A stretch of 64,000 bases of DNA from a virus (taxonomy: Duplodnaviria > Caudoviricetes): the IMG/VR virus record IMGVR_UViG_3300037424_000434, positions 160,001-224,000 of that record; one strand, 5' to 3'. The translations under genes and the position numbers were made by a program. Within the stretch, counting starts at the first letter, position 1, and each line of letters begins with the position of its first letter. The notes beneath the pieces were generated by a model. It worked only from the letters and a program-made list of their open reading frames with translations. It was not told where the DNA came from and searched no databases. This document shows positions 1 to 64,000 of this stretch, one piece after another.

Positions 1-60
1 CGTGGACCACAGGCAATCACAACATCCATAGCAACAGATCAAGACACGTATAAACTTTTA

Positions 61-621
61 ATGCCAACCACTTATTCAACCTCTCAGAATCATGGATGGG
101 ATAAGTTTGAGACAGTTGGTTCGAAAGTAAGTGAACTCGTGACCGAAGTAACCCATGCATCACATAACGTGGTCGGGATACATGGGAGTTCTGCCAAAGC
201 CGATGCTCCTTTAATGTATACTGATTCTGATAGAAGAGAGTGGGTATTTGAGTTTCAGTTTATCGTACACTCTGACGCATACCAAGATGTGTGGTTGCCT
301 ATCCAAGAGTTTCTTCGAATGTCAGCACCTTCTGCCGCAACTGGAAATTCTGTTACAGAAAATGTCAACATTAGCATTCCTTATGTTTTCAGTTTACAGA
401 CCAAAACCGGGAATGGATTTAATGTGCCCGTATTGTCGGTAAAGGATGCCGTTATAACATCCATACAACCGAAGTACGAACAACCATATATTTCGGGATA
501 TCCTTCAAAAGCCGAAATGACCATAACGTTTAAGGATCTAAATGTGCTTTTTTCTGATTCCTATAAAACAGATGAGACAAGGAACACCATACCTATCACA
601 ATAAGAGAAAATGGGATATAA
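61..621 (+). CDS. Baseplate/tail-tube initiator protein (T4 gp48/gp54-like)
   Basis: 186 aa, directly upstream of gp53-like gene; composition and position typical of tube-cap proteins; no diagnostic motif. Confidence 0.45.
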   Translation: MPTTYSTSQNHGWDKFETVGSKVSELVTEVTHASHNVVGIHGSSAKADAPLMYTDSDRREWVFEFQFIVHSDAYQDVWLPIQEFLRMSAPSAATGNSVTENVNISIPYVFSLQTKTGNGFNVPVLSVKDAVITSIQPKYEQPYISGYPSKAEMTITFKDLNVLFSDSYKTDETRNTIPITIRENGI

Positions 622-651
622 TTTACCGTAACAAACAACCTGTTGGAGGTT

Positions 652-1017
652 ATGATGGCAGTTAAAAGAGATACTACATTTACGAGAAAGCTCCCACAAA
701 CATCGATGCTTAGATTGTATAATATTCTAATAGATGATAATGGGGATAGGTTTTGTAACATAACAAGAACATACCAAACAAACCCTGAATTACAGAGACA
801 AGACATATATGAGATATATACCGTTGAGGAAGAAGATTGGTGGGATACTATCTCTTTTAGGTTCTATGAGACTCCTTATTTGTGGTGGATAGCGCCGGTT
901 ATTAACAATATAACAAACCCATTTGAGACACTTGAGGTGGGATCGCAGTTAAAAATCTTGAGATATTCCTATATCCCCCAAATATTCGAAGACTTGTCTG
1001 TTATAGAGGAGTTATAA
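652..1017 (+). CDS. gp53: Baseplate wedge protein gp53-like (LysM-like fold)
   Basis: YTVEEEDWWDTISFRFYETPYLWWIAPVINNITNPF pattern; GGAGG RBS at 645-649 favours ATG 652. Confidence 0.8.
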   Translation: MMAVKRDTTFTRKLPQTSMLRLYNILIDDNGDRFCNITRTYQTNPELQRQDIYEIYTVEEEDWWDTISFRFYETPYLWWIAPVINNITNPFETLEVGSQLKILRYSYIPQIFEDLSVIEEL

Positions 1018-2264
1018 TGCTTAATGTAGAAGAAATATTGGGAGTAAAAATATATACCAACAACGGGGATTATATTATTGGTTCAGATGCAATAGAAACC
1101 TTGTATTTTATTGAGGATATCTATAGTACCTCTATCATGGGGAAGATAAAGTTTATTGACACTATCGGATTGCTCGAATTTGGTCCAATAAACGGCAATG
1201 AACGATTTGAGATAAAATTCGGCAACACGGAAAATGATAAATATTATAATACAATTAATTTGTATGGATATAAAATAAAAAGTATTATACCTTCCAGTAA
1301 CACCTCAGTTACTACTGGTAGTTTTATTGAAATGATATTGGTGGATGATACCTTTGCCAAGTTTCATAACAGAAATTGGAGTAAAGCGTGGGTTGATTCA
1401 TATATCCATGATATAGTGGAAGATATAGCAACAAATCATGTTGGGGTTTCGTTTAAACAGATAGAAAAAACCAAAGAAAAGATATCACAGTTTGATACTC
1501 ATCTCAAAACACCAGCAGAAGGTATTCAGTGGCTATCTGAGAGATGTAGCAGCAGTGTACACGGCCAAGCTGGACATTTATTGTATCCATTCAATGACCC
1601 AGATTCTACTGGATACAAGTATAATTTCGTATCATTAGAAACTCTTTTGAGACAAACAAAATTGATGGACCCCGTAGGGGACCGTAATTTGTATGTGTTC
1701 AGTGACAGGAACGAGCAATACCAAAACAAGATATTAAATTATTCCATGTCACATGTTGATTATGCAACATTGAGAACCCTCGCGGGGGCGGTATATCATG
1801 GATTTGATATTAACAGAAAAAAATTGCTTAAGAGAGAATTCACTTACAAAGAAGCAGTGAGTAGATTTACGATTCTTGGTAAGAAAACATTATTTACCAA
1901 CACAATAACACCAGATCATCATATGACAAAGATCGAAACATATGGCAATGAGAATATGATAGATAATTTATGGTTCAGTAGGTGGATAAAACAATACTGT
2001 CTACAACAAACCATTACCCTAAGCGTTGCTGGTAGCGAAAAAAGACATGCCGGGGGGATGATCAAAATTGAATGGCCTAGCACTGATTCCGTGCAAGGCA
2101 TAATCAACAAACAAATGAACGGGAAATATTTGATAAAATCAGTGACCCATTACTTTTCGAAAGATTTTATGCCAGCATATCAACAAAAATTAGTATGTAT
2201 TAAGAATGGATATCAGGATTCTGATAACTCCACTCTCATCAAATCTGTGAACACTAACATATAA
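1017..2264 (+). CDS. Baseplate hub protein (gp27/late-control-D-like)
   Basis: 415 aa between gp53 and gp5; C-terminal GKYLIKSVTHYF motif typical of hub proteins. Confidence 0.65.
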   Translation: MLNVEEILGVKIYTNNGDYIIGSDAIETLYFIEDIYSTSIMGKIKFIDTIGLLEFGPINGNERFEIKFGNTENDKYYNTINLYGYKIKSIIPSSNTSVTTGSFIEMILVDDTFAKFHNRNWSKAWVDSYIHDIVEDIATNHVGVSFKQIEKTKEKISQFDTHLKTPAEGIQWLSERCSSSVHGQAGHLLYPFNDPDSTGYKYNFVSLETLLRQTKLMDPVGDRNLYVFSDRNEQYQNKILNYSMSHVDYATLRTLAGAVYHGFDINRKKLLKREFTYKEAVSRFTILGKKTLFTNTITPDHHMTKIETYGNENMIDNLWFSRWIKQYCLQQTITLSVAGSEKRHAGGMIKIEWPSTDSVQGIINKQMNGKYLIKSVTHYFSKDFMPAYQQKLVCIKNGYQDSDNSTLIKSVNTNI

Positions 2265-2272
2265 GGATTATT

Positions 2273-3514
2273 ATGATCAAGCAAAGTGTGGATAATATAA
2301 TACCAAAGATAACCACTTTAACGGGTATATATCGTGGGGTGGTCGAGAACAATGTTGATCCCCAAAAAATGGGGAGATGCCAGATACGGGTATGGGGGTT
2401 GCATGACGAGCTAAAAGAGGCGTCAAGAATAGAGGGCATTCCAACCGCTAGTCTGCCGTGGTCTGAGCCATGTTTGGGGCTTCTGGAAGGGTCTGTGACT
2501 GGAGCTGGGCTGTTTTCCGTACCATTGCAAGGGTCTCATGTATTTCTCTTCTTTGAGGGGGGTAATTGGAACGCTCCAAGATATTTTGCCACCGCGCCGG
2601 GCCTGCCAACAGAAGCCCCCGACACATCCAAGGGGTTTAATGATCCAGAAGGTAAGTATCCACGTTCTGATAGATTAAATGAGCCTGATTTTCATAGACT
2701 TGCTCGTGGAGAAATAACCGGTACAATAGTTGAACACAAAAACGAAAACCTTGATCTTGGTGTAACCAAAGCAGATACTAGCACGTGGGATGAACCAGAA
2801 TCAGCATATGCCGCGACATACCCTAACAATATAGTTCTTTCCACCCACAGAGGTATATTGATAGAACTTGATAACACAGCGGGAAAGGAGAGGATTCATT
2901 TATACCATCCATCGAATACCTATATCGAAATAGATGTTGAGGGTAATGTGGTTTTCAAAAACGAAGGAAACAAATTTGAGATAACAAAGGGTGATAGAAA
3001 TAAACACATATTTGCCGACGATAACGAAACTATCGATATCGATAAGACAAAAAAAATCGGATCAAACGAGACTGTTGATGTTGGATTGAACAGAACAACA
3101 ACTATTGGTACTAATGAATCTCTTGATATTGGGAGCAACGAAACAGTCGTTGTTGGAATAGATGCAACCAAGAATGTTGGTAATAACTTGGTTGTAACGG
3201 TAGGAACTAATTCTACAAAAACTGTTGGGGCAAATGAACAGATAGATATTACAGGTAACCTAACAGAAACCATTGGGGGTAACTCTACAAAAACTGTTGG
3301 GGCAAATGAACAGATAGACATTACAGGTAACCTAACAGAAACGGTTGGATCTGGGTGGACCATAATAGTCTCGGGACAGGCGATTATTAACGCCACGGGG
3401 GACGTGGAAGTTGTTGCGGGGGGGTCTGCTAGTGTAACTTCTACAGGACCAGCAACAGTACAAGGATCTATTGGTGTGCTGAAAGGTACCTCCAACACGT
3501 TCACGGTGTCCTAA
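2273..3514 (+). CDS. gp5: Baseplate central spike gp5/VgrG-like, no lysozyme domain
   Basis: OB-fold motif YRGVVENNVDPQKMGRCQIRVWGLH..LPWSEP; IELDNTAGKERIHLYHPS; C-terminal 8-aa beta-helix repeats. Confidence 0.9.
   Translation: MIKQSVDNIIPKITTLTGIYRGVVENNVDPQKMGRCQIRVWGLHDELKEASRIEGIPTASLPWSEPCLGLLEGSVTGAGLFSVPLQGSHVFLFFEGGNWNAPRYFATAPGLPTEAPDTSKGFNDPEGKYPRSDRLNEPDFHRLARGEITGTIVEHKNENLDLGVTKADTSTWDEPESAYAATYPNNIVLSTHRGILIELDNTAGKERIHLYHPSNTYIEIDVEGNVVFKNEGNKFEITKGDRNKHIFADDNETIDIDKTKKIGSNETVDVGLNRTTTIGTNESLDIGSNETVVVGIDATKNVGNNLVVTVGTNSTKTVGANEQIDITGNLTETIGGNSTKTVGANEQIDITGNLTETVGSGWTIIVSGQAIINATGDVEVVAGGSASVTSTGPATVQGSIGVLKGTSNTFTVS
3209..3342 (+). repeat. 72-nt near-perfect tandem duplication in gp5 beta-helix
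   Basis: aattctacaaaaactgttggggcaaatgaacagatag... at 3209 and 3281. Confidence 0.9.
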
Positions 3515-3819
3515 TGTCCGATATATTGAAGGTGGGAGATAATGGAAGCGGGATTTGTTATTCTCACGATAGCCCTGTGGTTGTTACGGGGGTATTGGTT
3601 GAGGGGTTTGATGGGTTTGGTATGAATGGTATTTTGGTTTCCGGTGATGGCCATACAGTAAACCTTACCTGTGGACACACAGGTACTTTGATTGCTTCTG
3701 TTAGTGATATGACATGTAATGGTGTTCCTGTGGGCAAACAAGGGGATTCTTGGACCGATGGCACGGGCACAACAACAGGCACAATAACAAACACAAGCGG
3801 CGGGATTACGGAGGGATAA
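3514..3819 (+). CDS. PAAR-like spike tip protein (gp5.4-like)
   Basis: 101 aa right after gp5; C-x-x-H (CYSH), CGH and V-x-x-NG-x-P-V motifs. Confidence 0.75.
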   Translation: MSDILKVGDNGSGICYSHDSPVVVTGVLVEGFDGFGMNGILVSGDGHTVNLTCGHTGTLIASVSDMTCNGVPVGKQGDSWTDGTGTTTGTITNTSGGITEG

Positions 3820-4620
3820 ATGGCACTGCCTAGTTTTCCAACAAATTTAAATGACTTACAATCAGGTACTGTGGGCCGTATGGCGGCGACTTTATCCAAG
3901 ATACAGGTGGCAAAGGTGTTGTTTGATCAGCAAATTTCTGGGGTAGACAATTACCTGAAGGGTCTGTCTGAATTACCGGGATTGCCTGATTTACCTTCTA
4001 TACCGGGAATAAGCGCCCAAGTTACCGTTGTCCAACAACAGGTGTCGGCTAAACTATTAGAGTTGGACGAGATAAGCCAGATAGGAGGGTCTTGTTTGGC
4101 CGGTCCAATGGCGGCTTTGACGGCAATGACCAGTGATGGGTTTGGTTTGGTCAGTAATGCATTAGAGGGGTTTAATGCTGTATTGAATATGCCCTCAGAA
4201 ATGATGGGGATATATGGATTGTATGCCCGTGCGCGTAATATGATCGGAGCGTTGGGCGTGGATAAACTTGTTGCCGCCGCTCTGGGTCAATTGGGATGTT
4301 TGAGTGATAGTTCCATGATAGCCGATACGACAGCCGAACTTGCACAAATCATGAATGCGTTTGGAATGGACGGTACTGGACAAATCACAGACGAATCATT
4401 TCAAGCAAAAATGGCAGGAGATTTGAGTGCTTCGGGTGCAATGCATGGCATAGACCCGGCATTTACGACAAACATGTCTAATGGACTGGGTGAGATGGGG
4501 AAACAGGCAAATATTATGACACAACAAGCAACAGCCAAAGCGCAAGAAGTATTAGCGGGTATTAAGGAGAACGCAAAGTTGGCGATACAGAAAAAACCTT
4601 CACCCCCGGCACTCTGGTGA
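3820..4620 (+). CDS. Hypothetical virion-module protein
   Basis: 266 aa Ala/Gly/Met-rich ORF between PAAR and gp25. Confidence 0.6.
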   Translation: MALPSFPTNLNDLQSGTVGRMAATLSKIQVAKVLFDQQISGVDNYLKGLSELPGLPDLPSIPGISAQVTVVQQQVSAKLLELDEISQIGGSCLAGPMAALTAMTSDGFGLVSNALEGFNAVLNMPSEMMGIYGLYARARNMIGALGVDKLVAAALGQLGCLSDSSMIADTTAELAQIMNAFGMDGTGQITDESFQAKMAGDLSASGAMHGIDPAFTTNMSNGLGEMGKQANIMTQQATAKAQEVLAGIKENAKLAIQKKPSPPALW

Positions 4621-4631
4621 TGACATTTTTT

Positions 4632-4639
4632 GATAAATA
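4632..4639 (+). promoter_or_regulatory. Late promoter variant GATAAATA
   Basis: One mismatch to T4 late consensus TATAAATA, upstream of gp25 RBS; same variant at 10190 and 11899. Confidence 0.55.
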
Positions 4640-4653
4640 TTACTGAGGTAATT

Positions 4654-5040
4654 ATGGCAATAAAAACATGGAAAGACATAGACGGCGCATTGAATCGTAA
4701 AAACAGCGGTGACATTGTGGATATGGTGGGGTTTGATGCTATTAATAATTCATTAATTAACATATTCACAACATTCCAAGGGGAGCGAAGAATGCTCCCA
4801 GAGTTCGCGCTGCCCATATATACTTTGCTGTTCGAGCAGATTGACAATCAATCGGCTAATGTGTTGGCTGAGCTGATAATACAGGCAGTGAATATATGGG
4901 AGCCTAGAATAGTGGTGACAGGCGTAGAGATTGATACTAGACCAGACGAAAATACGTATATAGTGACGCTGAACTACACTGTTATAGGAAACACCAAAGA
5001 ACAAATACAATCATTCGAAACAGTATTGAGGGTTATATAA
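4654..5040 (+). CDS. gp25: Baseplate wedge protein gp25
   Basis: INNSLINIFTTFQGERRMLPEF...WEPRIVVTGV motif; GAGGT RBS before ATG 4654. Confidence 0.9.
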   Translation: MAIKTWKDIDGALNRKNSGDIVDMVGFDAINNSLINIFTTFQGERRMLPEFALPIYTLLFEQIDNQSANVLAELIIQAVNIWEPRIVVTGVEIDTRPDENTYIVTLNYTVIGNTKEQIQSFETVLRVI

Positions 5041-7286
5041 TGGCTGATAAACAATTAATACCGAACTATGTAGACGCTGATTTCGATACAATGAAAACTC
5101 GTCTAAAGACTTTGTTACAACAGGTTGATAACTTTCAGGACTATGATTTCGAGGGTGCTAATATAACGGTTCTTCTTGAATTAATGGCTTATGTTGGTGA
5201 TCTTAATACATTCTATACAAATAGATTAGCACAGAATATCCACACAGAAACCGCTGATATATATGAAGTAGTTCACTCGTTGGTTAGACAGCAAGGATAT
5301 TCTCCCACTGGGTATGTTTCTTCTGAGGTTGTTGTTACCATACGAGTGAGACAACAAGACGATGATCAACTGGTTACATATTTTTCTGAGGGAAACCAGC
5401 TATATATTCCTAGGTGGTTTAAAGTTAATACGGGATTATCCGATGATGCCGGTAATATAATATATTACTGTATGTCCGAGGACTTCACATTTGATGTTAC
5501 GTTGGCTGACATAAAAACTGACTATGACACTGATCTCAGTATCAATTATAACTATGTGGAATTTGATGTTACCCTGAAACAAGGCGAACCTCTACAGGCA
5601 CCCCTTGAATATACTGGTAGGGATATAATCTCAAATCAAATAATATTGCCTTTTGATAACTGGGATATGGGTCTTTATCCATACGAGGATACCAAAGAAT
5701 CTTTGTTGGTTACTGTTGGGTCTAACGAAACTGCTTGGGTGAGAGTGTCTGATTTCTTCGATGAACTATCCGGTCTCAGCGAAGAAAACAATGCATACAT
5801 TTTATCCTATGACAAATACAAAAGGGCAGCATTGTCTTTTTCTAGCACACGAAATATACCAAGCGTTGATGATGACATTAAAGTTTATTTAATAAAATCT
5901 CTTGGCACTGATGGTGTAATTGCGAGAAATACTTTCACGGCAACCAACAAGCCAGACATCGACACTATTCTTGGTGCAGTTGAGGTGCCTTTTTTGACCA
6001 ACATCTCCTCCGCAACAACCATACCGTTGGATAGGTATACTGTTGTTAATACATCGGATTCTGTTGGTGGATCTAATCCACCGGATATCGATGAATTAAA
6101 GGTTGGTGGTGCTGCTTATTCCCACTCACAACTTAGAAACGTCACAAAAGCAGATTATATAGGCAACCTTAACTCTAGAGGAGATATCACGGTATCCAAT
6201 GTGTGGGGGGAGCAAGAACAAAACCCCGGCGTGTTGACATCGACCTATTACAATAGAGCTTATATATCAGCCATACCAACCGAATGGGCTACTGGTACCC
6301 ACAATAACATTAATCTGAAAGAGGTTGTGCCAAATACCGATTTTTCTGGTACGATATCAACGATCTTGGCTTATCCGACGAATTATGCAGAGGATCGTCC
6401 AGTGTTTTCAGTTTTTGACGTGGACACATTTTCCAATGGTGAGATAATCGCGAGTGGAATATATACCAACAGAGCCGTTGATACTGATGGAGCTGGTATC
6501 GGGATGACGGTTGATATTACCATATACAATCAAGTATTAGTGTCTATTACGGTGAATAACTATGGTACGGGCTATGAGATTGGAGATACTGTTGTAGTAT
6601 ATGAAGGGACCACTGGTGGTTGGTCTAACGGGACAGGATCATATGTGGCAACAATTGATTCGTTTGAGTCTGATATCTTCAGCCCAGCATGGACATCTCA
6701 ACTCCTAGCATACCTAGAGCCTCGTAGAATGTTAGGTATATGGGAAGAGTTTATTCTTCCCGAGGTAATCTATTTCCGATTTGATTTTGGGTTAAAAGTA
6801 AAGAGAAGCTATAGCTGGACGGTTGTCAAAGAAGCGATAAAGAACAAGCTGATTTATTATTTCAGAAATAACAATAAATCTTTTGGCGAAACAGTAGATT
6901 TTAGAGAGGTAACCGAATACATATTGGATTTGGGGAATGTCTCACCGACCGACACCTTTTCTATGGTCAGAGGTATTCAGAGTTTGGTGGTGAGAGATGT
7001 TTTGATTCACCGTGATCCGGTTGTGGTAGCTTCAATCGACAATCAACCCGATTGTGAGGGTCTGGGTGGTACATGGACCGGATCGTGTTCTATCATCCCC
7101 GACGAGATGTATATCTTCCCAGATAACGTATATAATTATTATCCACGGTTTGTGGATACTGGGTATTTTAGGACAACCCGCAGTACAGTTGATGATGTAT
7201 ACAATATAATTCAACCTATTAAATTGGGTCACAACCAATTTCCGTTTTTGGCCGCTGATTGTTGTGTGTTCGTAAACGAAGGATAA
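5040..7286 (+). CDS. gp6: Baseplate wedge protein gp6
   Basis: ADFDTMKTRLK..DYDFEGANITVLLELMAYVGDLNTFY N-terminus; GG..PPDIDELK..SQLRNVTKADY. Confidence 0.9.
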   Translation: MADKQLIPNYVDADFDTMKTRLKTLLQQVDNFQDYDFEGANITVLLELMAYVGDLNTFYTNRLAQNIHTETADIYEVVHSLVRQQGYSPTGYVSSEVVVTIRVRQQDDDQLVTYFSEGNQLYIPRWFKVNTGLSDDAGNIIYYCMSEDFTFDVTLADIKTDYDTDLSINYNYVEFDVTLKQGEPLQAPLEYTGRDIISNQIILPFDNWDMGLYPYEDTKESLLVTVGSNETAWVRVSDFFDELSGLSEENNAYILSYDKYKRAALSFSSTRNIPSVDDDIKVYLIKSLGTDGVIARNTFTATNKPDIDTILGAVEVPFLTNISSATTIPLDRYTVVNTSDSVGGSNPPDIDELKVGGAAYSHSQLRNVTKADYIGNLNSRGDITVSNVWGEQEQNPGVLTSTYYNRAYISAIPTEWATGTHNNINLKEVVPNTDFSGTISTILAYPTNYAEDRPVFSVFDVDTFSNGEIIASGIYTNRAVDTDGAGIGMTVDITIYNQVLVSITVNNYGTGYEIGDTVVVYEGTTGGWSNGTGSYVATIDSFESDIFSPAWTSQLLAYLEPRRMLGIWEEFILPEVIYFRFDFGLKVKRSYSWTVVKEAIKNKLIYYFRNNNKSFGETVDFREVTEYILDLGNVSPTDTFSMVRGIQSLVVRDVLIHRDPVVVASIDNQPDCEGLGGTWTGSCSIIPDEMYIFPDNVYNYYPRFVDTGYFRTTRSTVDDVYNIIQPIKLGHNQFPFLAADCCVFVNEG

Positions 7287-7289
7287 GAC

Positions 7290-10187
7290 ATGTCTAGATT
7301 TTCAGATTCTCCATATTTTTTGTTAAAGGATTTTGTTGGCGAAATAACAGCCACTGAAACCGCAGTACTGTCTGTGGAGCAATATAATCAGTGGCCAGAT
7401 GTGGTATTTACTGATATAATATTTGTTGGGGGAGCACAATACCCCGAGACAAGCAATCAATTTGAAAATACCATAGACAAGTATGTAGATTTTGATATAA
7501 ACACTGACTATGCTCAGAAATTTGAATCAGATGCTGTTGTGTGGAATGCCATTCTTGATCTTAATGCTGTTTCCTATTATTCAGATGACACTCTTCCTTC
7601 TGTTGGTATTCTTAGAGGCGGGGATTCATGGGGATCAATAGTTGTTGATGGTGGGAAGTTTATAGACATATACGCCAAACTAGACAATATTGGGTTTGTT
7701 CCCGTTAGATTAAAACCAGTGGCAGAGATTCCCCGAGAAAAAAAATATTTTCGCTTTGATTTTGTTGAGATTAACACTCTGTTGTATGATGGAACTGTTG
7801 TGGTATATAATTCCGATCTGCCAGCGGACGAACCCTATTTTGATAGTAGTTATGTCAGTATTCAGACTATGGATTATATGTATGATATCACCCCTCCTAG
7901 CTGGCGTGATCTTACTATAGATGATATATTGAACAATGGTACTGAGATGTATTTTAGAAAAGACAGTGCTTTTCATGACTGGCTGAATATCGTATCTAAT
8001 GGATACTATCTAGAAAATTATAACGTGGAAGTTGATTCCAGAAATTATGTCAATACGGACAAAAGTTTTATATATTTTGGTGATATATACCCAACAGCAA
8101 AAGATTCTATAGGTGATCCTAATAGATATCACATAGTATTTAATGGCATGAAGGACTGGGTTCAGTCAGCACTTCCTTCTAACAACAGAACAGATAATCT
8201 AGTTGAATTTCTGGATACCCATTTCGACCAAGTATACTCAGAGGGATATCAGTTGCTTAAAGATGTTTGGTCCCTGAGAGATGGCAGAGAATGCAATAAC
8301 AAGTTCCTTGGGTATATACCAACCTTTTATGGAATAGAAAAGGACGATGATATTCCCTCATGGTTCAGTGATAGATATAGAGAATATGCATCAGAGCTTG
8401 TGTGGTTGATGAAACGCAAAGGAACATACGCCGCAATGTACATTATATATGAATTGATGTGTGGCAATTCACCAAACATATTTAATGTGTTGGAGAGGTG
8501 GCACAGTGATCCTCATGTAGACCCAACTGAATACGAAGACCACATATACACCGAACTGTATGGAAAAGAGAATCCAGATGGTTCGTTGGGGGCAGGGGAT
8601 TTTTGGTATGCAAAGTTTAATACTGTAGCATACCCCCAAGGATATTTGGCTTCTGATAACAAGATATTATCTCCGTATTACCGAGTGGATCTTGACCTAA
8701 GCGTCCAGCCAGTAACGACATTTGAGATATTGCCGGAGGATATAGCAAAGGCGTTATACAAGAATTGGGAGCTCCAAAGACCTGTTAACAGACAAGCCGA
8801 GTATAATCTGATATATGCTCCATATTGTGACATATCAGGCAAGTCATATACTTTATATGAAGATGGTTACGCACCCCAAAGCGTAACTTACTCTCCTTCT
8901 AATTTGGTGTTTGATGAGAATAATTATATACACATTCAGAGAGTTCTTACTCCTAACTGGACGGTTGAACATGGATTGAACACCACCGAGGTTATTGTTA
9001 CTGTTTATGATTCAAATCTAGAGGAAGTAGCTCCAACAACCACGAAAATAGTATCGGATAATGTAGTATCTTTGACCTTTGGTGTTAGTGTTATTGGTAT
9101 AGTTGTGGTATCTAGAGCCATTAATACACATTCGCCTTTTGATGCTATTGCGTGGAAGATCCATCATGGCTTGGCTAGAAACGAATCCGTTCACCAAGTA
9201 ATAGATTCTTCAAACATGGTATATCAGCCAACAGAATCTTATATAGAGGATTCTAATACATTGGTTATATCTAATGCGGAGTCTGGAAGTGTCACCCATA
9301 TTAAAGCGGGGTTATCGATAGGTGACACCTATGACAGTGATGATGACGGAATAGAAGACAGTGTTTTGACATCTGATGTTTGGATGTTTAATGATGTGTG
9401 GGTGTCGGGTGATACGACAAATAAAGTAACGACATATGTCTATGAAGGGGTTGAGTATATCGCATGGGTGATAAATCACCCATTACCTGTAAACATTTTC
9501 CAAGTTAACTGTTTTAATGCGGCCAACGAGTATGTTATTCCTCGAAATATTTTAGTAGGCGAAAATTCTGATATCGATTTAACACCACAAGTGGTTGTTC
9601 TGTGGGCCGAAAATGTTATAGAAAATGATCCAAGTGATTACTTTGGGTTTGCTGCTATCACAAAAATAGGTAACCTAGGATCTTTTTATGGAGGTGTGCC
9701 TGTTAATTTAGACGGTGATCCATTGCCTGTTGAATGGAGACTCACCATAGAAAATGAGACAGATATATTTACTTTCTTGACAGAGGGAAGTAGTGAGGCT
9801 CTTGCATTGATCGGGGATGGTACGAAAACAATTCATTATCATGATCCATTGAATCCCTCCAACCCGCTGCCTTATGTATATGGTACCACTGATATACAGG
9901 AAACCAGTGGGGGGTGGTATTATTATACATTTACTGTGTCCAATGAAGCAAAAAAACAGTTAAACGAAGAGGGGTATATGATTCGTTCGATCGAGTTGGT
10001 TAATACCATGGTTACACGAATCGATATGCAAAGAATAATGTATAGTAAGATAAGCGGAATATATAAACCATATGGGGTTAATTTTGTGGGACATTATAGA
10101 ATATTTGGCGGCGATTTGGGTGCTGTCTTGTTGGATCATAAATATAACGTACTATTGGATACATTCGGTGAACCGTTGTATGCATAA
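7290..10187 (+). CDS. Large baseplate wedge protein (gp7-like)
   Basis: 965 aa after gp6; LMKRKGTYAAMYIIY P2-gpI/gp7-like motif. Confidence 0.6.
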   Translation: MSRFSDSPYFLLKDFVGEITATETAVLSVEQYNQWPDVVFTDIIFVGGAQYPETSNQFENTIDKYVDFDINTDYAQKFESDAVVWNAILDLNAVSYYSDDTLPSVGILRGGDSWGSIVVDGGKFIDIYAKLDNIGFVPVRLKPVAEIPREKKYFRFDFVEINTLLYDGTVVVYNSDLPADEPYFDSSYVSIQTMDYMYDITPPSWRDLTIDDILNNGTEMYFRKDSAFHDWLNIVSNGYYLENYNVEVDSRNYVNTDKSFIYFGDIYPTAKDSIGDPNRYHIVFNGMKDWVQSALPSNNRTDNLVEFLDTHFDQVYSEGYQLLKDVWSLRDGRECNNKFLGYIPTFYGIEKDDDIPSWFSDRYREYASELVWLMKRKGTYAAMYIIYELMCGNSPNIFNVLERWHSDPHVDPTEYEDHIYTELYGKENPDGSLGAGDFWYAKFNTVAYPQGYLASDNKILSPYYRVDLDLSVQPVTTFEILPEDIAKALYKNWELQRPVNRQAEYNLIYAPYCDISGKSYTLYEDGYAPQSVTYSPSNLVFDENNYIHIQRVLTPNWTVEHGLNTTEVIVTVYDSNLEEVAPTTTKIVSDNVVSLTFGVSVIGIVVVSRAINTHSPFDAIAWKIHHGLARNESVHQVIDSSNMVYQPTESYIEDSNTLVISNAESGSVTHIKAGLSIGDTYDSDDDGIEDSVLTSDVWMFNDVWVSGDTTNKVTTYVYEGVEYIAWVINHPLPVNIFQVNCFNAANEYVIPRNILVGENSDIDLTPQVVVLWAENVIENDPSDYFGFAAITKIGNLGSFYGGVPVNLDGDPLPVEWRLTIENETDIFTFLTEGSSEALALIGDGTKTIHYHDPLNPSNPLPYVYGTTDIQETSGGWYYYTFTVSNEAKKQLNEEGYMIRSIELVNTMVTRIDMQRIMYSKISGIYKPYGVNFVGHYRIFGGDLGAVLLDHKYNVLLDTFGEPLYA

Positions 10188-10189
10188 TT

Positions 10190-10197
10190 GATAAATA
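10190..10197 (+). promoter_or_regulatory. Late promoter variant GATAAATA
   Basis: Intergenic, upstream of AAGGAG RBS of 10216 ORF. Confidence 0.55.
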
Positions 10198-10215
10198 TAG
10201 TAAAGGAGTAACCAA

Positions 10216-11880
10216 ATGTCAAGATTTTTTGAATATGACGCACCCAGCCTCATTGATGGGACAGAAAAAGTAGTTATATACCAAAATGGTGCCACGAAAA
10301 GTGCCACCATTAGCAGCATTGTATCGCCCAATACGCTCGTGGGGTTATCTGATACTGTTATAGCATATAAACAGTGGTTGGATGTTACCGATTCAGCATC
10401 TTTTTGGCCTGATATAGTTTTCGGCTCTTGGACGGGTTCCGCATACAGAACAGATTTGGGTGATTTGAAACTACGTAATCTTGCTTTACCATGGGCAGCG
10501 GGATTCCGGCCTACTCATTTTAGGGTGCATTTTGAAGTTGACGTCCCTACCACTACAGTGTCCCTTGTTATCAAGGATACTGCCAATCATGCCATGTTTA
10601 ATACTGACATTTATAATGCAGTGTCTGGTCAGGTATATGAGCTAAATACCAGTTATTATTTGGATATATTTGAGTTCTATGCTTACGGTAGTGCAGGTAC
10701 TGATCTTACCGTTACAAAAATTGAATTTTTGTATGGTGCCGAGGTGTCAGACGGTCAGTATTTTGGTGAAGTTCATTGGCTTGATACCAGTATGGTATTT
10801 AATGGGACCGCTTACGACGTAACAGGCACCGATCCGTATATCACTGTTAGAACTATCGGCGATGAGCTTACAAATTGGGCAACGGGGTACAGGCCTCCAA
10901 AAGTGAAGGTGACCTTCACAACAGCTCAACCTTCTGTATCCCTTGTTTTGACTACCGATAACGAGGGTACCATTCTCAATCAAGCGAATGCGGTCAGTGG
11001 ACAGGAATACTTGCTTGATTGGTCTTCTGGTGATAATTTATATTACATCGATTTTTTGGGTCTCGTTGCTACTGATAGTGTAGAAGCCATTGAGTTTATT
11101 GGCCCTTCGACGGCTGATGTTGAGCAATATGGGCTAATCTCGTTTGATTACGGAACAGGGCTATGGAGGGGAACGACAGATGGGATTAAAAAGCTAAAAA
11201 TTGATTCTGATGCTATGGTTTACGAACCCCAATTATCTATTCGTGGCAGTTTGGAACAAAGTGTTCCTGTAATCAGGATGAAAGAGCCATTTACAATAAG
11301 TGAAGGGGTTATCGGGGTTGATGATGTTGTATGGGAGATTGATAATAGGGGGAGACAAACCATTACAAATCGTTCTAGCTGGGGACCAACACTTACGATT
11401 AATGATTACAATCCAAATGGAAACACTGTATTTGAAATTAATAGAAGGGAACCTGCTGCGCTTACTGGTGACTTTATAACTTTTATCCAATATACAACAC
11501 CATCATCCGCCGTTGAAAAGTTTAAGGTGACTAGTGAAGGTATAGTACGGGCTAATGGATATCGGTATATGAGTGCAGTAACGGTAAATCTTGGTACAGT
11601 CACAGGCTCTTTCAGTGTTGATATGGATTTACAGAATGAGCGGTATTTCAAAGTTCAGACAGGAGTTTCAGGTACTATTACCATTCTAAACCCCCCACAG
11701 GACGCAATGGCTTTGGTGTTGGATGTTACGACAACCGCTGACGTAACATTAACCATAACCAATTCATTGCCTGTAACCGTTGATTTACTGTCAGGTAAGA
11801 AGTATAGACTAATTATCACAATGTATGATGATGGTTCTTATCCATCATATTGGGTTAAATCTGCGGAGATAGGGGTTTGA
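10216..11880 (+). CDS. Tail fibre/receptor-binding protein candidate
   Basis: 554 aa, beta-rich, two internal ~120-aa repeated modules, strong RBS. Confidence 0.6.
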   Translation: MSRFFEYDAPSLIDGTEKVVIYQNGATKSATISSIVSPNTLVGLSDTVIAYKQWLDVTDSASFWPDIVFGSWTGSAYRTDLGDLKLRNLALPWAAGFRPTHFRVHFEVDVPTTTVSLVIKDTANHAMFNTDIYNAVSGQVYELNTSYYLDIFEFYAYGSAGTDLTVTKIEFLYGAEVSDGQYFGEVHWLDTSMVFNGTAYDVTGTDPYITVRTIGDELTNWATGYRPPKVKVTFTTAQPSVSLVLTTDNEGTILNQANAVSGQEYLLDWSSGDNLYYIDFLGLVATDSVEAIEFIGPSTADVEQYGLISFDYGTGLWRGTTDGIKKLKIDSDAMVYEPQLSIRGSLEQSVPVIRMKEPFTISEGVIGVDDVVWEIDNRGRQTITNRSSWGPTLTINDYNPNGNTVFEINRREPAALTGDFITFIQYTTPSSAVEKFKVTSEGIVRANGYRYMSAVTVNLGTVTGSFSVDMDLQNERYFKVQTGVSGTITILNPPQDAMALVLDVTTTADVTLTITNSLPVTVDLLSGKKYRLIITMYDDGSYPSYWVKSAEIGV

Positions 11881-11898
11881 TGTATTACTGTGATAATT

Positions 11899-11906
11899 GA
11901 TAAATA
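11899..11906 (+). promoter_or_regulatory. Late promoter variant GATAAATA
   Basis: Intergenic, upstream of GGAG RBS of 11931 ORF. Confidence 0.55.
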
Positions 11907-11930
11907 ATATAGAAGGACAATGGAGTAATT

Positions 11931-13454
11931 ATGGCTAGAAGACATTATTGGCAGTTTCTTGTTACAGATGAAGGTAATCCTATAGAGAATGCCGATATTA
12001 CTATAACCAGTGCAGGCACAGACACCCCGGTTTTCGTGTATACCTCGGAATCCGGTGGTGCTGGTACTGCCACAGCCCCCCAAGTAACGACCAGTAGAAA
12101 GGGATATTTTGAGTTTTGGGTGGGAGATACTACCGAAGGCATTGGGTATCCGTATACCACAAAATTCAAAATAGCGTGGTATTCTGCCGGTGTTAGTGCT
12201 GGATATATAGATTATGTTGATGTGTTTTCCACTTCTGTAGCAGAAGTTGATTTGGCCAGTGTAGATACTGGTAGAAATAAAGCGGTCTCGAATTTCTTGG
12301 CTAAGGGCTGGGAAGATCATTCGAATTCGGTGCTTTATACAAACGGGGTTACTACAATTCATGGCATGTTGGCGATGAATTTAAGTGATAACACTAACAT
12401 CGATTACAACAGACTTATAAGCAATGAGTATGCATATAAATGGGATACTCACGCCGATGCTGTTATGGCGGATTCCCCTCATGGGATAAGTGGTGTTGAT
12501 GAAACCATTACGGAGGCAACAAAAAACAAAACAGTAAGCAATACCCTCGCATATGGGTGGGAACAACACCGAACAAACACGGCCCTTGACGAACATGCCC
12601 AATATTCTCTTGTTGACGGGACACGAAAATATACTGCTGGGGTTGGATACGCCAATGGGTCGATAGTTTCAGGTGTTGGTGTTGATGATTTCGTTACCAA
12701 AGCGTATGTAACAGCCATATCCAACCCGTTTGACCAAGATTTGAATACAACGGATTTTGTGACATTTGCTGGAGTTACTGTTGCAGGAACTATTCTGGGT
12801 AACGGTAGTCTACTGACAAATATAACATTTGACCAATTATTTGATGCCAATATAGTCACACCCTCAGACGGAGATATCTTAGAATATCAATCCGGGTATT
12901 GGGTGAACACACAACCAACACTAAGTTCACTGACAGATACAACAATATCAGCTCCCGCTGACTATCAAGTTCTTAGTTATTCAAGTGGCTCATGGGTGAA
13001 TGGATCAAAGATTAATCAAAATCTAATGACAACCAACTCCCCCGTATTTGCGAACTTGACTATTACTAATACACTTACAGCATCAGTATTTAGTGCTTCG
13101 ACCAGTATAGGCACCGTGAATTTGGTGGTATCCGGTGATATTACCGCACCAACATTGCCGTTGAAATATAAAACACTGGAAATCGGGGATTGGAATATGG
13201 ATGTAACAGCTAATGTGTCGGTTTTACATGGATTAACTCTTGCTAACATTAGAACTGTGGAGGGTGTTATAAGGAATGATACCGCTGTCGGAACATATGT
13301 CATTGGAGGGAGCGATACAACAAACCACTCTTGGGTTGCTGTGATGGATGGGACTAGTGTGTACTTGACGAGACTGGCCGGTGGTGGTTTCGATAATGGT
13401 GACTTTGATTCTGTTGGATACAATCGTGGTTGGATTACTATTGGATACGTATAA
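11931..13454 (+). CDS. Virion structural / fibre protein
   Basis: 507 aa; N-terminal carboxypeptidase-regulatory-like GNPIENADITI; shares DEHAQYSLVDGTRxY motif with 14502 ORF. Confidence 0.6.
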   Translation: MARRHYWQFLVTDEGNPIENADITITSAGTDTPVFVYTSESGGAGTATAPQVTTSRKGYFEFWVGDTTEGIGYPYTTKFKIAWYSAGVSAGYIDYVDVFSTSVAEVDLASVDTGRNKAVSNFLAKGWEDHSNSVLYTNGVTTIHGMLAMNLSDNTNIDYNRLISNEYAYKWDTHADAVMADSPHGISGVDETITEATKNKTVSNTLAYGWEQHRTNTALDEHAQYSLVDGTRKYTAGVGYANGSIVSGVGVDDFVTKAYVTAISNPFDQDLNTTDFVTFAGVTVAGTILGNGSLLTNITFDQLFDANIVTPSDGDILEYQSGYWVNTQPTLSSLTDTTISAPADYQVLSYSSGSWVNGSKINQNLMTTNSPVFANLTITNTLTASVFSASTSIGTVNLVVSGDITAPTLPLKYKTLEIGDWNMDVTANVSVLHGLTLANIRTVEGVIRNDTAVGTYVIGGSDTTNHSWVAVMDGTSVYLTRLAGGGFDNGDFDSVGYNRGWITIGYV

Positions 13455-13475
13455 TAATTATATTGGAGTTCGTAA

Positions 13476-13847
13476 ATGAGACTGTATAGGTATTTGGCAT
13501 TATCAAGCACGGATGAAGGGGTAAGCACCTTTCGTGCCTTGAAATTGGATTTGGTTGAGGAAGAAACTGGCAACACTGCTTTGGTCAAAAGAATGAGCGA
13601 AGACTTTGCATTAGATGACACCGCTATACAGTTATTAGAGAGAGCCAATGCAGAGCTAAAAAAGATGTATAGAGGTAAGTTGAAGTTTGATTTCTGCACA
13701 GAAAACCAAGGGTTTACTCCCGATGAAGTTAGGATTGAAATAAAAAAAGTTCGTCAGTTGAAAGAAAAGTGGTTCAAATTTAATGATGAGCTTTCGAGTA
13801 TTCAAATAGATTTTGAGGACAAGCTCAAACAAGGTTTACAAAAGTAA
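13476..13847 (+). CDS. Hypothetical protein
   Basis: 123 aa, GGAG RBS. Confidence 0.6.
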   Translation: MRLYRYLALSSTDEGVSTFRALKLDLVEEETGNTALVKRMSEDFALDDTAIQLLERANAELKKMYRGKLKFDFCTENQGFTPDEVRIEIKKVRQLKEKWFKFNDELSSIQIDFEDKLKQGLQK

Positions 13848-13863
13848 GTTTTAATGATACTAT
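13835..13863 (+). promoter_or_regulatory. Sigma70-type promoter, GTTTACA class (gp55)
   Basis: TTTACA-N17-TACTAT with TG extension. Confidence 0.7.
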
Positions 13864-13901
13864 ATATCTCAGATAATACTATATTTGTACGGAGAAGGTA
13901 T

Positions 13902-14486
13902 ATGGGGTCAACAGAAAACAATGAATTGGATATAGAAGAGATTGATATAGAAGAGATTGATATAGAAGAGATTGATATAGAAGAGATTGATATAGAAGAG
14001 ATTGATATAGAAGAGATTGATATAGAAGACGAAGTGGTTATGGACGAGAAGGCGCTGTATTACGTGAGGAACAAAGATCTCATCCCCGAAATGGAAAAGC
14101 TGGCCGCTAAAGGTGTTATGTCTGAAGAACTTGGAAGAATGCTATTATTAATAGCAAAAAATCTTTCCAATAAAGGGAATTTTATAAATTATACATGGAA
14201 AGAAGACATGGTACAAGAAGCCGCGTTGACTTGTTGTAAATATTTAAAAAACTTTGATCTTAAAAAATCAAATAACCCCTTTTCATACATAACAACAATA
14301 TGTACTCATGCTTTTGTTAATTATATCAATAAACAGAGAAAGCACTCAGATATCAAAGATACATGTTTCAATGGAAAAGACCACATGTCAGACAGCGAAT
14401 TTGGATTTACAGTAAAAGCTATAGATTACACTTCAATGGCACCTGTCACTGAAAAGAAAAAGAAAAAGAAGAAAACTGATAGTTAA
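13902..14486 (+). CDS. gp55: Late-transcription sigma factor gp55
   Basis: YYVRNKDL..LGRMLLLIAKNLSNKGNFINYTWKEDMVQEA..NFD..NPFSYITTICTHAF; GGAGAAGG RBS before ATG 13902. Confidence 0.9.
   Translation: MGSTENNELDIEEIDIEEIDIEEIDIEEIDIEEIDIEEIDIEDEVVMDEKALYYVRNKDLIPEMEKLAAKGVMSEELGRMLLLIAKNLSNKGNFINYTWKEDMVQEAALTCCKYLKNFDLKKSNNPFSYITTICTHAFVNYINKQRKHSDIKDTCFNGKDHMSDSEFGFTVKAIDYTSMAPVTEKKKKKKKTDS
13929..14029 (+). repeat. Perfect 15-nt tandem repeat (gatatagaagagatt) x6.7 encoding DIEEI
   Basis: Read directly from sequence. Confidence 0.95.
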
Positions 14487-14501
14487 ATTGGAGGACGATT
14501 A

Positions 14502-16898
14502 ATGGCTGTAAATAGAATATTTGGTGCAATAGCACAATCAGGTGGTACTGTCGGTGCCCTTGATAGTATTAATAGTTCATCAATATCAACTAATGATATG
14601 GCAATAGTAAAGGATAACACCTTAAATGCCATTCATTACTATGTCTACAGTGGTTCATCCACAACAACAGCATCACTGCCAAAGGTGATAGCACCCGTTG
14701 ACGTGGGTGTTGGGTCCGGTAGATGGTTGTTGGTGTCGGAAAGTTATTTCACTGAAAATCTGACGGTTGATACGGGTAAATATATACTGTCTAATGATCT
14801 ATATGGATTTGATGCTGCTTTGAAACTGGGATATACTCCCGGTAACGTGGCGTTGACTATATCAGATACTACAATAGCGGCAAGTCTTCCAATAACAACC
14901 ACTAGTTCTATAACATCAACGTTGCCCACAGGAACAGCTCCGATCACAACGTCAAGTACAACTCTGTGTACTGGGTTAAATGCAGAATTTTTTAATGGTA
15001 TAACATCAACAAATGTGAGTTTGTTGAATGATAACACCAACAAGTACAGCGTTATTCCACGGGTGACAGATAGTGTGTTAATAGTTCCTATTGCGGATGC
15101 AGACTTTACGACAAAAGTATATGTCGATGATCTGGTTTCGGGTGCATTTGATGGAACAATTTATAGTTTATTGGATGGTACCAGACCCTACACAGGGGTA
15201 CCGATCCTCGATGTTGCGCTGGACGCTGTAGCATCTATAACAGATTCTCGTCATTTGTCTACAAAGGGTTATGTTGACTCTGTTGTCATAACTAGCCATA
15301 GTGGATTGACTAATTTATCAGCGGATGATCATGCTCATTATATTTTGGTTGATGGTACCAGACCCTACACAGGGGTACCGATCCTCGATGTAGCATTAAA
15401 CGAAATAACCTCTATTACCGATGTTAGACATCTCGCCTCAAAGGGATATGTCGATGATCTAGTGTCAGGTGTTTCTACTGTTGCTCACTCTTCATTGACA
15501 GGATTGTCTAGTGATGATCACACTCAATATTCCCTTGTCAACGGGACAAGACCCTATCTGGGAGTCGTTGGTGGGGTAGATCCAATATTTGACAGTAACT
15601 TCGTCACCAAATCATATTCCGATTTCTACACAAATAGAGTATTATTATCATCCACAGATGCATTTTATGACTTTCTTCAGGATAAGATAGAAACAAATCC
15701 CGCTGTAGGGGTAACCACTATCTATGATGGCACCAACACTGGCGTTATTGTAGAGAAAACAAGCGAATTAGCTGGTACGGTGGCAGATGTTACTGTAGCC
15801 AATGGCGGAACCACAGCATTGTTTTTTGTGCGAGATAGCAAAGACGTTGGGTATCCAAACACCTTTCTTGATGTGACCAATGGTGGTATATTTGATAATC
15901 TTGGGGTGTCAGGAACAGATCTAACAGAAACTCAATTATACCCTGTTTCTGATACCAACCCCGGCGCTGGGGATGCGGAGGTGCGTATCAGAAATGTCAT
16001 CGGTGATGTCGAGTATATGGAAATTGTTGATGGCGGTGCCGGTCTTATTGCCGCAGATGATTGGTATTCGTTCACTCTGGTGGGGGATTATACAACAATT
16101 TCAACATGGGAAGCGCAGGTGGTGTCTGGTACAATTGTTGCGGTCAGAAGAAATACCACAGGATTCAATGCCGGTGTTGGTGTTGGATACACATATGCCC
16201 TAGATGTTACGTATATAGAGGGTATATCAGGGATATTTGTGTTGAGACCTTATATCGTGGGGACTATTGCTGGGTTTACTGTGCCAACATATGGAGATGG
16301 ATACACTTCTGCTTCCTATAATCTGACAGAGGCGACAAAAGCATCTTATACCATAACAGGGTATGGAACAGCGGGATCTTTGGGTGATTTAGACGTAACG
16401 TTTATCAATCCCGTATCAGAGAAATTAAAATATTCACATTTTAAGTCAACAACAACTCCTGTTGATTTGTATATAAGCGGATACACTGTCACGGCTGGGG
16501 CCAATATTTCGGGTATCTCATTTGATAGTTGGGGTCATATTGTTGAGATAACAGAGGCATCAGCACAACCGGCGTGGGAACTCAAAACAGGAACGGATTT
16601 TGAGATAGAATACAGCAAGAGCTATTTTGTTGACCCAAGTGCTGCGGCAAGGATTATCACCCTTCCCTATACCGTAGTTAGAGCACCTGTGATAGGTGAT
16701 TTCTTTATTATAGACAATCATACCAAAGATGCATCGTTGTATAATTTAACGATACAAGCACATGCCGGTGATGGTGGTTCACTTAATTTGTTGGTGGAGG
16801 GTGTTGCGTCACAGGATGTTGTGATTGACGTTGATGGGGCCAGAGTTATTATGACATACGTGGATGGTACATATGGTTGGAGATATAAAGTAATATAA
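14502..16898 (+). CDS. Tail fibre-like virion protein
   Basis: 798 aa Thr/Ser/Gly-rich with repeated HxxLxxLxxDDHxxY / DGTRPY / TKxYVD motifs. Confidence 0.65.
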   Translation: MAVNRIFGAIAQSGGTVGALDSINSSSISTNDMAIVKDNTLNAIHYYVYSGSSTTTASLPKVIAPVDVGVGSGRWLLVSESYFTENLTVDTGKYILSNDLYGFDAALKLGYTPGNVALTISDTTIAASLPITTTSSITSTLPTGTAPITTSSTTLCTGLNAEFFNGITSTNVSLLNDNTNKYSVIPRVTDSVLIVPIADADFTTKVYVDDLVSGAFDGTIYSLLDGTRPYTGVPILDVALDAVASITDSRHLSTKGYVDSVVITSHSGLTNLSADDHAHYILVDGTRPYTGVPILDVALNEITSITDVRHLASKGYVDDLVSGVSTVAHSSLTGLSSDDHTQYSLVNGTRPYLGVVGGVDPIFDSNFVTKSYSDFYTNRVLLSSTDAFYDFLQDKIETNPAVGVTTIYDGTNTGVIVEKTSELAGTVADVTVANGGTTALFFVRDSKDVGYPNTFLDVTNGGIFDNLGVSGTDLTETQLYPVSDTNPGAGDAEVRIRNVIGDVEYMEIVDGGAGLIAADDWYSFTLVGDYTTISTWEAQVVSGTIVAVRRNTTGFNAGVGVGYTYALDVTYIEGISGIFVLRPYIVGTIAGFTVPTYGDGYTSASYNLTEATKASYTITGYGTAGSLGDLDVTFINPVSEKLKYSHFKSTTTPVDLYISGYTVTAGANISGISFDSWGHIVEITEASAQPAWELKTGTDFEIEYSKSYFVDPSAAARIITLPYTVVRAPVIGDFFIIDNHTKDASLYNLTIQAHAGDGGSLNLLVEGVASQDVVIDVDGARVIMTYVDGTYGWRYKVI
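15174..15391 (+). repeat. 41-nt identical direct repeat, period 177 nt
   Basis: gatggtaccagaccctacacaggggtaccgatcctcgatgt at 15174 and 15351. Confidence 0.9.
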
Positions 16899-16910
16899 GG
16901 GAGAACAATA

Positions 16911-18404
16911 ATGGCTAATATTTCGGACAACGGTGATCTAACACTAAATTCAAGAGATTTATCAGCAGGTATTATAGGTGCCCATCCAACATTCATTGAT
17001 AATTTGGATGGTACCTTTGATATTGGTGCATGTGAGGTTTTGTTGTATGATAACAGCACTCATAATGGATATTTGAGGAAATACAGTATTAGTGCTGTTG
17101 CTGGGGCGGGCACAACTATCGATGCCACCAACTATTTAGTGGTTGATTATAACGCAGGGTCTCCTCAGTACCAGATCACAACTAATGTGAGTTTGATAAA
17201 CGAATCCGATGTCATTCCAGTGGTGACACTGTATAATGATACTAATCTTGATTTGCATCCAATAGAATGGGACGCTCTTGGTCAAGGGCTTAGTAACAAA
17301 TTACACACTCGCATTGTCAAGACAGCTCGTTTTGGATGGGAATCTGGACTAGCTTTGGGGGAGTCTGCCACGAGGATTGTTACAATATCTACCGGGGTTA
17401 TGTGGGTGGGTGCAGTAAAAAGCACAGTATCAGCGTTTGATTCATCTACCGGGATTTGGATATTCTGGTATAAACTTGCGGGGGTTTGGACAAAAAACGA
17501 AACAACAACCCAGTACAATAACACTCAATATCAGGGTGCAACGGATTTGGTTGCTTTAACAACTAATAACTATGGGGTCAATTGGGTATTCGTTGATGTT
17601 GATGGGGACGCGGGGTATGTATTGGGAGACGACTCGTATGCAACGTTAAGTGAGGCTAATGCGGCACAACCACCGGGAGATCTGCCTCCTGAGTTTTTGC
17701 CTAACGGGTTCTTGGTGGGGAAGATAGTAGTATTGAAGAATGCTACCGTTGCGACCCAGATAGATAGTGCATTTACACATACATTTGTGGGCACCAGATC
17801 GACAAGCCACAATAACATGAGTGGGCTTCAGGGTGGTATAGTGGATGAATATTATCACATGACCAACACTAACCACACCAACTTGGTGGGTGATTTGTGG
17901 ACTGATATTCCTTTTTCGCTGACCTCAGCCAACACACCCGGAGCAGACGCTACATATACAGCGATTGGTGGGGGGAATTATGGATATTGTTGGCGTCTCC
18001 CCGCTTCGGGTGATCCAACATTAACATTTGAAGTACAGTTGCCACACACATATAAGGCGGGTTCTGATTTAAAGCCACATTTCCATTGGTTCGTCGATGC
18101 CGTAGCGACGGATCAATTTGTCATGATATTGAGATATACCATATGGAATGTTGGTGTTGCGCCTGTGTCAGGAACTTTGACAGCAACCGTGCCTTTTACA
18201 TCAGTGGCTTATCAAGAAGTCATTACAGGGTTCGGGACGATATCCGGTACAGGGATAGTCGAAAGTACCATAATCTCATGTGAGGTTGCACGGCTGGCCA
18301 CGTCAGACGCAAATGACACATACGCGGATATCATATACTTGTTAAGCTCTGATTTCCACATTCAACTGGATAAGAGAGGTAGTACCACGGAAATTCCGGT
18401 ATAA
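16911..18404 (+). CDS. Virion structural / fibre-associated protein
   Basis: 497 aa; HNNMSGLQGG..EYYH motif seen in phage fibre proteins; GGGAG RBS. Confidence 0.55.
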   Translation: MANISDNGDLTLNSRDLSAGIIGAHPTFIDNLDGTFDIGACEVLLYDNSTHNGYLRKYSISAVAGAGTTIDATNYLVVDYNAGSPQYQITTNVSLINESDVIPVVTLYNDTNLDLHPIEWDALGQGLSNKLHTRIVKTARFGWESGLALGESATRIVTISTGVMWVGAVKSTVSAFDSSTGIWIFWYKLAGVWTKNETTTQYNNTQYQGATDLVALTTNNYGVNWVFVDVDGDAGYVLGDDSYATLSEANAAQPPGDLPPEFLPNGFLVGKIVVLKNATVATQIDSAFTHTFVGTRSTSHNNMSGLQGGIVDEYYHMTNTNHTNLVGDLWTDIPFSLTSANTPGADATYTAIGGGNYGYCWRLPASGDPTLTFEVQLPHTYKAGSDLKPHFHWFVDAVATDQFVMILRYTIWNVGVAPVSGTLTATVPFTSVAYQEVITGFGTISGTGIVESTIISCEVARLATSDANDTYADIIYLLSSDFHIQLDKRGSTTEIPV

Positions 18405-18406
18405 CG

Positions 18407-18435
18407 TTTACATATCACTTGGTATGGTGTATACT
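18407..18435 (+). promoter_or_regulatory. Sigma70-type promoter, GTTTACA class (gp47)
   Basis: TTTACA-N17-TATACT. Confidence 0.75.
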
Positions 18436-18467
18436 CCCTTGTATTAACGTATATAGGGAGTATTTTC

Positions 18468-19496
18468 TTGAAAAGAATATTAGTAACAGACACCCATTTG
18501 GGGTGTAAAAAAGCAAGTGACTTTTATCTAGAATTGGTCTTTGGTTTATTCGAGGATATAGGAGTTTATGCTCAGGACAAGGGGATAAAAGAACTTGTCC
18601 ATCTTGGTGATTTCTTCGACAACCGCAAAAGCATGTCTCTCAAAACACTATTTTATGCCAATCAAATTGGACTGAACCTAAAGCGATTCGATAAATCCTA
18701 TTTTATTCTAGGTAACCATGATCTTTTTTACAAAGATCGATATCTGCCAAACTCTTCCCAGTTATTCGAGCATATGAATCATATTGATGTCATATATGAG
18801 CCAACAAAAATTGGTAATTGTGTGCTTGTTCCATGGGTTGTTGAGGGGGAAGAGGGTGGGAGTTTTGGGGACTTCCTACAGGCAACAGATGCTAGGTTTT
18901 GTCTTGGTCATTGGGAAATCAATGGAGCCAAAATGAATGTCGCCGGAACGGTAGCAGAGAACAGTCAATGGAACTTCGGTGATTTTCGGAAGTTTGAAAA
19001 AACTATTTCTGGGCACTTCCACACAAAAGGGGTATATAATCACAATGTTGAGTATATAGGATCTCCTTTTCACATGGATTTCAATGACAGTGGTCCTAGG
19101 GGCTGGTATGTATTTGATGATGAAACAGGGGATCTTGAGTTTGTAGAATGGAGAAAATCCCCCAAGTATATTAAATGGACCGCTTTGCCTGACAATATTG
19201 TAAGTGGTGAATTTACGGGACATGTGGTGAAGGTTATCTTTGCAGAGGATTTTGGCACAACAGCCAACAATCAGATTATCGCGGATGTACAAAGCACTAA
19301 TCCCCATCAAATATTTGTCGAATATGCGTTTAGTCAGGGAATGACAACGGGCACCCGAGAAGAGGAGACTGTTGTGTTGATGGACGCCAAGGATGTACAT
19401 CAACATTTTATCGATAAAAGTGATGTTCCAACTCATTTAAACAAAAAGGTAATGGCGAAAATAGTCGAACAAATGTACGGAGAGCTAGGCGGTTGA
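18468..19496 (+). CDS. gp47: Recombination endonuclease subunit gp47 (SbcD/Mre11-like)
   Basis: TDTHLG, HLGDFFD, GNHD, SGHFH metallophosphoesterase motifs; TTG start with AGGGAG RBS. Confidence 0.95.
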   Translation: MKRILVTDTHLGCKKASDFYLELVFGLFEDIGVYAQDKGIKELVHLGDFFDNRKSMSLKTLFYANQIGLNLKRFDKSYFILGNHDLFYKDRYLPNSSQLFEHMNHIDVIYEPTKIGNCVLVPWVVEGEEGGSFGDFLQATDARFCLGHWEINGAKMNVAGTVAENSQWNFGDFRKFEKTISGHFHTKGVYNHNVEYIGSPFHMDFNDSGPRGWYVFDDETGDLEFVEWRKSPKYIKWTALPDNIVSGEFTGHVVKVIFAEDFGTTANNQIIADVQSTNPHQIFVEYAFSQGMTTGTREEETVVLMDAKDVHQHFIDKSDVPTHLNKKVMAKIVEQMYGELGG

Positions 19497-19499
19497 CAT

Positions 19500-20087
19500 A
19501 TGATAGACTATATATGTTCTATAAATTCTTACGATAATGGCTTGCTCCGAGAGGAGATAGCCCCTCCAGTAACCCAAACCCTAGGGGTGAAACCAGAAGG
19601 TGACCGCGTAAGGGTTGCCATACATCGGAGGACCGAACCATCATACTATAATAATATGGAGGTTCAGGGCGCACCATTTGTCGAACAAGTGGTTTTTGAG
19701 TTGGTGAGGTTTTGTACTCAGAGCTGGATAGAAGATTATGTCGAAAATGGGGTATCTAAGGGGAGATATCACATAATATACACCTATTCCCTTGTGCCCG
19801 AGGGCACAAGGATCGAAGATAGTGCAATGCCTAACCATAGATATGATAGGTATGGATATTCAAATACCAATCCTTTCGGGAAAATAGACGAGGGGGAGTT
19901 GAGATATCGACTTGGTGTTATTGAGAGCACCCTCCAAGAGATGAACAAAAAACCTATACTTGATCGACAAGAATTTGAGCAGATAAAGACCCGATTTAGA
20001 GGTTTGGAACAAACAGAAATAGATATACCAAAAAGATTGAGGGAATTTGATTTTTTTGAAAATGATATTAACTTTAACGTGGAGTAG
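19500..20087 (+). CDS. Hypothetical protein
   Basis: 195 aa, closely spaced after gp47. Confidence 0.6.
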   Translation: MIDYICSINSYDNGLLREEIAPPVTQTLGVKPEGDRVRVAIHRRTEPSYYNNMEVQGAPFVEQVVFELVRFCTQSWIEDYVENGVSKGRYHIIYTYSLVPEGTRIEDSAMPNHRYDRYGYSNTNPFGKIDEGELRYRLGVIESTLQEMNKKPILDRQEFEQIKTRFRGLEQTEIDIPKRLREFDFFENDINFNVE

Positions 20088-20089
20088 AT

Positions 20090-20443
20090 ATGATACAAGC
20101 AGATATGATAATAGAATGTGATGTGTGTGGAAGCACAGAAGGTGTTCAGTGTGAGATTATGATGAAAGGGTCCAGAGTTGATCGAGTATATCATCTTTGC
20201 CCCGAACACTGGGTTGAGGTGTATAGAGAATGTATTGAAAGTTTTCTGGACCACAACCCATATAAAGTGAACTCTTTTATAAAAAATGCCGCCGACAGCT
20301 TAATTATCAAACAAAGACATTTGGATAAATTGGGAGACATTACAACGGATGACGGTGTTGTTGATCTGAATATATTTGCTCCACGTACAGTTAGAATTTT
20401 GCGTACATTTGACGTAGATGCGGGGGATGAAACGAATGAGTAA
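20090..20443 (+). CDS. Hypothetical protein (CxxC...C-x-x-H)
   Basis: 117 aa, CDVC and CPEH motifs. Confidence 0.6.
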   Translation: MIQADMIIECDVCGSTEGVQCEIMMKGSRVDRVYHLCPEHWVEVYRECIESFLDHNPYKVNSFIKNAADSLIIKQRHLDKLGDITTDDGVVDLNIFAPRTVRILRTFDVDAGDETNE

Positions 20444-20660
20444 AATACAGGTTGATAAAATTGAACTGAAAAACTTTTTTTCCTATGGAAATGCGTGGCA
20501 GACCATTGATCTACATGAAGGGGTAAACATTGTTTTGGGGCATGATGTTGACAAGGAACGGTCCAACGGCGCGGGGAAGTGTGTTAGGGGTAACACCGAA
20601 GTCTGTATTGAATTCGATGACCCTGAAACCGAAAGATTGTTCTTAGAGTCTATTGAATAA
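20436..20660 (+). CDS. gp46: gp46 (SbcC/Rad50-like) N-extein fused to N-fragment of split intein
   Basis: IELKNFFSYGN...NGAGK then CVRGNTEVCIEF and stop; Walker A incomplete. Confidence 0.9.
   Translation: MSKIQVDKIELKNFFSYGNAWQTIDLHEGVNIVLGHDVDKERSNGAGKCVRGNTEVCIEFDDPETERLFLESIE
20580..20657 (+). mobile_element. Split intein N-fragment (26 aa)
   Basis: Block A CVRGNTEV beginning right after Walker A lysine. Confidence 0.85.
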
Positions 20661-20697
20661 TTATAATTATTTTGTTTACCTGAACCATTGTAGTCTG

Positions 20698-20705
20698 TAT
20701 AAATA
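20698..20705 (+). promoter_or_regulatory. T4-type late promoter TATAAATA for the endonuclease gene
   Basis: Exact consensus 30 nt upstream of ATG 20735. Confidence 0.7.
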
Positions 20706-20734
20706 CTTGTAATACAATGGAAGAGGTAAGTATT

Positions 20735-21793
20735 ATGACAAAACGATTAAGTCCGTTTTCACAGGAATTTTGGATTCAGAAGGGTATGTCACCGGAGGAA
20801 GCCGACTATAAGAGAAACAGTTTCAGACCAATACGAAAAGAGTATTGGTTGGAAAAGGGTTATTCTTACGAAGATGCTGAGAAAAAGGCTATTCAAACGA
20901 AAATTGATAATAACAAAAAAGGGGCACTATCTTCTTCACAAAGAGATTCGGTGGAATTGAGAAAATCCAGTCCAAGGTGTGTTGAGTATTGGATGGAAAG
21001 GGGCTACTCTCACGAAGATGCTAAGACCGAGGTTTCTAATCAACAGTCAACCTTCTCATTAGACAAATGTGTAGAGAAGCATGGCGAAGAAGACGGTAAA
21101 ATTATATGGCAAAAAAGACAGGATAAATGGCAAGATACTCTCAATACAAAGTCGGATAAAGAACTTGAAAGTATAAACGAAAGAAAGGGTAATTGCGTAA
21201 ACTTTGCATATCTAATGAATAAGTTTGATGGCGATAAAGATAAGGTCAGATTATTTGTGGAAAGTAGAGGAATAAAATTATTTAATACAGTAGATGAACT
21301 AAAAGATTATGTGAAAGAATGTATTAATGACAATCCTGAGAGAAGATATCTATCACGGGATAGGTTCTGTATAAAACATAATATATCAAGACTTCAATGT
21401 GATTATTTGGGCATAAAACCCAAAGATGTGTTGAAAGGTGTGTTGAAGAAAGGGTCATATAAAGTTAGAGGGAAATATAACCAGACACATATGAGAACAG
21501 AAGACGGTTTGTTGAGAAGTTTACAGGAGATGTATTTCTATGATATACTGAAAGAAAATGATATAAAGTTTGAGATGGATGAGAACTACCCCAATTCATC
21601 TTTTAGATATGACTTTTATCTGATAGACTTTGATGTATATATTGAGATATGCCCGTTATATGGACAGGTCGGACAGGAATTATACACAGAAAGGATGGAT
21701 AAAAAGCAAGAACTGTTCAGTTTCGTGAAATTATCCAAATCCAAGGAATTTGAGGTTTATATAAGGAGGTTATTAGATGAAAACAACTGTTAA
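20735..21793 (+). CDS. Free-standing Vsr/DUF559-like homing endonuclease candidate
   Basis: Three N-terminal xYWxxKGxSxExA repeats; C-terminal RSLQE..FYDIL..YDFYL..VYIEI PD-(D/E)XK-like motif; sits between intein halves. Confidence 0.75.
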   Translation: MTKRLSPFSQEFWIQKGMSPEEADYKRNSFRPIRKEYWLEKGYSYEDAEKKAIQTKIDNNKKGALSSSQRDSVELRKSSPRCVEYWMERGYSHEDAKTEVSNQQSTFSLDKCVEKHGEEDGKIIWQKRQDKWQDTLNTKSDKELESINERKGNCVNFAYLMNKFDGDKDKVRLFVESRGIKLFNTVDELKDYVKECINDNPERRYLSRDRFCIKHNISRLQCDYLGIKPKDVLKGVLKKGSYKVRGKYNQTHMRTEDGLLRSLQEMYFYDILKENDIKFEMDENYPNSSFRYDFYLIDFDVYIEICPLYGQVGQELYTERMDKKQELFSFVKLSKSKEFEVYIRRLLDENNC

Positions 21794-22142
21794 ACAAATA
21801 TATGATTTTTATAAAAAACACCCAAAACATATAGGGAAAGTAAAAACACTGACACCCTTCGGGATGAAGACCATTCAGGGCGCCGACATAACCGCATACA
21901 ATAGTGAGATTATTTCAATATCAACAGACAGTAAATTATTGGAATGTTCGCCTAATCATAGAGTGAGATTCAACAACAAATGGGTACATGTCGTTGATTT
22001 GAGGTTGGGTGACTTGATTGATACCGTTGATGGTTCTGAAAGTGTTAATGGTATATCAAAGTTGGACTTAAGAGAAGACTTATATGACTTTCAGGTAGAA
22101 GAAGTTCATCAATATTACACCAACGGTATACTGTCACACAAC
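21777..22142 (+). mobile_element. Split intein C-fragment (122 aa)
   Basis: Block B CSPNH, block F YDFQV..HQYYTNG, block G SHN followed by +1 Ser. Confidence 0.9.
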
Positions 22143-24224
22143 TCATCATTTCTAGAGGCGATTCCCTTTGCTATATTCGGCCAAACAGGGAAGGGGGTTC
22201 CTTTAAATAAGATCATTAACTGGAAAAACGGAAAAGCGGCAGAGACACGTCTTCATTTCCGAAAAGATGGGATCAAATACGAACTTCAAAGGGGAATAAA
22301 ACCCGGAATATTAGAACTTATTAAAGATGGATCAAATGTACCCAAGTTGTCTGATAAGAGGATATTTCAACAAGAGATAGAAACTGATCTTATTGGGATG
22401 GACTTTAGAGCAGCGCAGGCTATCCATTTCCAGAACGCAAACAATATGATTTCTATGTTCAATACCCCAAAAGCCGATAAACGAAAATTTATCGAGAAAT
22501 TCTTTAATCTAGAGGTGTATTCTCAATTAAATGAACTGGCTAACTCGAAGCTGCGTGGGATAGAGCTAAAACGCTCCGAATTGGATTCAGAGCGTTCTTT
22601 TAAACAAAAGAGGGCGGTAGAACTTGAAGATGAAATAAGACGTTGTATTGCACCAAACATTGAGGACTATGAGCTATCTGTTGTTGCAGCAGAAGCCGCA
22701 TTGAATGATTTTCGTTCATCAAACAAAGAAGCTTTGTTGTATAATGAAACCACTCTCAGCGAACAGTTCGAAAGTGTTCGCGCCACTGTTGAGGTGAAGC
22801 GAAAAGAACTTGACGTGTTAAGAGGTAAAATAAAGGCCATTGAGTTGGAATTAAGGGGTTTAGAGGTACAAAAAGCATCTTTAACCAAGCGTGTTATTGA
22901 TATCGGGGATTTGAGTGCCCAGAGAGACAAGTTAAACCGATTAAGAGACGGGCTTGTTCTCATAGGGAACCTTGATATTCAAGCAGATGAGCACCGAAAA
23001 GCATTGGCCGCTCACTCACTTGACAAGGATATTATTGAAAAGAAAAAAACCGAACTACAGACTGAGATGAGGTTGGTGGAGAAAGAGATTCGTAAATGGC
23101 AGAGCACTAATATATTAGAGGATTCTGACTGCCCGACCTGTTTTCAGAAATCAAATCCCGAGCACATTAAAGTACATGTTGATACACAGGTACAATTCTA
23201 TACCACCAAGTTCAACGAATTACAGGTTGAGCTTGAAACCCAGCTCGTTACACTCAGGGATGTTGTCGAAAAACTCACAAAAGCTCGTGAGGCTTTGACG
23301 CTGGTCGAAGATAAAAATTCCAAGAAAGTCGTTATTGAAAAGAGGATAGCAGAGTTATCAAATGTTTCGGAAAAAGAGGCAGAGTTAGTATCTATTAATA
23401 TTCAATTAACGGAATGTGATAGTAAATTGACTGTTCTGTCGGCCAGCCATGCAACAGAAAATGGGTCAATACCCTTATTAGAAGCATCAGTTCTGAGGGC
23501 AAATTCTTTGGTTGAAGAGACTCAAAAGATGTTGGATACATATCGACGAGTTAGTGCTGAATATGTTAGAATGGTTGAGAAGGTCGAGTCGGAGAAAAAA
23601 ATTCTAGCATCACAGAAAGAAATCGCCGAGAGAATCAAACTGGACCAAGAAGTTCGCATAGCCAGCAAAGCACAACTTGAGCTAGAACTTGCTGGATGGG
23701 ATGCTCAGTACAAAAAACTTGATACAATGAAGGATTATTTGTCCTACATCAAAGAAACCTTGAAGGATGAGAATGTTAAACAGTATGCTATCAGTAACAT
23801 TGTCCCGTTTGTGCAGAAACAGACCAATCATTACCTCGCAGAGACAGGCCATAATTATTATATTGAGCTAGACAATTGGCTGGAGGGAACAATTAAGGGA
23901 TTCGGTGTTGGGGAGAGCGATTTTGGTAATATGTCTGGTGGGGAAGGTAAGAGCATAGATCTGGCGTTGAAATTCGCTATGATGGATGTAGCCAGAAGCC
24001 AAGCAGGATCTTATCTGGATATTTTGGTTCTGGATGAGTTATTGGACAGTTCCATTGATAGTTTTGGTCTGGAAAGAACCATTGACATAGTTCGGCTAAA
24101 ACAAAGAGAGGATTTATTAAAAGTTTTTGTTGTTTCTCATAGGGACGAGATTGGCGCGTTTGATTTTGACCATACATATAACGTGGTCAAAGAGAATGGG
24201 TTTTCTGCTATATCGGTGGTCTGA
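21777..24224 (+). CDS. gp46: Split intein C-fragment fused to gp46 C-extein
   Basis: 122-aa intein part ending ILSHN, then SSFLEAIPFAIFG, coiled coil with CPTC zinc hook, MSGGE signature, LVLDE Walker B, VVSH. Confidence 0.92.
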   Translation: MKTTVKQIYDFYKKHPKHIGKVKTLTPFGMKTIQGADITAYNSEIISISTDSKLLECSPNHRVRFNNKWVHVVDLRLGDLIDTVDGSESVNGISKLDLREDLYDFQVEEVHQYYTNGILSHNSSFLEAIPFAIFGQTGKGVPLNKIINWKNGKAAETRLHFRKDGIKYELQRGIKPGILELIKDGSNVPKLSDKRIFQQEIETDLIGMDFRAAQAIHFQNANNMISMFNTPKADKRKFIEKFFNLEVYSQLNELANSKLRGIELKRSELDSERSFKQKRAVELEDEIRRCIAPNIEDYELSVVAAEAALNDFRSSNKEALLYNETTLSEQFESVRATVEVKRKELDVLRGKIKAIELELRGLEVQKASLTKRVIDIGDLSAQRDKLNRLRDGLVLIGNLDIQADEHRKALAAHSLDKDIIEKKKTELQTEMRLVEKEIRKWQSTNILEDSDCPTCFQKSNPEHIKVHVDTQVQFYTTKFNELQVELETQLVTLRDVVEKLTKAREALTLVEDKNSKKVVIEKRIAELSNVSEKEAELVSINIQLTECDSKLTVLSASHATENGSIPLLEASVLRANSLVEETQKMLDTYRRVSAEYVRMVEKVESEKKILASQKEIAERIKLDQEVRIASKAQLELELAGWDAQYKKLDTMKDYLSYIKETLKDENVKQYAISNIVPFVQKQTNHYLAETGHNYYIELDNWLEGTIKGFGVGESDFGNMSGGEGKSIDLALKFAMMDVARSQAGSYLDILVLDELLDSSIDSFGLERTIDIVRLKQREDLLKVFVVSHRDEIGAFDFDHTYNVVKENGFSAISVV

Positions 24225-24607
24225 TGGATCATTGTCACTATTGGAACAATAAACGAGTATGTATAGGGTTTGATTGTGACATATGTGATTATGCCAAAGA
24301 GTATCACAGGAAGAATTCTACATGTTTTTCTGCCCGTAAAATAGGATATGGTGGGGGGAAAAATTGCGGTGTATGCACCATCTGCTCTCATAGAGTATGT
24401 GTATACACACAAAAGCCATGTGTTCAATGTGAAGAATGTTTTGAGCCGTTCGGCATGGAGCAATGTGAATCATGCACAAACTTTGACCAAGAAGATGTTT
24501 TGTGGGTTAAACACAAAGATTGTAGATATGAAAGAAGGGCCGATTATGTCAGGGTACAGCGATATTGGGACGAAAATGAGTTAGACGAGGATCTGTTTAG
24601 TGTATGA
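24224..24607 (+). CDS. Cys-rich hypothetical protein
   Basis: 127 aa with many CxxC; ends ELDEDLFSV. Confidence 0.65.
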   Translation: MDHCHYWNNKRVCIGFDCDICDYAKEYHRKNSTCFSARKIGYGGGKNCGVCTICSHRVCVYTQKPCVQCEECFEPFGMEQCESCTNFDQEDVLWVKHKDCRYERRADYVRVQRYWDENELDEDLFSV

Positions 24608-25012
24608 AATGTGTGGTAGCTGGTAGCAGAAAGATAGATGATTATCGGATACTGGATTGTTTGTTTACAACACACTTCTGGCGTGATAAGATAGTGGAAA
24701 TAGTATCAGGGGGGGGCTAAAGGGGTTGATCGATTGGGAGAAATTTTAGCGGAATCAAGAGGATTGAAGTGCTCATTGTTCCCCGCAGATTGGGAAAAGT
24801 ATGGGAGAAAAGCGGGATATTTGCGCAACGATCAAATGGCAAGATATACCGATGTTGCGATAATTTTGTGGGATGGCCAGAGTCGTGGTACAAAGCATAT
24901 GATTGATTTGATGATGAAATACGACAAGCCATGTGACATACATATCATCAAAAATGGAATATTAGATAAACCCAACCATTTTGAAGAGAGCTTGTTTTGG
25001 GTGTGGGAGTAA
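24604..25012 (+). pseudogene. SLOG/DUF2493 (YspA-like) gene broken by +1 frameshift in a G8 run
   Basis: MKCVVAGSRK..EIVSGG | AKGVDRLGE..WEKYGRKAGYLRNDQM..WDGQSRGTKHMI; G8 at 24709-24716 gives TAA, G7 restores frame. Confidence 0.8.
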
Positions 25013-25123
25013 ATAGCATCAAAAGTGTGGGGATATTGATTACCATAAAAGAAGGAATCCGATGTTAATAGTGATATCGGTATATATTTACATTAATCAA
25101 CAATAAAAGAGAGGAATTAAAGC

Positions 25124-25597
25124 ATGGCGAGTCGATTTGAAGAAGCAACAAGTGATGTGGTAGCGCAAGTAAACGAGGTTGTTAGGACCAAGTTTCCCAG
25201 CCTCAGTGGATGTCTTATTGAGGTTGTGATGGACACAAAAAAGCGCAAATCGGGGGGTAAATATAGTCTAGTCAAGCTGGACAAGGCATCCCCTATCATC
25301 AAGCATATTTCGGCGGATAATACCAATGAGTTTGGTTTGGATTATATTTTATACATCGACCAGAAGGTATATAACGAGTTGAGCGAATCTGACCGTATCC
25401 GTCTCATTTCTCATGGTCTTTATCATTCTGACGTGGATTTTGAAAAAGAAAATCCATATGCTTGTCGTAAACCAACGGTACAGACGTTCTGCGAAGAAAT
25501 TCACGACAATGAGGACGACCCTCGTTGGGCGGAACGTCTTGATCTGATCGCGGAGGGTGTGTATGAGCGCGAGGCCGAAGCCAATGGGGAAGCATAA
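25124..25597 (+). CDS. Phage metallopeptidase-like protein
   Basis: 157 aa; LISHGLYH at the position of HELxH; strong RBS. Confidence 0.55.
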   Translation: MASRFEEATSDVVAQVNEVVRTKFPSLSGCLIEVVMDTKKRKSGGKYSLVKLDKASPIIKHISADNTNEFGLDYILYIDQKVYNELSESDRIRLISHGLYHSDVDFEKENPYACRKPTVQTFCEEIHDNEDDPRWAERLDLIAEGVYEREAEANGEA

Positions 25598-26045
25598 AGA
25601 CGACGAGGATGTTGAACGAGCAAAATACATGCTCACACCAGAAGACTTTGATGGGGGGTTCCATAACGTGGAACCTCCCGCAGAGTTCTATGCAGAAGAA
25701 GAGAAGAAAGCATCTGAAGCAGAAACCTTTATTGGTATGGATGACAGTTTCAACGGTATCCCACACAAAACTGACAGGGTACAAGTAGTATTTTCTCCCG
25801 AGGAGTTGGTGATTTTGACCCAAGTTTTGGAGAATTATTCCACCCATATAATAGGGGTGGAATATGTGTACGAAGAACTTGGATACGACGAAATATATCA
25901 ACACCAAACACTTGTACGCGGACTAAGAGATGTTGTCAATGACACATTAGAGCATTACATAAAAGTTAGACCCTATAGCCCTTTTATTGTTCCATGGGTT
26001 AATCGAATAGGTAAAGGAAAAATCCGCAACAAAGGGCAGAAATGA
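25584..26045 (+). CDS. Hypothetical protein
   Basis: ATG 25584 preferred over track start 25557. Confidence 0.6.
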   Translation: MGKHKDDEDVERAKYMLTPEDFDGGFHNVEPPAEFYAEEEKKASEAETFIGMDDSFNGIPHKTDRVQVVFSPEELVILTQVLENYSTHIIGVEYVYEELGYDEIYQHQTLVRGLRDVVNDTLEHYIKVRPYSPFIVPWVNRIGKGKIRNKGQK

Positions 26046-26254
26046 TGTTTGGTTGTAGATTTGGGTTTCATAAATTTGTGCCATATAGATACAACTGGGT
26101 AGAATATATGCCTACCCAGCAAAACCCTAGGTTCAGTAAAGAAGGGGCAGAGATTTTGTCGCATGTATATTGTACTGTGTGTGGTGAGATTCGGGAGGTG
26201 ATGAATGTTGAGGGAAAAATGGTTAAATACGTCAGACCTGCGAAGAGCGTTTGA
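26042..26254 (+). CDS. Small Zn-binding hypothetical (C..H / CxxC)
   Basis: CRFGFHK and CTVC motifs; ATGA overlap. Confidence 0.6.
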   Translation: MMFGCRFGFHKFVPYRYNWVEYMPTQQNPRFSKEGAEILSHVYCTVCGEIREVMNVEGKMVKYVRPAKSV

Positions 26255-26777
26255 GTATGCAAACGCAACAGGGAAGGGGTTTTCGCGAATATTGTTTTTG
26301 TGTCCTAAAGGCTCAGGAAAGACTACCGCTTTGTTTGAAATTTTTTTACAAACCCCTGACTCGGTGTTTCTTACACCCTATGGAAGTCATTTAAATCATT
26401 TACGTCAGCGGGCTGATAGAATAGAATATGGCCGAGGATCTAACCTGAAACCAATGTATGATATATTACCGTTCACCAATACAAGTCCTTTGGGTAGGGG
26501 ACATAGACCGATTTCCTGTGTGTTTATAGATGATTTGGATCGATGTATACATTCTTTTATAGCGTCGTATCAACACCTAGTATCCAATATAACATCAACC
26601 AACAGTTCCAGACGGGGTATAATGGCAACCATGACTCCCAGAGAAGACAGGAACATAAACTATCAGGGGTTTTTTGACTATATCAAGCGCCCCTTTTCCC
26701 CTGATCAAGATTCGTCCATTGACAAAAAGGATTTTTACAGAACAGACCATTTTGAGGGAGACTTGTTTAAAGTATGA
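26205..26777 (+). CDS. P-loop NTPase-like fragment
   Basis: CPKGSGKT Walker A and VFIDD Walker B-like; ends DHFEGDLFKV; start uncertain. Confidence 0.55.
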   Translation: MLREKWLNTSDLRRAFEYANATGKGFSRILFLCPKGSGKTTALFEIFLQTPDSVFLTPYGSHLNHLRQRADRIEYGRGSNLKPMYDILPFTNTSPLGRGHRPISCVFIDDLDRCIHSFIASYQHLVSNITSTNSSRRGIMATMTPREDRNINYQGFFDYIKRPFSPDQDSSIDKKDFYRTDHFEGDLFKV

Positions 26778-27160
26778 ACGATAAAAGAACAGATGGGGTG
26801 GATTATGAATATAATGTTCCACCCAACAAGTCCGAGGATACACTAACAGCGTCTTGTATTAGCTACTTACGGGACAAAGGATTGACCGTATACAAAGCAA
26901 CCAATCCTTTAGTTATATACGAAGACAGAATTATCAACATGCAGACCTTTTTGATGTTGCGTGGTGATATAAACGAGGCTATGGATGAGGTGTATGAGAA
27001 AATTGTAATCAAAAATCCAAAAATAGTGTTGGTCCATTCAGTCAAACAAACATATAATTTTATATCAAAAGATGTTGCTGTGAAATCAAATCTGTCTTTT
27101 GATGATTCCTGTGTGGATGAATATAGATATATTAGATATGGAGTAATTGAAAATGAGTAA
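26774..27160 (+). CDS. Hypothetical protein
   Basis: 128 aa, ATGA overlap. Confidence 0.6.
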   Translation: MNDKRTDGVDYEYNVPPNKSEDTLTASCISYLRDKGLTVYKATNPLVIYEDRIINMQTFLMLRGDINEAMDEVYEKIVIKNPKIVLVHSVKQTYNFISKDVAVKSNLSFDDSCVDEYRYIRYGVIENE

Positions 27161-27662
27161 ACCATTAACAGAAGGATCAACTATGGGTGGAATGTCACCA
27201 AAGAAACAAGATAGTGCATTTTCAATGCGACCACCTATGCCACGACTAATGACCCCAAAAACGAAAATGTCATTGCGCGAACAAGATTGGTTGGAATTCT
27301 CTGATCGTGTAGCCAAACATTTGAGAGAATACACCGTTCCTCAATATGGAGATAAGCCCGATGACGAAATATCAAGATATTCGGTGGAGGTTTGTGTTGA
27401 AGCTGTTGCGAAATATGCAAAACGTTACGACAAGCAAAGCAGACAGGGACAACAGGAGCTGGATTTTGTGAAAATGGCACATTATGCTCAATGTGCATGG
27501 GAGAAGTACAACAAAATCCCGGTAATACACGCTGCATATAAACTAATCCCGTATGACACAAAATGGACAGAAGAGGATGTAGCAAAGAATAGTGGTATGG
27601 AATATATCGGAAAGTTCACCTTCAACGGTGCGGTAAAATATGTATACAAGGAGTTAGTATGA
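27153..27662 (+). CDS. DUF3310-like protein
   Basis: AKYAKRY...DFVKMAHYAQ motif. Confidence 0.5.
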   Translation: MSKPLTEGSTMGGMSPKKQDSAFSMRPPMPRLMTPKTKMSLREQDWLEFSDRVAKHLREYTVPQYGDKPDDEISRYSVEVCVEAVAKYAKRYDKQSRQGQQELDFVKMAHYAQCAWEKYNKIPVIHAAYKLIPYDTKWTEEDVAKNSGMEYIGKFTFNGAVKYVYKELV

Positions 27663-28015
27663 GCGAAAGCGAGAGTCAATTTCAAAAATTTTTAGAAGAA
27701 GACCTAATTGAAGAAGTTGTATTTGAAATGGTCAATGAAAATCCCAGTAATCATGGGAAGGGATTTCGAACATATAAAATCACCCCATACTGGAAACCAG
27801 ACATGGCCCCAGAAGGGTTTTCGGATTTTTATTTTGAGACAGATATATACTGGTCGCCCTTTGAAACCGAATATTTTGATCAACTGGATCATTATACTCA
27901 TGGCGCGGCCTATGCTTTTATTGGATATGATCACGACGAGGAGGTCAAAAAGTTCGAAATCGATTGTAAAAAAGTATATGATGAGGAAATTTCGCCCATA
28001 TCCGGCGACGAATAG
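27659..28015 (+). CDS. Acidic hypothetical protein
   Basis: 118 aa, AGGAG RBS, ATGA overlap. Confidence 0.6.
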   Translation: MSESESQFQKFLEEDLIEEVVFEMVNENPSNHGKGFRTYKITPYWKPDMAPEGFSDFYFETDIYWSPFETEYFDQLDHYTHGAAYAFIGYDHDEEVKKFEIDCKKVYDEEISPISGDE

Positions 28016-28034
28016 AGGATTGTAAAATATATAA

Positions 28035-28086
28035 TATAAATACTTGGGAATAGTTGGTTTACAAATGTGTTAATATTTATTATAAT
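28035..28086 (+). promoter_or_regulatory. Tandem late (TATAAATA 28035) and GTTTACA-class sigma70 promoter (28058-28086) for uvsX
   Basis: TTTACA-N17-TATAAT exact. Confidence 0.8.
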
Positions 28087-28110
28087 AAGTAAAAAAATGT
28101 GAGGTAGAAT

Positions 28111-29220
28111 ATGTCCAATACGTTTGATTTAATTAAAGAAAAACTGGAAAAGGCGGCAAAAGGCGATAGGATGATGATTCTAAGTGAATCAGAAAATGCC
28201 GCGCCGATAGTGTATATACCAACAGAAGCATACGACCTGAACAGAATCCTGTCAGGCTCATTGTACCACGGGGTTGCAAGTCGAACCCATACCCTATTAG
28301 TGGGACCAGAAGCATCTGGTAAATCTTCCTTTATGTGTCTTAATCTCGCAGCCGCCCAAAAAATGGGTTATACCCCCGTTGTTATTGATGCCGAGGGAGC
28401 ATGGACAAAAAAGTTCTGTGAACGATGGGGTATTGATACCACAAGAGCGTTTATAATTTCTACTCCATGGGTAGAAGAAATTATGATAGAGCTTGCTAAG
28501 ATCATTGATGAGGGTTGGACTAGATTGGCTATTGCGTTTGATTCCATTGGTGCGGTTGAGTCACTTAAGATGATCGACGATGTTACCGGCAAGGGGAAGC
28601 GGGGAGAAGTTGTTGCCGATCAGGGAGGGTTGCAGAAGAAAATCAAACGTCTTATGAAAATGTTGGTTGATATCACCAAGCGCCAAGACTCTGTTTCTTA
28701 TTCTGCTGGACATTACTATGGTAACCCAACAGGATATGGAGAACCAGAAAAGATCGGTGGGGGATTTTACCCGAGACTCGCCGCAGATTACATCATAACT
28801 CTGAAAAAAGCTCTTATCCACGAAAACCCCACAGCAAAAACTGCGGCAGAAAAAGGGGATGTCGTTGGTACCAGAATATATGCTGCAACGATAAAAAATA
28901 GATACGCACCACCCTTTCAGGAGGCAGTGTTTGAAATCTCATATCATAATGGTGTACAACGATTGGCTGGTATCATTGATGTAGCCAAAGAAATGGGTAT
29001 TATTGATCAATCAGGCGCATGGTATACAGTTCCATGTCTGGGGATAAAATCCCAAGGCCAAGGTAACCTAGAAAAAGACCTCGAAAATGTTGATATCCAA
29101 CCCCTGTTTGATGAGATTGAAAAAATTCTGGAAGGTAGAGGATACAGCAGTGCTAAAGATGAATTGAAGGTTTTGGCTGATGTTGTTGATGGGGTGACAC
29201 CCACAGAAGTGCTATCATGA
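28111..29220 (+). CDS. uvsX: UvsX/RecA-like recombinase
   Basis: GPEASGKS Walker A, IDAEGA, AFDSIGA, IGGG, IKNRYAPPF. Confidence 0.95.
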   Translation: MSNTFDLIKEKLEKAAKGDRMMILSESENAAPIVYIPTEAYDLNRILSGSLYHGVASRTHTLLVGPEASGKSSFMCLNLAAAQKMGYTPVVIDAEGAWTKKFCERWGIDTTRAFIISTPWVEEIMIELAKIIDEGWTRLAIAFDSIGAVESLKMIDDVTGKGKRGEVVADQGGLQKKIKRLMKMLVDITKRQDSVSYSAGHYYGNPTGYGEPEKIGGGFYPRLAADYIITLKKALIHENPTAKTAAEKGDVVGTRIYAATIKNRYAPPFQEAVFEISYHNGVQRLAGIIDVAKEMGIIDQSGAWYTVPCLGIKSQGQGNLEKDLENVDIQPLFDEIEKILEGRGYSSAKDELKVLADVVDGVTPTEVLS

Positions 29221-29402
29221 CCTCAGAAGAAAGAAGTGATGCACTTGAGTTGATAGCTCGGCGGTTAGAATCAAAAAATAGATCAAAGAAATCTGAAGAG
29301 GTTCTTCGTGAATTGTATGAACTTGTCGATGATTATAATGCTTTTATACGAGATATGGACGTGAGATTCGACAAGATATTGATACGGGTGGAGAATCTAT
29401 GA
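29217..29402 (+). CDS. Hypothetical protein
   Basis: 61 aa, ATGA overlaps both sides. Confidence 0.55.
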   Translation: MTSEERSDALELIARRLESKNRSKKSEEVLRELYELVDDYNAFIRDMDVRFDKILIRVENL

Positions 29403-29626
29403 ACATACAAGAATTTCGATTACTACCACAATATAAGGATATGTCGCGAACCAATGGTTTAAAAGTAGGTGATAAATTCCTGACTGGCGCAAGAGTATTA
29501 AACCAAGTTGACAGCAAACACGTCAATGACATGATTACATACTATGTTGTGATACAAGTTCAAACAAATGGTAATATTAGTTATAAACAAGAGATGGAGA
29601 GATTAACCGGACAAGAGGAGGAGTAA
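29399..29626 (+). CDS. Hypothetical protein
   Basis: 75 aa, GGAG RBS. Confidence 0.55.
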   Translation: MNIQEFRLLPQYKDMSRTNGLKVGDKFLTGARVLNQVDSKHVNDMITYYVVIQVQTNGNISYKQEMERLTGQEEE

Positions 29627-29630
29627 CTAG

Positions 29631-29960
29631 ATGGTGGCAATACAGGTGTTTGTAATAAGTTATGAAACAAAGGTTTCGACGTTCAAGGCGTATTTGTTGG
29701 CAGAGTCAAAAGCGGATGCAATGTCTTATCTTAAAGCAGAGATGGGAGACCAAGAGGGATTTAGAATCAACAATTTTGAGTCCCGAGAAGAAATACACGC
29801 AATCACTACTCAAGTATTAGACAAGATTCGTGGACCAAAACAGGAAGCAAAAGTTGTGGAGAATGTTAAGTTGCTTTGCCCGTGGTGTGAGTCAACCGAT
29901 TATTTGTCGAATCATGCATTAAAGATGCATATAGTTAAAGCACACAAAAAGGAGAAGTAA
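29631..29960 (+). CDS. C2H2 zinc-finger protein
   Basis: CPWC...ALKMHIVKAH. Confidence 0.65.
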   Translation: MVAIQVFVISYETKVSTFKAYLLAESKADAMSYLKAEMGDQEGFRINNFESREEIHAITTQVLDKIRGPKQEAKVVENVKLLCPWCESTDYLSNHALKMHIVKAHKKEK

Positions 29961-30037
29961 TGGAACCGGGACGGGTTGATATTGGGAACTTGCCGAAAAA
30001 CAAAGCAGAAGAATATATCAAAAAAGGATTATATTGA
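29960..30037 (+). CDS. 25-aa micro-ORF carrying a portal (gp20)-like motif
   Basis: MEPGRVDIGNLPKNKAEEYIKKGLY; AAGGAG RBS, TAATG and TGATG coupling. Confidence 0.55.
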   Translation: MEPGRVDIGNLPKNKAEEYIKKGLY

Positions 30038-30888
30038 TGAAGATATCCGTTAATAACATTGATTCCTTGTTGAGAGTTGAACTTAGCAAAATTGCTAGTA
30101 TTGTCGATATTGATGATGCTAGCAATGGTCTTTTTCTTATATGGACCAATGCAGACGAAAAGGAGATGTTTGACAGGCAGACCCACCTGATCACAACTGC
30201 TATCAACAAAAAGATGCCTATCATTATTTTTGACAAATATCAAACCATGGACCCGGATGAAATATCGTTTATGATGAAGTCAGGGGTTTTTCTGTGGGAA
30301 CCTGCTGTGGCTGATAGGATGTTCTTTTCATTTCAGCCTGTTTGGGGTAGGTTGCGGTTAACACCCCAAGACATTCCATGGGACTTTGATTCGGAAAAAA
30401 GACCCATAGATCTCGCGTATATGTCATCGATGATACAAAAAATGCCCACGTTCAAAAAATACTTCGCTCCCATCGCAGAGATTGGCGAATTTAGAGTTTA
30501 CTATTTCGACAAGATTGGGAGCGAGAACATTAACAGAAAGATAGAAGAAATCGGTGTTACAGTGGGGCCTCAGACCAATATCAACAAAACAAAAATGACG
30601 CTTTTACTGGGAACCGATCAAGATTATAGAGTTGGCAGACTTGACCCCAAATTATTTGAGTATCTTGAGGCTGGTATAGTTCCAATGTTACCCGTGGAGC
30701 ATAGATGGTATCATAGTGTTTTTAGAGATTTGACCGTTGATGGCGAAGATCAAATCGAATATTTTCTCCGAACAGTTGACAGGATAGGCTTTGGGTCAGT
30801 CTATGAGATATACCAGAACATCAACGACAACTTACCCGAAGCGGATGTGATTAATGTGGCAAAGAGAATAAAGACCTTTTTTGAATAA
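30037..30888 (+). CDS. GT-B glycosyltransferase-like protein
   Basis: RPIDLAYMSS and KMTLLLG..GRLDPKLFEYLEAGIVPML resemble GT-B C-terminal domains such as T4 BGT. Confidence 0.45.
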   Translation: MKISVNNIDSLLRVELSKIASIVDIDDASNGLFLIWTNADEKEMFDRQTHLITTAINKKMPIIIFDKYQTMDPDEISFMMKSGVFLWEPAVADRMFFSFQPVWGRLRLTPQDIPWDFDSEKRPIDLAYMSSMIQKMPTFKKYFAPIAEIGEFRVYYFDKIGSENINRKIEEIGVTVGPQTNINKTKMTLLLGTDQDYRVGRLDPKLFEYLEAGIVPMLPVEHRWYHSVFRDLTVDGEDQIEYFLRTVDRIGFGSVYEIYQNINDNLPEADVINVAKRIKTFFE

Positions 30889-30891
30889 AAC

Positions 30892-30919
30892 AAAAGCCCC
30901 TAGAAGATTAGGGGCTTTT
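30892..30919 (+). terminator. Intrinsic terminator
   Basis: aaaagcccct-N8-aggggctttt. Confidence 0.85.
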
Positions 30920-31037
30920 AATTTGATAACCTAAATACCTAAAATCAAAAGATTTTTCGCTTTTTTGTTTACATCAAAGACAAAGTATGTCATGCTTGTA
31001 TATGTTACAATTGCGAATAAAAGGAAAAGGTGATTTT

Positions 31038-31346
31038 ATGGAATTTAAGTACACGGACAAAGGCACGTGTTTGATTGAGATAAACACGAGTGTGTATATG
31101 TCGTTCGGTGATGCAGAAGAAATTCGATTTGTCCATGTTAAGTATTCAACTCCCCACACTTCGATATCACGGATGTTTCCTATACCGCTATCAAAACTAC
31201 CAAAGGACTGTACCACATCTTTTGGCAAAAAGAACATCAAACAGATTAGAGAGCTATTGCAAAAATTTTCTGTTGGCGGTACTCTGGACAGAAAACATCT
31301 AAAGAAAATCGGAGACGCTATAAATCGTGCAGAAAAAAGTAAATGA
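31038..31346 (+). CDS. Hypothetical protein
   Basis: ATG 31038 follows AAGG RBS. Confidence 0.55.
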   Translation: MEFKYTDKGTCLIEINTSVYMSFGDAEEIRFVHVKYSTPHTSISRMFPIPLSKLPKDCTTSFGKKNIKQIRELLQKFSVGGTLDRKHLKKIGDAINRAEKSK

Positions 31347-31542
31347 TTGTTTGTATATCAGACCCTCCATTGAAAGCATTGACCTTGCAAAAGAAATATG
31401 CGACACTCACCTATTTCTCACAACACATATCACAATGTTGAGTGTGAGAAATTTCCTAGTAATCATGCATGACCCAAACCATAGATGTTTTGTTTGTAAA
31501 CAGATCCATACCGCAAACAAAACAGAAAAAATTCTTTTTTAA
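31327..31542 (+). CDS. Hypothetical protein
   Basis: 71 aa, GGAG upstream. Confidence 0.35.
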   Translation: MQKKVNDCLYIRPSIESIDLAKEICDTHLFLTTHITMLSVRNFLVIMHDPNHRCFVCKQIHTANKTEKILF

Positions 31543-31560
31543 AGTAACCTGTATTTTTTG

Positions 31561-31589
31561 TTGACAGGGCAGGATTTTGGTGTTATGGT
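31561..31589 (+). promoter_or_regulatory. Sigma70 promoter, TTGACA class
   Basis: TTGACA-N17-TATGGT after T-tract. Confidence 0.65.
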
Positions 31590-31629
31590 GTAGTTGTGGT
31601 TAACGAAATCCCAAACAAAAGGACAAAAA

Positions 31630-31761
31630 ATGAAAGCATTTTCTGGTGAACTTGGCCAAGGTCGCAAGGTCTCTTCTGAGTATGAAAAAGAATTAGCTCT
31701 TATCAAAGAGATGAAAGCTAAAGGGGAAACCCCCTACAGAAACCTTGTTCACGTGGTCTAA
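31630..31761 (+). CDS. 43-aa hypothetical protein
   Basis: [18 protein letters not shown]...; AAGGA RBS; not in ORF track. Confidence 0.5.
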
Positions 31762-31776
31762 GAAAGGACTAATGTA

Positions 31777-33987
31777 ATGAATCGTTGGAACACAAATAAC
31801 ATGCAGGTGTCGCGTCCAGAACCTTTTCGGGTTGAAGTTCTCGATGAAGAAATGGATACCAAGGTCATTAATGATTTTCTCTTAAAGTTTGGTCGTGATC
31901 TGGTAGCAGAAGCCCGACAAGGAAACCAAGATCCGGTTATCGGGCGTGATGATGAGATTCGCCGGGTAGTTCGTATTCTGTCACGAAAAACAAAAAACAA
32001 TCCTATTCTGATTGGAGAACCCGGTGTTGGCAAAACCGCCATTGTCGAAGGTTTGGCTCAACGGATTGTTAGGGGCGATGTACCGAACTCAATGAAAGAT
32101 AAGTATATTTATGCACTCGATCTTGGGTCACTGATGGCCGGTGCCAGTATGCAAGGAGAACTCGAAAAACGAGTCAAGGATATCTTGGACTACATCAAAG
32201 GCCAAGACGGACAAATCATGTTATTCATCGATGAAATCCATAGCATGGTGGGTATGGGAGCGGGCAACGGTGTAGATATGGGCAACATGCTCAAGCCAAT
32301 GTTGGCTCGTGGGGAACTTCGTTGTATCGGTGCTACCACCTTGGATGAGTACCGAGAAAATGTGGAAAAAGATGCCGCATTGGAAAGACGATTTCAAACC
32401 ATTATCGTGGATCAACCGAGTGTTGAAGATACGATTTCAATGCTTCGTGGGCTGAAGTCTAGATACGAAGTTTATCATGGAGTTACTATTCGTGATACGG
32501 CTTTGGTTGTTGCGGCTGAGCTATCCCATAGGTATATCTCGGACCGGTTTCTACCAGACAAAGCAATTGATCTTGTTGACGAGGCATGTGCTATGGTTCG
32601 GACTGAGCTTGACTCGAATCCGGCAGAACTTGACGGAATGCTCCGTAAAATCCAACAACTTAAAATCGAGGAAAGCGCGTTAACAGGCGAACCTGACCAA
32701 AGTTCGGCGGATCGATTGATTGCTATCCAAGCGGAAATTTCCGGACTAACCCCGATTGCAGATGATATGACCACTCGCTGGACGAATGAGAAGGCGCTAA
32801 TCTTGAGTGTTACCACTCTTCGAAAAAACCTGTCCACTGCCAGAAAAGAGCTTGAAACCTGTCAGCGACAAGAAGAATTGGAACGTGCGGGGGAACTTCA
32901 GTACGGCCTGATTCCCCAAATGGAATCCGAAGTTCATAATGCCGAAGAAGCATTGTCGGCTCTTAATGGTTCCGCTCTGTGCCATGACGCGATCAATGAA
33001 GATGAGATTGCGCAAGTGGTTTCTCGTTGGACGGGAATTCCCGTCTCCCGCCTGACCGAGGGAGAGATCGAAAAGATTCTTGGTCTCCGAGCAAAAATGG
33101 GTGGTCAGGTGATTGGCCAAGAGGAAGCAATAGAATCAGTGTCTGATGCTATCATTCGTTCTCGCTCTGGCATTAAAGACCCCGCCCGCCCTATTGGATC
33201 GTTCATCTTTCTTGGACCCACTGGGGTGGGAAAAACTGAGTTGGCAAAATGTTTGACTCGCGAAATGTTTGACACTGAACAAAATATGATTCGGGTTGAT
33301 ATGTCTGAATATATGGAAAAACATAGTGTGGCACGGTTAATTGGTGCTCCTCCCGGTTATATCGGATACAATGAGGGTGGCCAGCTTACCGAAGCGGTAC
33401 GCCGCAAACCATTTTCAGTGATCCTGTTTGATGAAATTGAAAAGGCGCACCCAGATGTCTTTAATACCCTCCTTCAGATCCTTGATGATGGACGTTGCAC
33501 TGATGGCCATGGCAGAACAGTTAGTTTCAAAAATACCATTATCATCATGACCAGCAATATCGGTTCACAGCCTCTTATTACAGGGATTGACGGTTCTGGT
33601 CACATTAAAGAGGCGGCACGTGACAAGGTTATGGACGAACTTAAGAGGGGGTTCCGACCCGAGTTCCTTAATCGGATTGATGATATCATCCTCTTTAAGC
33701 CATTGGGTATGGCTGAAATCAAGGTTATTATTGAATTGATGCTCCAAGATATCCGTGATCGGTTATCTGGTCGCAGGATTGACATACAGTTGACAGATGT
33801 GGCCAAAGAGTTTGTTGCTGAAGTAGCATATGATCCAATCTATGGCGCTCGTCCCCTGAAAAGATTTTTGATCCACAACCTCGAAACCGAAATCGGGAAA
33901 GCCCTTCTCCGGGGAATTGTAAAAGACGGTGATATCATTCAAGTTGATGCTAATAGAGAAGATGGTTTGGTTATTAGCGTAGTTTAA
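31777..33987 (+). CDS. clpB: ClpB-like AAA+ disaggregase lacking the N-terminal domain
   Basis: [14 protein letters not shown], coiled-coil middle domain, [38 protein letters not shown]. Confidence 0.95.
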
Positions 33988-33997
33988 TAAAACCAAA

Positions 33998-34040
33998 GAA
34001 TGTTTGCGTTCACGAACAATGTCATTAAACGCAAACATTC
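33998..34040 (+). terminator. 13-bp inverted repeat after clpB
   Basis: gaatgtttgcgtt / aacgcaaacattc. Confidence 0.6.
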
Positions 34041-34129
34041 CACCTTTTACCAAAATTAACCTTGACATATATAAGTAATCTATGGTACTGTTGGACTATA
34101 AAGATAACCCATACAAAGGAGAAACAACA

Positions 34130-34999
34130 ATGACAATTTCTACCCCTAACGTTAATCCATTTTTTCCGGTCGAGCGTCAAAAACTTTTTGCCTCATTCGA
34201 GGACGAGCAAGTATATGTTGACCGGGATGGTTTGCTGAATGCCGAAACCGGTGGTGTCTTGGGCACGGTTGGTGTCAAGTATAAACTGGTGCCGAATGCC
34301 GAAGTTAATTCTATCTTCGAGGAGGCTTTTCAAAATCTTCCCGTTGAATTCACTAAAGACCATTTGAACTCAAACGAGTCACGCTGGCAACGTGATATCA
34401 TTCTTGATGGTGATCAGTTTACCCGCACCATTGGATTGAATGATGTGGTTAAGACTAAAATCTCGGTTTGGAATGGTTATGATGGTCGTACCGGGGTTGG
34501 GTTTGCCCTTTCAGCATACCGCCAAATCTGCGAAAACGGCATGATGGGATGGAGAAAAATGTTCGGTTCAAATCTGCCGCATCTTGGACCCCACGTTATC
34601 ACCAAGATCCAACGGGATTTTGATAAATCATTCCAAGGATTTCAACAGAATTTTGATGTCTGGGAGTCAATGGCCAATCAACGATTCACCCATATCGATT
34701 TCAAGAACTTTATCGAGTCTCGGGTCAAACGTACCAACGATGCAGGTAAGGTTATTGGGTACTTGAGTGATCGTCAAGCTGACGCAATCACCGATCAATA
34801 CGCTCCGATTCTGAACAAATACCGTGACGACGAGACTCGCTGGGCGAGTCTGAATGTCATCACAGCGATTGCAACCCATCACACGGAGGCGCGCGAAGGT
34901 GGTTCGAGTATCTTCTCAGCGGGATATTCAAGGCTTGAGAAATTGGCTCAAGACTTCATGACATTCGATGCAAACTCTGATCTTTTTGTGGTGAGTTAA
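34130..34999 (+). CDS. DUF932-like protein
   Basis: LGTVGVKYKLVPN...WNGYDG...RQICENGM motif; AAGGAG RBS. Confidence 0.75.
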   Translation: MTISTPNVNPFFPVERQKLFASFEDEQVYVDRDGLLNAETGGVLGTVGVKYKLVPNAEVNSIFEEAFQNLPVEFTKDHLNSNESRWQRDIILDGDQFTRTIGLNDVVKTKISVWNGYDGRTGVGFALSAYRQICENGMMGWRKMFGSNLPHLGPHVITKIQRDFDKSFQGFQQNFDVWESMANQRFTHIDFKNFIESRVKRTNDAGKVIGYLSDRQADAITDQYAPILNKYRDDETRWASLNVITAIATHHTEAREGGSSIFSAGYSRLEKLAQDFMTFDANSDLFVVS

Positions 35000-35050
35000 T
35001 GATGGAGAGAGTGGACACTAAATAAACCACTAATCATCGCTTGATTTGAA

Positions 35051-35083
35051 TATAAATACTCCTAGTGAAAGCTGGGGGTATTT
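35051..35083 (+). promoter_or_regulatory. Late promoter TATAAATA overlapping an RBS-sequestering hairpin
   Basis: TATAAATA 35051-58; aaatactcctag / ctgggggtattt stem. Confidence 0.75.
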
Positions 35084-35087
35084 TTTT

Positions 35088-35345
35088 ATGACAAAATGTG
35101 ACATTTGTTCTACATTAGCGTATACAGAGAAACACCACATAGTATCAAAATCATGTGGAGGTTCTAACGCAAAACATAACATAACCCATATATGTTCAAT
35201 CTGCCATGGATTGGTTCATCGTGGTGTCCGGGTCATAGAGGGCAAATTCATGACATCTGATGGTATAAAAGTTATCTGGCATGACATAGACGAGGACACA
35301 ATAACAGGTAGAGAACCAGAGGTTTATGTGATGGGCAAGAAATAA
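35088..35345 (+). CDS. HNH endonuclease
   Basis: CDIC..EKHHIVSKSCGGSN..NITHICSICHGLVH. Confidence 0.85.
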   Translation: MTKCDICSTLAYTEKHHIVSKSCGGSNAKHNITHICSICHGLVHRGVRVIEGKFMTSDGIKVIWHDIDEDTITGREPEVYVMGKK

Positions 35346-35377
35346 TTAAAATTTTTTTCAGAAAAATAGAAAATTTT

Positions 35378-35385
35378 TATAAATA
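35378..35385 (+). promoter_or_regulatory. Late promoter TATAAATA
   Basis: Exact consensus in AT-rich intergenic DNA. Confidence 0.6.
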
Positions 35386-35422
35386 GAAGTAAGAAAGAAA
35401 AAAAACAGGAGATCAAACTTAC

Positions 35423-35533
35423 ATGTTTAGTATACATTTACAACCATTGTCAACCACATGTAATTCGGGCAAACCCGAGGCGGCACTCGTACGCTTTCAG
35501 GATAGTTGGAATTATATTACGGGGCAAATGTAA
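35423..35533 (+). CDS. 36-aa micro-ORF
   Basis: MFSIHLQPLSTTCNSGKPEAALVRFQDSWNYITGQM; AGGAG 11 nt upstream. Confidence 0.35.
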   Translation: MFSIHLQPLSTTCNSGKPEAALVRFQDSWNYITGQM

Positions 35534-35626
35534 ATGGTCTAAAGTTGAAGCATATATTCTTTAATGAGCCATTTACATGAGAACTGTAGATGGCTTTTGT
35601 TTTTGTAGGTCTTTGATAATTGAATA

Positions 35627-35655
35627 TTGACATGTAGTAAAAAGCATGATACTCT
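35627..35655 (+). promoter_or_regulatory. Sigma70 promoter, TTGACA class
   Basis: TTGACA-N17-TACTCT with TG extension. Confidence 0.6.
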
Positions 35656-35662
35656 ATAAACC

Positions 35663-35977
35663 ATGATAAATGTATGTTTTTGGTGTAATAGAGCTAAAGC
35701 TGAAGAGCAGGCAGGACAACCCGTTTATACTGACTATGAATTTTGTCCCTTATGTAAGAAGATATGTGAACAAGGAATAACCATAATTCAAGTCACAACC
35801 GAGTCTAATGGCAATCCGCCCGTCAGGGATGGTCTTTGTCCTACAGGTAAATGGGTTGTGGTATCAGAAAAAGAATTGGTGAGAGTATTGACAGACTCAC
35901 CAATTCTTGATACCATCCTGCTTGCTCGACAGTTATATGTAAACAAAAATGATTGGGGGAGCCTAAAACTCCCTTAA
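35663..35977 (+). CDS. Hypothetical protein (two CxxC)
   Basis: CFWC and CPLC motifs. Confidence 0.6.
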   Translation: MINVCFWCNRAKAEEQAGQPVYTDYEFCPLCKKICEQGITIIQVTTESNGNPPVRDGLCPTGKWVVVSEKELVRVLTDSPILDTILLARQLYVNKNDWGSLKLP

Positions 35978-35988
35978 AGGAGACCAAC

Positions 35989-36936
35989 GTGTTTAAAAAA
36001 TATTGTTCGATCACACATCATTACAACTCAAAGTATATTTCCAAGTGGATAACATATCATCCAGAACTGAAAGATGCTATGTACGTCGTTCACGAAAAAG
36101 TGGATGGATCTAATCTTCAGTTGATTTTTCGGCCAGAAGATAGTTTGGTTTATGCTAGCCGTAAGATGATCCTTGAACCCGAAGACGGGTTCAATGGGGT
36201 TAGACAAGTAATTGAGGGTATTTGGGATAATGGTCTTTGGCATATTCAGGAATATTCTCGTATAGAGAATGTAGTCGTGCGGTTGTATGGTGAATTCTTT
36301 GGACCCAAAATTCAAGGTAGAGTAGATTATGGACCAAACAAAGGGTTCCTGATCTTTGACATAGAAGTTGATGGATTCTGGCTGAGCCCAAGGGAAGTGG
36401 AAGACTTTCTATATGATTTGAAGTGCGATCATTTGATGGTTCCGGTCATAGCCTATGCCCATTCCCTTGAAGAGGCCTTGGAGTGTAACGTAAATTTAAA
36501 TTCTATGTTGACAAAGGCCGAGGGTGGTACTAATATAATGGAAGGTGGGGTAATCAAACCATATGAATTAGTTATTAGAACATCGGAAGGTTCAACATTC
36601 TATTTAAAAAAGACGAATAACGAATTCTCCGAGAAGTCTACAACCAAACCATGGAGGCAACTAGATGGGAGTAATACTCCAGAAGTTGTATCATGGCGCG
36701 ACACCTTCTGTCAGTATTTGAATGACAACCGGGTACTTTCGGTTTTTAGTAAATACGGTGAGATCGAAAAATCTGGCCAGATGGGGGATTATATTAGATA
36801 TATTCTCCAAGACGCCAAAGAATCCTTTTTAGAGGAAGAGACCGATTTTGATATCAATGAATATACGAAAGATGAATATAAGTTCATAACAAACGGTGGT
36901 AACGCCGTGGCGATGTTGCTTAAAAAATATCTATAG
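35989..36936 (+). CDS. RNA ligase, Rnl2 family
   Basis: HEKVDGSN motif I, YGEFFG, FDI, EGGVIKP, LKK; Rnl2-type C-terminus; GTG start after AAGGAG. Confidence 0.88.
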   Translation: MFKKYCSITHHYNSKYISKWITYHPELKDAMYVVHEKVDGSNLQLIFRPEDSLVYASRKMILEPEDGFNGVRQVIEGIWDNGLWHIQEYSRIENVVVRLYGEFFGPKIQGRVDYGPNKGFLIFDIEVDGFWLSPREVEDFLYDLKCDHLMVPVIAYAHSLEEALECNVNLNSMLTKAEGGTNIMEGGVIKPYELVIRTSEGSTFYLKKTNNEFSEKSTTKPWRQLDGSNTPEVVSWRDTFCQYLNDNRVLSVFSKYGEIEKSGQMGDYIRYILQDAKESFLEEETDFDINEYTKDEYKFITNGGNAVAMLLKKYL

Positions 36937-36973
36937 ACCAGTGAATAGTCTTGTGGGGATTCACAAAAAGCAT

Positions 36974-37044
36974 AGGGGCTTGGTGTAGTGGAAACATAAC
37001 CGACTTTGAATCAGTTGCCGAGAGTTCGATTCTCTCAGCCCCCG
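36974..37044 (+). tRNA. tRNA-Gln(TTG), no encoded CCA
   Basis: Cloverleaf, loop CTTTGAA. Confidence 0.8.
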
Positions 37045-37065
37045 GTAATTTGTGAAAGGATTGTC

Positions 37066-37611
37066 ATGACCAAACAGTATGAAGTATCTATAACCGTGAG
37101 ATCTGGGGAAGGAGTGATGGATAAAATCAGAGCACTGAGAGGGGTGTTTTCTTTTATACATCCATCGACAGGCGAAACCCAGTTTATGTTGAGTTTGAAG
37201 GAATCTTTCTGGTTAATTAATGAAGCACGTGATGGGGGTGTAATTTTATATTTATCCCCAAAAACGGCATTGGAACTCTCAGAAAAGGGATTTATAGTTA
37301 AACAACCAAATAACATATCCAAAGGTATTGTCGATGATGGCAGTGAGGAAATAATCACAGTTAGAATATATAAAGAAAATGATGGACTTAAGATCCAAGC
37401 AGTCAGAACCATACGTGCCGCACTTGGATATGGACTGATAGAATCAAAAGATTTGATTGAGGAAATTTGGCAAGACCGCGAACCGGTGGTTGTGGTTATG
37501 ACAAAAAGAGAGGCAACGATATTAATTGATGGTGGATTCGTGGTGGAGATTTTTCCCCCAGACACTGGACCTAACCATTTTGAACCAGATTTATTTGAAA
37601 TGTTCCCTTAG
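37066..37611 (+). CDS. Protein with two ribosomal bL12 C-terminal-like modules
   Basis: KIQAVRTIRAALGYGLIESKDLIE matches bL12 CTD pattern; degenerate N-terminal copy; track start 37006 lies inside tRNA-Gln. Confidence 0.6.
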   Translation: MTKQYEVSITVRSGEGVMDKIRALRGVFSFIHPSTGETQFMLSLKESFWLINEARDGGVILYLSPKTALELSEKGFIVKQPNNISKGIVDDGSEEIITVRIYKENDGLKIQAVRTIRAALGYGLIESKDLIEEIWQDREPVVVVMTKREATILIDGGFVVEIFPPDTGPNHFEPDLFEMFP

Positions 37612-37675
37612 TCTAATGGTAGGGCGGTGAGTTGCAACCTCACAAGCAACGGTTCGATTCCGTTAGGGAATTCCA
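37602..37675 (+). tRNA. tRNA-Cys(GCA)
   Basis: Cloverleaf, U73, CCA; overlaps stop codon of upstream ORF. Confidence 0.85.
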
Positions 37676-37730
37676 ATAGCAAGGTAAAGGAGGGTTTGAT
37701 TCCCTCCATGTCCCCACTAAGGAGAATTAT

Positions 37731-37880
37731 ATGGATGATTCACAGTTTTATAGAAAAATTAATGATCGTTCATGTAACAGTTCTACGTATCATAAGAAGG
37801 ATGGAACATCCGTTAGATCAAAATTGAAAGAGGAATTGAAAAAAATAAAAAAAGAGCTTGACAAAGAGGAATTGGTTTGA
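37731..37880 (+). CDS. 49-aa hypothetical protein
   Basis: MDDSQFYRKINDRSCN...; AAGGAG RBS. Confidence 0.5.
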   Translation: MDDSQFYRKINDRSCNSSTYHKKDGTSVRSKLKEELKKIKKELDKEELV

Positions 37881-37886
37881 TAGTAT
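37858..37886 (+). promoter_or_regulatory. Sigma70 promoter, TTGACA class
   Basis: TTGACA-N17-TAGTAT after A-tracts. Confidence 0.7.
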
Positions 37887-37944
37887 CCGTCTTAAGTTAA
37901 GCAACACGAAACAAAAATTTACGTTTTTTGATAACAGAATAAAT

Positions 37945-38023
37945 GGGTAGTGAGATTAAAATATGCTGGGCATATGTCAGCCTCCAAAACTGATTTTAAT
38001 GGGTTCGATTCCTACGCTACCCG
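37945..38023 (+). tRNA. tRNA-Trp(CCA), irregular D-arm, no CCA end
   Basis: gggtagt/gctaccc acceptor, loop CTCCAAA, T-loop TTCGATT. Confidence 0.6.
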
Positions 38024-38050
38024 CAAAAAACAAAAACGAAAAAATAAAGA

Positions 38051-38079
38051 TTGACATTTGGTGTGAGATGTGTTTTAAT
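38051..38079 (+). promoter_or_regulatory. Sigma70 promoter, TTGACA class
   Basis: TTGACA-N17-TTTAAT after A-tracts. Confidence 0.6.
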
Positions 38080-38105
38080 CCACCTCAGTTCAATAGAAAA
38101 GTTGT

Positions 38106-38184
38106 CGCGGTATAGGGAAGTTTGGTTGTTCCCGTTGGGTTCATATCCCAAAGATCATCGGTTCGAATCCGATTACCGCTCCCA
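38106..38184 (+). tRNA. tRNA-fMet(CAT)
   Basis: 1:72 mismatch, three G-C pairs in anticodon stem, CCA. Confidence 0.85.
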
Positions 38185-38192
38185 GTTGTTAT

Positions 38193-38270
38193 GCTCCTGT
38201 AGTCCAAATTGGAGAAGGACATTGCTCTTTCAAGGCAAGTACGAGGGTTCGATTCCCTTCAGGAGTACCA
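38193..38270 (+). tRNA. tRNA-Glu(TTC)
   Basis: Cloverleaf with CCA. Confidence 0.9.
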
Positions 38271-38273
38271 GTC

Positions 38274-38402
38274 GTTTTGGATAGTAGTTTAAATGACGAA
38301 GAACGTGCCCTTTAATATGGGCAAAGTGAGGAAAGTACCTCGTAAATCGCAGTACAGAAATGTACGCCGTGTTTAGGGAAACCGCCCTCCTATCCAAAAC
38401 CA
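38274..38402 (+). ncRNA. Unassigned structured RNA candidate
   Basis: 11-bp closing stem gttttggatag/ctatccaaaac, four internal hairpins, ends ACCA. Confidence 0.5.
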
Positions 38403-38407
38403 GTTTT

Positions 38408-38482
38408 GTCTCATTCGACTAGGGGTTAGGTCATTAGCCTCTCAAGCTAAAAACATGGGTTCGATTCCCATATGAGACACCA
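38408..38482 (+). tRNA. tRNA-Glu(CTC)
   Basis: Cloverleaf with CCA. Confidence 0.9.
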
Positions 38483-38569
38483 ATTGGAACAATGGCACGG
38501 TGATGGATGGTCTGTCTTGGTTGGATAAACATGAGTTCAGAGAAGAAAGAAAAAATAAGGAAATAGTTG

Positions 38570-38598
38570 TTGACAATGAGTGTGAGTTCTGATATACT
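38570..38598 (+). promoter_or_regulatory. Sigma70 promoter, TTGACA class
   Basis: TTGACA-N17-TATACT with TG extension. Confidence 0.8.
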
Positions 38599-38612
38599 CT
38601 ACTCAAGTCAAA

Positions 38613-38791
38613 ACCTCTCCAACGCAGAGAACGAATCGTAAACGTTGGAAACCAAAGTCTATGACAGTTAGAGGTCTGTTATCTAGTCAAGTTAAAATGA
38701 AAGTTGTGTTCATGGGTGCAGCACATTAAATCGCTTGGGGCCAACGTGGCGAATTCGAATAGTCATATAAAAACGAGAGCTTTCATTTTAA
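38613..38791 (+). ncRNA. Two closed structured domains, unassigned
   Basis: acctct/agaggt + ccaacg/cgttgg; 14-bp ttaaaatgaaagtt/agctttcattttaa. Confidence 0.4.
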
Positions 38792-38799
38792 ACATTTTG

Positions 38800-38876
38800 G
38801 GGGTAGGGCACAGGTTGGCATCTGGTCTTGTCTGTAAAACAACGCAAATACGGTTCGATTCCGTGCTACCCCACCA
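38800..38876 (+). tRNA. tRNA-Tyr(GTA), short variable arm
   Basis: ggggtag/ctacccc, loop CTGTAAA, CCA. Confidence 0.75.
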
Positions 38877-39134
38877 ATTTAAATGGTAAAAACAGGTAAC
38901 ATTCTGGTTTAGCTAACCAAAATAAATCCTGTCTATAATTTGATGACCGGTTAAATCAGATTATTAAGCGTTTGCCCCTAGAGTCGATAAAGGGGTAACA
39001 ATTTAAATGGTAAAAACAGGTAACATTCCGGTTTAGCTGGCCAAAAATAAATCCTGTCTATAATTTGATGACCGGTTAAATCAGATTATTAAGCGTTTGC
39101 CCCTAGAGTCGATAAAGGGGTAGCAATTTAAATG
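38875..39134 (+). repeat. Tandem duplication of a 124/125-nt three-hairpin element (ncRNA candidate)
   Basis: Copies start 38875 and 38999, 11-nt third start at 39124; differences mostly keep pairing via G-U. Confidence 0.9.
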
Positions 39135-39139
39135 TATAT

Positions 39140-39314
39140 GCTCCCGTGTAGAAATATGGCCAACACGAGAAAAAATATCCCATTCATGAGGGGATTACAG
39201 TAACGTGAAGGACTCTAGCCCGGACTCGAAAGGCGCATCAAGCGAAGGTGAACGGTTATCTGGGATAGTTGATAGCAACTATAATTGCTGGTTCGAAGCC
39301 AGCCGGGGGCTCCA
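39140..39314 (+). ncRNA. tRNA-like RNA with ~100 extra nt
   Basis: Acceptor gctcccg/cgggggc, T-arm gctgg-ttcgaag-ccagc, U-CCA end, internal CAT-loop hairpin. Confidence 0.65.
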
Positions 39315-39454
39315 ATTTGTGGGTACCAAATAAAGAGTGCTTTGTCAACCACGGAGAAAGACATGAAACAAGAAATTAATCAAGAAGAACTGGAAAAAAT
39401 GGAGACGTGAAAAATGGATTGAATACGCATCGGTTCGCGTAACTTTGGAGCGCC

Positions 39455-39709
39455 TTGTTATGGCGCGGAGGTAGGGAAGTGTTAAGTAAAAATCAAATGA
39501 AGGCATTAAAGGAATTAACCGCAGCCTTCAAAAAGTGTAAAGCGGTAAATATTTCTTTCTGCGGGATGGACTGCGATCTTCTTGCGTATGATCGAGAAGA
39601 ATTAAGCTCTCAAGAAAAAGAGTTGGGTGGTCTTCACGAAGCGCAAGGAAAATGTGACCATGAAATAGTTAATACGCATGGGACATATTTAGACAGCGGA
39701 GGCTGGTGA
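39455..39709 (+). CDS. Hypothetical protein
   Basis: 84 aa in track; true start probably 39479 or later. Confidence 0.5.
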   Translation: MLWRGGREVLSKNQMKALKELTAAFKKCKAVNISFCGMDCDLLAYDREELSSQEKELGGLHEAQGKCDHEIVNTHGTYLDSGGW

Positions 39710-39877
39710 ACGTAAGGGGGGCGATTAGTACCCTATAGCGTTTTCGTTTAAGAGTGGAACAAACGAAACAAATTCCATTCAAACATTAATATCGCGGTTT
39801 TGTTGAAAAGAAAAGAACGGTTGACCATGCGTTAAAGGTTGTGGGATTTAGTAATTCTTTTTGGCAAACATTTTTGT

Positions 39878-39951
39878 ACCCGATTAGTACAATGGGAGTG
39901 CAACTGGCCTACACCCAGTAGACACGGGTTCGATTCCTGTATCGGGTACCA
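39878..39951 (+). tRNA. tRNA-Val(TAC)
   Basis: Cloverleaf with CCA; C at position 33. Confidence 0.85.
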
Positions 39952-40008
39952 TTAAAACATGTTAGGGTTGAACCATGGGTTCGTAAAAACTTTCCCCCTA
40001 AACTTTAT

Positions 40009-40083
40009 CCCTGTGTAGCTGAGATGGATTAGCGATTGCCTGAAGAGCAGTATAGAAGGGTTCGATACCTTTCACAGGGACCA
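40009..40083 (+). tRNA. tRNA-Phe(GAA)
   Basis: Cloverleaf with CCA. Confidence 0.9.
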
Positions 40084-40089
40084 TTTATT

Positions 40090-40359
40090 CATGGGTCGCG
40101 CCCATGGCGCATCTATCCTATGCGAAAATCATGGTTACGATCATGGTGTGGATACGAGTGTAGAATATAAACCCTCACCGGTGGACTCTGGCATGGTGGC
40201 TACGAACTACTATTGGAATGTTCAATTCATTCTGGGGGTGCCAATTAGAATTGATTGTTGCGGTATAATATGGGCGAGTTAGGGCACGTCCACAGAATCC
40301 ACCTTTAGTGGGGTGGCACAAAGCACTTTAGATGGAGTTGTCAACCATCCAACAATCAA
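40090..40359 (+). ncRNA. Unassigned structured RNA candidate
   Basis: catggg/cccatg, cgcat/atgcg, 10-bp ttgattgttg/caacaatcaa enclosing further hairpins. Confidence 0.45.
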
Positions 40360-40370
40360 CACAAGTTTAT

Positions 40371-40447
40371 GGGAGCGTGATGGAATTGGCATACGTGTTG
40401 GTCTTAGAAACCAAATTTTAGGGGTTCGAATCCCCTCGCTCCTACCA
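40371..40447 (+). tRNA. tRNA-Leu(TAG), short variable arm
   Basis: Cloverleaf with CCA. Confidence 0.88.
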
Positions 40448-40453
40448 AAATGC

Positions 40454-40670
40454 AACAGGTAAACGCTCTAAAGAACATGAGAATGGGTTGGGAGTAATAT
40501 TCCGTAACGGATTACCTGACCACTAGGCTACCCATCTAGACCCTTTATTGGGATAAATCATGTCACCTGTTTACACTACAGTTATAGATACTGTATTATA
40601 AGATTCGTGGGGGATTAGCCCACGAATGCATAGGCATAAGGTTTAAGCCCTTGCAATGACGGGCTCAAAT
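40454..40670 (+). ncRNA. Unassigned structured RNA candidate
   Basis: aacaggt/acctgtt closed domain plus three consecutive hairpins. Confidence 0.5.
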
Positions 40671-40703
40671 CAACTAGCTTAGACCGATTTTTTAAGAATT
40701 TAC

Positions 40704-40774
40704 CGGTGTGTGAGAGAATGGTACTCATCCATCCTTGGACGATGGAAACGCAGGTTCGATTCCTGCCATGCCGA
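40704..40774 (+). tRNA. tRNA-Pro(TGG), no encoded CCA
   Basis: cggtgtg/catgccg, loop CTTGGAC. Confidence 0.8.
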
Positions 40775-40775
40775 C

Positions 40776-40838
40776 TTGACATGTAATAAATATCTCCCTA
40801 TCTCTATTTATAATAGTTCGATATTTATTACATGTCAA
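40776..40838. repeat. Perfect 19-bp inverted repeat with 25-nt spacer
   Basis: ttgacatgtaataaatatc / gatatttattacatgtcaa. Confidence 0.95.
40805..40838 (-). promoter_or_regulatory. Antisense promoter candidate
   Basis: Minus strand TTGACA-N17-TATTAT overlapping minus-strand TATAAATA. Confidence 0.45.
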
Positions 40839-40941
40839 TATATTATACTACATGTTTGAAAGGTACGCACTTTGGGTTGCACCCTATAGCGTTTTAACTA
40901 CTTGCCGAGCAGGGCTTTTCAACTTTCAAACAATTTTTTAT

Positions 40942-41017
40942 GCGGGTAGAACTCAGTCTCATGGTGAGGCAGTAGCCTTCCAAGCTATCGTTAGGTGTTC
41001 GATTCACCCTACCCGCT
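40942..41017 (+). tRNA. tRNA-Gly(TCC), irregular, no CCA
   Basis: gcgggta/tacccgc, loop CTTCCAA; 5 extra nt before D-stem. Confidence 0.65.
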
Positions 41018-41110
41018 TTTTACGAATATCGAACATATATCCGAAATCCTCGGGGTGAATGGATACCGATGAACCCCTTGAGGTGAGTAGGTAACGTAAC
41101 AAAAGCATTT

Positions 41111-41185
41111 GATGCTATCGTATAAGGGTTATTACCTCTGGTTGTCAGCCAGATAATGCGGGTTCGAGTCCCGCTAGCATCGCCA
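41111..41185 (+). tRNA. tRNA-Asp(GTC)
   Basis: Cloverleaf with CCA. Confidence 0.9.
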
Positions 41186-41212
41186 TTTTTTGTTATATAG
41201 ATAGACAGTTAT

Positions 41213-41286
41213 GCTCCTCTAGTTCAATGGCAGAGCAATCGCCCGATTAGCGATGAATCAGGGTTCAAATCCTTGGGGGAGTACCA
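41213..41286 (+). tRNA. tRNA-Ile(GAT)
   Basis: Cloverleaf with CCA; atypical loop CCGATTA. Confidence 0.75.
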
Positions 41287-41295
41287 GAATTTTGT

Positions 41296-41370
41296 TCCTT
41301 CTTAGTTCAGTGGCAGAACGCTTGGCTGTTAACCAAGATGTCGCAAGTTCGAATCTTGCAGAAGGAGCCA
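41296..41370 (+). tRNA. tRNA-Asn(GTT)
   Basis: Cloverleaf with CCA. Confidence 0.92.
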
Positions 41371-41373
41371 TTT

Positions 41374-41445
41374 CAGCGGGGTTAGTTTAAGGGAGAACAG
41401 AGAGGGCTTGCCTCTCAGACATGGGTTTGGATCCTATGCCCTGTA
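41374..41445 (+). pseudogene. Degenerate tRNA remnant
   Basis: D-arm-like tagtttaagggagaac, gagag/ctctc stem, broken T-loop and acceptor. Confidence 0.4.
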
Positions 41446-41474
41446 ATATTTTGTGTTAACACGAGATCAAGGAG

Positions 41475-41729
41475 ATGATTATGGTTAACACGTTCGAAGA
41501 TGACAATTATTTAAAGAGGTTTAATGAGTCACGATCCTTTCTTTGTTCGGGTGGTTATTTAACAGATGGGGAGAATCGAAAAATCAAAGATCGGTTCAGG
41601 AAAGCCGCAGCAAAAAGTGGAACAAAGCTGGAAACGCTTCCCTTTTTTATCAAGCAAAGGGTGAACGTGAACGATTTTGGTATATCAAGGATCATGAATG
41701 AGACAAACAAAGAGAGAATCTTTTGTTGA
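41475..41729 (+). CDS. Hypothetical protein
   Basis: 84 aa, AAGGAG RBS. Confidence 0.55.
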   Translation: MIMVNTFEDDNYLKRFNESRSFLCSGGYLTDGENRKIKDRFRKAAAKSGTKLETLPFFIKQRVNVNDFGISRIMNETNKERIFC

Positions 41730-41925
41730 AGCAATAACAAACATGTTAATCGGATATTCATGTGGCGTATTATCTCAACTATTAGTGTTTCCTTTGGTGG
41801 GAATTTATGTATCATGGAGTGATAATTTATTGCTTGCTCTGTATTTTACTTTAGTAAGCTTGTTGCGAAATTATGTTGTTAGAAGAGTTTTTGATGCAAA
41901 GAAGCATAAAAAGGTTTATGTATAG
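41698..41925 (+). CDS. Small two-TM phage membrane protein (QTKRESFVEAITN family)
   Basis: Recognisable N-terminal motif and two hydrophobic helices. Confidence 0.6.
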   Translation: MRQTKRESFVEAITNMLIGYSCGVLSQLLVFPLVGIYVSWSDNLLLALYFTLVSLLRNYVVRRVFDAKKHKKVYV

Positions 41926-41939
41926 GTCGTAAGTATTAC

Positions 41940-42009
41940 GGGGCTGGCGCTGGGACCGCATAGGAGTTTTGCAAATTTCTTGAGGTGGGTTCGATTCCCA
42001 CTAGCTCCA
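41940..42009 (+). tRNA. tRNA-Ala(TGC), short D-arm, no CCA
   Basis: G3-U70, A73, loop TTTGCAA, T-arm gtggg/cccac. Confidence 0.65.
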
Positions 42010-42064
42010 TAATCAGTTAAGATTGGAGAGAGAACGGTACTATTTTTAACTTGGAGGTAATTAG

Positions 42065-42220
42065 CTGACGCTTGACGAATATATTGAAATGGCTAAACAA
42101 GAATTGGATCTCATGAGAGAAGATTATGAAAGAAATAACAGAATTGATCCAGATTCATGGCCATTAGAACTTGACTCCGGTGCATGGGGCGAGGAAGAAA
42201 TGTGCAGGAGATTTTCTTAA
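42065..42220 (+). CDS. 51-aa acidic protein with CTG start
   Basis: GGAGG RBS then CTG ACG CTT GAC GAA TAT... Confidence 0.4.
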   Translation: MTLDEYIEMAKQELDLMREDYERNNRIDPDSWPLELDSGAWGEEEMCRRFS

Positions 42221-42231
42221 TAAGAGTTTAC

Positions 42232-42310
42232 GGGGGATTGGGCAATTTGGCAAAGCCGCTTGATTCAAAACCAAGAGATTTTACGGGTTCGATCCCCGTA
42301 TCCCCTACCA
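42232..42310 (+). tRNA. tRNA-Leu(CAA)
   Basis: Loop TTCAAAA, A73, CCA. Confidence 0.8.
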
Positions 42311-42321
42311 AAAGAGTTTAT

Positions 42322-42397
42322 GGTGTAGTGCCCAAGAGGTGTTTGGCATTCGGCTGTGACCCGGATTGATTGAGTTCGATTCTCACATTACACCCCA
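42322..42397 (+). tRNA. tRNA-His(GTG)
   Basis: G-1:C73, loop CTGTGAC, CCA. Confidence 0.85.
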
Positions 42398-42405
42398 AAT
42401 TAAAG

Positions 42406-42480
42406 GCACTCATGGTGAAAAGGAAATCACAGGAAACTTCTAATTTCTCGTTCTAGGTTCGAGTCCTAGTGGGTGCGCCA
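42406..42480 (+). tRNA. tRNA-Arg(TCT)
   Basis: Cloverleaf with CCA. Confidence 0.9.
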
Positions 42481-42554
42481 TTTGATAACATTTTTTGTAC
42501 ACTAACAATTGAAATGTTATCACACAAAAATTATAATTGAAAGTGTTTAAAGAC

Positions 42555-42695
42555 AAATTTCGGTGTCGTAAATTAGAGTTACTTCGTCTTCTAAACGAGT
42601 GGTCGCTGGTTCGAATCCAGCCAAGATCCCCAAAAAGGTCTTGTAGCTCAGCGGTAGAGCACTAAATCTCTCTGATTGATTGTTACCCGAAATTT
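42555..42695 (+). ncRNA. yrlA: YrlA-type Y RNA (circularly permuted tRNA-like domain)
   Basis: Order anticodon-like arm, T-arm, acceptor 3' strand, loop, acceptor 5' strand, D-arm, all inside a 5'/3' terminal bulged stem. Confidence 0.8.
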
Positions 42696-42703
42696 TGAGT
42701 TAT

Positions 42704-42778
42704 GCTCCAATAGTTAAACGGTATAACGGGCAACTTATAATTGTTTGTTGGAGGGTTCGACTCCCCCTTGGAGTACCA
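42704..42778 (+). tRNA. tRNA-Ile(TAT)
   Basis: Loop CTTATAA, A73, CCA. Confidence 0.8.
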
Positions 42779-42799
42779 CTTTTTTAATAACGACAATGA

Positions 42800-43025
42800 T
42801 AAGCGGCAACGGGCACCCAATACTGCCATAAGTGCGGGTGGTTTCAACCGCAAACGATAAAACCGAGTTGGGATTGCTGCCCTGATTGCGGAAACGAGAA
42901 AATCCCTTTCGTGGTTGGGCGGTACATCGTTGAAACAAAGAAGTGTGGCCGATGGCTCTGGGTATATTTTGAAACAAAAAATGTCGGGTTTATACCGGCA
43001 ACCTAACAACCCACTCTGGGACTTC
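42800..43025 (+). ncRNA. Unassigned structured RNA candidate
   Basis: tgcgg/ccgca, aacgat/atcgtt enclosing gggatt/aatccc, gtcgg/ccggc; no credible + ORF. Confidence 0.5.
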
Positions 43026-43035
43026 GTGATGATGA

Positions 43036-43110
43036 ACGGGTGTAGTCCAATTGGCAGGAGACGCGGGGCTTAAAACCCTGACAGTGTGAGTTCGAATCTC
43101 ATCACCCGTA
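43036..43110 (+). tRNA. tRNA-Leu(TAA), CTA in place of CCA
   Basis: acgggtg/cacccgt, loop CTTAAAA. Confidence 0.82.
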
Positions 43111-43130
43111 CTAATAGAAAGGAAAAGATT

Positions 43131-43364
43131 ATGAAAGTAAACATTGACGCAAAAGAATCATTACAACGTGACCCCGCGCATGATATTCAATCTGTCTTAA
43201 ACATTGGGTTCAAATGTCCGGACACGCGAACTGCGATAAACAAGGTAGTGGCAAGACTTGAGGGCCGTATCTGGGCACACGAAAACGATGAACAACAGAT
43301 GTGCGAGGATGAATACGAGGACTGCAAGAACGATTTAGCGTTGCTGAAGTTACTGATCGGCTAA
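43131..43364 (+). CDS. Hypothetical protein
   Basis: ATG 43131 after AAAGGA; track start overlaps tRNA. Confidence 0.6.
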   Translation: MKVNIDAKESLQRDPAHDIQSVLNIGFKCPDTRTAINKVVARLEGRIWAHENDEQQMCEDEYEDCKNDLALLKLLIG

Positions 43365-43367
43365 CCA

Positions 43368-43673
43368 GTGAAATTCTTAATAAAAGAGATTTCTAATGAA
43401 ACTTTTATTCACATTAGAAAGTGGATAGTGGATGTTGATGGAAATGAAAGCTGTAACTATAGAAGTCGTACCAGTATTAATTGTTTCTTTTATGGCAAAC
43501 ACCATAGAAACAAAACAAAAGACTTCCTGTATCATGGGGAGTCTTTGAGGGAAGCAATTGACGTTAGAGGATTTGATCCAGAAGGAGTTGCTGAGGTTGA
43601 TTCTATCTGGGAGTTTTATAAGATCATTGGTTATGATTATAAAAAGAAAAAATATGTTGACAAAACACTATAG
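43368..43673 (+). CDS. Hypothetical protein
   Basis: 101 aa. Confidence 0.55.
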   Translation: MKFLIKEISNETFIHIRKWIVDVDGNESCNYRSRTSINCFFYGKHHRNKTKDFLYHGESLREAIDVRGFDPEGVAEVDSIWEFYKIIGYDYKKKKYVDKTL

Positions 43674-43685
43674 AAAGGATACTAT
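43657..43685 (+). promoter_or_regulatory. Sigma70 promoter, TTGACA class
   Basis: TTGACA-N17-TACTAT. Confidence 0.6.
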
Positions 43686-43690
43686 TAATC

Positions 43691-43828
43691 ATGGCAGCAA
43701 AAAATGGTTCAACCAAAAGCTCAAAACGTAAAATGAAAACTTCTATTGGTAAGAGCAAGAACACTGTATACAACAAAGCTCACCAAAAGAAACATGGCAA
43801 AAAAGTATACCGTGGTCAGGGGCGATAA
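43691..43828 (+). CDS. 45-aa very basic protein ending KKVYRGQGR
   Basis: MAAKNGSTKSSKRKMKTSIGKSKNTVYNKAHQKKHGKKVYRGQGR; AAAGGA RBS. Confidence 0.65.
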   Translation: MAAKNGSTKSSKRKMKTSIGKSKNTVYNKAHQKKHGKKVYRGQGR

Positions 43829-43897
43829 ATGATTATTGCACCAAATGGCATGAGAACGAAGAAATCAGGTATTTCTTATTAAGTGACAGGAATAATC

Positions 43898-44053
43898 ATG
43901 CATTGGTTAAAGAAATTATTGGGTCTATGTGATCATAAGTGGGAGATCATCAAAGAAATTGAATGCTTTGAATATAGTTTTTCAAAACATCCATATAAAA
44001 CGAAATATATCTTACAATGTAAACATTGTGGGAACATTAAAAGAGTAAAGTGA
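43898..44053 (+). CDS. 51-aa Zn-binding hypothetical (CDHKW...CKHC)
   Basis: AGGA RBS; same pattern as 26042 ORF. Confidence 0.55.
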   Translation: MHWLKKLLGLCDHKWEIIKEIECFEYSFSKHPYKTKYILQCKHCGNIKRVK

Positions 44054-44218
44054 AGTAAAAGGCAATGGCAGTTAAAGATGACAAAAAAGATGTTGTTAAA
44101 AAGCCGTACAACATATTTTGAGGAGAATGACGATGAAACGAAAACAAAGAGATAAACTCATCGTGTTCTTGGGATAGATTAACACTCGCCCATGAGCACG
44201 TAAAACAACAGTGTTTAT

Positions 44219-44296
44219 GGGCGCGTAACTCAATTGGATTAGAGTATCCGGCTTTTACCCGGTAAGTTGTGGGTTCGAGTCCCACCGCGCCCACCA
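44219..44296 (+). tRNA. tRNA-Lys(TTT)
   Basis: Cloverleaf with CCA. Confidence 0.9.
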
Positions 44297-44310
44297 AAAT
44301 TTTGATTTGC

Positions 44311-44384
44311 GCGGGTGTAGTTCAATGGAAGAACAGTATACTTTTAATATACCTATCGGGGTTCGATTCCCTGTACCCGTACCA
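44311..44384 (+). tRNA. tRNA-Lys(TTT), second divergent copy
   Basis: Loop CTTTTAA, A73, CCA. Confidence 0.75.
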
Positions 44385-44393
44385 TTTTTTGGG

Positions 44394-44468
44394 GGGGGTA
44401 TAACTCAGTTGGCAGAGTACCTGACTCTTAATCAGGAGGTCACTGGTTCGATCCCAGTTGCCCCACCA
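44394..44468 (+). tRNA. tRNA-Lys(CTT)
   Basis: Loop CTCTTAA; acceptor one pair short. Confidence 0.8.
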
Positions 44469-44485
44469 AGATAAAAATAGAACAT

Positions 44486-44571
44486 GGAAGGTAGCGTCAT
44501 GGCGACAAACTAGTCTTGAAAATTAGGCCGGGTGTGAAAGCCCGAGGGTTCGATTCCTTTACCTTCTTCCA
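44486..44571 (+). tRNA. tRNA-Ser(TGA)
   Basis: Long variable arm, loop CTTGAAA, U73-CCA. Confidence 0.75.
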
Positions 44572-44601
44572 CCAATGGACAAAGCATAAGTCCTTTATTT
44601 C

Positions 44602-44675
44602 GCCGCTATAGTTAAAAGGTATAACGCCTGTTTTGTAATCAGGATTTCGGGGTTCGAGTCCTCGTAGCGGCCCCA
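44602..44675 (+). tRNA. tRNA-Thr(TGT)
   Basis: Cloverleaf with CCA. Confidence 0.88.
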
Positions 44676-44701
44676 TTTTAAACAACAAAAGGCTCAAGAA
44701 G

Positions 44702-44863
44702 ATGTTGACATTATCGAAGCTTAGAAAAGCTTGGCTGAAAAACGTAGGTTACGTTCGCATTGCTAATGAGTTGTGCCTTGATCCCGATATGGTCCAAACT
44801 GTTTATGCACGATGGACAGAAGAGCACCTTAGAAAAAGATCTGGATGGATGTATCCATATTAA
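44702..44863 (+). CDS. 53-aa hypothetical protein
   Basis: MLTLSKLRKAWLKNVGYVRIANEL... Confidence 0.45.
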   Translation: MLTLSKLRKAWLKNVGYVRIANELCLDPDMVQTVYARWTEEHLRKRSGWMYPY

Positions 44864-44956
44864 GGAAAGTTAATCAATCAGGGCATTGACACCGACTGCT
44901 AATCGGTTGGTTCAGTAGTGATACTGAATAGGTTTCGAGTACCTAGCTTTCCTCCA
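44864..44956 (+). tRNA. tRNA-Ser(GCT), atypical fold
   Basis: 8-bp acceptor possible, 5-bp D-stem, long variable arm, U73-CCA. Confidence 0.8.
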
Positions 44957-44974
44957 TTAATGAAAGGATGACTT

Positions 44975-45715
44975 ATGTTTAAGATAAATCTTCATGCCCA
45001 TACTCAATATTCCGATGGTCAGGCCACTATTGCGCAAATGGCAGAAGCCTGCAAAGATTTGGAATTCACTGCATGTGTTATTACTGACCACGTTTATATG
45101 GATGATCGTCGGCCAAGTGTTTCACAGAGTCAATATTTACATAAAATCCTACCAGAAGCCCGTGAGGTCCAAGAGAAAGTAGGTATTCCTGTTATTGTCG
45201 GTGCGGAATTTAGCATTGGACGAATGGAAGAATGCTTAGTGTTTGGAACACAGGCAATCACAGAGCTATATTCTATGAGACAAGAATATATGAACATTAA
45301 AGACGCATATCTTGACATAGCAGATCTTGCATATATTCGAGATAATCGGGATTGTGCTGTTATTTTATGCCACCCTAGCATTCCCGTATACGGCGATAAT
45401 TTTTCCACATTTGACCCCGAAAATCCCCAAAAAACCAAACCCATGAAAAATTGGATAACCCAAGGCGGGGTTAATGTTATTGATGGATATGAAGGGATTA
45501 ATTCCGGCCAACCCCAGTTTGGTAAATTTAGAAATGTGCCCAAAGAGTTTGATGGTTTGATTTCCTTTTGCAACTCGGATGCCCATAGTGTGATATCATT
45601 GTCATTGGGGTATAATGAGACAGCATCCCCTATATACACAGAAGACGATCTTATAAGGTATATCAAGGGTGGGGGTGTTTGGAAGCACCATACTGTGCCT
45701 TGGAGATACGAATAA
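44975..45715 (+). CDS. PHP-domain phosphoesterase
   Basis: NLHAHTQYSDG, ITDH, GAE, CHP, NSDAH. Confidence 0.88.
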   Translation: MFKINLHAHTQYSDGQATIAQMAEACKDLEFTACVITDHVYMDDRRPSVSQSQYLHKILPEAREVQEKVGIPVIVGAEFSIGRMEECLVFGTQAITELYSMRQEYMNIKDAYLDIADLAYIRDNRDCAVILCHPSIPVYGDNFSTFDPENPQKTKPMKNWITQGGVNVIDGYEGINSGQPQFGKFRNVPKEFDGLISFCNSDAHSVISLSLGYNETASPIYTEDDLIRYIKGGGVWKHHTVPWRYE

Positions 45716-45966
45716 TGGACAATAACAAACTTGACAAATTAAGAGATATACGGTATACTGTTCGTAAGTGTTGTGGTACATGTAACAATGCCTGTTTTGA
45801 ATTCAGGGCTGAATGGGGGACATGCAAAATACATGAATATATACACAAAAAACATACAGGTAAACCTAGACATCTGAGTATTCATATGTATGGTTCGTGT
45901 GGCAGTTATGATATGAATAATGTTTTTGAAGCTGTCACTGAACACTATAAGGAGTTTTATGAGTAA
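45715..45966 (+). CDS. Cys/His-rich hypothetical protein
   Basis: CCGTC..CKIH..GSC; ATG 45715 couples to PHP stop. Confidence 0.6.
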   Translation: MDNNKLDKLRDIRYTVRKCCGTCNNACFEFRAEWGTCKIHEYIHKKHTGKPRHLSIHMYGSCGSYDMNNVFEAVTEHYKEFYE

Positions 45967-46624
45967 TGTAAAGCTGATTGCTGTGACAAAACCTGTTCTG
46001 GATGGGTGTGAGACAGCAGAAGAATTGATTTCGTATTGTGCTAGGGTATCAAACCCAGACAATCAAAGAAAGTATGATACAGCCGGTAAGTTGCTTCGAT
46101 ACATGTTAAAACATAAACATTTCAGTCCATTTGAAATGGCCCATATGGTTATGGAGATCAAAACAACCCGCGACATTGCTCGGCAGATTTTGCGTCACAG
46201 ATCGTTTTCTTTTCAAGAGTATAGTCAGAGATATGCAGCGGTAACCCCTGATTCGTTTGTGCTATCAGAGGCTCGTTTGCAGGACAAGTTCAATCGACAA
46301 AATTCAATTGAGGTTAGTGATAAAGCATTGCTTGATTGGTGGACTTTGAATCAAGGGAGGCTTTTGGACATGACGATTGCTCTGTATAATACCGCTCTCG
46401 AAAAGGGTATTGCAAAGGAAGTGGCCCGAAAGGTTTTGCCTGAAGGTATTACCGGGAGTGTGATGTACATGTCAGGCACAGTTCGCAGTTTCATTCATTA
46501 TTGTGATGTTAGACGGAAAAGCGATACTCAGCTTGAGCACCGATTGATTGCAAATGAAGTGTGGGATATATTATGCCAGCAGTTCCCCACTATACCCGAA
46601 GCACTGGAGATGTCAGATGAGTAA
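45959..46624 (+). CDS. thyX: Flavin-dependent thymidylate synthase
   Basis: ARVS, HFSPFE, RHRSFSFQEYSQRY, TQLEHR. Confidence 0.97.
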   Translation: MSNVKLIAVTKPVLDGCETAEELISYCARVSNPDNQRKYDTAGKLLRYMLKHKHFSPFEMAHMVMEIKTTRDIARQILRHRSFSFQEYSQRYAAVTPDSFVLSEARLQDKFNRQNSIEVSDKALLDWWTLNQGRLLDMTIALYNTALEKGIAKEVARKVLPEGITGSVMYMSGTVRSFIHYCDVRRKSDTQLEHRLIANEVWDILCQQFPTIPEALEMSDE

Positions 46625-46805
46625 AGAAATCGTGATATGTGAGGAGTGCTGTGGTAGGGGGTTTTTGATTAAATCAGTGTTAGAAGACTACCATAGGGGC
46701 ATATATACCGAAAAGAACGTTCCGTGTAACACGTGCAAGGAGTCCGGCAGACTTATCAAGATCACAACCATTGTAATTAGACCATACGAAAGTGACGTAG
46801 ACTGA
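46617..46805 (+). CDS. DnaJ-type zinc-finger small protein
   Basis: CEECCGRG and CNTCKESG repeats. Confidence 0.6.
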   Translation: MSKEIVICEECCGRGFLIKSVLEDYHRGIYTEKNVPCNTCKESGRLIKITTIVIRPYESDVD

Positions 46806-46817
46806 TTTTTTTTTTTG

Positions 46818-46846
46818 TTGACACAAAGAATGTGGGGTGGTATAGT
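46818..46846 (+). promoter_or_regulatory. Sigma70 promoter, TTGACA class
   Basis: TTGACA-N17-TATAGT after T-tract. Confidence 0.75.
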
Positions 46847-46887
46847 GTTCCTGTAGCGACAAACAACCCTGTCGAACGGAGCTAACT

Positions 46888-47262
46888 ATGTGTCAAATGA
46901 GTGATATTCATGATGAAGCGGTTAATGCGGGTTTGGAAGCAGGTAGCCGACACAAACCTGTTCCGATGATTGTGGGCGAGGAAAAAACCCTCTTCTCAAA
47001 TGAGATTGATTATGACAAAAAGGTGTACTATGTTGAATCAGGGGTTTGTGGGTTTGCGTGGGTTGAGATTTTTCCCGCTCGTGGCAAGTTCGTTTCGTAT
47101 TTAAAGAAAAACGATATTGGCCGGGTTGGGGATCGCGGTTATAGGATTCCTGTTTTTGTGTTCGGACAGTCACTTGAACGGAAAGAGAAATACGCCGAGG
47201 CTTTTGCATCTGTTCTAAAAAAACATGGCATTAAAGCGTATGCGAACTCCCGAGTGGATTGA
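46888..47262 (+). CDS. Conserved-type phage hypothetical protein
   Basis: GVCGFAWV...QSLERKEKYAEAFA motif. Confidence 0.7.
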   Translation: MCQMSDIHDEAVNAGLEAGSRHKPVPMIVGEEKTLFSNEIDYDKKVYYVESGVCGFAWVEIFPARGKFVSYLKKNDIGRVGDRGYRIPVFVFGQSLERKEKYAEAFASVLKKHGIKAYANSRVD

Positions 47263-47268
47263 TTTTTG

Positions 47269-47276
47269 TATAAATA
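47269..47276 (+). promoter_or_regulatory. Late promoter TATAAATA
   Basis: Exact consensus 7 nt upstream of tRNA-like element. Confidence 0.65.
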
Positions 47277-47283
47277 GAAGTAT

Positions 47284-47355
47284 GGCGGTATGTATGATTA
47301 TGACTGGTTGGCTCATATCCGACCGGGGAAAGTTTGATTCTTTCTACCGCTACCA
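47284..47355 (+). tRNA. D-arm-degenerate tRNA(CAT)-like element
   Basis: ggcggta/taccgct-A-CCA, loop CTCATAT, T-arm gaaag-tttgatt-ctttc. Confidence 0.6.
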
Positions 47356-47407
47356 TATAGTCAAAAAGAGAATGAGTCTCTTGGCGATTTTTTGTTAACA
47401 CAAAGAG

Positions 47408-47668
47408 GTGAATTATATGTCAAAGCATCACGACGAGGTTATTTCGGCGTATGGGTTGAGCACTGTAACATTTGACCATCTTGCCTTATACACTGTTGGT
47501 GTATTTTATTGGGGTGGTAATGGTTCTCCTGTTAGTACATATAAAATATTGGCTGATAAGAAAGAAGACGCTATTAAATATGTTAATAATAATTTGAAAG
47601 TATCTTATCTTCACCGAGTATCAATAATTTCAACAGAACCAAATCCAAACAGGCCAAAACATGCGTAA
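47408..47668 (+). CDS. Hypothetical protein
   Basis: 86 aa, GAGG RBS. Confidence 0.5.
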   Translation: MNYMSKHHDEVISAYGLSTVTFDHLALYTVGVFYWGGNGSPVSTYKILADKKEDAIKYVNNNLKVSYLHRVSIISTEPNPNRPKHA

Positions 47669-47888
47669 GTATGAAATTAAAACAGTGGAAACAAGGTTGC
47701 TTATCAGCCTGAAATGTGATATCTGTGGTATGGATATCATAAACTCACCACTTGAAGAACAAGAAGCAATCTTAATCGCAGATATTGGTGGATATAGTTC
47801 CGTGTTTGGTGACGGATGCGAATATCAACTTGATATGTGCCAGCACTGTTTCAAAGAAAAGCTTGGCCAATATGTGAGAATTTTATGA
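47661..47888 (+). CDS. Zn-binding hypothetical protein
   Basis: CDICG ... DMCQHC. Confidence 0.6.
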   Translation: MRKYEIKTVETRLLISLKCDICGMDIINSPLEEQEAILIADIGGYSSVFGDGCEYQLDMCQHCFKEKLGQYVRIL

Positions 47889-48046
47889 CATGTCCAGAAT
47901 GTGGTGATATTGTTGTGATAGAGGGATTGTGCAAAGATTGTAGAAATACGATGTTATCTAAACACAATTGTACTGATTGTGCGTGTGAATCATATATACA
48001 GCCATGTGAAGCATGTGATAATGGATCTTGTAGGGATTCATATTAG
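47885..48046 (+). CDS. Cys-rich small protein
   Basis: Four CxxC; ATGA overlap at 47885. Confidence 0.5.
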   Translation: MTCPECGDIVVIEGLCKDCRNTMLSKHNCTDCACESYIQPCEACDNGSCRDSY

Positions 48047-48107
48047 CATGATGACAAAAGGAGTTTAACACTTGGCTAACGGGCTTGTGGCCCAAGGAGG
48101 TAGACAG

Positions 48108-48383
48108 ATGAAACCACGGCAAAAAGATCCTTTATGCGTAGAAAAACCGCAACCCGCCGTTGAGTGCCTTGTTGTGCCCGGTCCAACAACGGCAGAAACA
48201 AGCAAATACAAATTCGGCAACATCTCGTGGATTAAGGGTGATCTACAGCAATGTGTTCTTCGGGCCGCTGTTGATTGGAAAAATTTTCAGTCGGCTGAAA
48301 ATGCACAGGCTCTCTATATGTCTGTGCTTGCGATGCTTGGGGAAGAACCGGAAAACATACATTTACTGGATGGTGAGTCGTAA
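48108..48383 (+). CDS. Hypothetical protein
   Basis: AAGGAGG RBS before ATG 48108. Confidence 0.6.
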   Translation: MKPRQKDPLCVEKPQPAVECLVVPGPTTAETSKYKFGNISWIKGDLQQCVLRAAVDWKNFQSAENAQALYMSVLAMLGEEPENIHLLDGES

Positions 48384-48435
48384 TCAAGGGGAAATCTACA
48401 GTGATGTGAGTTTCCAAAGCATACGTGGGTAAAGC

Positions 48436-48684
48436 ATGGGGTATGTTCTTATAGAAACAAGAACCCAGCAATGGAGCAAAATCAAGGAGTTACAAATGAC
48501 AGATGATGGATTTTTTGACAGCACGCCACCGGACCCCAAAAGAAAGTTGCGCTTTACCTATACGCTGTGGTCTTCGACCGGCGCGGGATTTGGTCTAGGT
48601 GTCTGGCGCGTCGTTTACTTACCGACAAACGTAATATGGACGATAGCTATTGGCCCGCTGTCGATTTATTTACGGTACGTATAG
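48436..48684 (+). CDS. Hypothetical protein
   Basis: 82 aa; start could be 48496. Confidence 0.45.
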   Translation: MGYVLIETRTQQWSKIKELQMTDDGFFDSTPPDPKRKLRFTYTLWSSTGAGFGLGVWRVVYLPTNVIWTIAIGPLSIYLRYV

Positions 48685-48783
48685 CGATTGTGTTGCTGTA
48701 GCATATAACATATTCTAATATATTGAACTAACAAGAAAGGTTGTTATTGATTGAGAACGTTTCTACTGCCAAAGGCTAAAGCA

Positions 48784-48930
48784 ATGGCATTGCATTTATC
48801 CTCGGAATATCAAGAAGGATATGATTCGCTGGTAACAGAAAATCCTTATGATTTTTTTGATGACGCGATGAAGCATACTGCATGGTGTTATGGTAAACAA
48901 AAGAGAACATTGGAACAAGAAGGGAAGTAA
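48784..48930 (+). CDS. Ribosome modulation factor (RMF)-like small protein
   Basis: EYQEGY...NPY...AWCYG matches RMF G-Y..CPY..W..GW spacing; not in ORF track. Confidence 0.5.
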   Translation: MALHLSSEYQEGYDSLVTENPYDFFDDAMKHTAWCYGKQKRTLEQEGK

Positions 48931-48960
48931 TTCTTTCCTGAATTCGTATAATGGTGGTGT

Positions 48961-49221
48961 ATGATGGCAGATGATAGTTTAGCCCCTATCCAATTCAAGC
49001 ATATGACCGTGATAGCAAAACATGATCCCGGTGTTACTGGGAAGTACGAAGAAGGTGAAGTTTTGTGTGGTTGTGGCCGAGAATTCATGTACTCGATTCA
49101 GTATGAAGAAAATTTAAGACAAATTAATGATAGTTTGGTGTTTAGATGTCCTCGATGCTATGCAATGAGTCTAGAACAAACCGTTGGACTATTGAGTAAA
49201 GAGTGTAGTGAATTGGTGTAA
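48961..49221 (+). CDS. Zn-binding hypothetical protein
   Basis: CGCG and CPRC. Confidence 0.55.
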   Translation: MMADDSLAPIQFKHMTVIAKHDPGVTGKYEEGEVLCGCGREFMYSIQYEENLRQINDSLVFRCPRCYAMSLEQTVGLLSKECSELV

Positions 49222-49283
49222 ACGAGTAAGATAGGCGGCGATGGTGTAACAGACAGATAATCGTACGAGGAGACTCTTATATT

Positions 49284-49499
49284 ATGACTAAATCATTTTG
49301 CGGCAAATGTAAATATAGGCAAGGTAGATTCAAGAGTGAATCAAACTGCTCTCATCCCGCAAACATCAGAGAGGATGATGATTGGTATGGCGGAGTGAAA
49401 ATTTATGGAAAATGTCAAATCATAAACAAGGATAATAAATGCCCCAATTTTATGTGGATACCTTCTATGGACCCGAGGACAAAATATGACTTGGATTAA
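49284..49499 (+). CDS. Cys-containing hypothetical protein
   Basis: CGKC..C..C..C; GAGGAG RBS. Confidence 0.6.
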   Translation: MTKSFCGKCKYRQGRFKSESNCSHPANIREDDDWYGGVKIYGKCQIINKDNKCPNFMWIPSMDPRTKYDLD

Positions 49500-49788
49500 T
49501 ATTGAAGACCAAGAACCAGAAGAAGATAGAGAGCTGTTCTATTTTTTTGAGCATACTGGTGTATCCAAAGGCAAGTATCGCCGGACATATTACGACCCCG
49601 AAATCTGGGGGGATGGGTTGGGAGATTGTTATATGGATACTTTCTATGGGAGGGGGGGCTTTCTGTCCGACGATGTGACACACTGGATGTATGTCGATGG
49701 ACACGATTGGTATCCAGCTCCCCCAAAAGAATTTATTCAGGGAGTAGCAGTAAACGGCCTACCAATAAAAGCAGATATGGAAGATTAA
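49486..49788 (+). CDS. DUF551-like protein
   Basis: WINIEDQEPE ... DVTHWM motif. Confidence 0.65.
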   Translation: MTWINIEDQEPEEDRELFYFFEHTGVSKGKYRRTYYDPEIWGDGLGDCYMDTFYGRGGFLSDDVTHWMYVDGHDWYPAPPKEFIQGVAVNGLPIKADMED

Positions 49789-49871
49789 GCAATCAGGGTA
49801 TTGCACCTTCTTGGAAAGGAGTGGGTTCGGCAGAAACGCCGGATAGGATTCGAGTTCCTAGTCTTCCTCCA
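49779..49871 (+). tRNA. tRNA-Ser(GGA), atypical fold
   Basis: Same architecture as 44864; imperfect anticodon stem, loop TTGGAAA; U73-CCA. Confidence 0.65.
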
Positions 49872-49915
49872 TATTATATAAAATCAGGCTAAGAGCCTGT
49901 AAGGAACAAAATTGC

Positions 49916-50125
49916 ATGTCTAAATTTAAACATTACATAACAGCCCCAACAGATCAAATAGATGAGGCTACATATGAAGGTAATATAGGATTCGAGGAAA
50001 TGGTGGATTTTTATAAGAAATCCACTGAATCCGAATACAACAGTATGGAAGATGCTATTTCTAGAAATGATTGGGTTGCATTTAAAAAACTAATAAAAAG
50101 GGTAGTGGGGGTTAATCTAAAATAA
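49916..50125 (+). CDS. Hypothetical protein
   Basis: YEGNIGFEEMVDFY motif; AAGGA RBS. Confidence 0.6.
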   Translation: MSKFKHYITAPTDQIDEATYEGNIGFEEMVDFYKKSTESEYNSMEDAISRNDWVAFKKLIKRVVGVNLK

Positions 50126-50127
50126 GA

Positions 50128-50268
50128 ATGTCTGAATATATAAGAGTATGTTGTCCCCAATGCGACAGCGAAGAAATTGTACCGAAGTATGGAAACATTT
50201 TTGAGTGTCGGGATTGCGGGTATGTTGACGAAGAATACATTTTTGAAGATGTTGTTGTAGACGAATAA
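50128..50268 (+). CDS. 46-aa zinc-ribbon protein
   Basis: CPQCDS...FECRDCGY; not in ORF track. Confidence 0.6.
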   Translation: MSEYIRVCCPQCDSEEIVPKYGNIFECRDCGYVDEEYIFEDVVVDE

Positions 50269-50270
50269 AA

Positions 50271-50346
50271 GGACTTGTAGAACAATTGGCAGTTCGGGGT
50301 GCTCATAACACCAAGGTTTCAGGTTCGAGTCCTGACAGGTCCACCA
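50271..50346 (+). tRNA. tRNA-Met/Ile2(CAT)
   Basis: Cloverleaf with CCA, loop CTCATAA. Confidence 0.85.
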
Positions 50347-50354
50347 AATTTTAA

Positions 50355-50709
50355 GGGGTTGTAAAGGTTTCGACAGTCGTTGGGATGGAGATAACACGTG
50401 CAGTAGATGATTGTTGGCTACTTAAAAAATCAATCAAACAGATAAACGCTGAAGATAACTTCGCACTAGCGGCATAAGCCGCTTGTCGCTGTGACAACTC
50501 CTGATAGTCACTATAGCGGCATCATTAGTCAGGAAAAGCTGACCATGCTTAATGGTATGAAATACGGTTTTTTTTGGTTCATATCGCGTCACCGGGGAAG
50601 TTATGCTTGGCCGTATTTTCGAGAAAAAAGAGCGCCAAAGGCGAAACGCACGTAATGAATGTTACTTTTGAACAATGGTTGGACGTGGGTTCGACTCCCA
50701 CCAACTCCA
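50355..50709 (+). ncRNA. ssrA: tmRNA, tag (A)AEDNFALAA
   Basis: GGGGTTG..GGTTTCGAC 5' end, G3-U70, T-arm, tag ORF 50448-50477 ending ALAA-TAA; no encoded CCA. Confidence 0.93.
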
Positions 50710-50803
50710 TAATTAATGTGAGCCAAACCATGCGAAGGTGAATAGATACCACTGGATGGGAGCTTAGGCCGCGCTAAGAAGCCGCGCTAATAAGGATATT
50801 ATA

Positions 50804-51106
50804 ATGAAATGGCTTCAGTTTGTGATAGATGTTTATTGGCTCGTTATTGCTCTTATGTTTGTATCATGCACAGCGAACGCACTTGACGCAACTTTCACCA
50901 AAACCTATCAAACATCAAAAGGTACCATAACTTTCAATCACCAATCTCATTCAACATTGGCCGACTGTGTTGGGTGTCATGAGGGAGGTAAGTTGTTGGG
51001 GGGAGTGGTCAACAAGAACGTGGGGCATAATTATTGCAGGAGTTGTCACCAAAAAATGAACAGCGATTTTGCGCCGGTTATTTGTACTGGTTGCCATGTG
51101 AGGTAA
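50804..51106 (+). CDS. Triheme cytochrome c7 (PpcA family) with signal peptide
   Basis: Hydrophobic leader ending ANA; GTITFNHQSH, CVGCH, VGH, CRSCH, CTGCH. Confidence 0.9.
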   Translation: MKWLQFVIDVYWLVIALMFVSCTANALDATFTKTYQTSKGTITFNHQSHSTLADCVGCHEGGKLLGGVVNKNVGHNYCRSCHQKMNSDFAPVICTGCHVR

Positions 51107-51107
51107 G

Positions 51108-51683
51108 ATGAGTTATTTTTTAGATGCTTATTCCATAACCCTCCAACATGAGGGTGGATACGTAAATGATCCAGATGATGTTGGGGGTGAGACGTATAAG
51201 GGTATTGCACGAGCATACAATCCATCATGGGGTGGTTGGTTCGTTGTGGACGCATTGAGAGGATCTACTGACTTTCCAGAGTGTTTAACCGATAACAAAA
51301 CATTACAACTTGATGTAAGGAAATTATACAAATCCAAATATTTTGATCCATACCAAGGTGATGCTATGCCCAAAGATTTGGCATTAGAGATGTTCGATAC
51401 TGCCGTGAACATGGGTGTTGGTCGAGCGGTTACATTCCTCCAAAAAGCACTAAACGTGTTAAACCGAAATCAATTATTATATCCCGATATGGTGGAAGAT
51501 GGGGATTATGGACCAACAACCCACAAAGCACTTCAGGTACTATTAAACGAAAATGGCACTGAGGTATTGGTAAAAATGCTTAATGTGCTTCAGGGGATGC
51601 ATTATATTGAGTATATGAACAAATCACCCAAACAGGAAAAATATGCCCGTGGTTGGTTCTCGCGGGTTCAGATAGGAAAATAA
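51108..51683 (+). CDS. GH108 endolysin with peptidoglycan-binding domain
   Basis: HEGGYVNDPDDVGGETYKGI, FDTAVNMG, DGDYGPTT, YARGWFSR. Confidence 0.93.
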   Translation: MSYFLDAYSITLQHEGGYVNDPDDVGGETYKGIARAYNPSWGGWFVVDALRGSTDFPECLTDNKTLQLDVRKLYKSKYFDPYQGDAMPKDLALEMFDTAVNMGVGRAVTFLQKALNVLNRNQLLYPDMVEDGDYGPTTHKALQVLLNENGTEVLVKMLNVLQGMHYIEYMNKSPKQEKYARGWFSRVQIGK

Positions 51684-51684
51684 T

Positions 51685-51885
51685 ATGAATAAAACTGGTG
51701 ACAAAAGAATCAATATGGAAACGTATGTACCTGAAGTATATATTTTTGACCGTTGGATTAGTATGGAATGGGTTAGAGATGTGAAATCTGTGTATATTCT
51801 TGATATATATCAAATTCTTGCCAAAGAATTTGGTGAAAAATGGGTAGAAAAGGCAAAAGAATGTATCCAAAAATTGGACTGTTGA
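51685..51885 (+). CDS. Hypothetical protein
   Basis: 66 aa. Confidence 0.45.
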   Translation: MNKTGDKRINMETYVPEVYIFDRWISMEWVRDVKSVYILDIYQILAKEFGEKWVEKAKECIQKLDC

Positions 51886-51903
51886 CATAAATAGAAATGA
51901 CCC

Positions 51904-52035
51904 GTGAGGTCAAATAAAAAACAGACTTCAGTAACAGTGGATCGCAAAATTAAATGCGCCATATGCGGGACAGTTTGTAAAACAAGCGCAAAATTCTGCG
52001 GAAATTGCGGAACGAACTTGACATATCAATATTAA
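51904..52035 (+). CDS. 43-aa zinc-ribbon protein
   Basis: CAICGT...AKFCGNCGT; GTG start at 51904 or 51937. Confidence 0.5.
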   Translation: MRSNKKQTSVTVDRKIKCAICGTVCKTSAKFCGNCGTNLTYQY

Positions 52036-52046
52036 GAGCGTAAGAT
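52018..52046 (+). promoter_or_regulatory. Sigma70 promoter, TTGACA class
   Basis: TTGACA-N17-TAAGAT directly upstream of Y-like RNA. Confidence 0.65.
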
Positions 52047-52057
52047 GTAATACATAC

Positions 52058-52140
52058 AATGACGGTGGCGTAGAACAGGGATACTTCACATGACGAAAAG
52101 ACACCTTGCTCGTTTGATCCCCTGATTTGTAATTAACATT
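52058..52140 (+). ncRNA. Second Y-like RNA without tRNA-like domain
   Basis: ggtggcgtagaacagggatacttc resembles YrlA 5' ggtgtcgtaaattagagttacttc; cagggat/atcccctg stem. Confidence 0.55.
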
Positions 52141-52156
52141 TTTATAGGAAAAAGGC

Positions 52157-52408
52157 ATGAATGTGAAACAATTTTTCAGTGTACACGCAGAGTTACAAGC
52201 AGTGTTCTTTCGGGATGTTTGTGAGGGATATCTAGCCTCGTTTGTTGTTGTCGTGGGTGTATGTGGTGTTGTTTTGGAACTATTCAAACAAGCATTTATG
52301 TCCTTTACGACAAAATCAATCGAATTTGAGGTTCTACAGGATAAAAAGTATCAAGAAGAAACAGACTTTTTGTGTCAAAAACAAAAAGAGATGGATGAAC
52401 AACAATAA
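52157..52408 (+). CDS. Hypothetical protein
   Basis: 83 aa with one hydrophobic stretch. Confidence 0.45.
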   Translation: MNVKQFFSVHAELQAVFFRDVCEGYLASFVVVVGVCGVVLELFKQAFMSFTTKSIEFEVLQDKKYQEETDFLCQKQKEMDEQQ

Positions 52409-52428
52409 ATATATGAGGTAGGTACTAC

Positions 52429-52617
52429 ATGATTAAAGCATTTGGTGTTCCACGGTTCAATGGAGCAGGAAAAACGTATACAGCACCGGCAATGGTCGAG
52501 GCTGTTAATGTCCAGCTTGAACGATTGGGTTTAACAGGAAAAGACATAGTTTCGATTCAGATTGATGAAGAGTTTTACCATGTGTTTTATGCTGTTCCGG
52601 TAAAACCAACAGAATAA
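52429..52617 (+). CDS. Hypothetical protein
   Basis: 62 aa, GAGG RBS. Confidence 0.55.
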   Translation: MIKAFGVPRFNGAGKTYTAPAMVEAVNVQLERLGLTGKDIVSIQIDEEFYHVFYAVPVKPTE

Positions 52618-52637
52618 ACCCGACAAGGTGATGAAAC

Positions 52638-52670
52638 AAAGGTAACCTCTAACACGGGGTTACCTTTTTT
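52638..52670 (+). terminator. Intrinsic terminator
   Basis: aaaggtaacc / ggttaccttt plus T-run. Confidence 0.85.
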
Positions 52671-52713
52671 GTTTGGGGATAACTATATGATAGCAGTACA
52701 GGGAGGTTATTTT

Positions 52714-53172
52714 ATGATGAAAATAGCATTTTATAGGGCCAGCGCCGGTAACATGTTTGATAAAGCCATAAACCTGTGGACAGGCATGTATGGATATTCT
52801 CATGTGGAGTTGGTATTTTCTGATGGAGTAAGCTTTTCCGCTTCATCCAGAGATAATCTAGTGAGATTTGCGCGTATTAATTTTGTTCCAGACAGGTGGG
52901 AGTTTGTTGAACTACCGCTATTTAACAAAATAGACGAGGCAAAAATAAGAGCGCAAGCCGAAAACTTAGCGGGAAGGAAATATGATTGGAAAGGCATTTT
53001 TCTTTGGATGTTTTTGCCTCTCAAAAAACAAGACAATGATAGATGGTGGTGTTCTGAGATTGTTTCTTTTTTATTAAAAGAGTCTAATTATAGAGTACAT
53101 CCAAATAAAATGGCAAAACAGTGGAAGGTTGCTAGACAACCATGGCACATTAGTATATCATTTATGAAATAA
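52714..53172 (+). CDS. Permuted papain-like (YiiX/YaeF-type) protein
   Basis: YSHVELVF ... KYDW ... WWCSEIV; GGAGG RBS. Confidence 0.65.
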   Translation: MMKIAFYRASAGNMFDKAINLWTGMYGYSHVELVFSDGVSFSASSRDNLVRFARINFVPDRWEFVELPLFNKIDEAKIRAQAENLAGRKYDWKGIFLWMFLPLKKQDNDRWWCSEIVSFLLKESNYRVHPNKMAKQWKVARQPWHISISFMK

Positions 53173-53196
53173 TAATGTGATATGTGGGAGGGCTGT

Positions 53197-53655
53197 ATGG
53201 ATATTAGGTCTGACGGGAAATACCCAGCAAATAAATTATCCAATTTTGCTGGACATGGGTTTAACCTTGATGGTGTGGAAATTTCGTCTCTTGAGGGATT
53301 TCTTCAAAGTTTAAAATTTTCTAATCCAGATATGCAAGAAGAGGTGTGTGGGTTGGTTGGGTATGCCGCTAAAATAAAAGGCAAAGACAAGAACTGGCGT
53401 AGACGACAAATATTGTATTGGAGAGGATGTGAAATTAAAAGGAATAGTCAAGTATACCAAGATTTATTGGATCGAGCCTACATGGCATGTGCTACCCAGA
53501 GTGAGGGATTTAGGCGCGCATTGATTGCTTCTGGTACGGGATTGCTGACTCCTTCTATTGGAAGAAGAAAATCCAATGAGACTATCTTGACAACATCAGA
53601 GTTTTGTTCTAGACTCATGAGATTACGTGAGCAAATAAGAAACGGGGAAATATAA
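53197..53655 (+). CDS. NADAR-family hydrolase (T4 gp30.3-like)
   Basis: LSNFA..F.LDG.....EGFLQSLK...LYWRG...FRRALIAS...TILTTSEF. Confidence 0.8.
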   Translation: MDIRSDGKYPANKLSNFAGHGFNLDGVEISSLEGFLQSLKFSNPDMQEEVCGLVGYAAKIKGKDKNWRRRQILYWRGCEIKRNSQVYQDLLDRAYMACATQSEGFRRALIASGTGLLTPSIGRRKSNETILTTSEFCSRLMRLREQIRNGEI

Positions 53656-54395
53656 TGATTGGAATAGAAACTAGACCGGATGATCTGAAAAAGTATTTGG
53701 ATTCTGATTATCCGTTGTTGGACCGATTTAAAGCACTGGCACCGGGAACGTTTAGACATTCCCAAAATGTTGCAGCATTAACAGAAGCGATTGCCTCGGA
53801 CTTGGGGCTGGATGTTACCTTGATGAGAGTGGCAGCCACTTATCATGATATAGGTAAAACCGTTAATCCCATGTATTTTACGGAGAACCAGAACGGGGAA
53901 GCAAACCCCCATGATTTACTTGAACCCTTTGTTTCATATCAATTCATTACCCGCCATGTGGCCGATGGAGTGTTTATCCTGACTAACGAGACCGATATGC
54001 CACGACAGGTTTTGCAGATCATTTCTGAGCACCACGGCGATACTGTGTTGAAAGCTATTTTCAACAAAGCCGTCACCCAGAATATTGATAACTTTCGATA
54101 CAAAGCACCAAAACCATCCAATGAATATTCGAGTATTTTGATGATTGCTGATACAGTAGAAGCAACAGCACGAAGCATTTCGGACAAACTAACAACACCA
54201 GAAGAGAAGATAAGAGTGGTAAAAGACACTATTGAGAGGTTGAGGGATGACAAGCAACTTGATGAAATGAAGGTTGGAACCCTCAGACAGGTGCAAAACA
54301 GGCTCATACGGGAGCTTGATGGAATTTATCATACTCGTATTGATTATGATGGAGAAGTACAAAAAAACCAACTAAAAAGTGAGGTAACAAAGTGA
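53655..54395 (+). CDS. Stand-alone HD phosphohydrolase, PgpH/7TM-HDIG-like
   Basis: APGTFRHS, YHDIGK, YFTENQ..NPHD, EHHG, MIADTVEA; no TM segment. Confidence 0.85.
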   Translation: MIGIETRPDDLKKYLDSDYPLLDRFKALAPGTFRHSQNVAALTEAIASDLGLDVTLMRVAATYHDIGKTVNPMYFTENQNGEANPHDLLEPFVSYQFITRHVADGVFILTNETDMPRQVLQIISEHHGDTVLKAIFNKAVTQNIDNFRYKAPKPSNEYSSILMIADTVEATARSISDKLTTPEEKIRVVKDTIERLRDDKQLDEMKVGTLRQVQNRLIRELDGIYHTRIDYDGEVQKNQLKSEVTK

Positions 54396-54619
54396 TGGAA
54401 TTAGAATATGTGGCTTGTTCAAAATGTGGGCATGATCAGTTTTTGCAACTGACAATGTTTGCCAAAGTACCCGCAGTTCTCAGTCAAACAGGGAAAGCAG
54501 GTATTTCACCCCAACCGGGAAAGATTATCTGTGCAGAGTGTGGCACTGATATTATCGCCCAATTTACAAAGGAAGCAGAGGAAGAATCCACCAAATCAAA
54601 GATTATCTTGACATCCTGA
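54395..54619 (+). CDS. Zinc-finger hypothetical protein
   Basis: CSKCG and CAECG. Confidence 0.6.
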   Translation: MELEYVACSKCGHDQFLQLTMFAKVPAVLSQTGKAGISPQPGKIICAECGTDIIAQFTKEAEEESTKSKIILTS

Positions 54620-54636
54620 CGATTTGGGTGTATGAT
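54608..54636 (+). promoter_or_regulatory. Sigma70 promoter, TTGACA class
   Basis: TTGACA-N17-TATGAT. Confidence 0.75.
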
Positions 54637-54658
54637 ACACTAAAAAAAGGATTATATA

Positions 54659-56470
54659 ATGACACTTATCGAACAATTACAGTGCTATGATGATAGCTAT
54701 GCTCTTGGTGTATCCGAAGTTTCGGATATCGAATATGACAGACTGAAGGCGGTAGCCCGGAAATCTTTCCCCAATGACCCCTATTTCCAGCACGTAGGTG
54801 CAATGGTTCGTGGAGATAAGATCAAACTGCCTTATGTATTGGGTTCGCTGAATAAAACCAAGGCGACCGATGGGTCTTACGATGACTGGATTCGTCAATA
54901 TCAGGATCGCAACGAACTTATGGTGTATTGGGCGAAGCTGGACGGCGTGTCTCTATATGTGGAATATGTTGAAGGAGCGTTTGCCCGAGCAACAACCCGT
55001 GGGGATGGTGAGTACGGGCAGGATGTTACCGAGAAGGCTAGGTTGTTTGTTGCTCCCACAATCCAGCGACGATCAACAGTGTGTCTCAGAGCCGAAGCAT
55101 TATTAACAGGTAATAATCACATATTGATGGGGTATAAAACCCGCAGAAACGGGGTTGCTGGTATGCTCAACTCGGACTCCACGACTAATTGTGAACTAAT
55201 CGAGGTTGTGTATTATGAGCTTATTAGTGATACCACTGGGGTGCCAGAAACCGAATCTGCTAGGATTTCCCGATTGGAAGAGCTTGGTTTGAATGTAGCC
55301 CCTCATTGTGTGATTAGTGCTCAGCCCGTAACATCCGTGGTGGAAATGTTGAGGGAGTGGAAATCAACATCCACCTTCGATATTGACGGGGTTGTTGTTA
55401 CACCAGATCAGAGTGAGCGCGAAGACACTTATTACCCTGATAACAAAATTGCTTTCAAAGTAAATGAGGAAGCAACTATCTGCACGGTTCGTGGTGTTGA
55501 ATGGTCTGTTGGTCGTACAGGTCGAGTTACACCGGTAGTTGTCATTGATCCCATGATTATTGGGGGAGTAACAGTCGAACGCGCAACAGGGTTTAATGCT
55601 GACTTCATTTTTGGTTCGCGAATCGGGGTAGGTGCAAAAATTGGAATATTTAGGAGCGGGGATGTTATTCCTTACATCGATTTTGTTGTAGATCCTGTTC
55701 CGGTTGAATACTTGGATACCTGCCCTTCCTGTGGATCAACACTCCAATATTTGGGTGTTGATGTGGTTTGTGTGTCCGATAATTGTCCCGATAAAAACCT
55801 TGCGGTGATCGAATATTTTCTCCGCACACTCGGATGCGAAAACGTCACAAAGGTGACCTTGAAAAAGCTTGGTGTTGTTTCAATCCGGGCGGCATATGAG
55901 CTGGATGAATGGGATATCGCCGAGTTGCCCGGTTTCGGTATCAAACGAGCGGAACAAATTGTCTCTGAAATACGAAAGACCCTGAAAACCACCCCAGATC
56001 GGTTGCTTGGAAGTTTTGGCATCAGCGGGGTTGGTGTTAACGGTGCTAGAGAGATTCTTAAAAAATATAATTTTGATGATCTTTTTGCGCTTGGTTATGA
56101 CGATTTTGTGTCTATTAATGGGATTGGTGATACTTTGGCAACCAACTTGGTTGAAAGTCTTCCGAGTCGCAGGGGTATATATGAGTATCTTAAAGAAGAA
56201 GGTCTTCAGTGGGCATCTTCCACCAACACCCTGCGAGGCAAGACATTTTGTTTAACGGGGAATGGTACCGTTAAACGTGATGTGTTAATCAAATTAATCG
56301 AACAGAACGGTGGGTATGTGAAAGGCATGAGCAAAAATGTTGATGTTCTGGTTACAGCAGATCCTGCCAGTAATAGCGGAAAGTCAAAAAAAGCCCGTGA
56401 ATACATCGCCCAAGGTGCTACCATTGATATTATTGGATACGATGAGCTTATGTCCATGTTGGAGTATTAA
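54659..56470 (+). CDS. ligA: NAD-dependent DNA ligase
   Basis: AKLDGVS, TRGDGEYGQDVT, DGVV, IAFK, VGRTGRVTP, OB, Zn finger, HhH, BRCT. Confidence 0.95.
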   Translation: MTLIEQLQCYDDSYALGVSEVSDIEYDRLKAVARKSFPNDPYFQHVGAMVRGDKIKLPYVLGSLNKTKATDGSYDDWIRQYQDRNELMVYWAKLDGVSLYVEYVEGAFARATTRGDGEYGQDVTEKARLFVAPTIQRRSTVCLRAEALLTGNNHILMGYKTRRNGVAGMLNSDSTTNCELIEVVYYELISDTTGVPETESARISRLEELGLNVAPHCVISAQPVTSVVEMLREWKSTSTFDIDGVVVTPDQSEREDTYYPDNKIAFKVNEEATICTVRGVEWSVGRTGRVTPVVVIDPMIIGGVTVERATGFNADFIFGSRIGVGAKIGIFRSGDVIPYIDFVVDPVPVEYLDTCPSCGSTLQYLGVDVVCVSDNCPDKNLAVIEYFLRTLGCENVTKVTLKKLGVVSIRAAYELDEWDIAELPGFGIKRAEQIVSEIRKTLKTTPDRLLGSFGISGVGVNGAREILKKYNFDDLFALGYDDFVSINGIGDTLATNLVESLPSRRGIYEYLKEEGLQWASSTNTLRGKTFCLTGNGTVKRDVLIKLIEQNGGYVKGMSKNVDVLVTADPASNSGKSKKAREYIAQGATIDIIGYDELMSMLEY

Positions 56471-56500
56471 GACGAAAGAGTATTAGTCGAGGAATAAGAT

Positions 56501-56866
<366 letters not shown>

Positions 56867-56869
56867 GTT

Positions 56870-57265
56870 GTGGCATCAACCAAATTTTATCATTGTTCAC
56901 CGAAACGATTCAAGAAAGGTGATATATTAGTTTCTCCTTCAGCAGAAGAAGACCACAACTATCCCGGTATGGGATATGCGGGGGTTTTTGTTACCATCTC
57001 ACCCATACCTCACATGACCATTTGGGGTGATATCACCCGTAAATGGCAGGTTTATGAGGTTTCTCCTATTGGTCGCTTGTCCTATGGTATGTGGGGTGAT
57101 ATCATTTGCAAAAGAGCTATAGTATTGTCTCGTGTTGGAAACGCAATGGGAATTATGTCTAATTACAAAAAGACAAAAAAAATCAATGCTCGTGGGGGAT
57201 ATTCGTCGAACAAAGAAGTATATGTCACCCGAAAAGAGTGGGAGAAGATAAAGAAAGAATGGTAA
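56870..57265 (+). CDS. ADP-ribosyltransferase-like (Arr-like) protein
   Basis: FYHCS..FKKGDIL ... VFVT ... WG ... VYEVSPIG resembles the Arr H-Y/S fold pattern. Confidence 0.45.
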   Translation: MASTKFYHCSPKRFKKGDILVSPSAEEDHNYPGMGYAGVFVTISPIPHMTIWGDITRKWQVYEVSPIGRLSYGMWGDIICKRAIVLSRVGNAMGIMSNYKKTKKINARGGYSSNKEVYVTRKEWEKIKKEW

Positions 57266-57777
57266 GAGCACATTTTATAAGTGACCATCATTTATATCAC
57301 GGGAATATATTAAAATACTGTAATAGACCATTTGCCACAATCGAAGAAATGCATGAACATACCATTCAACAGTGGAATGAAGAAGTACCGCCTGATGGAA
57401 TTGTGGTTCATTTGGGTGATTATATTTGTGGCGGTACGTTTGAGCAGGTACAAACGATAACCAAGCAATTGAATGGATTTAAGATACTTGTTACAGGTAA
57501 CCATGATCGGAAAGGCAAGCAGTGGTTTCTTAAAGCAGGATTTGACCGGGTATTTAAATATAAGTGGACCATTGGCATGTATTGTTTCAGTCATAGACGA
57601 ATGAGTGTTGATTGGCTCATAGACAATGACGTGCAATATAACTTGCACGGTCATTGCCATAAGTTCCAGTATGGTGATCCCTATTGGAACTTTGGGGTAG
57701 ATATTATAGGATATAAACCAAAAGAAGTTGAACTAAATTTGTCGAAAGAGGATTTGTTTTATGGCGAAAGTAGATAA
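57259..57777 (+). CDS. Calcineurin-like metallophosphoesterase
   Basis: SDHHLYHGNI, HLGD, GNHD, HGHCH. Confidence 0.9.
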   Translation: MVRAHFISDHHLYHGNILKYCNRPFATIEEMHEHTIQQWNEEVPPDGIVVHLGDYICGGTFEQVQTITKQLNGFKILVTGNHDRKGKQWFLKAGFDRVFKYKWTIGMYCFSHRRMSVDWLIDNDVQYNLHGHCHKFQYGDPYWNFGVDIIGYKPKEVELNLSKEDLFYGESR

Positions 57778-57835
57778 ACTATCCTGTTAACTAACAATAG
57801 ATAAGAAATTGTGGATATAGAAAGGGAGAAATAAT

Positions 57836-58138
57836 ATGGCTAAGATGGATATCAGCGTCACCCGTACCCTAACACTAGGGTTGGGTAATTATGAATCAGC
57901 AAAACCCTCGATTACGTTAACAGTCAAAGATGTAGAAGCGGCGGATGTGGCAGATGCATATTTGGCACTGGATAATGTTATCACGGGATTATTTAAACTT
58001 GAAGTGTTAGCAGTGGTAGAGGAACACTCCAAAATAAAGACTTCAGGGTTGAATGCATATTGTTCAACGGGGGAACAAAACCGAGCTGATATTGGGGCAA
58101 AAATAGAAAATTCGTTGGTTGATTTGGGGAAATTTTAA
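57836..58138 (+). CDS. Hypothetical protein
   Basis: LGLGNYESAKPSITL; GGGAG RBS. Confidence 0.65.
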   Translation: MAKMDISVTRTLTLGLGNYESAKPSITLTVKDVEAADVADAYLALDNVITGLFKLEVLAVVEEHSKIKTSGLNAYCSTGEQNRADIGAKIENSLVDLGKF

Positions 58139-58146
58139 TGCTATCA

Positions 58147-58154
58147 TATAAATA
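58147..58154 (+). promoter_or_regulatory. Late promoter TATAAATA
   Basis: Exact consensus upstream of 58185 RBS. Confidence 0.65.
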
Positions 58155-58184
58155 TTAACATACTATGTTGTTAAGGAGATTGTA

Positions 58185-58463
58185 ATGTCAAAATGTGTGA
58201 AATGTAATAAGTTTCTTCACCCAGATTTGTGTGTGGTGATTGATGAAGATTCTGGTGCATGTAAGTGTGTGTTCTGTTATACTGATAAGAAGACCATCAC
58301 AGTAGAAGACGAAGAGACGGGAAAGATGGAATATCAGTTATCCAAAGAGGATGCGGTAGAGAATTACCGTATATATACATTGGATCTCATGAACAGCGAA
58401 AAGGTGGCAAAAGTGTTGGCGGGTACAAGTAAACTCCCCCCAAAACAAAAAACACAAAAATAG
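58185..58463 (+). CDS. Zn-binding hypothetical protein
   Basis: CVKC ... CVFC; AAGGAG RBS. Confidence 0.65.
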   Translation: MSKCVKCNKFLHPDLCVVIDEDSGACKCVFCYTDKKTITVEDEETGKMEYQLSKEDAVENYRIYTLDLMNSEKVAKVLAGTSKLPPKQKTQK

Positions 58464-58484
58464 AAAGATGAAAGGAGAAATGTT

Positions 58485-59024
58485 ATGTCTGAAGTAGTGG
58501 TTGTTTTAAATGCTGACTACTCATTCCTGTCCGTAACCTCATGGAAGAACGCGGTGTGTCTTTTGATTGAGGGAAAAGCGGAGGCCTTAAGAGAGACAAA
58601 ACAAATCGTCCGAAACGCTACCCGAAGTGTTGTAGTCACAGTTCCAACAGTTATAAGGCTAGTAAAGTTTATTCGTTCGATTTTTAAGTCAAAGGTTCCT
58701 TACTCAAAGCGGAATGTGTTTGCGCGTGATAACCAAACATGTGGGTATTGTGGGCGAAAGATCGAAAATCTAGAGGAATGTACGGTGGATCACGTTATAC
58801 CGAGAGCACAGGGCGGGAAATCTTCATGGGGAAATTGCGTGACTTCGTGCAAGACATGTAACCATGCTAAAGCAGACCGTACACCAACTCAGGCCCATAT
58901 GAGTTTGAGATTTAAGCCATATCAACCAACTATCAACGAGCATATACAGTATTATACTGAGCGATACGGGATAGATAAGCTTATCCAGCAAATATTCAAG
59001 GAGCAATATAATTGTTCTGATTGA
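58485..59024 (+). CDS. HNH endonuclease (HNH_5/McrA-like)
   Basis: VLNADY, RNVFARD..CGYCG, TVDHVIPRAQGG.SSWGNCVTSC..CN. Confidence 0.92.
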   Translation: MSEVVVVLNADYSFLSVTSWKNAVCLLIEGKAEALRETKQIVRNATRSVVVTVPTVIRLVKFIRSIFKSKVPYSKRNVFARDNQTCGYCGRKIENLEECTVDHVIPRAQGGKSSWGNCVTSCKTCNHAKADRTPTQAHMSLRFKPYQPTINEHIQYYTERYGIDKLIQQIFKEQYNCSD

Positions 59025-59049
59025 CAAAAGGGGAAAAACCCCCCTTTTG
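59025..59049 (+). terminator. Intrinsic terminator
   Basis: caaaagggg / ccccttttg. Confidence 0.75.
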
Positions 59050-59050
59050 G

Positions 59051-59079
59051 TTTACATTCCATCAGAAGCGGGATATAAT
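59051..59079 (+). promoter_or_regulatory. Sigma70-type promoter, GTTTACA class
   Basis: TTTACA-N17-TATAAT. Confidence 0.8.
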
Positions 59080-59115
59080 CATATATGGCATGTTTTGTGG
59101 AAAGGAATCCTCTAG

Positions 59116-59430
59116 ATGGTGCTAAGTAAATTTGAGACGTTATTGTTGACCAATGTTGGGACAATAACAAAAAAGTGGTTATGCTGGTTGTTTGGGCGAT
59201 TTTTTATACCAACAGAAAAACTACCGAGAAAAATAACACAAGACATACGCATTCTGTTCTTTGATAGCGACGAAGAATGTGGGTATTTTGATGATAATCA
59301 ACTATTAATGCTTGGACTTGATATAGGAGCAATCAACGATGACAGCCGATACTGGAACTATTCTCCCGGAAATAGACTCTCTCCTCGAAGTGCCGGACGA
59401 CCAAGAACCGCAAATGATCCCTCCATTTGA
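59116..59430 (+). CDS. Hypothetical protein
   Basis: 104 aa, AAGGA RBS. Confidence 0.45.
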   Translation: MVLSKFETLLLTNVGTITKKWLCWLFGRFFIPTEKLPRKITQDIRILFFDSDEECGYFDDNQLLMLGLDIGAINDDSRYWNYSPGNRLSPRSAGRPRTANDPSI

Positions 59431-59674
59431 TGATTGTGTCGATGGGTTATCTACAGAACAGCTACAGATGCTCGGAGTTGAGGAATATAGTGAGGAATAT
59501 AGTGGGGAAACAGTAAACCCCCCCAACGCGTGGATAACCTTGATGAGACGTGGGTTGGTGGACACAACGAGTGGATATCTGGTGGATTCTGATATCCTAG
59601 ACGAGTGGGTGAATATGAATAGACTGATATCTGGCACCGAACATGAGACACAGGAGATACCAGATGATAACTGA
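59339..59674 (+). CDS. Acidic hypothetical protein
   Basis: 111 aa; start could be 59414. Confidence 0.5.
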   Translation: MTADTGTILPEIDSLLEVPDDQEPQMIPPFDDCVDGLSTEQLQMLGVEEYSEEYSGETVNPPNAWITLMRRGLVDTTSGYLVDSDILDEWVNMNRLISGTEHETQEIPDDN

Positions 59675-60302
59675 TTTGGATGTATATGTAGCCTATAAAA
59701 CAGCGGAAGCCGCCGCGAAAGGTCGAACCGGTTTTAGGTTACCCAAAGATTGGGATGTATATAAGACCGAAAAAATGAACAAGTTTGCATATGATCAGTT
59801 ATACAAATTAATGGTTCATTTCAATACATCCATGCGCAACGTTGATATGGCAAAATTTATGTCATGTGGGTTTGAGATATGGAAAAGTTTCTCTTATCAA
59901 CACTTTTTTGAGAAACCTGTGTTGAATTTGTATATGCAATACGATAAACAAAAGAAACGTCGAATCATGTCCGATACGGCAGAAGTAGATAAAAGCTTCG
60001 CCTACATTGCTGACTTTTTGAAAACCAAACCCATTCGAGAAGGATATAATCAGTTACAGAATTTTTGTAAATTCAGGGACGGTGAGATTAGAACCATCAT
60101 AAACCTGTATGTACAAGACAAAATTGACACCATTACATTGGTGTATTGTCTGAAGAAAAGATATATTGTTCTGTCTGATGATGAGAGAGCGATAACCCCT
60201 TATATTTCTCAGAGATATAGGGATTTGTGTGACAACCTTGTGGAGATGCAAGATTACATGGATCAAAAGGAGAGAGAATTAGATGAGTACAAAGATCAGT
60301 GA
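59664..60302 (+). CDS. Helicase loader gp59-like
   Basis: Position upstream of gp32 as in T4; size ~212 aa; CAGGAG RBS. Confidence 0.55.
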   Translation: MITDLDVYVAYKTAEAAAKGRTGFRLPKDWDVYKTEKMNKFAYDQLYKLMVHFNTSMRNVDMAKFMSCGFEIWKSFSYQHFFEKPVLNLYMQYDKQKKRRIMSDTAEVDKSFAYIADFLKTKPIREGYNQLQNFCKFRDGEIRTIINLYVQDKIDTITLVYCLKKRYIVLSDDERAITPYISQRYRDLCDNLVEMQDYMDQKERELDEYKDQ

Positions 60303-60432
60303 TACCCCATATCTAGAAACCCCCGTACCTCAGAAGACAACCAAAGAGCAAATGATTTATGGTGCAGGGGAAACGTTACAAGAAAAAGAACAAGAATCAA
60401 GGGAAAAGAAGAAAAGAATGCTCAATGAGTGA
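60283..60432 (+). CDS. 49-aa hypothetical protein
   Basis: MSTKISDTPYLETPVP...; AAGGAG RBS. Confidence 0.5.
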   Translation: MSTKISDTPYLETPVPQKTTKEQMIYGAGETLQEKEQESREKKKRMLNE

Positions 60433-60463
60433 AGAAAAACCATAAATAGTAGTACACCGTTGG

Positions 60464-60492
60464 TTTACAAAAGAGTTTGATTACAGTATACT
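60464..60492 (+). promoter_or_regulatory. Sigma70-type promoter, GTTTACA class (gp32)
   Basis: TTTACA-N17-TATACT; CATAAATA late-like site at 60441. Confidence 0.75.
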
Positions 60493-60570
60493 TCAGTACA
60501 TACAATTCAGGGTTGACCTGAAAATAAAACAAACAGTAACTTCAGTAAAGACAGTTACGCAGGAGACAGA

Positions 60571-61539
60571 ATGAGTAAGTGGTTAAGAAAAGACGATTAT
60601 GACATGTTCGCTGGCAATAAAGCAAAAGAAAAAGAAAAAGCTTCAAGTGATACGGTAGGCGGTTTTTACAAGAAATGGAAAAACCCCCAGATGGGAACTC
60701 AAGAAAAGGCTAAAGAGTATAAAATTCGCCTCCTTCCCGATCCCCAAAAAGGCTACTACAAAAGTTACCTTTACCACGGGTTTATGAGCGGAGAATCTTT
60801 CCACTATTTTTTGTGCGAAAAAACATTTGATATGGATTCGTATTGTCCCTTTTGTGATGCGACAAAAATTTTATATCAAGGAAGTGATTCCGATAAGCGC
60901 AAAGCAGGAGAGTACAAGCGCAAAGAGCGTTTCGTCACAAATGCATACATTGTGGACGATCCACGTGACGTGGAAACCAAAGACGAGCAATACAAGGTGA
61001 GCGGTACTGTTCGCTTGTATGAGTTCCCCGGCACGGTTGAGTCAAAAATTTCCAACGAAATTACTGACAAAGAGCAAGGTTATGGTATTGGTATTTTCGA
61101 TCCAGAAAAAGGATACGACTTTATCCTAAAAATTAAAGCAAAGCCAAAGGACAAAAATGGAAAAGAGTGGCCGGATTATGGCGATTCCATGTTTGCCCGC
61201 CAACCGAGTCCAATCAATTCAGACGATGCGGTGGTTGATAAAGTGATGAACGAAAGGGTTGATCTCGAAGAGTACATCAAGTCTTTGCGTAAAAACCCGG
61301 AAGAGATGGAAAAACTTCTGAAAGCAGAAATGCTTTGGGATGATGTTGGTCACACTTTCGAGAAACGGGTTAAGGGTGCCATGTCAACACAAGCGCCGGT
61401 TGTAGAAACAACGGCAGCTACTCAATCACGGGAGACACGGGAAGCGGCCCCATCGGCCCCTGCCCCACAGGCACCTGTTATTGCGGTTGAAACCGATGAT
61501 GACACTGATGCACTGTTAGCAGAATTAAGCGACATGTGA
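60571..61539 (+). CDS. gp32: Single-stranded DNA-binding protein gp32
   Basis: IRLLPD, HGF, C..CPFC Zn site, NAYIVDDP, IFDP..GYDF.LK, acidic tail DDDTDALLAEL. Confidence 0.93.
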   Translation: MSKWLRKDDYDMFAGNKAKEKEKASSDTVGGFYKKWKNPQMGTQEKAKEYKIRLLPDPQKGYYKSYLYHGFMSGESFHYFLCEKTFDMDSYCPFCDATKILYQGSDSDKRKAGEYKRKERFVTNAYIVDDPRDVETKDEQYKVSGTVRLYEFPGTVESKISNEITDKEQGYGIGIFDPEKGYDFILKIKAKPKDKNGKEWPDYGDSMFARQPSPINSDDAVVDKVMNERVDLEEYIKSLRKNPEEMEKLLKAEMLWDDVGHTFEKRVKGAMSTQAPVVETTAATQSRETREAAPSAPAPQAPVIAVETDDDTDALLAELSDM

Positions 61540-61561
61540 AAATATTCAGCATTAAGTAATG

Positions 61562-61600
61562 AAAAGGGTTCTTTGGTATAAATACTGAAGAACCCTTTTT
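61562..61600 (+). terminator. Terminator hairpin with late promoter TATAAATA (61577-84) at its tip
   Basis: aaaagggttctt / aagaaccctttt plus T-run. Confidence 0.8.
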
Positions 61601-61615
61601 TCCCTTGGAGCTATC

Positions 61616-62143
61616 ATGAAATATCATACATATTTAAACGAAATATCTAATACGGTGGCATATTGGATATCACCAACAGGCAAAGCAATCAACGTTGGCA
61701 CCAATCATGTTACCGCTATTATAAAAAACCCCAAAACTTTTGGGATGACATCTGACCATGTTAAAGCAATATTTGACAAATTTAACGAACCAATTGGGCA
61801 AGAAGGGAAAGCCCGAGAAGAACTAATATTGGAATTGGTTAATAAGGGATGGATAAGAATACGGAGATATAGAAACGAGGGGTATTCTGTAACGATTGGC
61901 TCGATGACAAAAAAAGTCAAAGATATTCTTTTTTCGTGGGCTGATACAATGCTAAATACAGGTGTGAATGGTAACAAAGAAACCGACAAATATATACCTG
62001 TTAAGATAATTGGATTTAAAGATCATTATACACGTAACCTAACAATATTTGATTTGGCCAATGATGCCTTATATGAGGGAAAGGAGTTTTTTGACATAAA
62101 AAACAAAATAGTGGAGAATTGTGATGAAGATTTTGAGATGTAA
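61616..62143 (+). CDS. Hypothetical protein
   Basis: 175 aa, YWISPTG..H motif, GGAG RBS. Confidence 0.65.
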   Translation: MKYHTYLNEISNTVAYWISPTGKAINVGTNHVTAIIKNPKTFGMTSDHVKAIFDKFNEPIGQEGKAREELILELVNKGWIRIRRYRNEGYSVTIGSMTKKVKDILFSWADTMLNTGVNGNKETDKYIPVKIIGFKDHYTRNLTIFDLANDALYEGKEFFDIKNKIVENCDEDFEM

Positions 62144-62145
62144 TA

Positions 62146-62673
62146 ATGGGTAAGGGTGGAGATTGGGAAAGAGAGATTTCTAAAACTCTTACCACGTGGC
62201 TAACAGGAGCACCCAAACCATATGTGTGGTGGAGGATGCCGAGCAGTGGTGCTATGGCAACCATATCCGAAGAAAATAAAGAATTGTCAGGTGATATAAT
62301 GCCACTTCGACCAGAAGGAGCCTTTTTGACGGATAAGTATAGTATAGAAGCCAAGGTTGGGTATCCTAATTCATCCTTTCACAAACATTTAAAAGGGGTC
62401 AAAAATGACGAAATCAAAGATTTTTGGGAACAATGTTGTCGGGACGCTATCAAAGCATCAAAAAAACCCCTGCTGATATACAAAAAACTGAGGTGTAATG
62501 CTTTGATAGGGATTGAGATGGGGGACTTCAGGGATCAACTTTTGGGGTTACCTCGGGTATGTATGCGGTTCTCGGAGGAACAGACCAATGAAGTTGATCT
62601 ACCAGAGGTCGCGTTTTATGATATGACAGCTTTCTTGGAAGCGATTAAACCGGACGACATAAGGAATATTTAA
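62146..62673 (+). CDS. Holliday junction resolvase-like PD-(D/E)XK nuclease
   Basis: KGGDWEREI..SGA..GDI..SIEAK. Confidence 0.75.
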   Translation: MGKGGDWEREISKTLTTWLTGAPKPYVWWRMPSSGAMATISEENKELSGDIMPLRPEGAFLTDKYSIEAKVGYPNSSFHKHLKGVKNDEIKDFWEQCCRDAIKASKKPLLIYKKLRCNALIGIEMGDFRDQLLGLPRVCMRFSEEQTNEVDLPEVAFYDMTAFLEAIKPDDIRNI

Positions 62674-62942
62674 TGAACTTGAGCCTCACCAAAGATCAAT
62701 TTCTTGAGTTGATCGCGGTCTATATAATAGAGGAAGCCAAAAATAGAGGAAAAGAACTCTTATTAACCGACACACAGGATTTAGATGAATACGAACGGTT
62801 GTTGGTGCATATTTCAAAATTTCCGATGGAAAGTTCATTAAAAATGGCTAAACATAATATTGAACCTAAAATCAAAGTGCAGGGGAAAAGACTGATGGGT
62901 AGCCTAAATAAGGCAGATGATGTGAGGATAATAATAGGATGA
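62673..62942 (+). CDS. Hypothetical protein
   Basis: 89 aa, TAATG coupling. Confidence 0.55.
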   Translation: MNLSLTKDQFLELIAVYIIEEAKNRGKELLLTDTQDLDEYERLLVHISKFPMESSLKMAKHNIEPKIKVQGKRLMGSLNKADDVRIIIG

Positions 62943-63376
62943 GTCAAATAACTCTTACACCAGACGAAATGCCCGATTTTGTTGTTGCATTTTTGATGGA
63001 TAATTTCAAAAACGAGGAACTTAGAGAATTAAACCCTCTATGGAAAAAATTTATTGAAACCCTTGAAGCAAAGGGTGTTGAATCACAAACAATGATCTAC
63101 TATTTACATATGGACGCGGAAACCCGCCTGAAGTATAAGATGATTGCTGATGTATTTAGTGGCAAATCTAGTAGTGCAAAAATCAATATTACAAAAAATA
63201 TAGCAAAAACAACTGAACGCAAAATTAAATATGGAAATATAAAAAACATCATAAAAAAGGTGTTTAAGATTGTCAAAGAAGAAAGATACAGAACATCTAT
63301 GCCCATAACAGAGATGAAAATGGATAAAATCATTAAATATGTTATGGATCAAGAAAAAACGGAGGAAGACGAATAA
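62939..63376 (+). CDS. Hypothetical protein
   Basis: 145 aa. Confidence 0.6.
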   Translation: MSQITLTPDEMPDFVVAFLMDNFKNEELRELNPLWKKFIETLEAKGVESQTMIYYLHMDAETRLKYKMIADVFSGKSSSAKINITKNIAKTTERKIKYGNIKNIIKKVFKIVKEERYRTSMPITEMKMDKIIKYVMDQEKTEEDE

Positions 63377-63885
63377 TGGGTGAATTTAATGGCACACCAG
63401 AAATAAACAGAAGAATGAATTTTTCTAGTGATTCTGGACCAAAAAATGTGGCAGCAGATACGACAGCAACAGATACGACAGCAACAGATACGACAGCAAC
63501 AGATACGACAGCAACGGTAACCCCCGGTGCAGAAGCAGCAGCAGCACAAGGAACACAGACTAGCCAAGAAACATCGGCAGCAGCAGAAACAGGAGCATCC
63601 ACAGAAACCCCTACTGAGACCACCGAAGAGCCAAAAAAACAGTATTCAACTGATGTCGAGGGTGTATCATGTGATGATGAAGTAAAGGTTGGTACTGATA
63701 AATTCCCTTGTTTTGATGTCTCTCATTCAGAGTTTTATCAAAACATGCAAGATGGTAGACGTAGGTTACGTTTCAATCAAGGCAGTAATTGTCAGAAGTA
63801 TATGGCCGGAACTAGATACAATCGAGCGTTTTATATTAGACACACGGATGCGCAAGGAAAAACCTTTGTGCGCCGAGTAAAGTAG
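63376..63885 (+). CDS. Hypothetical protein with low-complexity TDTTA linker
   Basis: 169 aa, conserved-looking C-terminus GRRRLRF. Confidence 0.6.
   Translation: MGEFNGTPEINRRMNFSSDSGPKNVAADTTATDTTATDTTATDTTATVTPGAEAAAAQGTQTSQETSAAAETGASTETPTETTEEPKKQYSTDVEGVSCDDEVKVGTDKFPCFDVSHSEFYQNMQDGRRRLRFNQGSNCQKYMAGTRYNRAFYIRHTDAQGKTFVRRVK
63455..63515 (+). repeat. (cagatacgacagcaa)x4
   Basis: Read directly from sequence. Confidence 0.95.
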
Positions 63886-63886
63886 G

Positions 63887-63915
63887 TTTACAGATCAACA
63901 CAAATATGCCATAAT
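63887..63915 (+). promoter_or_regulatory. Sigma70-type promoter, GTTTACA class
   Basis: TTTACA-N17-CATAAT. Confidence 0.65.
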
Positions 63916-63944
63916 ACCTTTACTAACCTAAAGGAGAAAGGACA

Positions 63945-64000
63945 TTGGTAACTATTTGTTTCGATATGAATAATCTGGTGATGCGTAATCTGTTTGGACA
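63945..64000 (+). CDS. Start of T4 RNase H / 5'-3' exonuclease-like gene (partial)
   Basis: TTG start, MVTICFDMNNLVMRNLFG resembles the D..NL..R N-terminus; AAGGAG/AAGGA RBS. Confidence 0.5.
   Translation, partial: MVTICFDMNNLVMRNLFG

What the first reader, a model, noticed from the sequence alone, without database searches (positions are those of the whole stretch)
42555..42695. YrlA-type Y RNA: a circularly permuted tRNA mimic inside the tRNA array
Seen: an anticodon-like arm (ttcgt-CTTCTAA-acgag), variable region, perfect T-arm, acceptor 3' strand caagatc, loop cccaaaaa, acceptor 5' strand ggtcttg, perfect D-arm (gctc-agcggta-gagc), all inside aattagag/ctctgatt and aaatttcgg/ccgaaattt stems. 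Established: bacterial YrlA Y RNAs have this permuted tRNA-like domain plus a terminal bulged helix that binds Ro60/Rsr. Inference: the phage supplies Y RNA to engage host (or phage) Rsr/PNPase or RtcB-type RNA repair. No TROVE gene lies in this window.
Basis: partly seen in the sequence, partly recalled or inferred. Interest (0 to 1): 0.72.

Follow-up and report, generated by a model that had tools for sequence, protein, structure and literature searches.

The report
Phage Y RNA shaped like tRNA
This 141-base stretch is a real gene for a Y RNA, a small RNA that docks onto the ring protein Ro60 and carries a rearranged tRNA look-alike. The kind is already known from bacteria and some phages, so it is a good new example with a few unusual details, not a new kind of thing.

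Summary
All four cloverleaf arms are present in permuted order (anticodon-like arm, T arm, acceptor 3' strand, loop, acceptor 5' strand, D arm), enclosed by two stems.

The YrlA reading is supported.
- Rfam YrlA gives only a partial match: 38 bits against a threshold of 69.
- A profile built only from other contigs hits 42553-42695 at E=1.5e-29.
- The family has 118 copies in 83 IMG/VR loci and 225 in 89 TROVE-anchored loci: 75 from prokaryote genome assemblies, mostly Acidobacteriaceae, and 14 from IMG/VR. All six helices covary.
- In 93 of 93 cases where a TROVE/Ro60 gene is in the fetched locus, the RNA lies on the same strand, at a median of 198 nt.

This 236-kb phage encodes its own Ro60 110 kb away, outside the window. 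It also encodes three shorter candidate Y RNAs, RtcB, an Rnl2-type ligase and a CCA-adding enzyme.

Three features are unusual but not unique:
- The gene sits inside the tRNA array, unlinked to Ro60. At least seven other large-phage contigs show the same placement.
- The 7-bp acceptor stem is followed by an encoded C-CCA-AAAA, which suggests RNase P cleavage as in Mycobacterium smegmatis YrlA.
- The hairpin that the literature calls 'V' behaves like an anticodon arm.

Verdict: new member of a known kind. Expression and Ro60 binding are untested.

The parts
42509..42537 (+). Sigma-70-like promoter TTGAAA-17 nt-TATAAT. The predicted start is about 42544-42546, roughly 10 nt before the terminal stem.
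   Evidence: 11 of 12 consensus matches. Consensus match only; not shown to be active.
42555..42695 (+). Whole Y RNA (YrlA type), from the 5' strand to the 3' strand of the terminal stem.
   Evidence: nhmmer profile from other contigs: 42553-42695, E=1.5e-29. Own covariance model R1: 130 bits over all 155 positions, with this sequence in the seed. Fold.
42555..42563 (+). Lower terminal stem, 5' strand AAAUUUCGG. It pairs with 42687-42695.
   Evidence: The family helix covaries: 6 of 6 pairs change on both sides.
42564..42571 (+). 5' side of the internal loop with GUCGUAA (42565-71). This is the candidate Ro60-binding motif and a variant of GNCGAAN0-1G.
   Evidence: Family consensus is G-U-G-G-Y-G-W-A-G at the same distance from GUUAC. 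Motif defined in PMC4201824. The same motif with the same 21-nt spacing occurs at 4 places in the genome and 0 in the reversed-pattern control.
42571..42578 (+). Upper stem, 5' strand AAUUAGAG. It pairs with 42670-42677.
   Evidence: 7 of 8 family pairs change on both sides.
42579..42582 (+). UUAC linker, the conserved YUAY of YrlA RNAs.
   Evidence: GTTAC is invariant in alignment A1; YUAY described in PMC4201824.
42583..42599 (+). Anticodon-like arm (the 'V' stem-loop of the literature): 5-bp stem and 7-nt loop CUUCUAA, with triplet UCU at 42590-92.
   Evidence: Among 60 unique family members: U33 95%, Y32 83%, R37 93%, A38 88%. The two loop-proximal pairs covary.
42600..42604 (+). 5-nt variable loop UGGUC. 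C42604 can form the Levitt pair with G42651.
   Evidence: AGGTC and TGGTC are the commonest forms in the family. The Levitt pair in YrlA is described in PMC4201824.
42605..42621 (+). T arm GCUGG-UUCGAAU-CCAGC.
   Evidence: The family helix is 99% paired and covaries.
42622..42643 (+). Acceptor-like hairpin: 3' strand CAAGAUC, discriminator C42629, CCA 42630-32, spacer AAAA 42633-36, 5' strand GGUCUUG 42637-43. The predicted RNase P site lies between A42636 and G42637.
   Evidence: All 7 family pairs covary. 17 of 22 true tRNA genes in the window also encode CCA followed by A/T-rich spacer. Cleavage itself is inferred from M. smegmatis YrlA (PMC4201824).
42644..42661 (+). U8-A9, D arm GCUC-AGCGGUA-GAGC and A26.
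   Evidence: It matches the YrlA D-arm consensus GUAGCUCA...GGUAGAGC in the Rfam alignment.
42662..42669 (+). 3' linker CUAAAUCU between the D arm and the upper stem.
   Evidence: The same CTAAA(A)TCT linker occurs in Xanthomonas phage Tabio and in L062, L075 and L093.
42670..42695 (+). 3' strands of the upper stem (CUCUGAUU) and lower stem (CCGAAAUUU), around the internal loop GAUUGUUAC. The family consensus here is ..UUGUUCCC.
42704..42778 (+). Downstream tRNA-Ile(UAU), 8 nt after the Y RNA and followed by a T run. It is probably co-transcribed, and RNase P cutting at its 5' end would set the Y RNA 3' end (inferred).
   Evidence: In seven other contigs the Y RNA lies within the tRNA array, in six of them with a tRNA starting or ending within about 5 nt of the modelled RNA on at least one side.
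52062..52122 (+). Candidate short Y RNA (YrlB-like, no tRNA module): GGCGUAG-AACAGGG-AUACUUC ... CCUUGCU-CGUUUGAUCCCC. A TTGACA-17-TAAGAT sequence lies upstream.
   Evidence: (17.4 bits). Its fold is not better than shuffles. Candidate only.

Best explanation
The stretch is the gene of a YrlA-type Y RNA of a 236-kb uncultured phage.

Shown by computation:
- The sequence folds into a complete tRNA cloverleaf opened between positions 26 and 27. Its acceptor stem is closed by a loop.
- From the opening a two-part bulged helix extends, formed by the RNA's 5' and 3' ends.
- The RNA belongs to a large covarying family that almost always lies beside, and on the same strand as, a Ro60/TROVE gene.
- This phage encodes such a protein.

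Inferred mechanism:
1. The RNA is transcribed from its own promoter together with the next tRNA.
2. It is trimmed by the tRNA-processing enzymes.
3. Its bulged helix, with the GUCGUAA motif on the 5' strand, binds the phage Ro60 ring.
4. The tRNA-like module recruits a tRNA-binding partner or the host exonuclease PNPase. The particle then degrades, gates or helps repair structured RNAs such as damaged tRNAs during infection. This follows the Ro60-Y RNA-PNPase particles of Deinococcus and Salmonella and the ternary assemblies formed in gel-shift assays with Thermus phage phiLo components.

Further inference, about even odds: the acceptor stem has 7 pairs and is followed by an encoded C-CCA-AAAA, exactly like this phage's tRNA genes. 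RNase P therefore probably cuts before G42637. That would leave a two-piece RNA with a free CCA end, as shown for M. smegmatis YrlA.
For: Structure: all helices are present.

Homology:
- blastn finds 42577-42671 at about 77% identity in Xanthomonas phages, in unannotated DNA directly upstream of a TROVE+vWA_Ro60 gene.
- The pattern GTTACTTC-N15-40-GGTTCGAATCC finds at least 120 IMG/VR contigs.
- A profile from 118 of their copies, with no window sequence, hits 42553-42695 at E=1.5e-29.

Covariation: 93.9% of cells are paired against 59.5% in shuffles and 36-48% when partners are slid. 33 of 35 pairs change on both sides (seed alignment).

Link to Ro60:
- 38 of 49 records with the motif encode TROVE, and 14 of 15 of those at least 90% complete.
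- 93 of 93 copies with TROVE in the fetched locus are on its strand, at a median of 198 nt.
- 225 copies lie in 89 TROVE-anchored loci (75 from prokaryote genome assemblies, mostly Acidobacteriaceae; 14 from IMG/VR), nearly all upstream of the gene.

Own genome:
- TROVE+vWA_Ro60 protein (105.7 bits; PHROG 850), with the MIDAS DxSxS residues invariant.
- The 5' motif with identical spacing occurs 4 times, two of them just upstream of TROVE.
- RtcB, an Rnl2-type ligase and a CCA-adding enzyme are present.
- No PNPase-type domain was found, so a host enzyme would be needed.

Rfam: YrlA matches the tRNA-like core at E=4e-7.

Cleavage: the CCA context equals that of 17 of 22 tRNA genes here. NCCA followed by an A/U-rich spacer recurs in L044, L056, L083 and L086.

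Literature: PMC4201824, bioRxiv 10.1101/312249, PMC12135203.
Against: - The Rfam YrlA score of 38.1 bits is below the gathering score of 69 and covers only model positions 24-84. Tandem tRNAs can give partial matches of 25-45 bits.
- The gene is 110 kb from the Ro60 gene and on the other strand, unlike 92 of 93 family members that lie within 4 kb.
- The 5' motif is GUCGUAA, not the published GNCGAA(N)G.
- There is no expression, end-mapping or binding data.
- The function of phage Ro60/Y RNA particles is unknown in vivo.
- Linkage of CCA-adding enzyme or RtcB to TROVE is not general in phage loci.
- Most family members have a tetraloop-capped acceptor, so cleavage is not a family trait.
Confidence: 0.88

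Rival explanations
1. A circularly permuted or split tRNA-Arg(UCU) gene. The two halves would be cut free of the flanking helix and joined (or held together), giving a tRNA that is charged and used in translation.
For: Joining A42661 to U42583 in silico gives a 75-nt sequence that ARAGORN calls tRNA-Arg(tct). The CCA is encoded and the acceptor has 7 pairs. The phage has RtcB and an Rnl2-type ligase. Another first-stage note read the stretch this way.
Against: - The flanking helix has internal loops of 7 and 9 nt, not a bulge-helix-bulge. No tRNA-splicing endonuclease is found in the genome.
- The flanks are conserved Y RNA sequence, not arbitrary leader and trailer.
- The family is tied to TROVE genes, and most members have a tetraloop-closed acceptor that could never be charged.
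- 74 of 98 members also re-permute into callable tRNAs with many different triplets, so this is a family trait of a mimic.
- A normal tRNA-Arg(UCU) lies 75 nt upstream.
Confidence: 0.04
2. A decayed pair of neighbouring tRNA genes: the 3' part of one and the 5' part of the next. It would be a by-product of tRNA-array turnover with no function of its own.
For: The element lies in a dense tRNA array. Real tandem tRNAs here give partial matches to YrlA models (24.7 bits with Rfam; 45 bits with R1, model positions 36-113 only). ARAGORN and Rfam call a weak tRNA-Arg at 42562-42632 (29.9 bits). A dimeric-tRNA origin of YrlA has been proposed in the literature.
Against: - The match to the family covers the whole model, including the terminal stems, the 5' motif and the linkers.
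- The acceptor strands of the two 'halves' pair perfectly with each other.
- It has its own near-consensus promoter.
- The same arrangement inside tRNA arrays recurs in at least seven unrelated contigs.
- The sequence is identical in a second sediment study's contigs.
Confidence: 0.03
3. A Y RNA-derived tRNA decoy that works mainly without Ro60. The exposed anticodon-like loop and tRNA body would soak up or sense host tRNA-cutting defence nucleases or tRNA-modifying enzymes.
For: The anticodon-loop signature is conserved across the family. The gene is unlinked from Ro60 and sits among tRNAs that large phages are thought to carry partly to replace damaged host tRNAs (own knowledge). One complete provirus record has the RNA but no TROVE gene (G054).
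Against: There is no direct evidence. The Ro60-type helix and motif are fully retained here, and the genome keeps an intact Ro60 gene. The triplets vary widely, with no sign of matching particular nuclease targets.
Confidence: 0.05

Closest known systems
Mycobacterium smegmatis YrlA (Chen et al. 2014, RNA 20:1715; PMC4201824)
   Same: - Permuted tRNA-like module with T arm, 7-bp acceptor-like stem and D arm.
- YUAY motif and a stem-loop before the T arm.
- Ends paired into a Ro60-binding helix.
- The published RNA is cut by RNase P and carries CCA. Here the CCA and an RNase P-type junction are encoded.
   Different: - The M. smegmatis RNA lies just upstream of rsr. This one is 110 kb away, on the other strand, inside a tRNA array with its own promoter.
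- CCA is encoded here, whereas CA is added after cleavage in M. smegmatis.
- The 5' motif is GUCGUAA.
- Cleavage and Ro60 binding are not shown here.
Salmonella Typhimurium YrlA (Rfam RF02553; crystal structure 6CU1; bioRxiv 10.1101/312249)
   Same: The T arm, closed acceptor and D arm core aligns to Rfam model positions 24-84 with near-identical D-arm and T-loop sequences. Both are Y RNAs of a Ro60 system that sits with RtcB in Salmonella.
   Different: - Salmonella YrlA has a 6-bp acceptor and no anticodon loop. Its 'anticodon stem' runs straight into the Ro60-binding helix.
- This RNA has a separate 5-bp/7-nt hairpin and single-stranded linkers (UUAC, CUAAAUCU).
- It scores 38 bits, under the family's 69-bit threshold.
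Phage Ro60 / Y RNA-like pairs: mycobacteriophages, CcrColossus, Bacillus phage G (Chen 2014); Thermus phage phiLo Yrl1/Yrl2 (NAR 2025, PMC12135203)
   Same: Both are phage-encoded Ro60 systems with one or more phage-encoded Y RNAs. phiLo Ro60, Yrl and host PNPase form ternary assemblies in gel-shift assays, which is the model used here for the mechanism. TROVE homologues of this phage's protein occur in 102 sequenced phages.
   Different: The described phage Y RNAs lie next to the Ro60 gene. The text I searched for phiLo Yrl1/2 describes stem-bulge-stem RNAs and does not mention a tRNA-like module. This phage's TROVE protein is at most 35% identical to any in the phage collection.
Unannotated Y RNA array of Xanthomonas/Xylella phages Tabio, Sopo, Usme, MET23-P3 (LR743528, OK913680)
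   Same: These give the closest DNA match, about 77% over 95 nt. The module at L009:2972-3127 has the same architecture, GUUAC, hairpin stem UUCGN/NCGAG, CTAAAATCT linker and 3' UUGUUCCCC.
   Different: There the RNA is the last of about five tandem modules directly upstream of a 439-aa TROVE gene. Its triplet is GUU and its acceptor is capped by a short loop without CCA.
Circularly permuted tRNA genes of Cyanidioschyzon merolae (from my own knowledge; not checked in a paper here)
   Same: The 3' half of the cloverleaf is encoded before the 5' half, with the acceptor ends linked by a short spacer.
   Different: Those are matured through a bulge-helix-bulge, a splicing endonuclease and a circular intermediate into working tRNAs. 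Here there is no such motif or enzyme, and the flanks are a conserved Ro60-type helix.

Membership tests
YrlA-type bacterial/phage Y RNA | tRNA-like module in the order T arm, closed acceptor-like stem, UA, D arm, with conserved T-loop and D-arm sequences and tRNA tertiary-pair nucleotides. | tested here: met
   GCUGG-UUCGAAU-CCAGC, 7-bp stem, UA, GCUC-AGCGGUA-GAGC. G15/C48, G18G19 and U54U55C56 are present.
YrlA-type bacterial/phage Y RNA | Score at or above the Rfam RF02553 gathering threshold (69 bits). | tested here: not met
   38.1 bits, model positions 24-84 only. TROVE-adjacent RNAs of Xanthomonas phage Tabio also fall below it (52.1 and 37.3 bits), so the curated model does not cover this branch.
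YrlA-type bacterial/phage Y RNA | 5' and 3' ends pair into a bulged helix that carries the Ro60-binding motif GNCGAAN0-1G near the 5' end. | tested here: inconclusive
   The helix is present and covaries. The motif here is GUCGUAA, differing at two positions. At one of them the family itself is split between A and U. Binding was not tested.
YrlA-type bacterial/phage Y RNA | Conserved YUAY followed by a stem-loop ('V') before the T arm. | tested here: met
   UUAC 42579-82, then hairpin 42583-99. GTTAC is invariant in A1. Feature described in PMC4201824.
YrlA-type bacterial/phage Y RNA | Encoded within about 4 kb of the Ro60/rsr gene on the same strand. | tested here: not met
   Element at G000:C1:202555-202695 (+); TROVE at 91352-92986 (-). 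Other large-phage records also have unlinked copies: 36-49 kb away in G049 and 48 kb in G048.
YrlA-type bacterial/phage Y RNA | A Ro60/TROVE protein is encoded by the same genome. | tested here: met
   TROVE 105.7 bits plus vWA_Ro60 36 bits; PHROG 850 at 196 bits.
YrlA-type bacterial/phage Y RNA | Sequence homology to RNAs adjacent to Ro60 genes. | tested here: met
   nhmmer E=1.5e-29 with a profile that excludes the window; blastn to Xanthomonas phages; adjacency statistics.
YrlA-type bacterial/phage Y RNA | Physically bound by Ro60/Rsr in cells. | not testable with these tools
   Needs immunoprecipitation or a gel-shift assay.
Canonical tRNA | Acceptor stem formed by the RNA's own 5' and 3' ends, and a continuous D arm to anticodon arm. 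| tested here: not met
   The Rfam tRNA match at 42562-42629 scores 29.9 bits, with mispaired acceptor pairs and no D loop. The true acceptor strands are joined by a loop.
Permuted tRNA gene matured by splicing | Bulge-helix-bulge at the paired leader and trailer, and a tRNA-splicing endonuclease. | tested here: not met
   The internal loops are 7 and 9 nt between 9-bp and 8-bp helices. No PF01974 match in the genome. The definition is from my own knowledge.

The most novel reading that the evidence does not exclude
After RNase P cleavage the RNA becomes a two-piece, CCA-ended, complete tRNA-Arg(UCU) look-alike held together on the phage Ro60 ring. Its conserved anticodon-like loop is functional: it is recognised by tRNA-targeting host defence nucleases, by modification enzymes or by an aminoacyl-tRNA synthetase. 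The particle would then act as a decoy or sensor that couples tRNA damage to the phage's RtcB/ligase/CCA repair set. More generally, the 'V' stem-loop of YrlA RNAs would be a working anticodon-arm mimic.
Probability: 0.12. Interest if true: 0.8.

Novelty: new member of a known kind. Interest (0 to 1): 0.4.

Why it matters
Y RNAs with a tRNA-like module, and phage-encoded Ro60, are established. This finding adds a member rather than a mechanism. It is still useful in four ways.

1. The curated Rfam model misses this branch entirely (38 bits against 69). A simple model built here finds hundreds of copies in phages and in tandem arrays upstream of rsr in Acidobacteriaceae, so the family is much under-annotated.
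2. In large phages the gene is repeatedly placed inside the tRNA array, away from Ro60. This points to processing by the tRNA maturation machinery. ARAGORN calls this one as a weak tRNA-Arg, and it overlapped 15 of the 118 IMG/VR copies with a tRNA call.
3. The family is a complete cloverleaf opened at positions 26/27, with a conserved anticodon-loop signature. That fits the dimeric-tRNA origin idea and raises the question of what reads that loop.
4. This phage combines Ro60, four candidate Y RNAs, RtcB, an Rnl2-type ligase, a CCA-adding enzyme, 27 tRNAs and a tmRNA. That makes it a compact system for asking what Ro60 particles do during infection.

Tried and rejected
- megablast of 41000-45000 against sequenced phages: no match.
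- Sequencing runs: no RNA holder listed. Only three sediment DNA runs were found. Laying their contigs showed the source contig and an identical partial contig from a second study, with nothing on expression or RNA ends.
I used an nhmmer profile instead.
- The search for related loci with a 20-protein TROVE alignment failed because no stretch was conserved enough. A single-protein query worked.
- My first hairpin parser was wrong: the regex returned one parse per site. It was corrected.
- Folding of the three shorter Y RNA candidates gave no stability beyond shuffles, so they rest on motif and position only.
- Linkage of RtcB or CCA-adding enzyme genes to TROVE in other phage loci: RtcB in 2 loci, CCA-adding enzyme in none besides this genome. 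The nearness of the CCA enzyme to Ro60 here is therefore not used as evidence.
- The review PMC10870794 is not held. Figures and supplements of Chen 2014 were not readable, so I could not check how its authors drew the 'V' loop.
- A coding explanation is rejected: no ORF over 42 aa on the + strand within the element.
Full report
**What is there.** The window is G000:C1:160001-224000 of a 235,765-bp virus record rated 98% complete. Positions 36973-50709 hold 27 tRNA genes and a tmRNA, all on the + strand.
- lower stem AAAUUUCGG / CCGAAAUUU
- internal loop UGUCGUA / GAUUGUUAC
- upper stem AAUUAGAG / CUCUGAUU
- linker UUAC
- hairpin UUCGU-CUUCUAA-ACGAG
- variable loop UGGUC
- T arm GCUGG-UUCGAAU-CCAGC
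- acceptor 3' strand CAAGAUC
- loop C-CCA-AAAA
- acceptor 5' strand GGUCUUG
- UA, D arm GCUC-AGCGGUA-GAGC, A
- linker CUAAAUCU

The thermodynamic fold recovers all of these helices (z = -2.57). ARAGORN and the Rfam tRNA model see only a poor 'tRNA-Arg(tct)' at 42562-42632, at 29.9 bits with a mispaired acceptor. No ORF longer than 42 aa lies on the + strand within the element.

**Rfam test.** RF02553 (YrlA) matches 42598-42663 at 38.1 bits and E=4e-7, covering model positions 24-84 (T arm, closed acceptor, D arm). This is well under the gathering score of 69. A real tandem tRNA-Lys pair at 44263-44336 gives 24.7 bits with the same model, so this score alone is not decisive.

**Relatives.**
- A sensitive blastn finds 42577-42671 at about 77% identity in eleven 43-kb Xanthomonas/Xylella phages. 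The match lies in unannotated DNA that ends 60 nt before a 439-aa gene.
- That gene is annotated as hypothetical, but Pfam shows it to be TROVE plus Ro60-type vWA.
- The intergenic region holds about five tandem modules. Each carries 5' GGUGGUG(A/U)A(A/G), a stem, GUUACUUC and a 3' UUCCC. The last module has the same architecture as the window's element, including the hairpin UUCGA-CUGUUAA-UCGAG.
The modal length of 40-41 nt equals that of the window.

**Structure by covariation.**
- I aligned 28 clean copies and wrote the six-helix structure from the window's sequence. On that alignment 88.8% of cells pair, against 62.5% in shuffles and 36-50% with partners slid. Four of these helices had been used to pick the sequences; the two terminal helices had not.
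- The covariance model R1 built from it found 118 copies in 100 loci at E<=1e-8, often two to four in tandem.
- On those, 93.9% of cells pair against 59.5% in shuffles, and 33 of 35 pairs change on both sides. Every helix covaries, including the terminal helices and the two loop-proximal pairs of the hairpin. That alignment is fitted to the model, so it leans towards the structure.
- As a non-circular test, an nhmmer profile of those 118 sequences, with no window sequence, hits 42553-42695 at E=1.5e-29 over profile positions 6-147 of 154. Tandem tRNAs match only the middle of the profile.

**Link to Ro60.**
- Of 49 IMG/VR records holding the motif, 38 encode a TROVE protein, and 14 of 15 among those at least 90% complete.
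- In the fetched loci, 93 of 93 RNA copies with a TROVE ORF present lie on its strand. The median distance is 198 nt, and 92 are within 4 kb.
- R1 also finds 225 copies in 89 loci fetched through this phage's TROVE protein. 75 of these loci come from prokaryote genome assemblies, mostly Acidobacteriaceae genomes with up to about eight tandem copies upstream of rsr; the other 14 are IMG/VR contigs.
- This is the behaviour Chen et al. 2014 described for YrlA: within 4 kb, same strand, in 254 bacteria and 22 phages.
- Their diagnostic features are also present. These are a YUAY motif before a stem-loop ('V') upstream of the T arm, a GNCGAAN0-1G motif near the 5' end, and conserved T and D arms. 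Here YUAY is UUAC. The 5' motif is GUCGUAA, at the same offset from GUUAC as the family consensus G-U-G-G-Y-G-W-A-G.

**The phage's own system.**
- The genome encodes one TROVE+vWA_Ro60 protein at G000:C1:91352-92986 (-), 110 kb from the element and outside the window.
- Alignment with 19 relatives keeps the MIDAS DxSxS residues and suggests the true start is Met26.
- The pattern GNCGTAR-N6-10-TACTTC occurs four times in the genome and never in the reversed control, each time with the same 21-nt span. The four sites are the element, window 52067-52087, and two sites just upstream of TROVE on its strand.
- The last three sites lack a tRNA module and fold no better than shuffles. They are candidates only, comparable to YrlB.
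- The genome also has RtcB (195 bits), an Rnl2-type RNA ligase at window 36082-36573 just before the tRNA array, and a CCA-adding enzyme with an HD domain 2.8 kb downstream of TROVE.
- It has no PNPase-type domain and no tRNA-splicing endonuclease.

**Unusual features.**

1. *Placement.* The element has a near-consensus promoter, TTGAAA-17-TATAAT, at 42509-42537. It ends 8 nt before tRNA-Ile(UAU). Being unlinked from Ro60 is rare in the family but not unique:
- In records G049 and G048 the copies lie 36-49 kb from TROVE.
- In all seven TROVE-less loci I inspected (L060, L064, L065, L075, L078, L080, L104) the RNA sits inside a tRNA array on the tRNAs' strand. In six of them a tRNA starts or ends within about 5 nt of the modelled RNA on at least one side; in L064 the nearest tRNAs are about 360-410 nt away.
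- This suggests, by inference, that RNase P and the 3' trimming enzymes release it from polycistronic transcripts.

2. *Acceptor loop.* Most members cap the acceptor with a tetraloop. The window has a 7-bp stem followed by C-CCA-AAAA.
- 17 of 22 true tRNA genes of the window have the same N73-CCA-A/T-rich layout.
- NCCA plus an A/U-rich spacer recurs in four other credible members, where about 1.5 of 98 would be expected by chance.
- M. smegmatis YrlA, the one studied YrlA with a 7-bp stem, is cut by RNase P in vivo and in vitro and carries CCA, and both halves stay on Rsr.
- I therefore think cleavage before G42637 is about as likely as not.

3. *The hairpin.* Among 60 unique phage copies with a 7-nt loop, position 33 is U in 95%, 32 is a pyrimidine in 83%, 37 a purine in 93% and 38 is A in 88%. 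The middle triplet varies widely. The bacterial copies show the same pattern.
- A 4-5-nt variable loop (AGGUC or UGGUC) follows directly.
- Joining position 26 to 27 in silico turns 74 of 98 parsed members into sequences that ARAGORN calls as full tRNAs. The window's element becomes tRNA-Arg(tct).
- So the module is a whole cloverleaf opened at 26/27, and the 'V' stem-loop of the literature looks like a retained anticodon arm. This fits the dimeric-tRNA origin proposed by Sim and Wolin.
- In the texts I could read, this loop is called a variable arm and S. Typhimurium YrlA is said to lack an anticodon loop. I could not see the figures, so I do not claim priority.

**Mechanism.** What is shown is the fold, the family, the covariation, the genomic tie to Ro60 and the phage's gene content. 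The steps below are inferred from the studied systems: Deinococcus and Salmonella Ro60-Y RNA-PNPase, M. smegmatis YrlA, and phiLo Ro60-Yrl-PNPase.
1. The RNA binds the phage Ro60 through the bulged helix.
2. It presents the tRNA-like module to a partner, either host PNPase or a tRNA-binding enzyme.
3. The particle acts on structured or damaged RNAs during infection.

**Rivals.**
- A spliced or split working tRNA-Arg is unlikely. There is no bulge-helix-bulge and no endonuclease, the flanks are conserved Y RNA sequence, most relatives are tetraloop-closed, and a normal tRNA-Arg(UCU) lies next door.
- A dead tRNA pair is unlikely given the full-length family match, the element's own promoter and the recurrence of the arrangement.
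- A Ro60-independent decoy role cannot be excluded but has no direct support.

**Context from earlier notes of this scan (not checked by me).** The phage is described as T4-like and from sediment. Another first-stage reader called the same stretch a permuted tRNA gene.

**Verdict.** This is a new member of a known kind, with family-level observations that may be worth a specialist's look. Expression, RNA ends and Ro60 binding are untested.

Noticed in passing
window 52062-52122 (+): Short Y RNA-like module without a tRNA domain: GGCGUAG-AACAGGG-AUACUUC ... CCUUGCU-CGUUUGAUCCCC. A TTGACA-17-TAAGAT promoter-like site lies upstream and a gene starts at 52158. It matches both arms of the family profile weakly, and its fold is no better than shuffles.
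   Followed up: partly
L013 about 1210-1305 and 1313-1535, minus strand (= G000:C1 about 92,955-93,280): Two more Y RNA-like modules (GCCGUAG..AUACUUC and GACGUAG..GUUACUUC) lie directly upstream of the phage TROVE gene on its strand, behind a TTTACA-17-TATAAA site. The longest-ORF ATG of TROVE overlaps the second module, and the real start is probably Met26.
   Followed up: partly
window 36082-36573 (+); G000:C1:40558-41793 (+); G000:C1:87173-88564 (-): The phage carries an Rnl2-type RNA ligase just before the tRNA array, an RtcB ligase, and a CCA-adding enzyme with an HD domain 2.8 kb downstream of TROVE. Together with Ro60 this makes a dispersed RNA-repair set.
   Followed up: partly
L009:2500-3130 and L010 (Xanthomonas phages Tabio, MET23-P3 and nine relatives): About five tandem Y RNA-like modules lie upstream of a 439-aa gene annotated 'hypothetical' that is TROVE plus Ro60-type vWA. 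None of the RNAs is annotated in the public records.
   Followed up: partly
L163-L234 (mostly Acidobacteriaceae/Terracidiphilus genome contigs), about 1500-3000 of each locus: Tandem arrays of up to about eight full-length copies of this RNA type lie immediately upstream of rsr. That is far more copies per locus than the one or two Y RNAs described for studied bacteria.
   Followed up: partly
L160 4804-4965 and L161 5297-5460 (Cytophagaceae/Cytophagales MAG contigs): These contigs hold the closest TROVE relatives of the phage protein (49% identity). There the Y RNA lies just downstream of TROVE. The contigs may be phage DNA binned into the MAGs.
   Followed up: no
G054 (record of L085), 14766-15090: A provirus record rated 100% complete has two copies of the RNA but no TROVE gene. 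It may rely on the host's Ro60.
   Followed up: no
window 36973-50346: 17 of 22 tRNA genes found by Rfam encode the 3' CCA, usually followed by A/T-rich spacer. Neighbouring tRNAs are as little as 5-12 nt apart.
   Followed up: yes
L065 2608-2680 (-): ARAGORN calls a tRNA with anticodon UUA (reads the stop codon UAA) within the tRNA array of a 372-kb phage contig.
   Followed up: no

What the first reader, a model, noticed from the sequence alone, without database searches (positions are those of the whole stretch)
50804..51106. Phage-encoded triheme cytochrome c7 (PpcA family)
Seen: a signal peptide ending ANA, three CxxCH heme sites and three further His in the spacing GxxxFxHxxH..CxxCH..H..CxxCH..CxxCH, i.e. 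all six axial ligands. Established: this is the PpcA/c7 architecture of Geobacter/Desulfuromonas periplasmic electron shuttles for extracellular electron transfer. Inference: the phage carries an auxiliary respiratory gene that could keep periplasmic electron flow and energy supply running during infection of a metal-reducing host. It sits in phage context between tmRNA and endolysin. I do not recall a described phage c7, but that needs a literature check.
Basis: partly seen in the sequence, partly recalled or inferred. Interest (0 to 1): 0.9.

Follow-up and report, generated by a model that had tools for sequence, protein, structure and literature searches.

The report
Phage-encoded triheme cytochrome c7
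A 236-kb T4-like sediment phage really does carry an intact, exported three-heme cytochrome c7 gene just upstream of its endolysin, and related uncultured phages keep the same gene pair, so it looks like a previously undescribed viral gene for periplasmic electron transport.

Summary
Window 50804-51106 (+) encodes a 100-aa protein with an N-terminal signal peptide, three CxxCH sites and three further His.

**What it is**
- It matches Desulfuromonas acetoxidans c7 over the whole mature length (E 1.8e-10).
- It folds as a c7 (pLDDT 87.5; TM 0.71-0.75 to PpcA-E).

**It is phage DNA, not a chimera**
- The record is a 98%-complete, 39%-GC T4-like phage.
- Contigs from two other studies bridge the tmRNA-to-c7 junction without differences.

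**It is conserved in phages**
- Eight further c7 clusters (38-49% identical in alignment A4) lie on phage-like contigs.
- Seven of these eight sit directly upstream of the orthologous GH108 endolysin.
- All 12 heme ligands are invariant, and dN/dS is about 0.2-0.3.
- All nine fall in one supported clade. All 17 sampled Desulfuromonadia genome c7s lie outside it.

**Limits**
- The phage has no heme-attachment genes, so it depends on the host.
- The nearest cellular relatives are Desulfuromonas-type c7s (37-42% identity). The profile hits 86% of sampled Desulfuromonadia genomes and 0 of 401 Pseudomonadota.
- It is not a PpcA equivalog (48 bits against a cut-off of 120).
- Host, timing of expression and physiological role remain inferred.

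**Novelty**
No phage c7 was found in INPHARED, PHROGs, BFVD or the searchable literature.

The parts
50271..50346 (+). tRNA-Met (CAT), first element of the conserved tRNA-Met / tmRNA / c7 / endolysin order
   Evidence: ARAGORN; Rfam. The same order is seen in relatives L010 and L011.
50355..50712 (+). Phage tmRNA, tag peptide AEDNFALAA
   Evidence: ARAGORN; Rfam RF00023 at 122 bits.
50792..50796 (+). Shine-Dalgarno AAGGA, 7 nt upstream of the c7 ATG
   Evidence: Read directly.
50804..51106 (+). Cytochrome c7 gene, 100 codons plus TAA
50804..50881 (+). Predicted Sec signal peptide (M1-A26, ending ANA before L27)
   Evidence: Read. AF2 helix at residues 2-25. Homologs have typical MKK + hydrophobic + AxA signal peptides. 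Not run through SignalP.
50939..50950 (+). H46-x2-H49 (FNHQSH): distal His ligands that align with H17 and H20 of D. acetoxidans c7
   Evidence: Alignment; invariant in 26 of 26 homologs.
50966..50980 (+). Heme site 1, CVGCH (C55-H59)
51026..51028 (+). H75, third distal His
   Evidence: Invariant. It sits one residue off the D. acetoxidans position, i.e. H-x2-C instead of H-x3-C, as in many Desulfuromonadia c7s.
51035..51049 (+). Heme site 2, CRSCH (C78-H82)
51083..51097 (+). Heme site 3, CTGCH (C94-H98)
51108..51683 (+). GH108 + PG_binding_3 endolysin. It starts 1 nt after the c7 stop, and its GAGG ribosome-binding site lies inside the c7 3' end. It is the conserved neighbour of c7 in related phages.
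   Evidence: Pfam; PHROG endolysin; synteny.
52638..52667 (+). First strong intrinsic-terminator-like hairpin downstream on the + strand; likely end of the transcription unit
   Evidence: No + strand terminator lies between c7 and the endolysin.

Best explanation
The gene encodes a working small periplasmic triheme cytochrome c7 carried by a lytic T4-like jumbo phage as an auxiliary metabolic gene.

Proposed mechanism:
1. The precursor is exported by the host Sec system, and its 26-residue signal peptide is cleaved after ANA.
2. The host's own cytochrome-c maturation machinery (Ccm or Ccs) attaches three hemes to the CxxCH sites. The phage has no such genes.
3. H46, H49 and H75 complete bis-His ligation.
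4. The roughly 74-residue holoprotein then acts like cellular c7/Ppc proteins: a soluble low-potential electron carrier between inner-membrane quinol oxidases and outer acceptors.
5. This adds to or replaces the host's periplasmic electron-carrier pool, so respiration and proton-motive force last until lysis.

The gene is not a recent pick-up. It has been inherited vertically, together with the adjacent endolysin, in a lineage of low-GC T4-like phages of sediments and waters. Some of these phages add a second c7-like gene or a class I monoheme cytochrome c at the same spot.

Shown: gene integrity, c7 sequence and fold, phage location, conservation and purifying selection, and lack of phage maturation genes.

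Inferred: export and cleavage, heme loading, electron-shuttle role, benefit to the phage, and a Desulfuromonadia-like host.
For: - **Sequence:** end-to-end match of the mature part to D. acetoxidans c7 (E 1.8e-10) and to PpcA-E. Pfam Cytochrom_CIII is above its cut-off. The best NCBIfam model is cytochrome c7.
- **Fold:** AF2 pLDDT 87.5. Top Foldseek PDB hits are almost all c7s, with TM 0.70-0.75 and probability 0.99-1.00.
- **Phage location:** 98%-complete 236-kb virus record with T4-like portal, protease and DNA polymerase, plus gp30.3. The gene's GC (42%) equals the local phage GC. Contigs from independent runs bridge the tmRNA/c7 junction with 0 differences.
- **Conservation:** c7 sits next to the orthologous GH108 endolysin on P0001, P0002, P0007, P0008, P0010/P0151, P0011 and P0013 contigs. 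P0003 is also on a phage-like contig.
- **Selection:** all 12 heme ligands are invariant. pN is 0.31-0.39 against saturated pS, with dN/dS 0.17-0.34 where computable. c7 identity (43-52%) tracks endolysin identity (62-75%).
- **Phylogeny:** one clade with support 95/81 holds all nine phage copies, and all 17 Desulfuromonadia genome c7s lie outside it.
- **Dependence on host:** no CcmF/CcsA or CcmE in the phage.
- **Extra cytochromes:** relatives carry further signal-peptide-bearing cytochromes at the same locus.
Against: - There is no direct evidence of expression; no RNA run was listed.
- Export, cleavage and heme attachment are untested.
- The query's signal peptide has an Asp in its hydrophobic core and is 4 residues longer than in homologs.
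- c7 proteins are stable and abundant in known hosts, so the benefit of a phage copy is not obvious.
- The host is unknown. Phage GC (31-41%) is well below most Desulfuromonadia loci (45-62%).
- Pfam Cytochrome_C7 itself is just under its cut-off (23.1 against 24.8 bits).
- The tight and conserved linkage to the endolysin could point to a lysis-related role rather than a metabolic one.
Confidence: 0.72

Rival explanations
1. The protein is a real periplasmic c7, but its role is tied to lysis or infection control rather than to boosting host energy metabolism. It might sense or set periplasmic redox state or proton-motive force to time holin triggering. It might drain electrons to change host physiology. 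It might act in exclusion of other phages.
For: c7 is immediately upstream of the endolysin in the window and in 7 of 8 related phage clusters. Gaps are only 1-57 nt and there is no terminator between the genes. In the window the endolysin's ribosome-binding site lies inside the c7 3' end.
Against: The whole region is simply syntenic in this lineage (tRNA-Met, tmRNA, SAM lyase, gp30.3), so adjacency may be inherited order. P0003 and the L039 cytochrome are not next to a GH108 gene. c7 matches no PHROG lysis family or any other PHROG family. No holin or spanin was recognised beside it. No precedent is known to me.
Confidence: 0.17
2. The N-terminus is an uncleaved signal anchor. The c7 domain would then be tethered to the outer face of the inner membrane, wiring a specific host quinol oxidase, rather than acting as a free shuttle.
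For: The query's N-terminal helix is long (residues 2-25 in AF2), strongly hydrophobic, and atypical compared with its homologs.
Against: A canonical A-x-A site (ANA) follows the hydrophobic core. Homologs have ordinary short cleavable signal peptides. Solved c7s are soluble proteins of about 70 residues.
Confidence: 0.07
3. Assembly chimera or host contamination: the c7 segment is bacterial DNA wrongly joined into a viral contig.
For: c7 is a typical cellular gene family, and the record is a metagenome assembly.
Against: Contigs from two other studies cross the tmRNA-to-c7 boundary with 0 mismatches. A separate 17.6-kb assembly spans the whole region at even depth. GC matches the phage. The same gene order appears on many independent phage contigs. 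Phage copies form their own clade.
Confidence: 0.02
4. A decaying relic: the ORF is intact but no longer makes a heme protein.
For: Its Pfam and NCBIfam scores are low compared with cellular c7s.
Against: All 12 ligand residues plus F44, G40 and P91 are invariant across homologs as low as about 31% identical (A1). Non-synonymous divergence is far below the saturated synonymous divergence. The model is confident.
Confidence: 0.02

Closest known systems
Desulfuromonas acetoxidans cytochrome c7 (c551.5; PDB 1EHJ/1HH5/1NEW) and Desulfuromonas-type c7s of Desulfuromonadia genomes
   Same: About 70-residue mature domain, three CxxCH sites, the G-x-V-T-F-x-H-x-x-H block and bis-His ligands. It aligns end to end (E 1.8e-10), with 37-42% identity to the best genome copies and the same predicted fold.
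   Different: The phage protein is encoded by a virus and lies in a separate clade. It has an F-T-K-x-Y lead-in, a 3-residue longer loop before heme site 3, and H-x2-C rather than H-x3-C before heme site 2 when compared with the solved protein.
Geobacter sulfurreducens PpcA-PpcE (periplasmic triheme cytochromes of extracellular electron transfer)
   Same: Same fold (TM 0.70-0.75), same heme count and ligand pattern, and a periplasmic signal peptide.
   Different: Only about 30-34% identity. NCBIfam CytC7_Geobact scores 48 bits against an equivalog cut-off of 120. PDB E-values are 1e-7 to 4e-5, against 1.8e-10 for the Desulfuromonas protein. It should not be called a PpcA ortholog.
[quoted passage not shown]
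   Same: A multiheme c-type cytochrome carried by a jumbo phage and read as an auxiliary metabolic gene.
   Different: It is a different cytochrome family (a membrane quinol dehydrogenase). [quoted passage not shown] The c7 here is old, diverged and lineage-specific in phages.
Classical phage auxiliary metabolic genes for energy metabolism (cyanophage psbA/petE, dsrC, amoC; from established knowledge)
   Same: A host-type electron-transport component kept under purifying selection in lytic phage genomes.
   Different: I found no earlier case of a c7/c3-class periplasmic multiheme carrier. This one also needs host post-translational heme attachment in the periplasm.

Membership tests
Cytochrome c7 (triheme class III cytochrome c; Pfam PF14522/PF02085) | Three CxxCH heme-attachment motifs in a domain of about 70 residues | tested here: met
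   CVGCH, CRSCH and CTGCH lie in a 74-residue predicted mature part.
Cytochrome c7 (triheme class III cytochrome c; Pfam PF14522/PF02085) | Three extra His at the conserved positions, giving bis-His ligation of every heme | tested here: met
   H46 and H49 align with H17 and H20 of the solved c7. H75 is one residue off H45. All three are invariant in 26 homologs.
Cytochrome c7 (triheme class III cytochrome c; Pfam PF14522/PF02085) | Significant sequence match to family models | tested here: met
   PF02085 scores 24.5 bits against a cut-off of 22.9. PF14522 scores 23.1, just under 24.8. phmmer against PDB c7 gives E 1.8e-10.
Cytochrome c7 (triheme class III cytochrome c; Pfam PF14522/PF02085) | c7 three-dimensional fold | tested here: met
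   AF2 pLDDT 87.5. Foldseek top hits are almost all c7s (PpcA-E, D. acetoxidans c7), with TM 0.70-0.75 and probability 0.99-1.00. The model contains no hemes.
Cytochrome c7 (triheme class III cytochrome c; Pfam PF14522/PF02085) | Export to the periplasm through a cleavable signal peptide | tested here: inconclusive
   The sequence shows n-, h- and c-regions and an ANA site, and homologs have typical signal peptides. No signal-peptide predictor was available.
Cytochrome c7 (triheme class III cytochrome c; Pfam PF14522/PF02085) | Covalent binding of three low-spin hemes and low redox potentials | not testable with these tools
   Needs expression, heme stain, UV-vis and redox titration.
PpcA-type c7 of Geobacter (NCBIfam NF043011 equivalog) | Score at or above the equivalog cut-off (120 bits) | tested here: not met
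   48.2 bits. In the tree the protein lies outside all PpcA-like genome copies.
Viral auxiliary metabolic gene | Encoded inside a bona fide viral genome, flanked on both sides by viral genes, and not an assembly artefact | tested here: met
   98%-complete 236-kb virus record. T4-like hallmark genes. tmRNA and tRNAs upstream; endolysin and gp30.3 downstream. Independent contigs bridge the junction.
Viral auxiliary metabolic gene | Maintained by selection in phages | tested here: met
   Nine phage-context clusters in one clade, invariant ligands and dN/dS 0.17-0.34.
Viral auxiliary metabolic gene | Expressed during infection and changes host metabolism | not testable with these tools
   No RNA run was listed, and there is no cultured host.
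Phage lysis cassette component (holin/antiholin/spanin) | Match to a lysis protein family, or transmembrane topology beyond a signal peptide | tested here: not met
   No PHROG match at all. The only hydrophobic segment is the N-terminal signal sequence.

The most novel reading that the evidence does not exclude
A whole lineage of low-GC T4-like phages from sediments and waters carries its own vertically inherited periplasmic electron-transfer cassette. The cassette is always a c7, sometimes with a second c7-like protein or a class I monoheme cytochrome c, and probably shares a transcription unit with the endolysin. This would be the first viral gene set for anaerobic respiration or extracellular electron transfer, most likely acting in Desulfuromonadia-like hosts. 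It may link the host's respiratory state to the timing or yield of lysis.
Probability: 0.4. Interest if true: 0.8.

Novelty: new variant of a known kind. Interest (0 to 1): 0.66.

Why it matters
c7/Ppc cytochromes are the main periplasmic electron carriers of sulfur-, iron- and electrode-respiring Desulfuromonadia. If phages supply their own copy, viral infection could directly change rates of metal and sulfur reduction in sediments and bioelectrochemical systems. That process is currently missing from models of viral effects on anaerobic element cycling.

The phage clade also offers a set of naturally diverged, minimal three-heme proteins (as low as about 38% identity with identical ligands) for studying how redox properties are tuned.

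The gene is small and can be tested directly by standard heterologous expression.

Tried and rejected
- **INPHARED phages:** megablast and tblastn of the region and protein gave no match.
- **Word-index protein search:** no candidate.
- **IMG/VR pattern scans:** the single protein found nothing. The 4-sequence profile found only L039, a 4-heme relative in another phage.
- **Genome-contig scan:** The narrow one returned only two loci.
- **Host from tmRNA tags:** phage AEDNFALAA and ADTFEYAQAA against Desulfuromonadia ADNYNYAVAA-type tags. These are too generic to decide.
- **Oxygen physiology from RNR class:** no NrdD, NrdB or RNR large-subunit family was found in the phage, and the 1086-aa ORF at L009:3109-6369 has no Pfam hit. 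Inconclusive.
- **Late promoter:** TATAAATA is 8-fold enriched upstream of genes in this phage, but none lies before c7, so timing cannot be read from sequence.
- **Lipoprotein reading of 'VSC':** rejected because the Cys is not conserved in homologs.
- **dN/dS for most pairs:** synonymous sites are saturated, so only an upper-bound type of statement is possible.
- **AU test holding only the nine verified phage rows together:** rejected (p 0.011). The clade also contains unlabelled rows and two cellular rows, so this does not argue against a phage-associated clade.
- **Metagenome scan:** 60 of 61 loci were ordinary cellular c7s, so it added no new phage copies.

Full report
**1.

The ORF at window 50804-51106 (+) encodes 100 residues.
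- An AAGGA Shine-Dalgarno sits 7 nt upstream of the ATG.
- The protein starts with a basic and then hydrophobic N-terminus that ends in ANA before L27.
- It carries CVGCH (55-59), CRSCH (78-82) and CTGCH (94-98), plus H46, H49 and H75.
- In the whole 235,765-bp genome it is the only ORF with more than one CxxCH.
- The tmRNA (50355-50712) and a tRNA-Met lie just upstream.
- A GH108+PG_binding_3 endolysin starts at 51108, one base after the c7 stop, and its GAGG ribosome-binding site lies inside the c7 3' end.
- No + strand terminator separates the two genes. The first strong one is at 52638-52667.

**2. It is a c7**

- phmmer against all PDB sequences puts Desulfuromonas acetoxidans cytochrome c7 first. 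The match is E 1.8e-10, query residues 33-100 against chain residues 4-68. PpcC, PpcB, PpcD, PpcE and PpcA follow.
- Pfam Cytochrom_CIII passes its cut-off. Cytochrome_C7 is just under (23.1 against 24.8 bits).
- The best NCBIfam model is CytC7_Geobact, but at 48 bits against an equivalog cut-off of 120. So this is a c7 in the broad sense, not a PpcA ortholog.
- An AlphaFold2 model from 26 homologs has pLDDT 87.5.
- Its Foldseek PDB hits are almost all c7 proteins at the top, with TM 0.70-0.75 by target and probability 0.99-1.00.

**3. It is phage DNA, not a chimera**

- The window is bases 160001-224000 of an IMG/VR virus record that CheckV rates 98% complete, at 39% GC.
- The genome has a T4-type portal, prohead protease and family-B DNA polymerase, and gp30.3.
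- The polymerase is only about 28% identical to that of any cultured phage.
- TATAAATA, the T4 late-promoter consensus, is 8-fold enriched upstream of genes.
- The c7 gene's GC (42%) matches its surroundings.
- Logan contigs from two other studies cross the tmRNA-to-c7 boundary with no differences (X2 record 9, 50597-50825; X3 record 19, 50708-50858).
- A separately assembled 17.6-kb contig from X1, which may be the source sample, covers 49000-53700 at even depth.
- The source is a sediment metagenome.

**4. The gene is conserved in a phage lineage**

A full HMMER pass over 1.84 billion cluster representatives found 213 relatives, 14 of them at E ≤ 1e-10. I looked up the contigs of the closest ones.
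- P0001, P0002, P0007, P0008, P0010/P0151, P0011 and P0013 all sit directly upstream of the orthologous GH108 endolysin. They lie on low-GC (31-41%) contigs with ThyX, SAM lyase, gp30.3, HD, gp32 and HNH genes.
- P0003 is on a phage-like contig without an adjacent GH108 gene.
- L010 and L011 keep the full tRNA-Met / tmRNA / c7 / endolysin order.
- Among six of these phage loci, c7 identity is 43-52%, the endolysin 62-75% and gp30.3 72-73%. This is the pattern expected for long vertical co-inheritance, with c7 evolving faster.
- All 12 heme-ligand residues are invariant, as are F44, G40 and P91.
- Non-synonymous divergence (pN 0.31-0.39) is far below the saturated synonymous divergence (pS 0.65-0.94). 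dN/dS is 0.17-0.34 where it can be computed.

Some relatives add more cytochromes at the same spot.
- L014 has a second c7-like gene whose third site reads C-X8-CH.
- L015 has a signal-peptide-bearing class I monoheme cytochrome c.
- A different low-GC phage contig in IMG/VR (L039) carries a 4-heme c3/c7-like protein that is not next to an endolysin.

**5. Relation to cellular c7s**

- In a maximum-likelihood tree of 92 small triheme proteins, one clade (UFBoot 95 / SH-aLRT 81, 22 rows) holds all nine phage-context proteins.
- All 17 c7s taken from Desulfuromonadia genomes lie outside that clade.
- Two rows inside it look cellular: P0005 (L045, 62% GC, next to LemA and DUF2207) and P0036 (L022). 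That subclade could be the donor or a recipient.
- A profile built only from the phage copies (A4) matches at E ≤ 1e-12 in:
  - 216 of 251 sampled genomes of the class containing Pelovirga (Desulfuromonadia);
  - 12 of 401 across that phylum's sample;
  - 0 of 401 Pseudomonadota.
- The best cellular hits are Desulfuromonas-type c7s at 37-42% identity.
- ESM Atlas neighbours are mostly Thermodesulfobacteriota.
- A pattern-limited scan of JGI metagenome contigs returned 61 loci. Only one (the L010 contig again) has the c7-endolysin arrangement. The rest are higher-GC cellular loci.
- Two of those cellular loci are Desulfuromonas-type c7s on 41-43% GC contigs, so low-GC c7-bearing bacteria do exist.

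**6. Mechanism**

- The phage has no CcmF/CcsA or CcmE homolog and no other heme protein.
- A functional product therefore requires host Sec export and host cytochrome-c maturation. This limits hosts to diderm bacteria that already make periplasmic c-type cytochromes.
- From established knowledge of c7/Ppc proteins, the holoprotein would shuttle electrons across the periplasm.
- I take the most likely role to be topping up or replacing this carrier pool, so that respiration and proton-motive force persist through a probably long latent period.
- The tight, conserved linkage to the endolysin leaves open a lysis-related role. However, the region is syntenic as a whole, c7 matches no PHROG lysis family, and no holin or spanin was recognised beside it.
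- Expression timing cannot be read from sequence. No late promoter precedes c7 here.
- Four relatives share a conserved sigma-70-like element upstream of c7.

**7. Novelty**

- There was no match in 50,697 INPHARED phage records.
- There was no PHROG family.
- There was no similar fold in BFVD (best E 0.75).
- No paper describing a phage c7 or c3 turned up in six literature searches.
- The same stretch was noted twice by first readers of this scan, on this genome only.

**8. Limits**

- The host is unknown.
- The tmRNA tags are uninformative.
- The RNR-class check was inconclusive.
- No RNA data were listed.
- No signal-peptide predictor was available.
- The tree rests on only 93 alignment columns.

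Noticed in passing
L014:5064-5456 (+): A related phage has a second c7-like gene (130 aa, with a signal peptide) between c7 and the endolysin. It has two CxxCH sites, and its third heme site reads C-X8-CH (CSGGMGGGSCH), an unusual long heme-binding motif.
   Followed up: partly
L015:9674-9991 (+): A related 31%-GC phage carries a signal-peptide-bearing class I monoheme cytochrome c (CKICH; Pfam Cytochrome_CBB3) immediately upstream of its c7 and endolysin. A large radical-SAM and sugar-modification gene block lies further upstream.
   Followed up: partly
L039:5947-6288 (+), IMG/VR UViG_3300033146_001603: A different low-GC phage-like contig encodes a 113-aa protein with four CxxCH motifs (c3/c7-like). 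It is not next to an endolysin, so small multiheme cytochromes occur in more than one phage genome context.
   Followed up: partly
L010:8340-8385, L012:1-30, L014:4670-4715, L021:300-345 (approximate): A conserved element, gtcgggtt...N...tagtgttaaataRgggtaac, lies about 25-70 nt upstream of c7 in four relatives. It looks like a sigma-70 promoter with an extended -10. It is absent upstream of c7 in the window.
   Followed up: no
window 50768-50790: A 10-nt direct repeat, GCCGCGCTAA, occurs twice (50768-50777 and 50781-50790) in the 91-nt spacer between the tmRNA and c7.
   Followed up: no
window 52669-53172 (+): A 167-aa ORF between the endolysin and gp30.3 matches PHROG 1128 ('enoyl-CoA hydratase/carnithine racemase-like', moron/AMG category; E 1e-29) but has no Pfam hit.
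   Followed up: no
L009:3109-6369 (genome 227109-230369, beyond the window): A 1086-aa ORF has no Pfam family at E ≤ 0.001. An earlier scan note places an intein-containing RNR here, but searches of the genome for NrdD, NrdB and the RNR large-subunit family found nothing.
   Followed up: partly
whole genome G000: TATAAATA (the T4 late-promoter consensus) occurs upstream of 23 genes, an 8-fold enrichment, including large structural genes. This very distant T4 relative probably keeps T4-type late transcription.
   Followed up: partly
window 50256-50412: In all three sediment runs the contig depth spikes over the tRNA-Met. Many short contigs from other organisms match only 50301-50354 with 2-5 differences. 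This is a conserved tRNA segment shared with other community members, not a feature of the phage.
   Followed up: no
L045 (62% GC) and L022 (42% GC): Two cellular-looking contigs (LemA+DUF2207, and an SBP_bac_3 neighbour) carry c7s that nest inside the otherwise phage-associated clade. This hints at gene flow between phage and cell in one direction or the other.
   Followed up: partly

What the first reader, a model, noticed from the sequence alone, without database searches (positions are those of the whole stretch)
52018..52140. Second, minimal Y-like RNA with its own promoter
Seen: TTGACA-N17-TAAGAT followed by an ~83-nt element closed by aatg/catt, whose 5' strand ggtggcgtagaacagggatacttc aligns with YrlA ggtgtcgtaaattagagttacttc. 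It pairs via cagggat/atcccctg and has one internal hairpin instead of the tRNA-like domain. Inference: a stripped-down Y RNA retaining only the Ro-binding module, possibly a sponge or decoy for Rsr.
Basis: inference. Interest (0 to 1): 0.65.

Follow-up and report, generated by a model that had tools for sequence, protein, structure and literature searches.

The report
Minimal hairpin Y RNA in phage

Summary
The element is real, but smaller and folded differently than described. The RNA is window 52064-52122 (+), 59 nt. It has a lower stem G1-C, G2-C, (U3 bulged), G4-C, G5-C. An internal loop follows (5' CGUA against 3' GUUUGAU), then an 8-bp upper stem GAACAGGG/CCUUGCUC, an AUACUUC box and a 16-nt loop.

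A covariance model built only from 12 instances in other phage contigs finds exactly two sites in the 64-kb window: this one (51.3 bits, E 3.7e-11, full length) and the tRNA-like Y RNA at 42562-42688. The fold is backed by strong covariation: 97-98% of cells are paired and 11 of 12 pairs show changes on both sides.

The RNA family tracks Ro60/Rsr. Thirteen of 14 phage contigs and 99 of 120 bacterial loci (mostly Bacteroidota) that carry the 5' motif encode it. This phage encodes a TROVE+vWA Ro60 119 kb away, with more copies of the same module directly upstream of it.

Hairpin-type second Y RNAs are already known (YrlB, Yrn2, phiLo Yrl2), so this is a new member of a known kind. A sponge or decoy role is untested.

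Earlier notes of this scan already reported the Ro60 locus and the 42562 RNA of this genome. None shown covers this locus.

The parts
52018..52046 (+). Sigma-70-like promoter candidate: TTGACA, 17-nt spacer, TAAGAT. The -35 hexamer lies in the last codons of the zinc-ribbon ORF. The -10 ends 17 nt before the first base of the RNA.
   Evidence: 10 of 12 matches. It is a consensus match only; promoter-like sites are not enriched in this region.
52064..52122 (+). Minimal (hairpin-type) Y-like RNA, 59 nt, the whole model match.
   Evidence: R1 covariance model, built from other contigs only: 51.3 bits, E 3.7e-11, model positions 1-62 of 62.
52064..52068 (+). Lower-stem 5' strand GGUGG. G1, G2, G4 and G5 are paired; U3 is bulged.
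   Evidence: Covariation across the family: GGUG pairs with CCC, AGUG with CCU, GAUG with CUC, and N5 is always complementary to N'.
52069..52072 (+). CGUA, the near-invariant 5' side of the internal loop. It takes the place of the published GNCGAA / CGAA Ro-binding motif.
   Evidence: Invariant in alignments A1 and A3. Consensus. The published motif is from PMC4201824 and PMC12135203.
52073..52080 (+). Upper-stem 5' strand GAACAGGG.
   Evidence: Pairs with 52104-52111 at 7 of 8 positions (one A.C mismatch). All 8 pairs covary in the family.
52081..52087 (+). AUACUUC box, a near-invariant unpaired motif directly after the upper stem.
   Evidence: UACUUC is conserved at 90% or more in both phage and bacterial sets. 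Its role is unknown.
52088..52103 (+). Variable 16-nt loop, A-rich at its 3' side. It occupies the place of the tRNA-like domain of the long forms.
   Evidence: Loops of 12-29 nt occur in 62 minimal members.
52104..52111 (+). Upper-stem 3' strand CCUUGCUC.
52112..52118 (+). GUUUGAU, the 3' side of the internal loop (family consensus GCUUGUU).
52119..52122 (+). Lower-stem 3' strand CCCC (N' = C pairs with G5, followed by CCC).
42562..42688 (+). Paralogue with the same stem module, carrying an anticodon-arm mimic and a T-arm / acceptor-like / D-arm domain (YrlA type). It lies inside the tRNA gene array.
   Evidence: R1 scores 50.6 bits. Rfam YrlA scores 38.1 bits over the tRNA-like domain only, below the gathering score of 69.
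52157..52408 (+). 83-aa ORF of unknown function with a good ribosome-binding site, 34 nt after the RNA. No terminator lies between them, so co-transcription is possible.
   Evidence: No family match. No relatives found.
52638..52667 (+). First intrinsic-terminator-like hairpin downstream (12 pairs followed by a T run). It is the likely end of the transcription unit.

Best explanation
Window 52064-52122 encodes a 59-nt hairpin-type Y RNA. It is one of three strong copies (four counting a diverged one) of a conserved Ro60/Rsr-associated stem module in this phage.

Shown: the sequence has every conserved feature of a large RNA family. These are a 4-bp lower stem with a bulged U, a CGUA/GYUUGUU internal loop, an 8-bp upper stem and a UACUUC box. 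The family's helices covary, and its members sit next to Ro60/Rsr genes in phages and bacteria.

Inferred: the phage Ro60 binds the stem and internal-loop module, as Ro60 binds the conserved stem of other Y RNAs. The Ro60 gene has TROVE and vWA domains and lies 119 kb upstream.

The RNA has no tRNA-like effector domain. It therefore most likely forms an alternative Ro60 particle. Such a particle could occupy or gate the protein without tethering the partner that the tRNA-like Y RNAs recruit (PNPase in the studied systems), or it could recruit a different partner.

The RNA is probably transcribed from its own sigma-70-like promoter at 52018-52046, separately from the Ro60-linked copies. With no terminator before the next ORF, it would be trimmed out of a longer transcript that continues into the 83-aa and 62-aa ORFs.
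For: Model and specificity. R1 was built from 12 instances in other IMG/VR contigs, with the candidate excluded. It gives only two hits with E below 1 in the window: 52064-52122 (51.3 bits, E 3.7e-11, full length) and 42562-42688. It gives no hit in 270 kb of unrelated phage loci.

Covariation. In 47 phage instances 97.0% of cells are paired, 11 of 12 pairs change on both sides, and the score is 0.752 against 0.221 shuffled and 0.16 or less when slid. In 150 bacterial instances the figures are 97.8% and 0.709 against 0.222. On a structure-blind MAFFT alignment that includes the candidate they are 93% and 0.649 against 0.199.

Link to Ro60. Thirteen of 14 IMG/VR contigs found by the 5'-strand pattern alone encode a TROVE protein, and the RNAs are mostly within 3 kb of it. 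Ninety-nine of 120 bacterial loci have a tblastn hit to the phage Ro60.

Own genome. It has a TROVE + vWA_Ro60 protein. A 49.6-bit copy ends just before that gene's start, and a further copy of the 5' motif lies upstream of it.

Intactness. The candidate keeps all invariant positions. Its score equals that of its paralogues.

Precedent. Studied bacteria have a tRNA-like Y RNA plus a hairpin-type one (PMC4201824). Thermus phage phiLo Ro60 binds a one-hairpin Yrl2 (PMC12135203). Another phage (G011) has a minimal copy 35 kb from its Ro60 gene, inside a tRNA array.
Against: There is no expression data, since the phage is uncultured, and no binding data.

No close relative of this phage was found, so conservation of this particular locus could not be tested.

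The family fold is not the thermodynamic optimum here. It is 3.1 kcal/mol above the MFE, and its pair probabilities in genomic context are below 0.01. That gap is typical of family members.

The upper stem has one A.C mismatch and one G.U pair.

The motif is CGUA, not the published CGAA.

The gene lies 119 kb from the Ro60 gene, outside the 2-4 kb rule used in the literature.

No terminator follows the RNA, so a discrete transcript needs processing.
Confidence: 0.75

Rival explanations
1. It is a cis-acting leader. The Y-like module stays attached to the mRNA of the 83-aa and 62-aa ORFs and serves as a Ro60-binding site that controls that mRNA's stability or translation, rather than acting as a free small RNA.
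For: The promoter, the RNA, an ORF 34 nt downstream with a good ribosome-binding site, and the first terminator only at 52638-52667 fit one transcription unit.
Against: In the 14 phage contigs and 80 bacterial loci searched with the model, family members lie mostly in tandem arrays of RNAs, 10-25 nt apart, or between tRNA genes. That implies excision as small RNAs. Known bacterial Y RNAs are likewise processed out of operon transcripts (PMC4201824). No family member was shown to act in cis.
Confidence: 0.1
2. It is a non-functional relic: a duplicated Y RNA that lost its tRNA-like domain and is decaying.
For: It is far from the Ro60 gene. It has one A.C mismatch and a G.U pair in the upper stem. 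A competing CAGGG/CCCUG helix is more stable than the family fold. No orthologous locus is available to show purifying selection.
Against: All near-invariant positions and 11 of 12 pairs are intact. The score (51.3 bits) equals that of the Ro60-adjacent copy (49.6) and of the tRNA-like copy (50.6). Minimal forms of 55-72 nt make up 62 of the 197 family members aligned, so the short form is a normal class and not damage. A near-consensus promoter precedes it.
Confidence: 0.1
3. It is the reader's 83-nt element, closed by aatg/catt and paired by cagggat/atcccctg, and that is the functional fold.
For: That helix is part of the predicted MFE (-14.6 against -10.4 kcal/mol for the family fold in the 82-nt context).
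Against: The pairing is not conserved (52.5% paired against 53.3% in shuffles). It consumes the CCCC that covaries with the 5' GGUGG. The region folds no better than shuffled sequence (z = -0.09).
Confidence: 0.03
4. It is a chance resemblance: an ordinary promoter and 5' UTR.
For: The 18/24 identity alone occurs in 7% of shuffles. No Rfam family matches.
Against: An independent model scores it at E 3.7e-11 across both strands at the correct spacing, with no hit in 270 kb of control DNA.
Confidence: 0.01

Closest known systems
Hairpin-type second Y RNAs of bacteria: S. Typhimurium YrlB, M. smegmatis YrlB, D. radiodurans Yrn2 (Chen et al. 2014, PMC4201824)
   Same: A short Ro60/Rsr partner RNA that coexists with a tRNA-like Y RNA in the same genome. 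It is a single long hairpin with a small loop, has a conserved G-N-C-G-purine-rich motif near the 5' end, and lacks a full tRNA-like domain.
   Different: Those RNAs lie within 2 kb of rsr and were found by immunoprecipitation. This one is 119 kb away with its own promoter-like site, has CGUA instead of CGAA, and carries a UACUUC box. I did not compare sequences directly because none was on hand.
Thermus phage phiLo Yrl1 / Yrl2 with phage Ro60 (PMC12135203; PDB 9KOP)
   Same: Phage-encoded Ro60 with more than one Y RNA-like partner. Yrl2 is a single hairpin with a stem-bulge-stem layout and the motif in the bulge. Binding to the phage Ro60 and a complex with host PNPase were shown in vitro.
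   Different: The phiLo RNAs lie directly upstream of the Ro60 gene and carry CGAA. No homology between them and this family was tested here.
YrlA, Rfam RF02553
   Same: The same kind of Ro-binding stem: a 5' strand holding ...CG(A/U)A... and a 3' strand holding ...CUUGU.... The long members of this family carry the YrlA T-arm / acceptor-like / D-arm domain.
   Different: The candidate has no tRNA-like domain and no YrlA hit at E 10 or below. Even the long members of this phage and Bacteroidota subfamily score only 38-50 bits, below the gathering score of 69.
Metazoan Y RNAs (hY1, hY3-5; Xenopus Y3)
   Same: The 5' and 3' ends pair into a stem with a bulged nucleotide and a conserved 5'-strand motif that Ro60 reads. 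A variable loop carries the partner-specific functions (general knowledge; Stein et al. 2005 as cited in PMC4201824).
   Different: The motif is different (GGUCCGA). Metazoan Y RNAs are Pol III transcripts with a U tail and bind La. No sequence homology is detectable.

Membership tests
Y RNA (Ro60/Rsr partner RNA) | The genome encodes a Ro60/Rsr (TROVE) protein | tested here: met
   TROVE 105.9 bits plus vWA_Ro60 36.1 bits in the ORF at about G000 91.4-93.0 kb, minus strand.
Y RNA (Ro60/Rsr partner RNA) | The 5' and 3' ends pair into a stem interrupted by a bulge or internal loop | tested here: met
   Full-length R1 match with 11 of 12 standard pairs. Both helices covary in 47 phage and 150 bacterial instances.
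Y RNA (Ro60/Rsr partner RNA) | Conserved Ro-binding motif on the 5' strand (bacteria GNCGAAN0-1G, or CGAA; PMC4201824, PMC12135203) | tested here: inconclusive
   The candidate reads GGCGUAG: it has GNCG, then UA instead of AA, then G. The same CGUA variant is near-invariant across the whole family, so it is a consistent variant and not an exact match.
Y RNA (Ro60/Rsr partner RNA) | Encoded within about 2-4 kb of rsr on the same strand | tested here: not met
   The candidate is at G000 212064 and rsr at about 92-93 kb on the other strand. Its paralogue at 93046-92965 and most family members do meet this feature. One other phage also has a distal copy.
Y RNA (Ro60/Rsr partner RNA) | Physically bound by Ro60/Rsr, with Rsr-dependent accumulation | not testable with these tools
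   Needs EMSA or immunoprecipitation.
YrlA (Rfam RF02553) | tRNA-like domain (T-arm and D-arm around an acceptor-like hairpin) and a score at or above 69 bits | tested here: not met
   No YrlA hit at E 10 or below in 51980-52180. Only 23 nt lie between the stem strands.
Hairpin-type second Y RNAs (YrlB / Yrn2 / phiLo Yrl2) | A single hairpin with the Ro-binding module and a small loop, coexisting with a tRNA-like Y RNA | tested here: met
   A 59-nt hairpin with a 16-nt loop. The tRNA-like paralogue is at 42562-42688.
Hairpin-type second Y RNAs (YrlB / Yrn2 / phiLo Yrl2) | Sequence homology to the named RNAs | not tested
Phage/Bacteroidota Y-RNA stem family defined here (model R1) | GGUGNCGUAG + 8-bp stem + UACUUC ... 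CGCUUGUU-N'-CCC, with N paired to N' | tested here: met
   51.3 bits, E 3.7e-11, with a model that did not include it.

The most novel reading that the evidence does not exclude
The stem module of phage and bacterial (mostly Bacteroidota) copies has the same consensus. A promoter-driven minimal copy, unlinked from the phage Ro60 gene, could therefore be made at a different time from the Ro60-linked copies. It could load onto the host's own Rsr as well as the phage's. As an effector-less competitor it would displace the host's tRNA-like Y RNAs and so disable or re-aim the host Rsr-PNPase RNA-decay machine.
Probability: 0.12. Interest if true: 0.7.

Novelty: new member of a known kind. Interest (0 to 1): 0.45.

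Why it matters
Hairpin-type Y RNAs have so far been found mainly by pulling down Ro60. Chen et al. 2014 state that such RNAs eluded bioinformatic discovery. Here the minimal RNA is recognisable by sequence and structure, because phage and Bacteroidota Y RNAs share one covarying stem module that Rfam does not capture (no hit for the short forms, 38-50 bits against a threshold of 69 for the long forms).

The same model found 329 hits in 80 bacterial loci and 47 hits in the 15 phage sources searched, 44 of them in 13 other phage contigs. About a third of the aligned hits are minimal forms.

For this phage it shows a Ro60 system with three or four different Y RNAs. Two are dispersed: one lies inside the tRNA array and this one 1.35 kb past the tmRNA gene. 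That points to separate regulation of different Ro60 particles during infection. It is a useful, testable addition to Y RNA biology, not a new principle.

Tried and rejected
1. Rfam. There is no family at the site even at E 10 or below.

2. Single-sequence folding. I rejected this as evidence either way, because family members typically sit 0-6 kcal/mol above their MFE.

3. The 18/24 identity alone is not significant; it occurs in 7% of shuffles.

4. Synteny in relatives. The 83-aa ORF and the NAD-dependent ligase have no relatives in IMG/VR, and the 83-aa ORF also has none in metagenome contigs. Phage-collection BLAST found only 5-7% coverage in T4-like phages. Loci holding relatives of the neighbouring endolysin carry no such RNA. 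Conservation of this exact locus therefore could not be tested.

5. The exact 24-mer in metagenome contigs matched only one unrelated contig, where it starts a tRNA-like Y RNA upstream of an Rsr-like ORF. That is not an orthologue.

6. Pairing of the UACUUC box with the 3' part of the loop, or of C6 and G7 with the 3' internal-loop strand. I saw no consistent partner or covariation by eye. I did not test this formally.

7. The 2020 review by Sim et al. and the supplement of Chen et al. 2014 were not held. I could not check whether Bacteroidota arrays or this consensus are already listed there.

Full report
**Where it is.** The window is bases 160001-224000 of a 235,765-bp IMG/VR phage record. 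It holds 27 tRNA genes and a tmRNA gene at 36973-50712. The finding lies in a 121-nt gap, 52036-52156. Upstream is a 43-aa zinc-ribbon ORF (51904-52035; weak Zn-ribbon matches). Downstream is an 83-aa ORF with no known family (52157-52408). All of these are on the + strand.

**Checking the observation.**
- The hexamers TTGACA (52018-52023) and TAAGAT (52041-52046), 17 nt apart, are present and score 10 of 12. Such sites are not enriched locally: 14 found against 10.2 expected.
- The 24-mer at 52064 matches the 24-mer at 42562 at 18 of 24 positions. It is the best non-self match in the window, but 7% of shuffled windows give a match that good.
- The region has no Rfam match at E 10 or below and folds no better than shuffles (z = -0.09).
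- On these tests alone the finding would be weak.

**The lead that decided it.** I searched the phage's whole genome for the positions shared by the two 24-mers, GGTGNCGTA-N9-TACTTC. This gave four sites:
- the two in the window;
- two on the minus strand at 93046 and 93269, directly upstream of an ORF with TROVE and Ro60-vWA domains, that is a Ro60/Rsr orthologue.

The same pattern has exact matches in 14 other IMG/VR contigs, often several per contig.

**Anatomy of the family.** Reading the instances shows one architecture, in order:
1. 5' G1-G2-U3-G4-N5;
2. CGUA;
3. an 8-nt upper-stem strand;
4. (U/A)UACUUC;
5. a variable insert of 12 to about 260 nt;
6. the complementary 8-nt strand;
7. 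G(C/U)UUGUU;
8. N'-C-C-C at the 3' end.

N5 is always complementary to N'. A 5' AGUG goes with a 3' CCU, and GAUG goes with CUC. The lower stem is therefore G1-C, G2-C, U3 bulged, G4-C, N5-N'.

The insert comes in two forms:
- a short A-rich loop or small hairpin, giving total lengths of 55-98 nt;
- an anticodon-arm mimic followed by a T-arm, an acceptor-like hairpin and a D-arm, giving 113-162 nt.

The length distribution is bimodal in both phages and bacteria.

**The candidate in this frame.** It reads: GGUGG, CGUA, GAACAGGG, AUACUUC, ACAUGACGAAAAGACA, CCUUGCUC, GUUUGAU, CCCC. This is 52064-52122, 59 nt. The true 3' strand is thus 52104-52122.

**Independent test.**
- I built covariance model R1 from 12 minimal instances in other contigs, leaving out both window sequences.
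- In the 64-kb window R1 gives two hits with E below 1: 52064-52122 (51.3 bits, E 3.7e-11, model 1-62 of 62) and 42562-42688 (50.6 bits).
- In the whole genome it also finds 93046-92965 (49.6 bits), which ends just before the Ro60 start codon.
- It finds nothing at E 0.1 or below in 270 kb of unrelated phage loci.

**Is the structure real?**

| Alignment | Cells paired | Covariation score | Shuffled score |
|---|---|---|---|
| 47 phage instances | 97.0% | 0.752 | 0.221 |
| 150 bacterial instances | 97.8% | 0.709 | 0.222 |
| MAFFT alignment with the candidate, family fold | 93% | 0.649 | 0.199 |

- In the phage set 11 of 12 pairs change on both sides. Partners slid by 1-3 columns score 0.16 or less, and 0 of 500 shuffles reach the observed score.
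- The first two alignments were fitted to the model, so they lean towards its structure. The MAFFT alignment was not, and still no shuffle reaches the observed score.
- Thermodynamically the family fold of the candidate is 3.1 kcal/mol above its MFE. In genomic context the CAGGG/CCCUG alternative wins. A gap of this size is typical of the family, with a median of about 2.6 kcal/mol, as expected for a protein-bound RNA with a bulge and a large internal loop.

**Link to Ro60.**
- Thirteen of the 14 IMG/VR contigs picked by the RNA pattern alone encode a TROVE protein. The exception is a 5-kb fragment whose match has no 3' partner.
- The RNAs mostly lie within 3 kb of that gene.
- Ninety-nine of 120 bacterial loci of 8 kb or less have a tblastn hit to the phage Ro60.
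- R1 finds 329 hits in 80 of these loci, so tandem arrays are the rule.
- The long members hit Rfam YrlA only at 38-50 bits, against a gathering score of 69. The short ones do not hit it at all.
- The phage and bacterial consensus sequences are the same, and the candidate carries every strongly conserved base.

**What is known.**
- Chen et al. 2014 (PMC4201824) described YrlA RNAs near rsr in 254 bacteria and 22 phages.
- They reported a 5' motif, GNCGAAN0-1G, probably read by Rsr.
- They found that each of three studied species has a second, hairpin-type Y RNA (YrlB, Yrn2) with a small loop, and that such RNAs "eluded bioinformatic discovery".
- For Thermus phage phiLo, two RNAs with a CGAA motif in a stem-bulge-stem, one of them a single hairpin, bind the phage Ro60 and form a complex with host PNPase (PMC12135203).
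- The candidate is therefore a new member of the known class of hairpin-type Y RNAs. Its motif is CGUA, one base away from the published motif, and the whole family shares that variant.

**How it most likely works.**
- Shown: membership of the family, the covarying fold, the family's association with Ro60, and the presence of Ro60 in this genome.
- Inferred: the phage Ro60 binds the stem, internal loop and UACUUC module.
- The RNA lacks the tRNA-like domain that in studied systems tethers PNPase. It should therefore form a different Ro60 particle: either a gating or competing one, or one with another partner.
- A sigma-70-like promoter lies 17 nt upstream. There is no terminator before the next ORF, and the first is at 52638-52667. 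The RNA is probably cut out of a longer transcript, as bacterial Y RNAs are cut out of operon transcripts.

**Position in the genome.** Distance from rsr is unusual but not unique. Phage G011 has a minimal copy 35 kb from its Ro60 gene, between tRNA-Asn and tRNA-Thr. In this phage the tRNA-like copy sits in the tRNA array, and the candidate lies 1.35 kb after the tmRNA gene.

**Limits.**
- There are no expression or binding data.
- No close relative of this phage was found, so selection on this particular locus could not be shown.
- The rivals that remain are a cis-acting leader and a decaying copy, each at about 0.1.

**Earlier notes of this scan.** Notes on the same genome had already reported the Ro60 gene with two upstream Y-like RNAs and the YrlA-type RNA at 42562. 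My own tests agree with them. None of the notes shown covers 52064-52122.

Noticed in passing
L113-L192 (bacterial loci; for example L137 4161-5880, L184 4112-7306, L192 1480-2153): Rsr loci of Bacteroidota, and of some Terriglobia and others, carry tandem arrays of many Y RNAs with this stem module: 329 R1 hits in 80 loci. Forms of about 60 nt are mixed with forms of about 120 nt. Among the eight loci checked against Rfam, none reaches the YrlA gathering score (38-50 bits against 69).
   Followed up: partly
window 42583-42599; also L090 3184, L092 703, L091 1473 and many minimal members listed: Directly after the UACUUC box many members form a 4-5-bp hairpin with a 7-nt loop of the form CUNNNAA, an anticodon-arm look-alike (CUUCUAA, CUGUUAA, CUCGUAA and others). 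The long forms thus mimic all four tRNA arms in permuted order. The candidate has only a weak version: UUC/GAA around ACAUGAC.
   Followed up: no
L233 2504-2578 (-) = G011:C1:23203-23277: Another phage of about 100 kb has a minimal Y-like RNA (41.5 bits) between tRNA-Asn and tRNA-Thr in a 22-gene tRNA array, 35 kb from its Ro60 gene. Dispersal of Y RNA genes into tRNA arrays therefore recurs.
   Followed up: partly
L234 1530-1667 (-): An unrelated metagenome contig has a tRNA-like Y RNA whose first 24 nt are identical to the candidate's. It has a perfect GAACAGGG/CCCUGUUC stem and lies just upstream of an Rsr-like ORF start. There is no other similarity to this phage.
   Followed up: partly
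L082 775-2409 (-) (G000 about 91352-92986): The longest Ro60 reading frame starts 25 codons upstream of MTRFN. That extension overlaps the Y RNA at 93046-92965, so the true start is probably the MTRFN methionine.
   Followed up: no
G000 93269 to about 93060 (-) (L104): The second Ro60-adjacent copy has a diverged module: GAUGA at the 5' end, and CUCUUGGU-GGCAAUU-U-CUC at the 3' end, around an insert of about 170 nt. The strands pair as the family rule predicts, but R1 does not score it.
   Followed up: partly
window 50355-50712: A phage-encoded tmRNA (122 bits) with tag peptide AEDNFALAA lies directly after a tRNA-Met gene, 1.35 kb upstream of the candidate.
   Followed up: no
window 51904-52035: A 43-aa ORF with two CxxC pairs (weak zinc-ribbon matches). 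The candidate's -35 hexamer lies in its last codons.
   Followed up: no
They get no R1 hit, which agrees with the earlier follow-up that they are not Y RNAs.
   Followed up: partly
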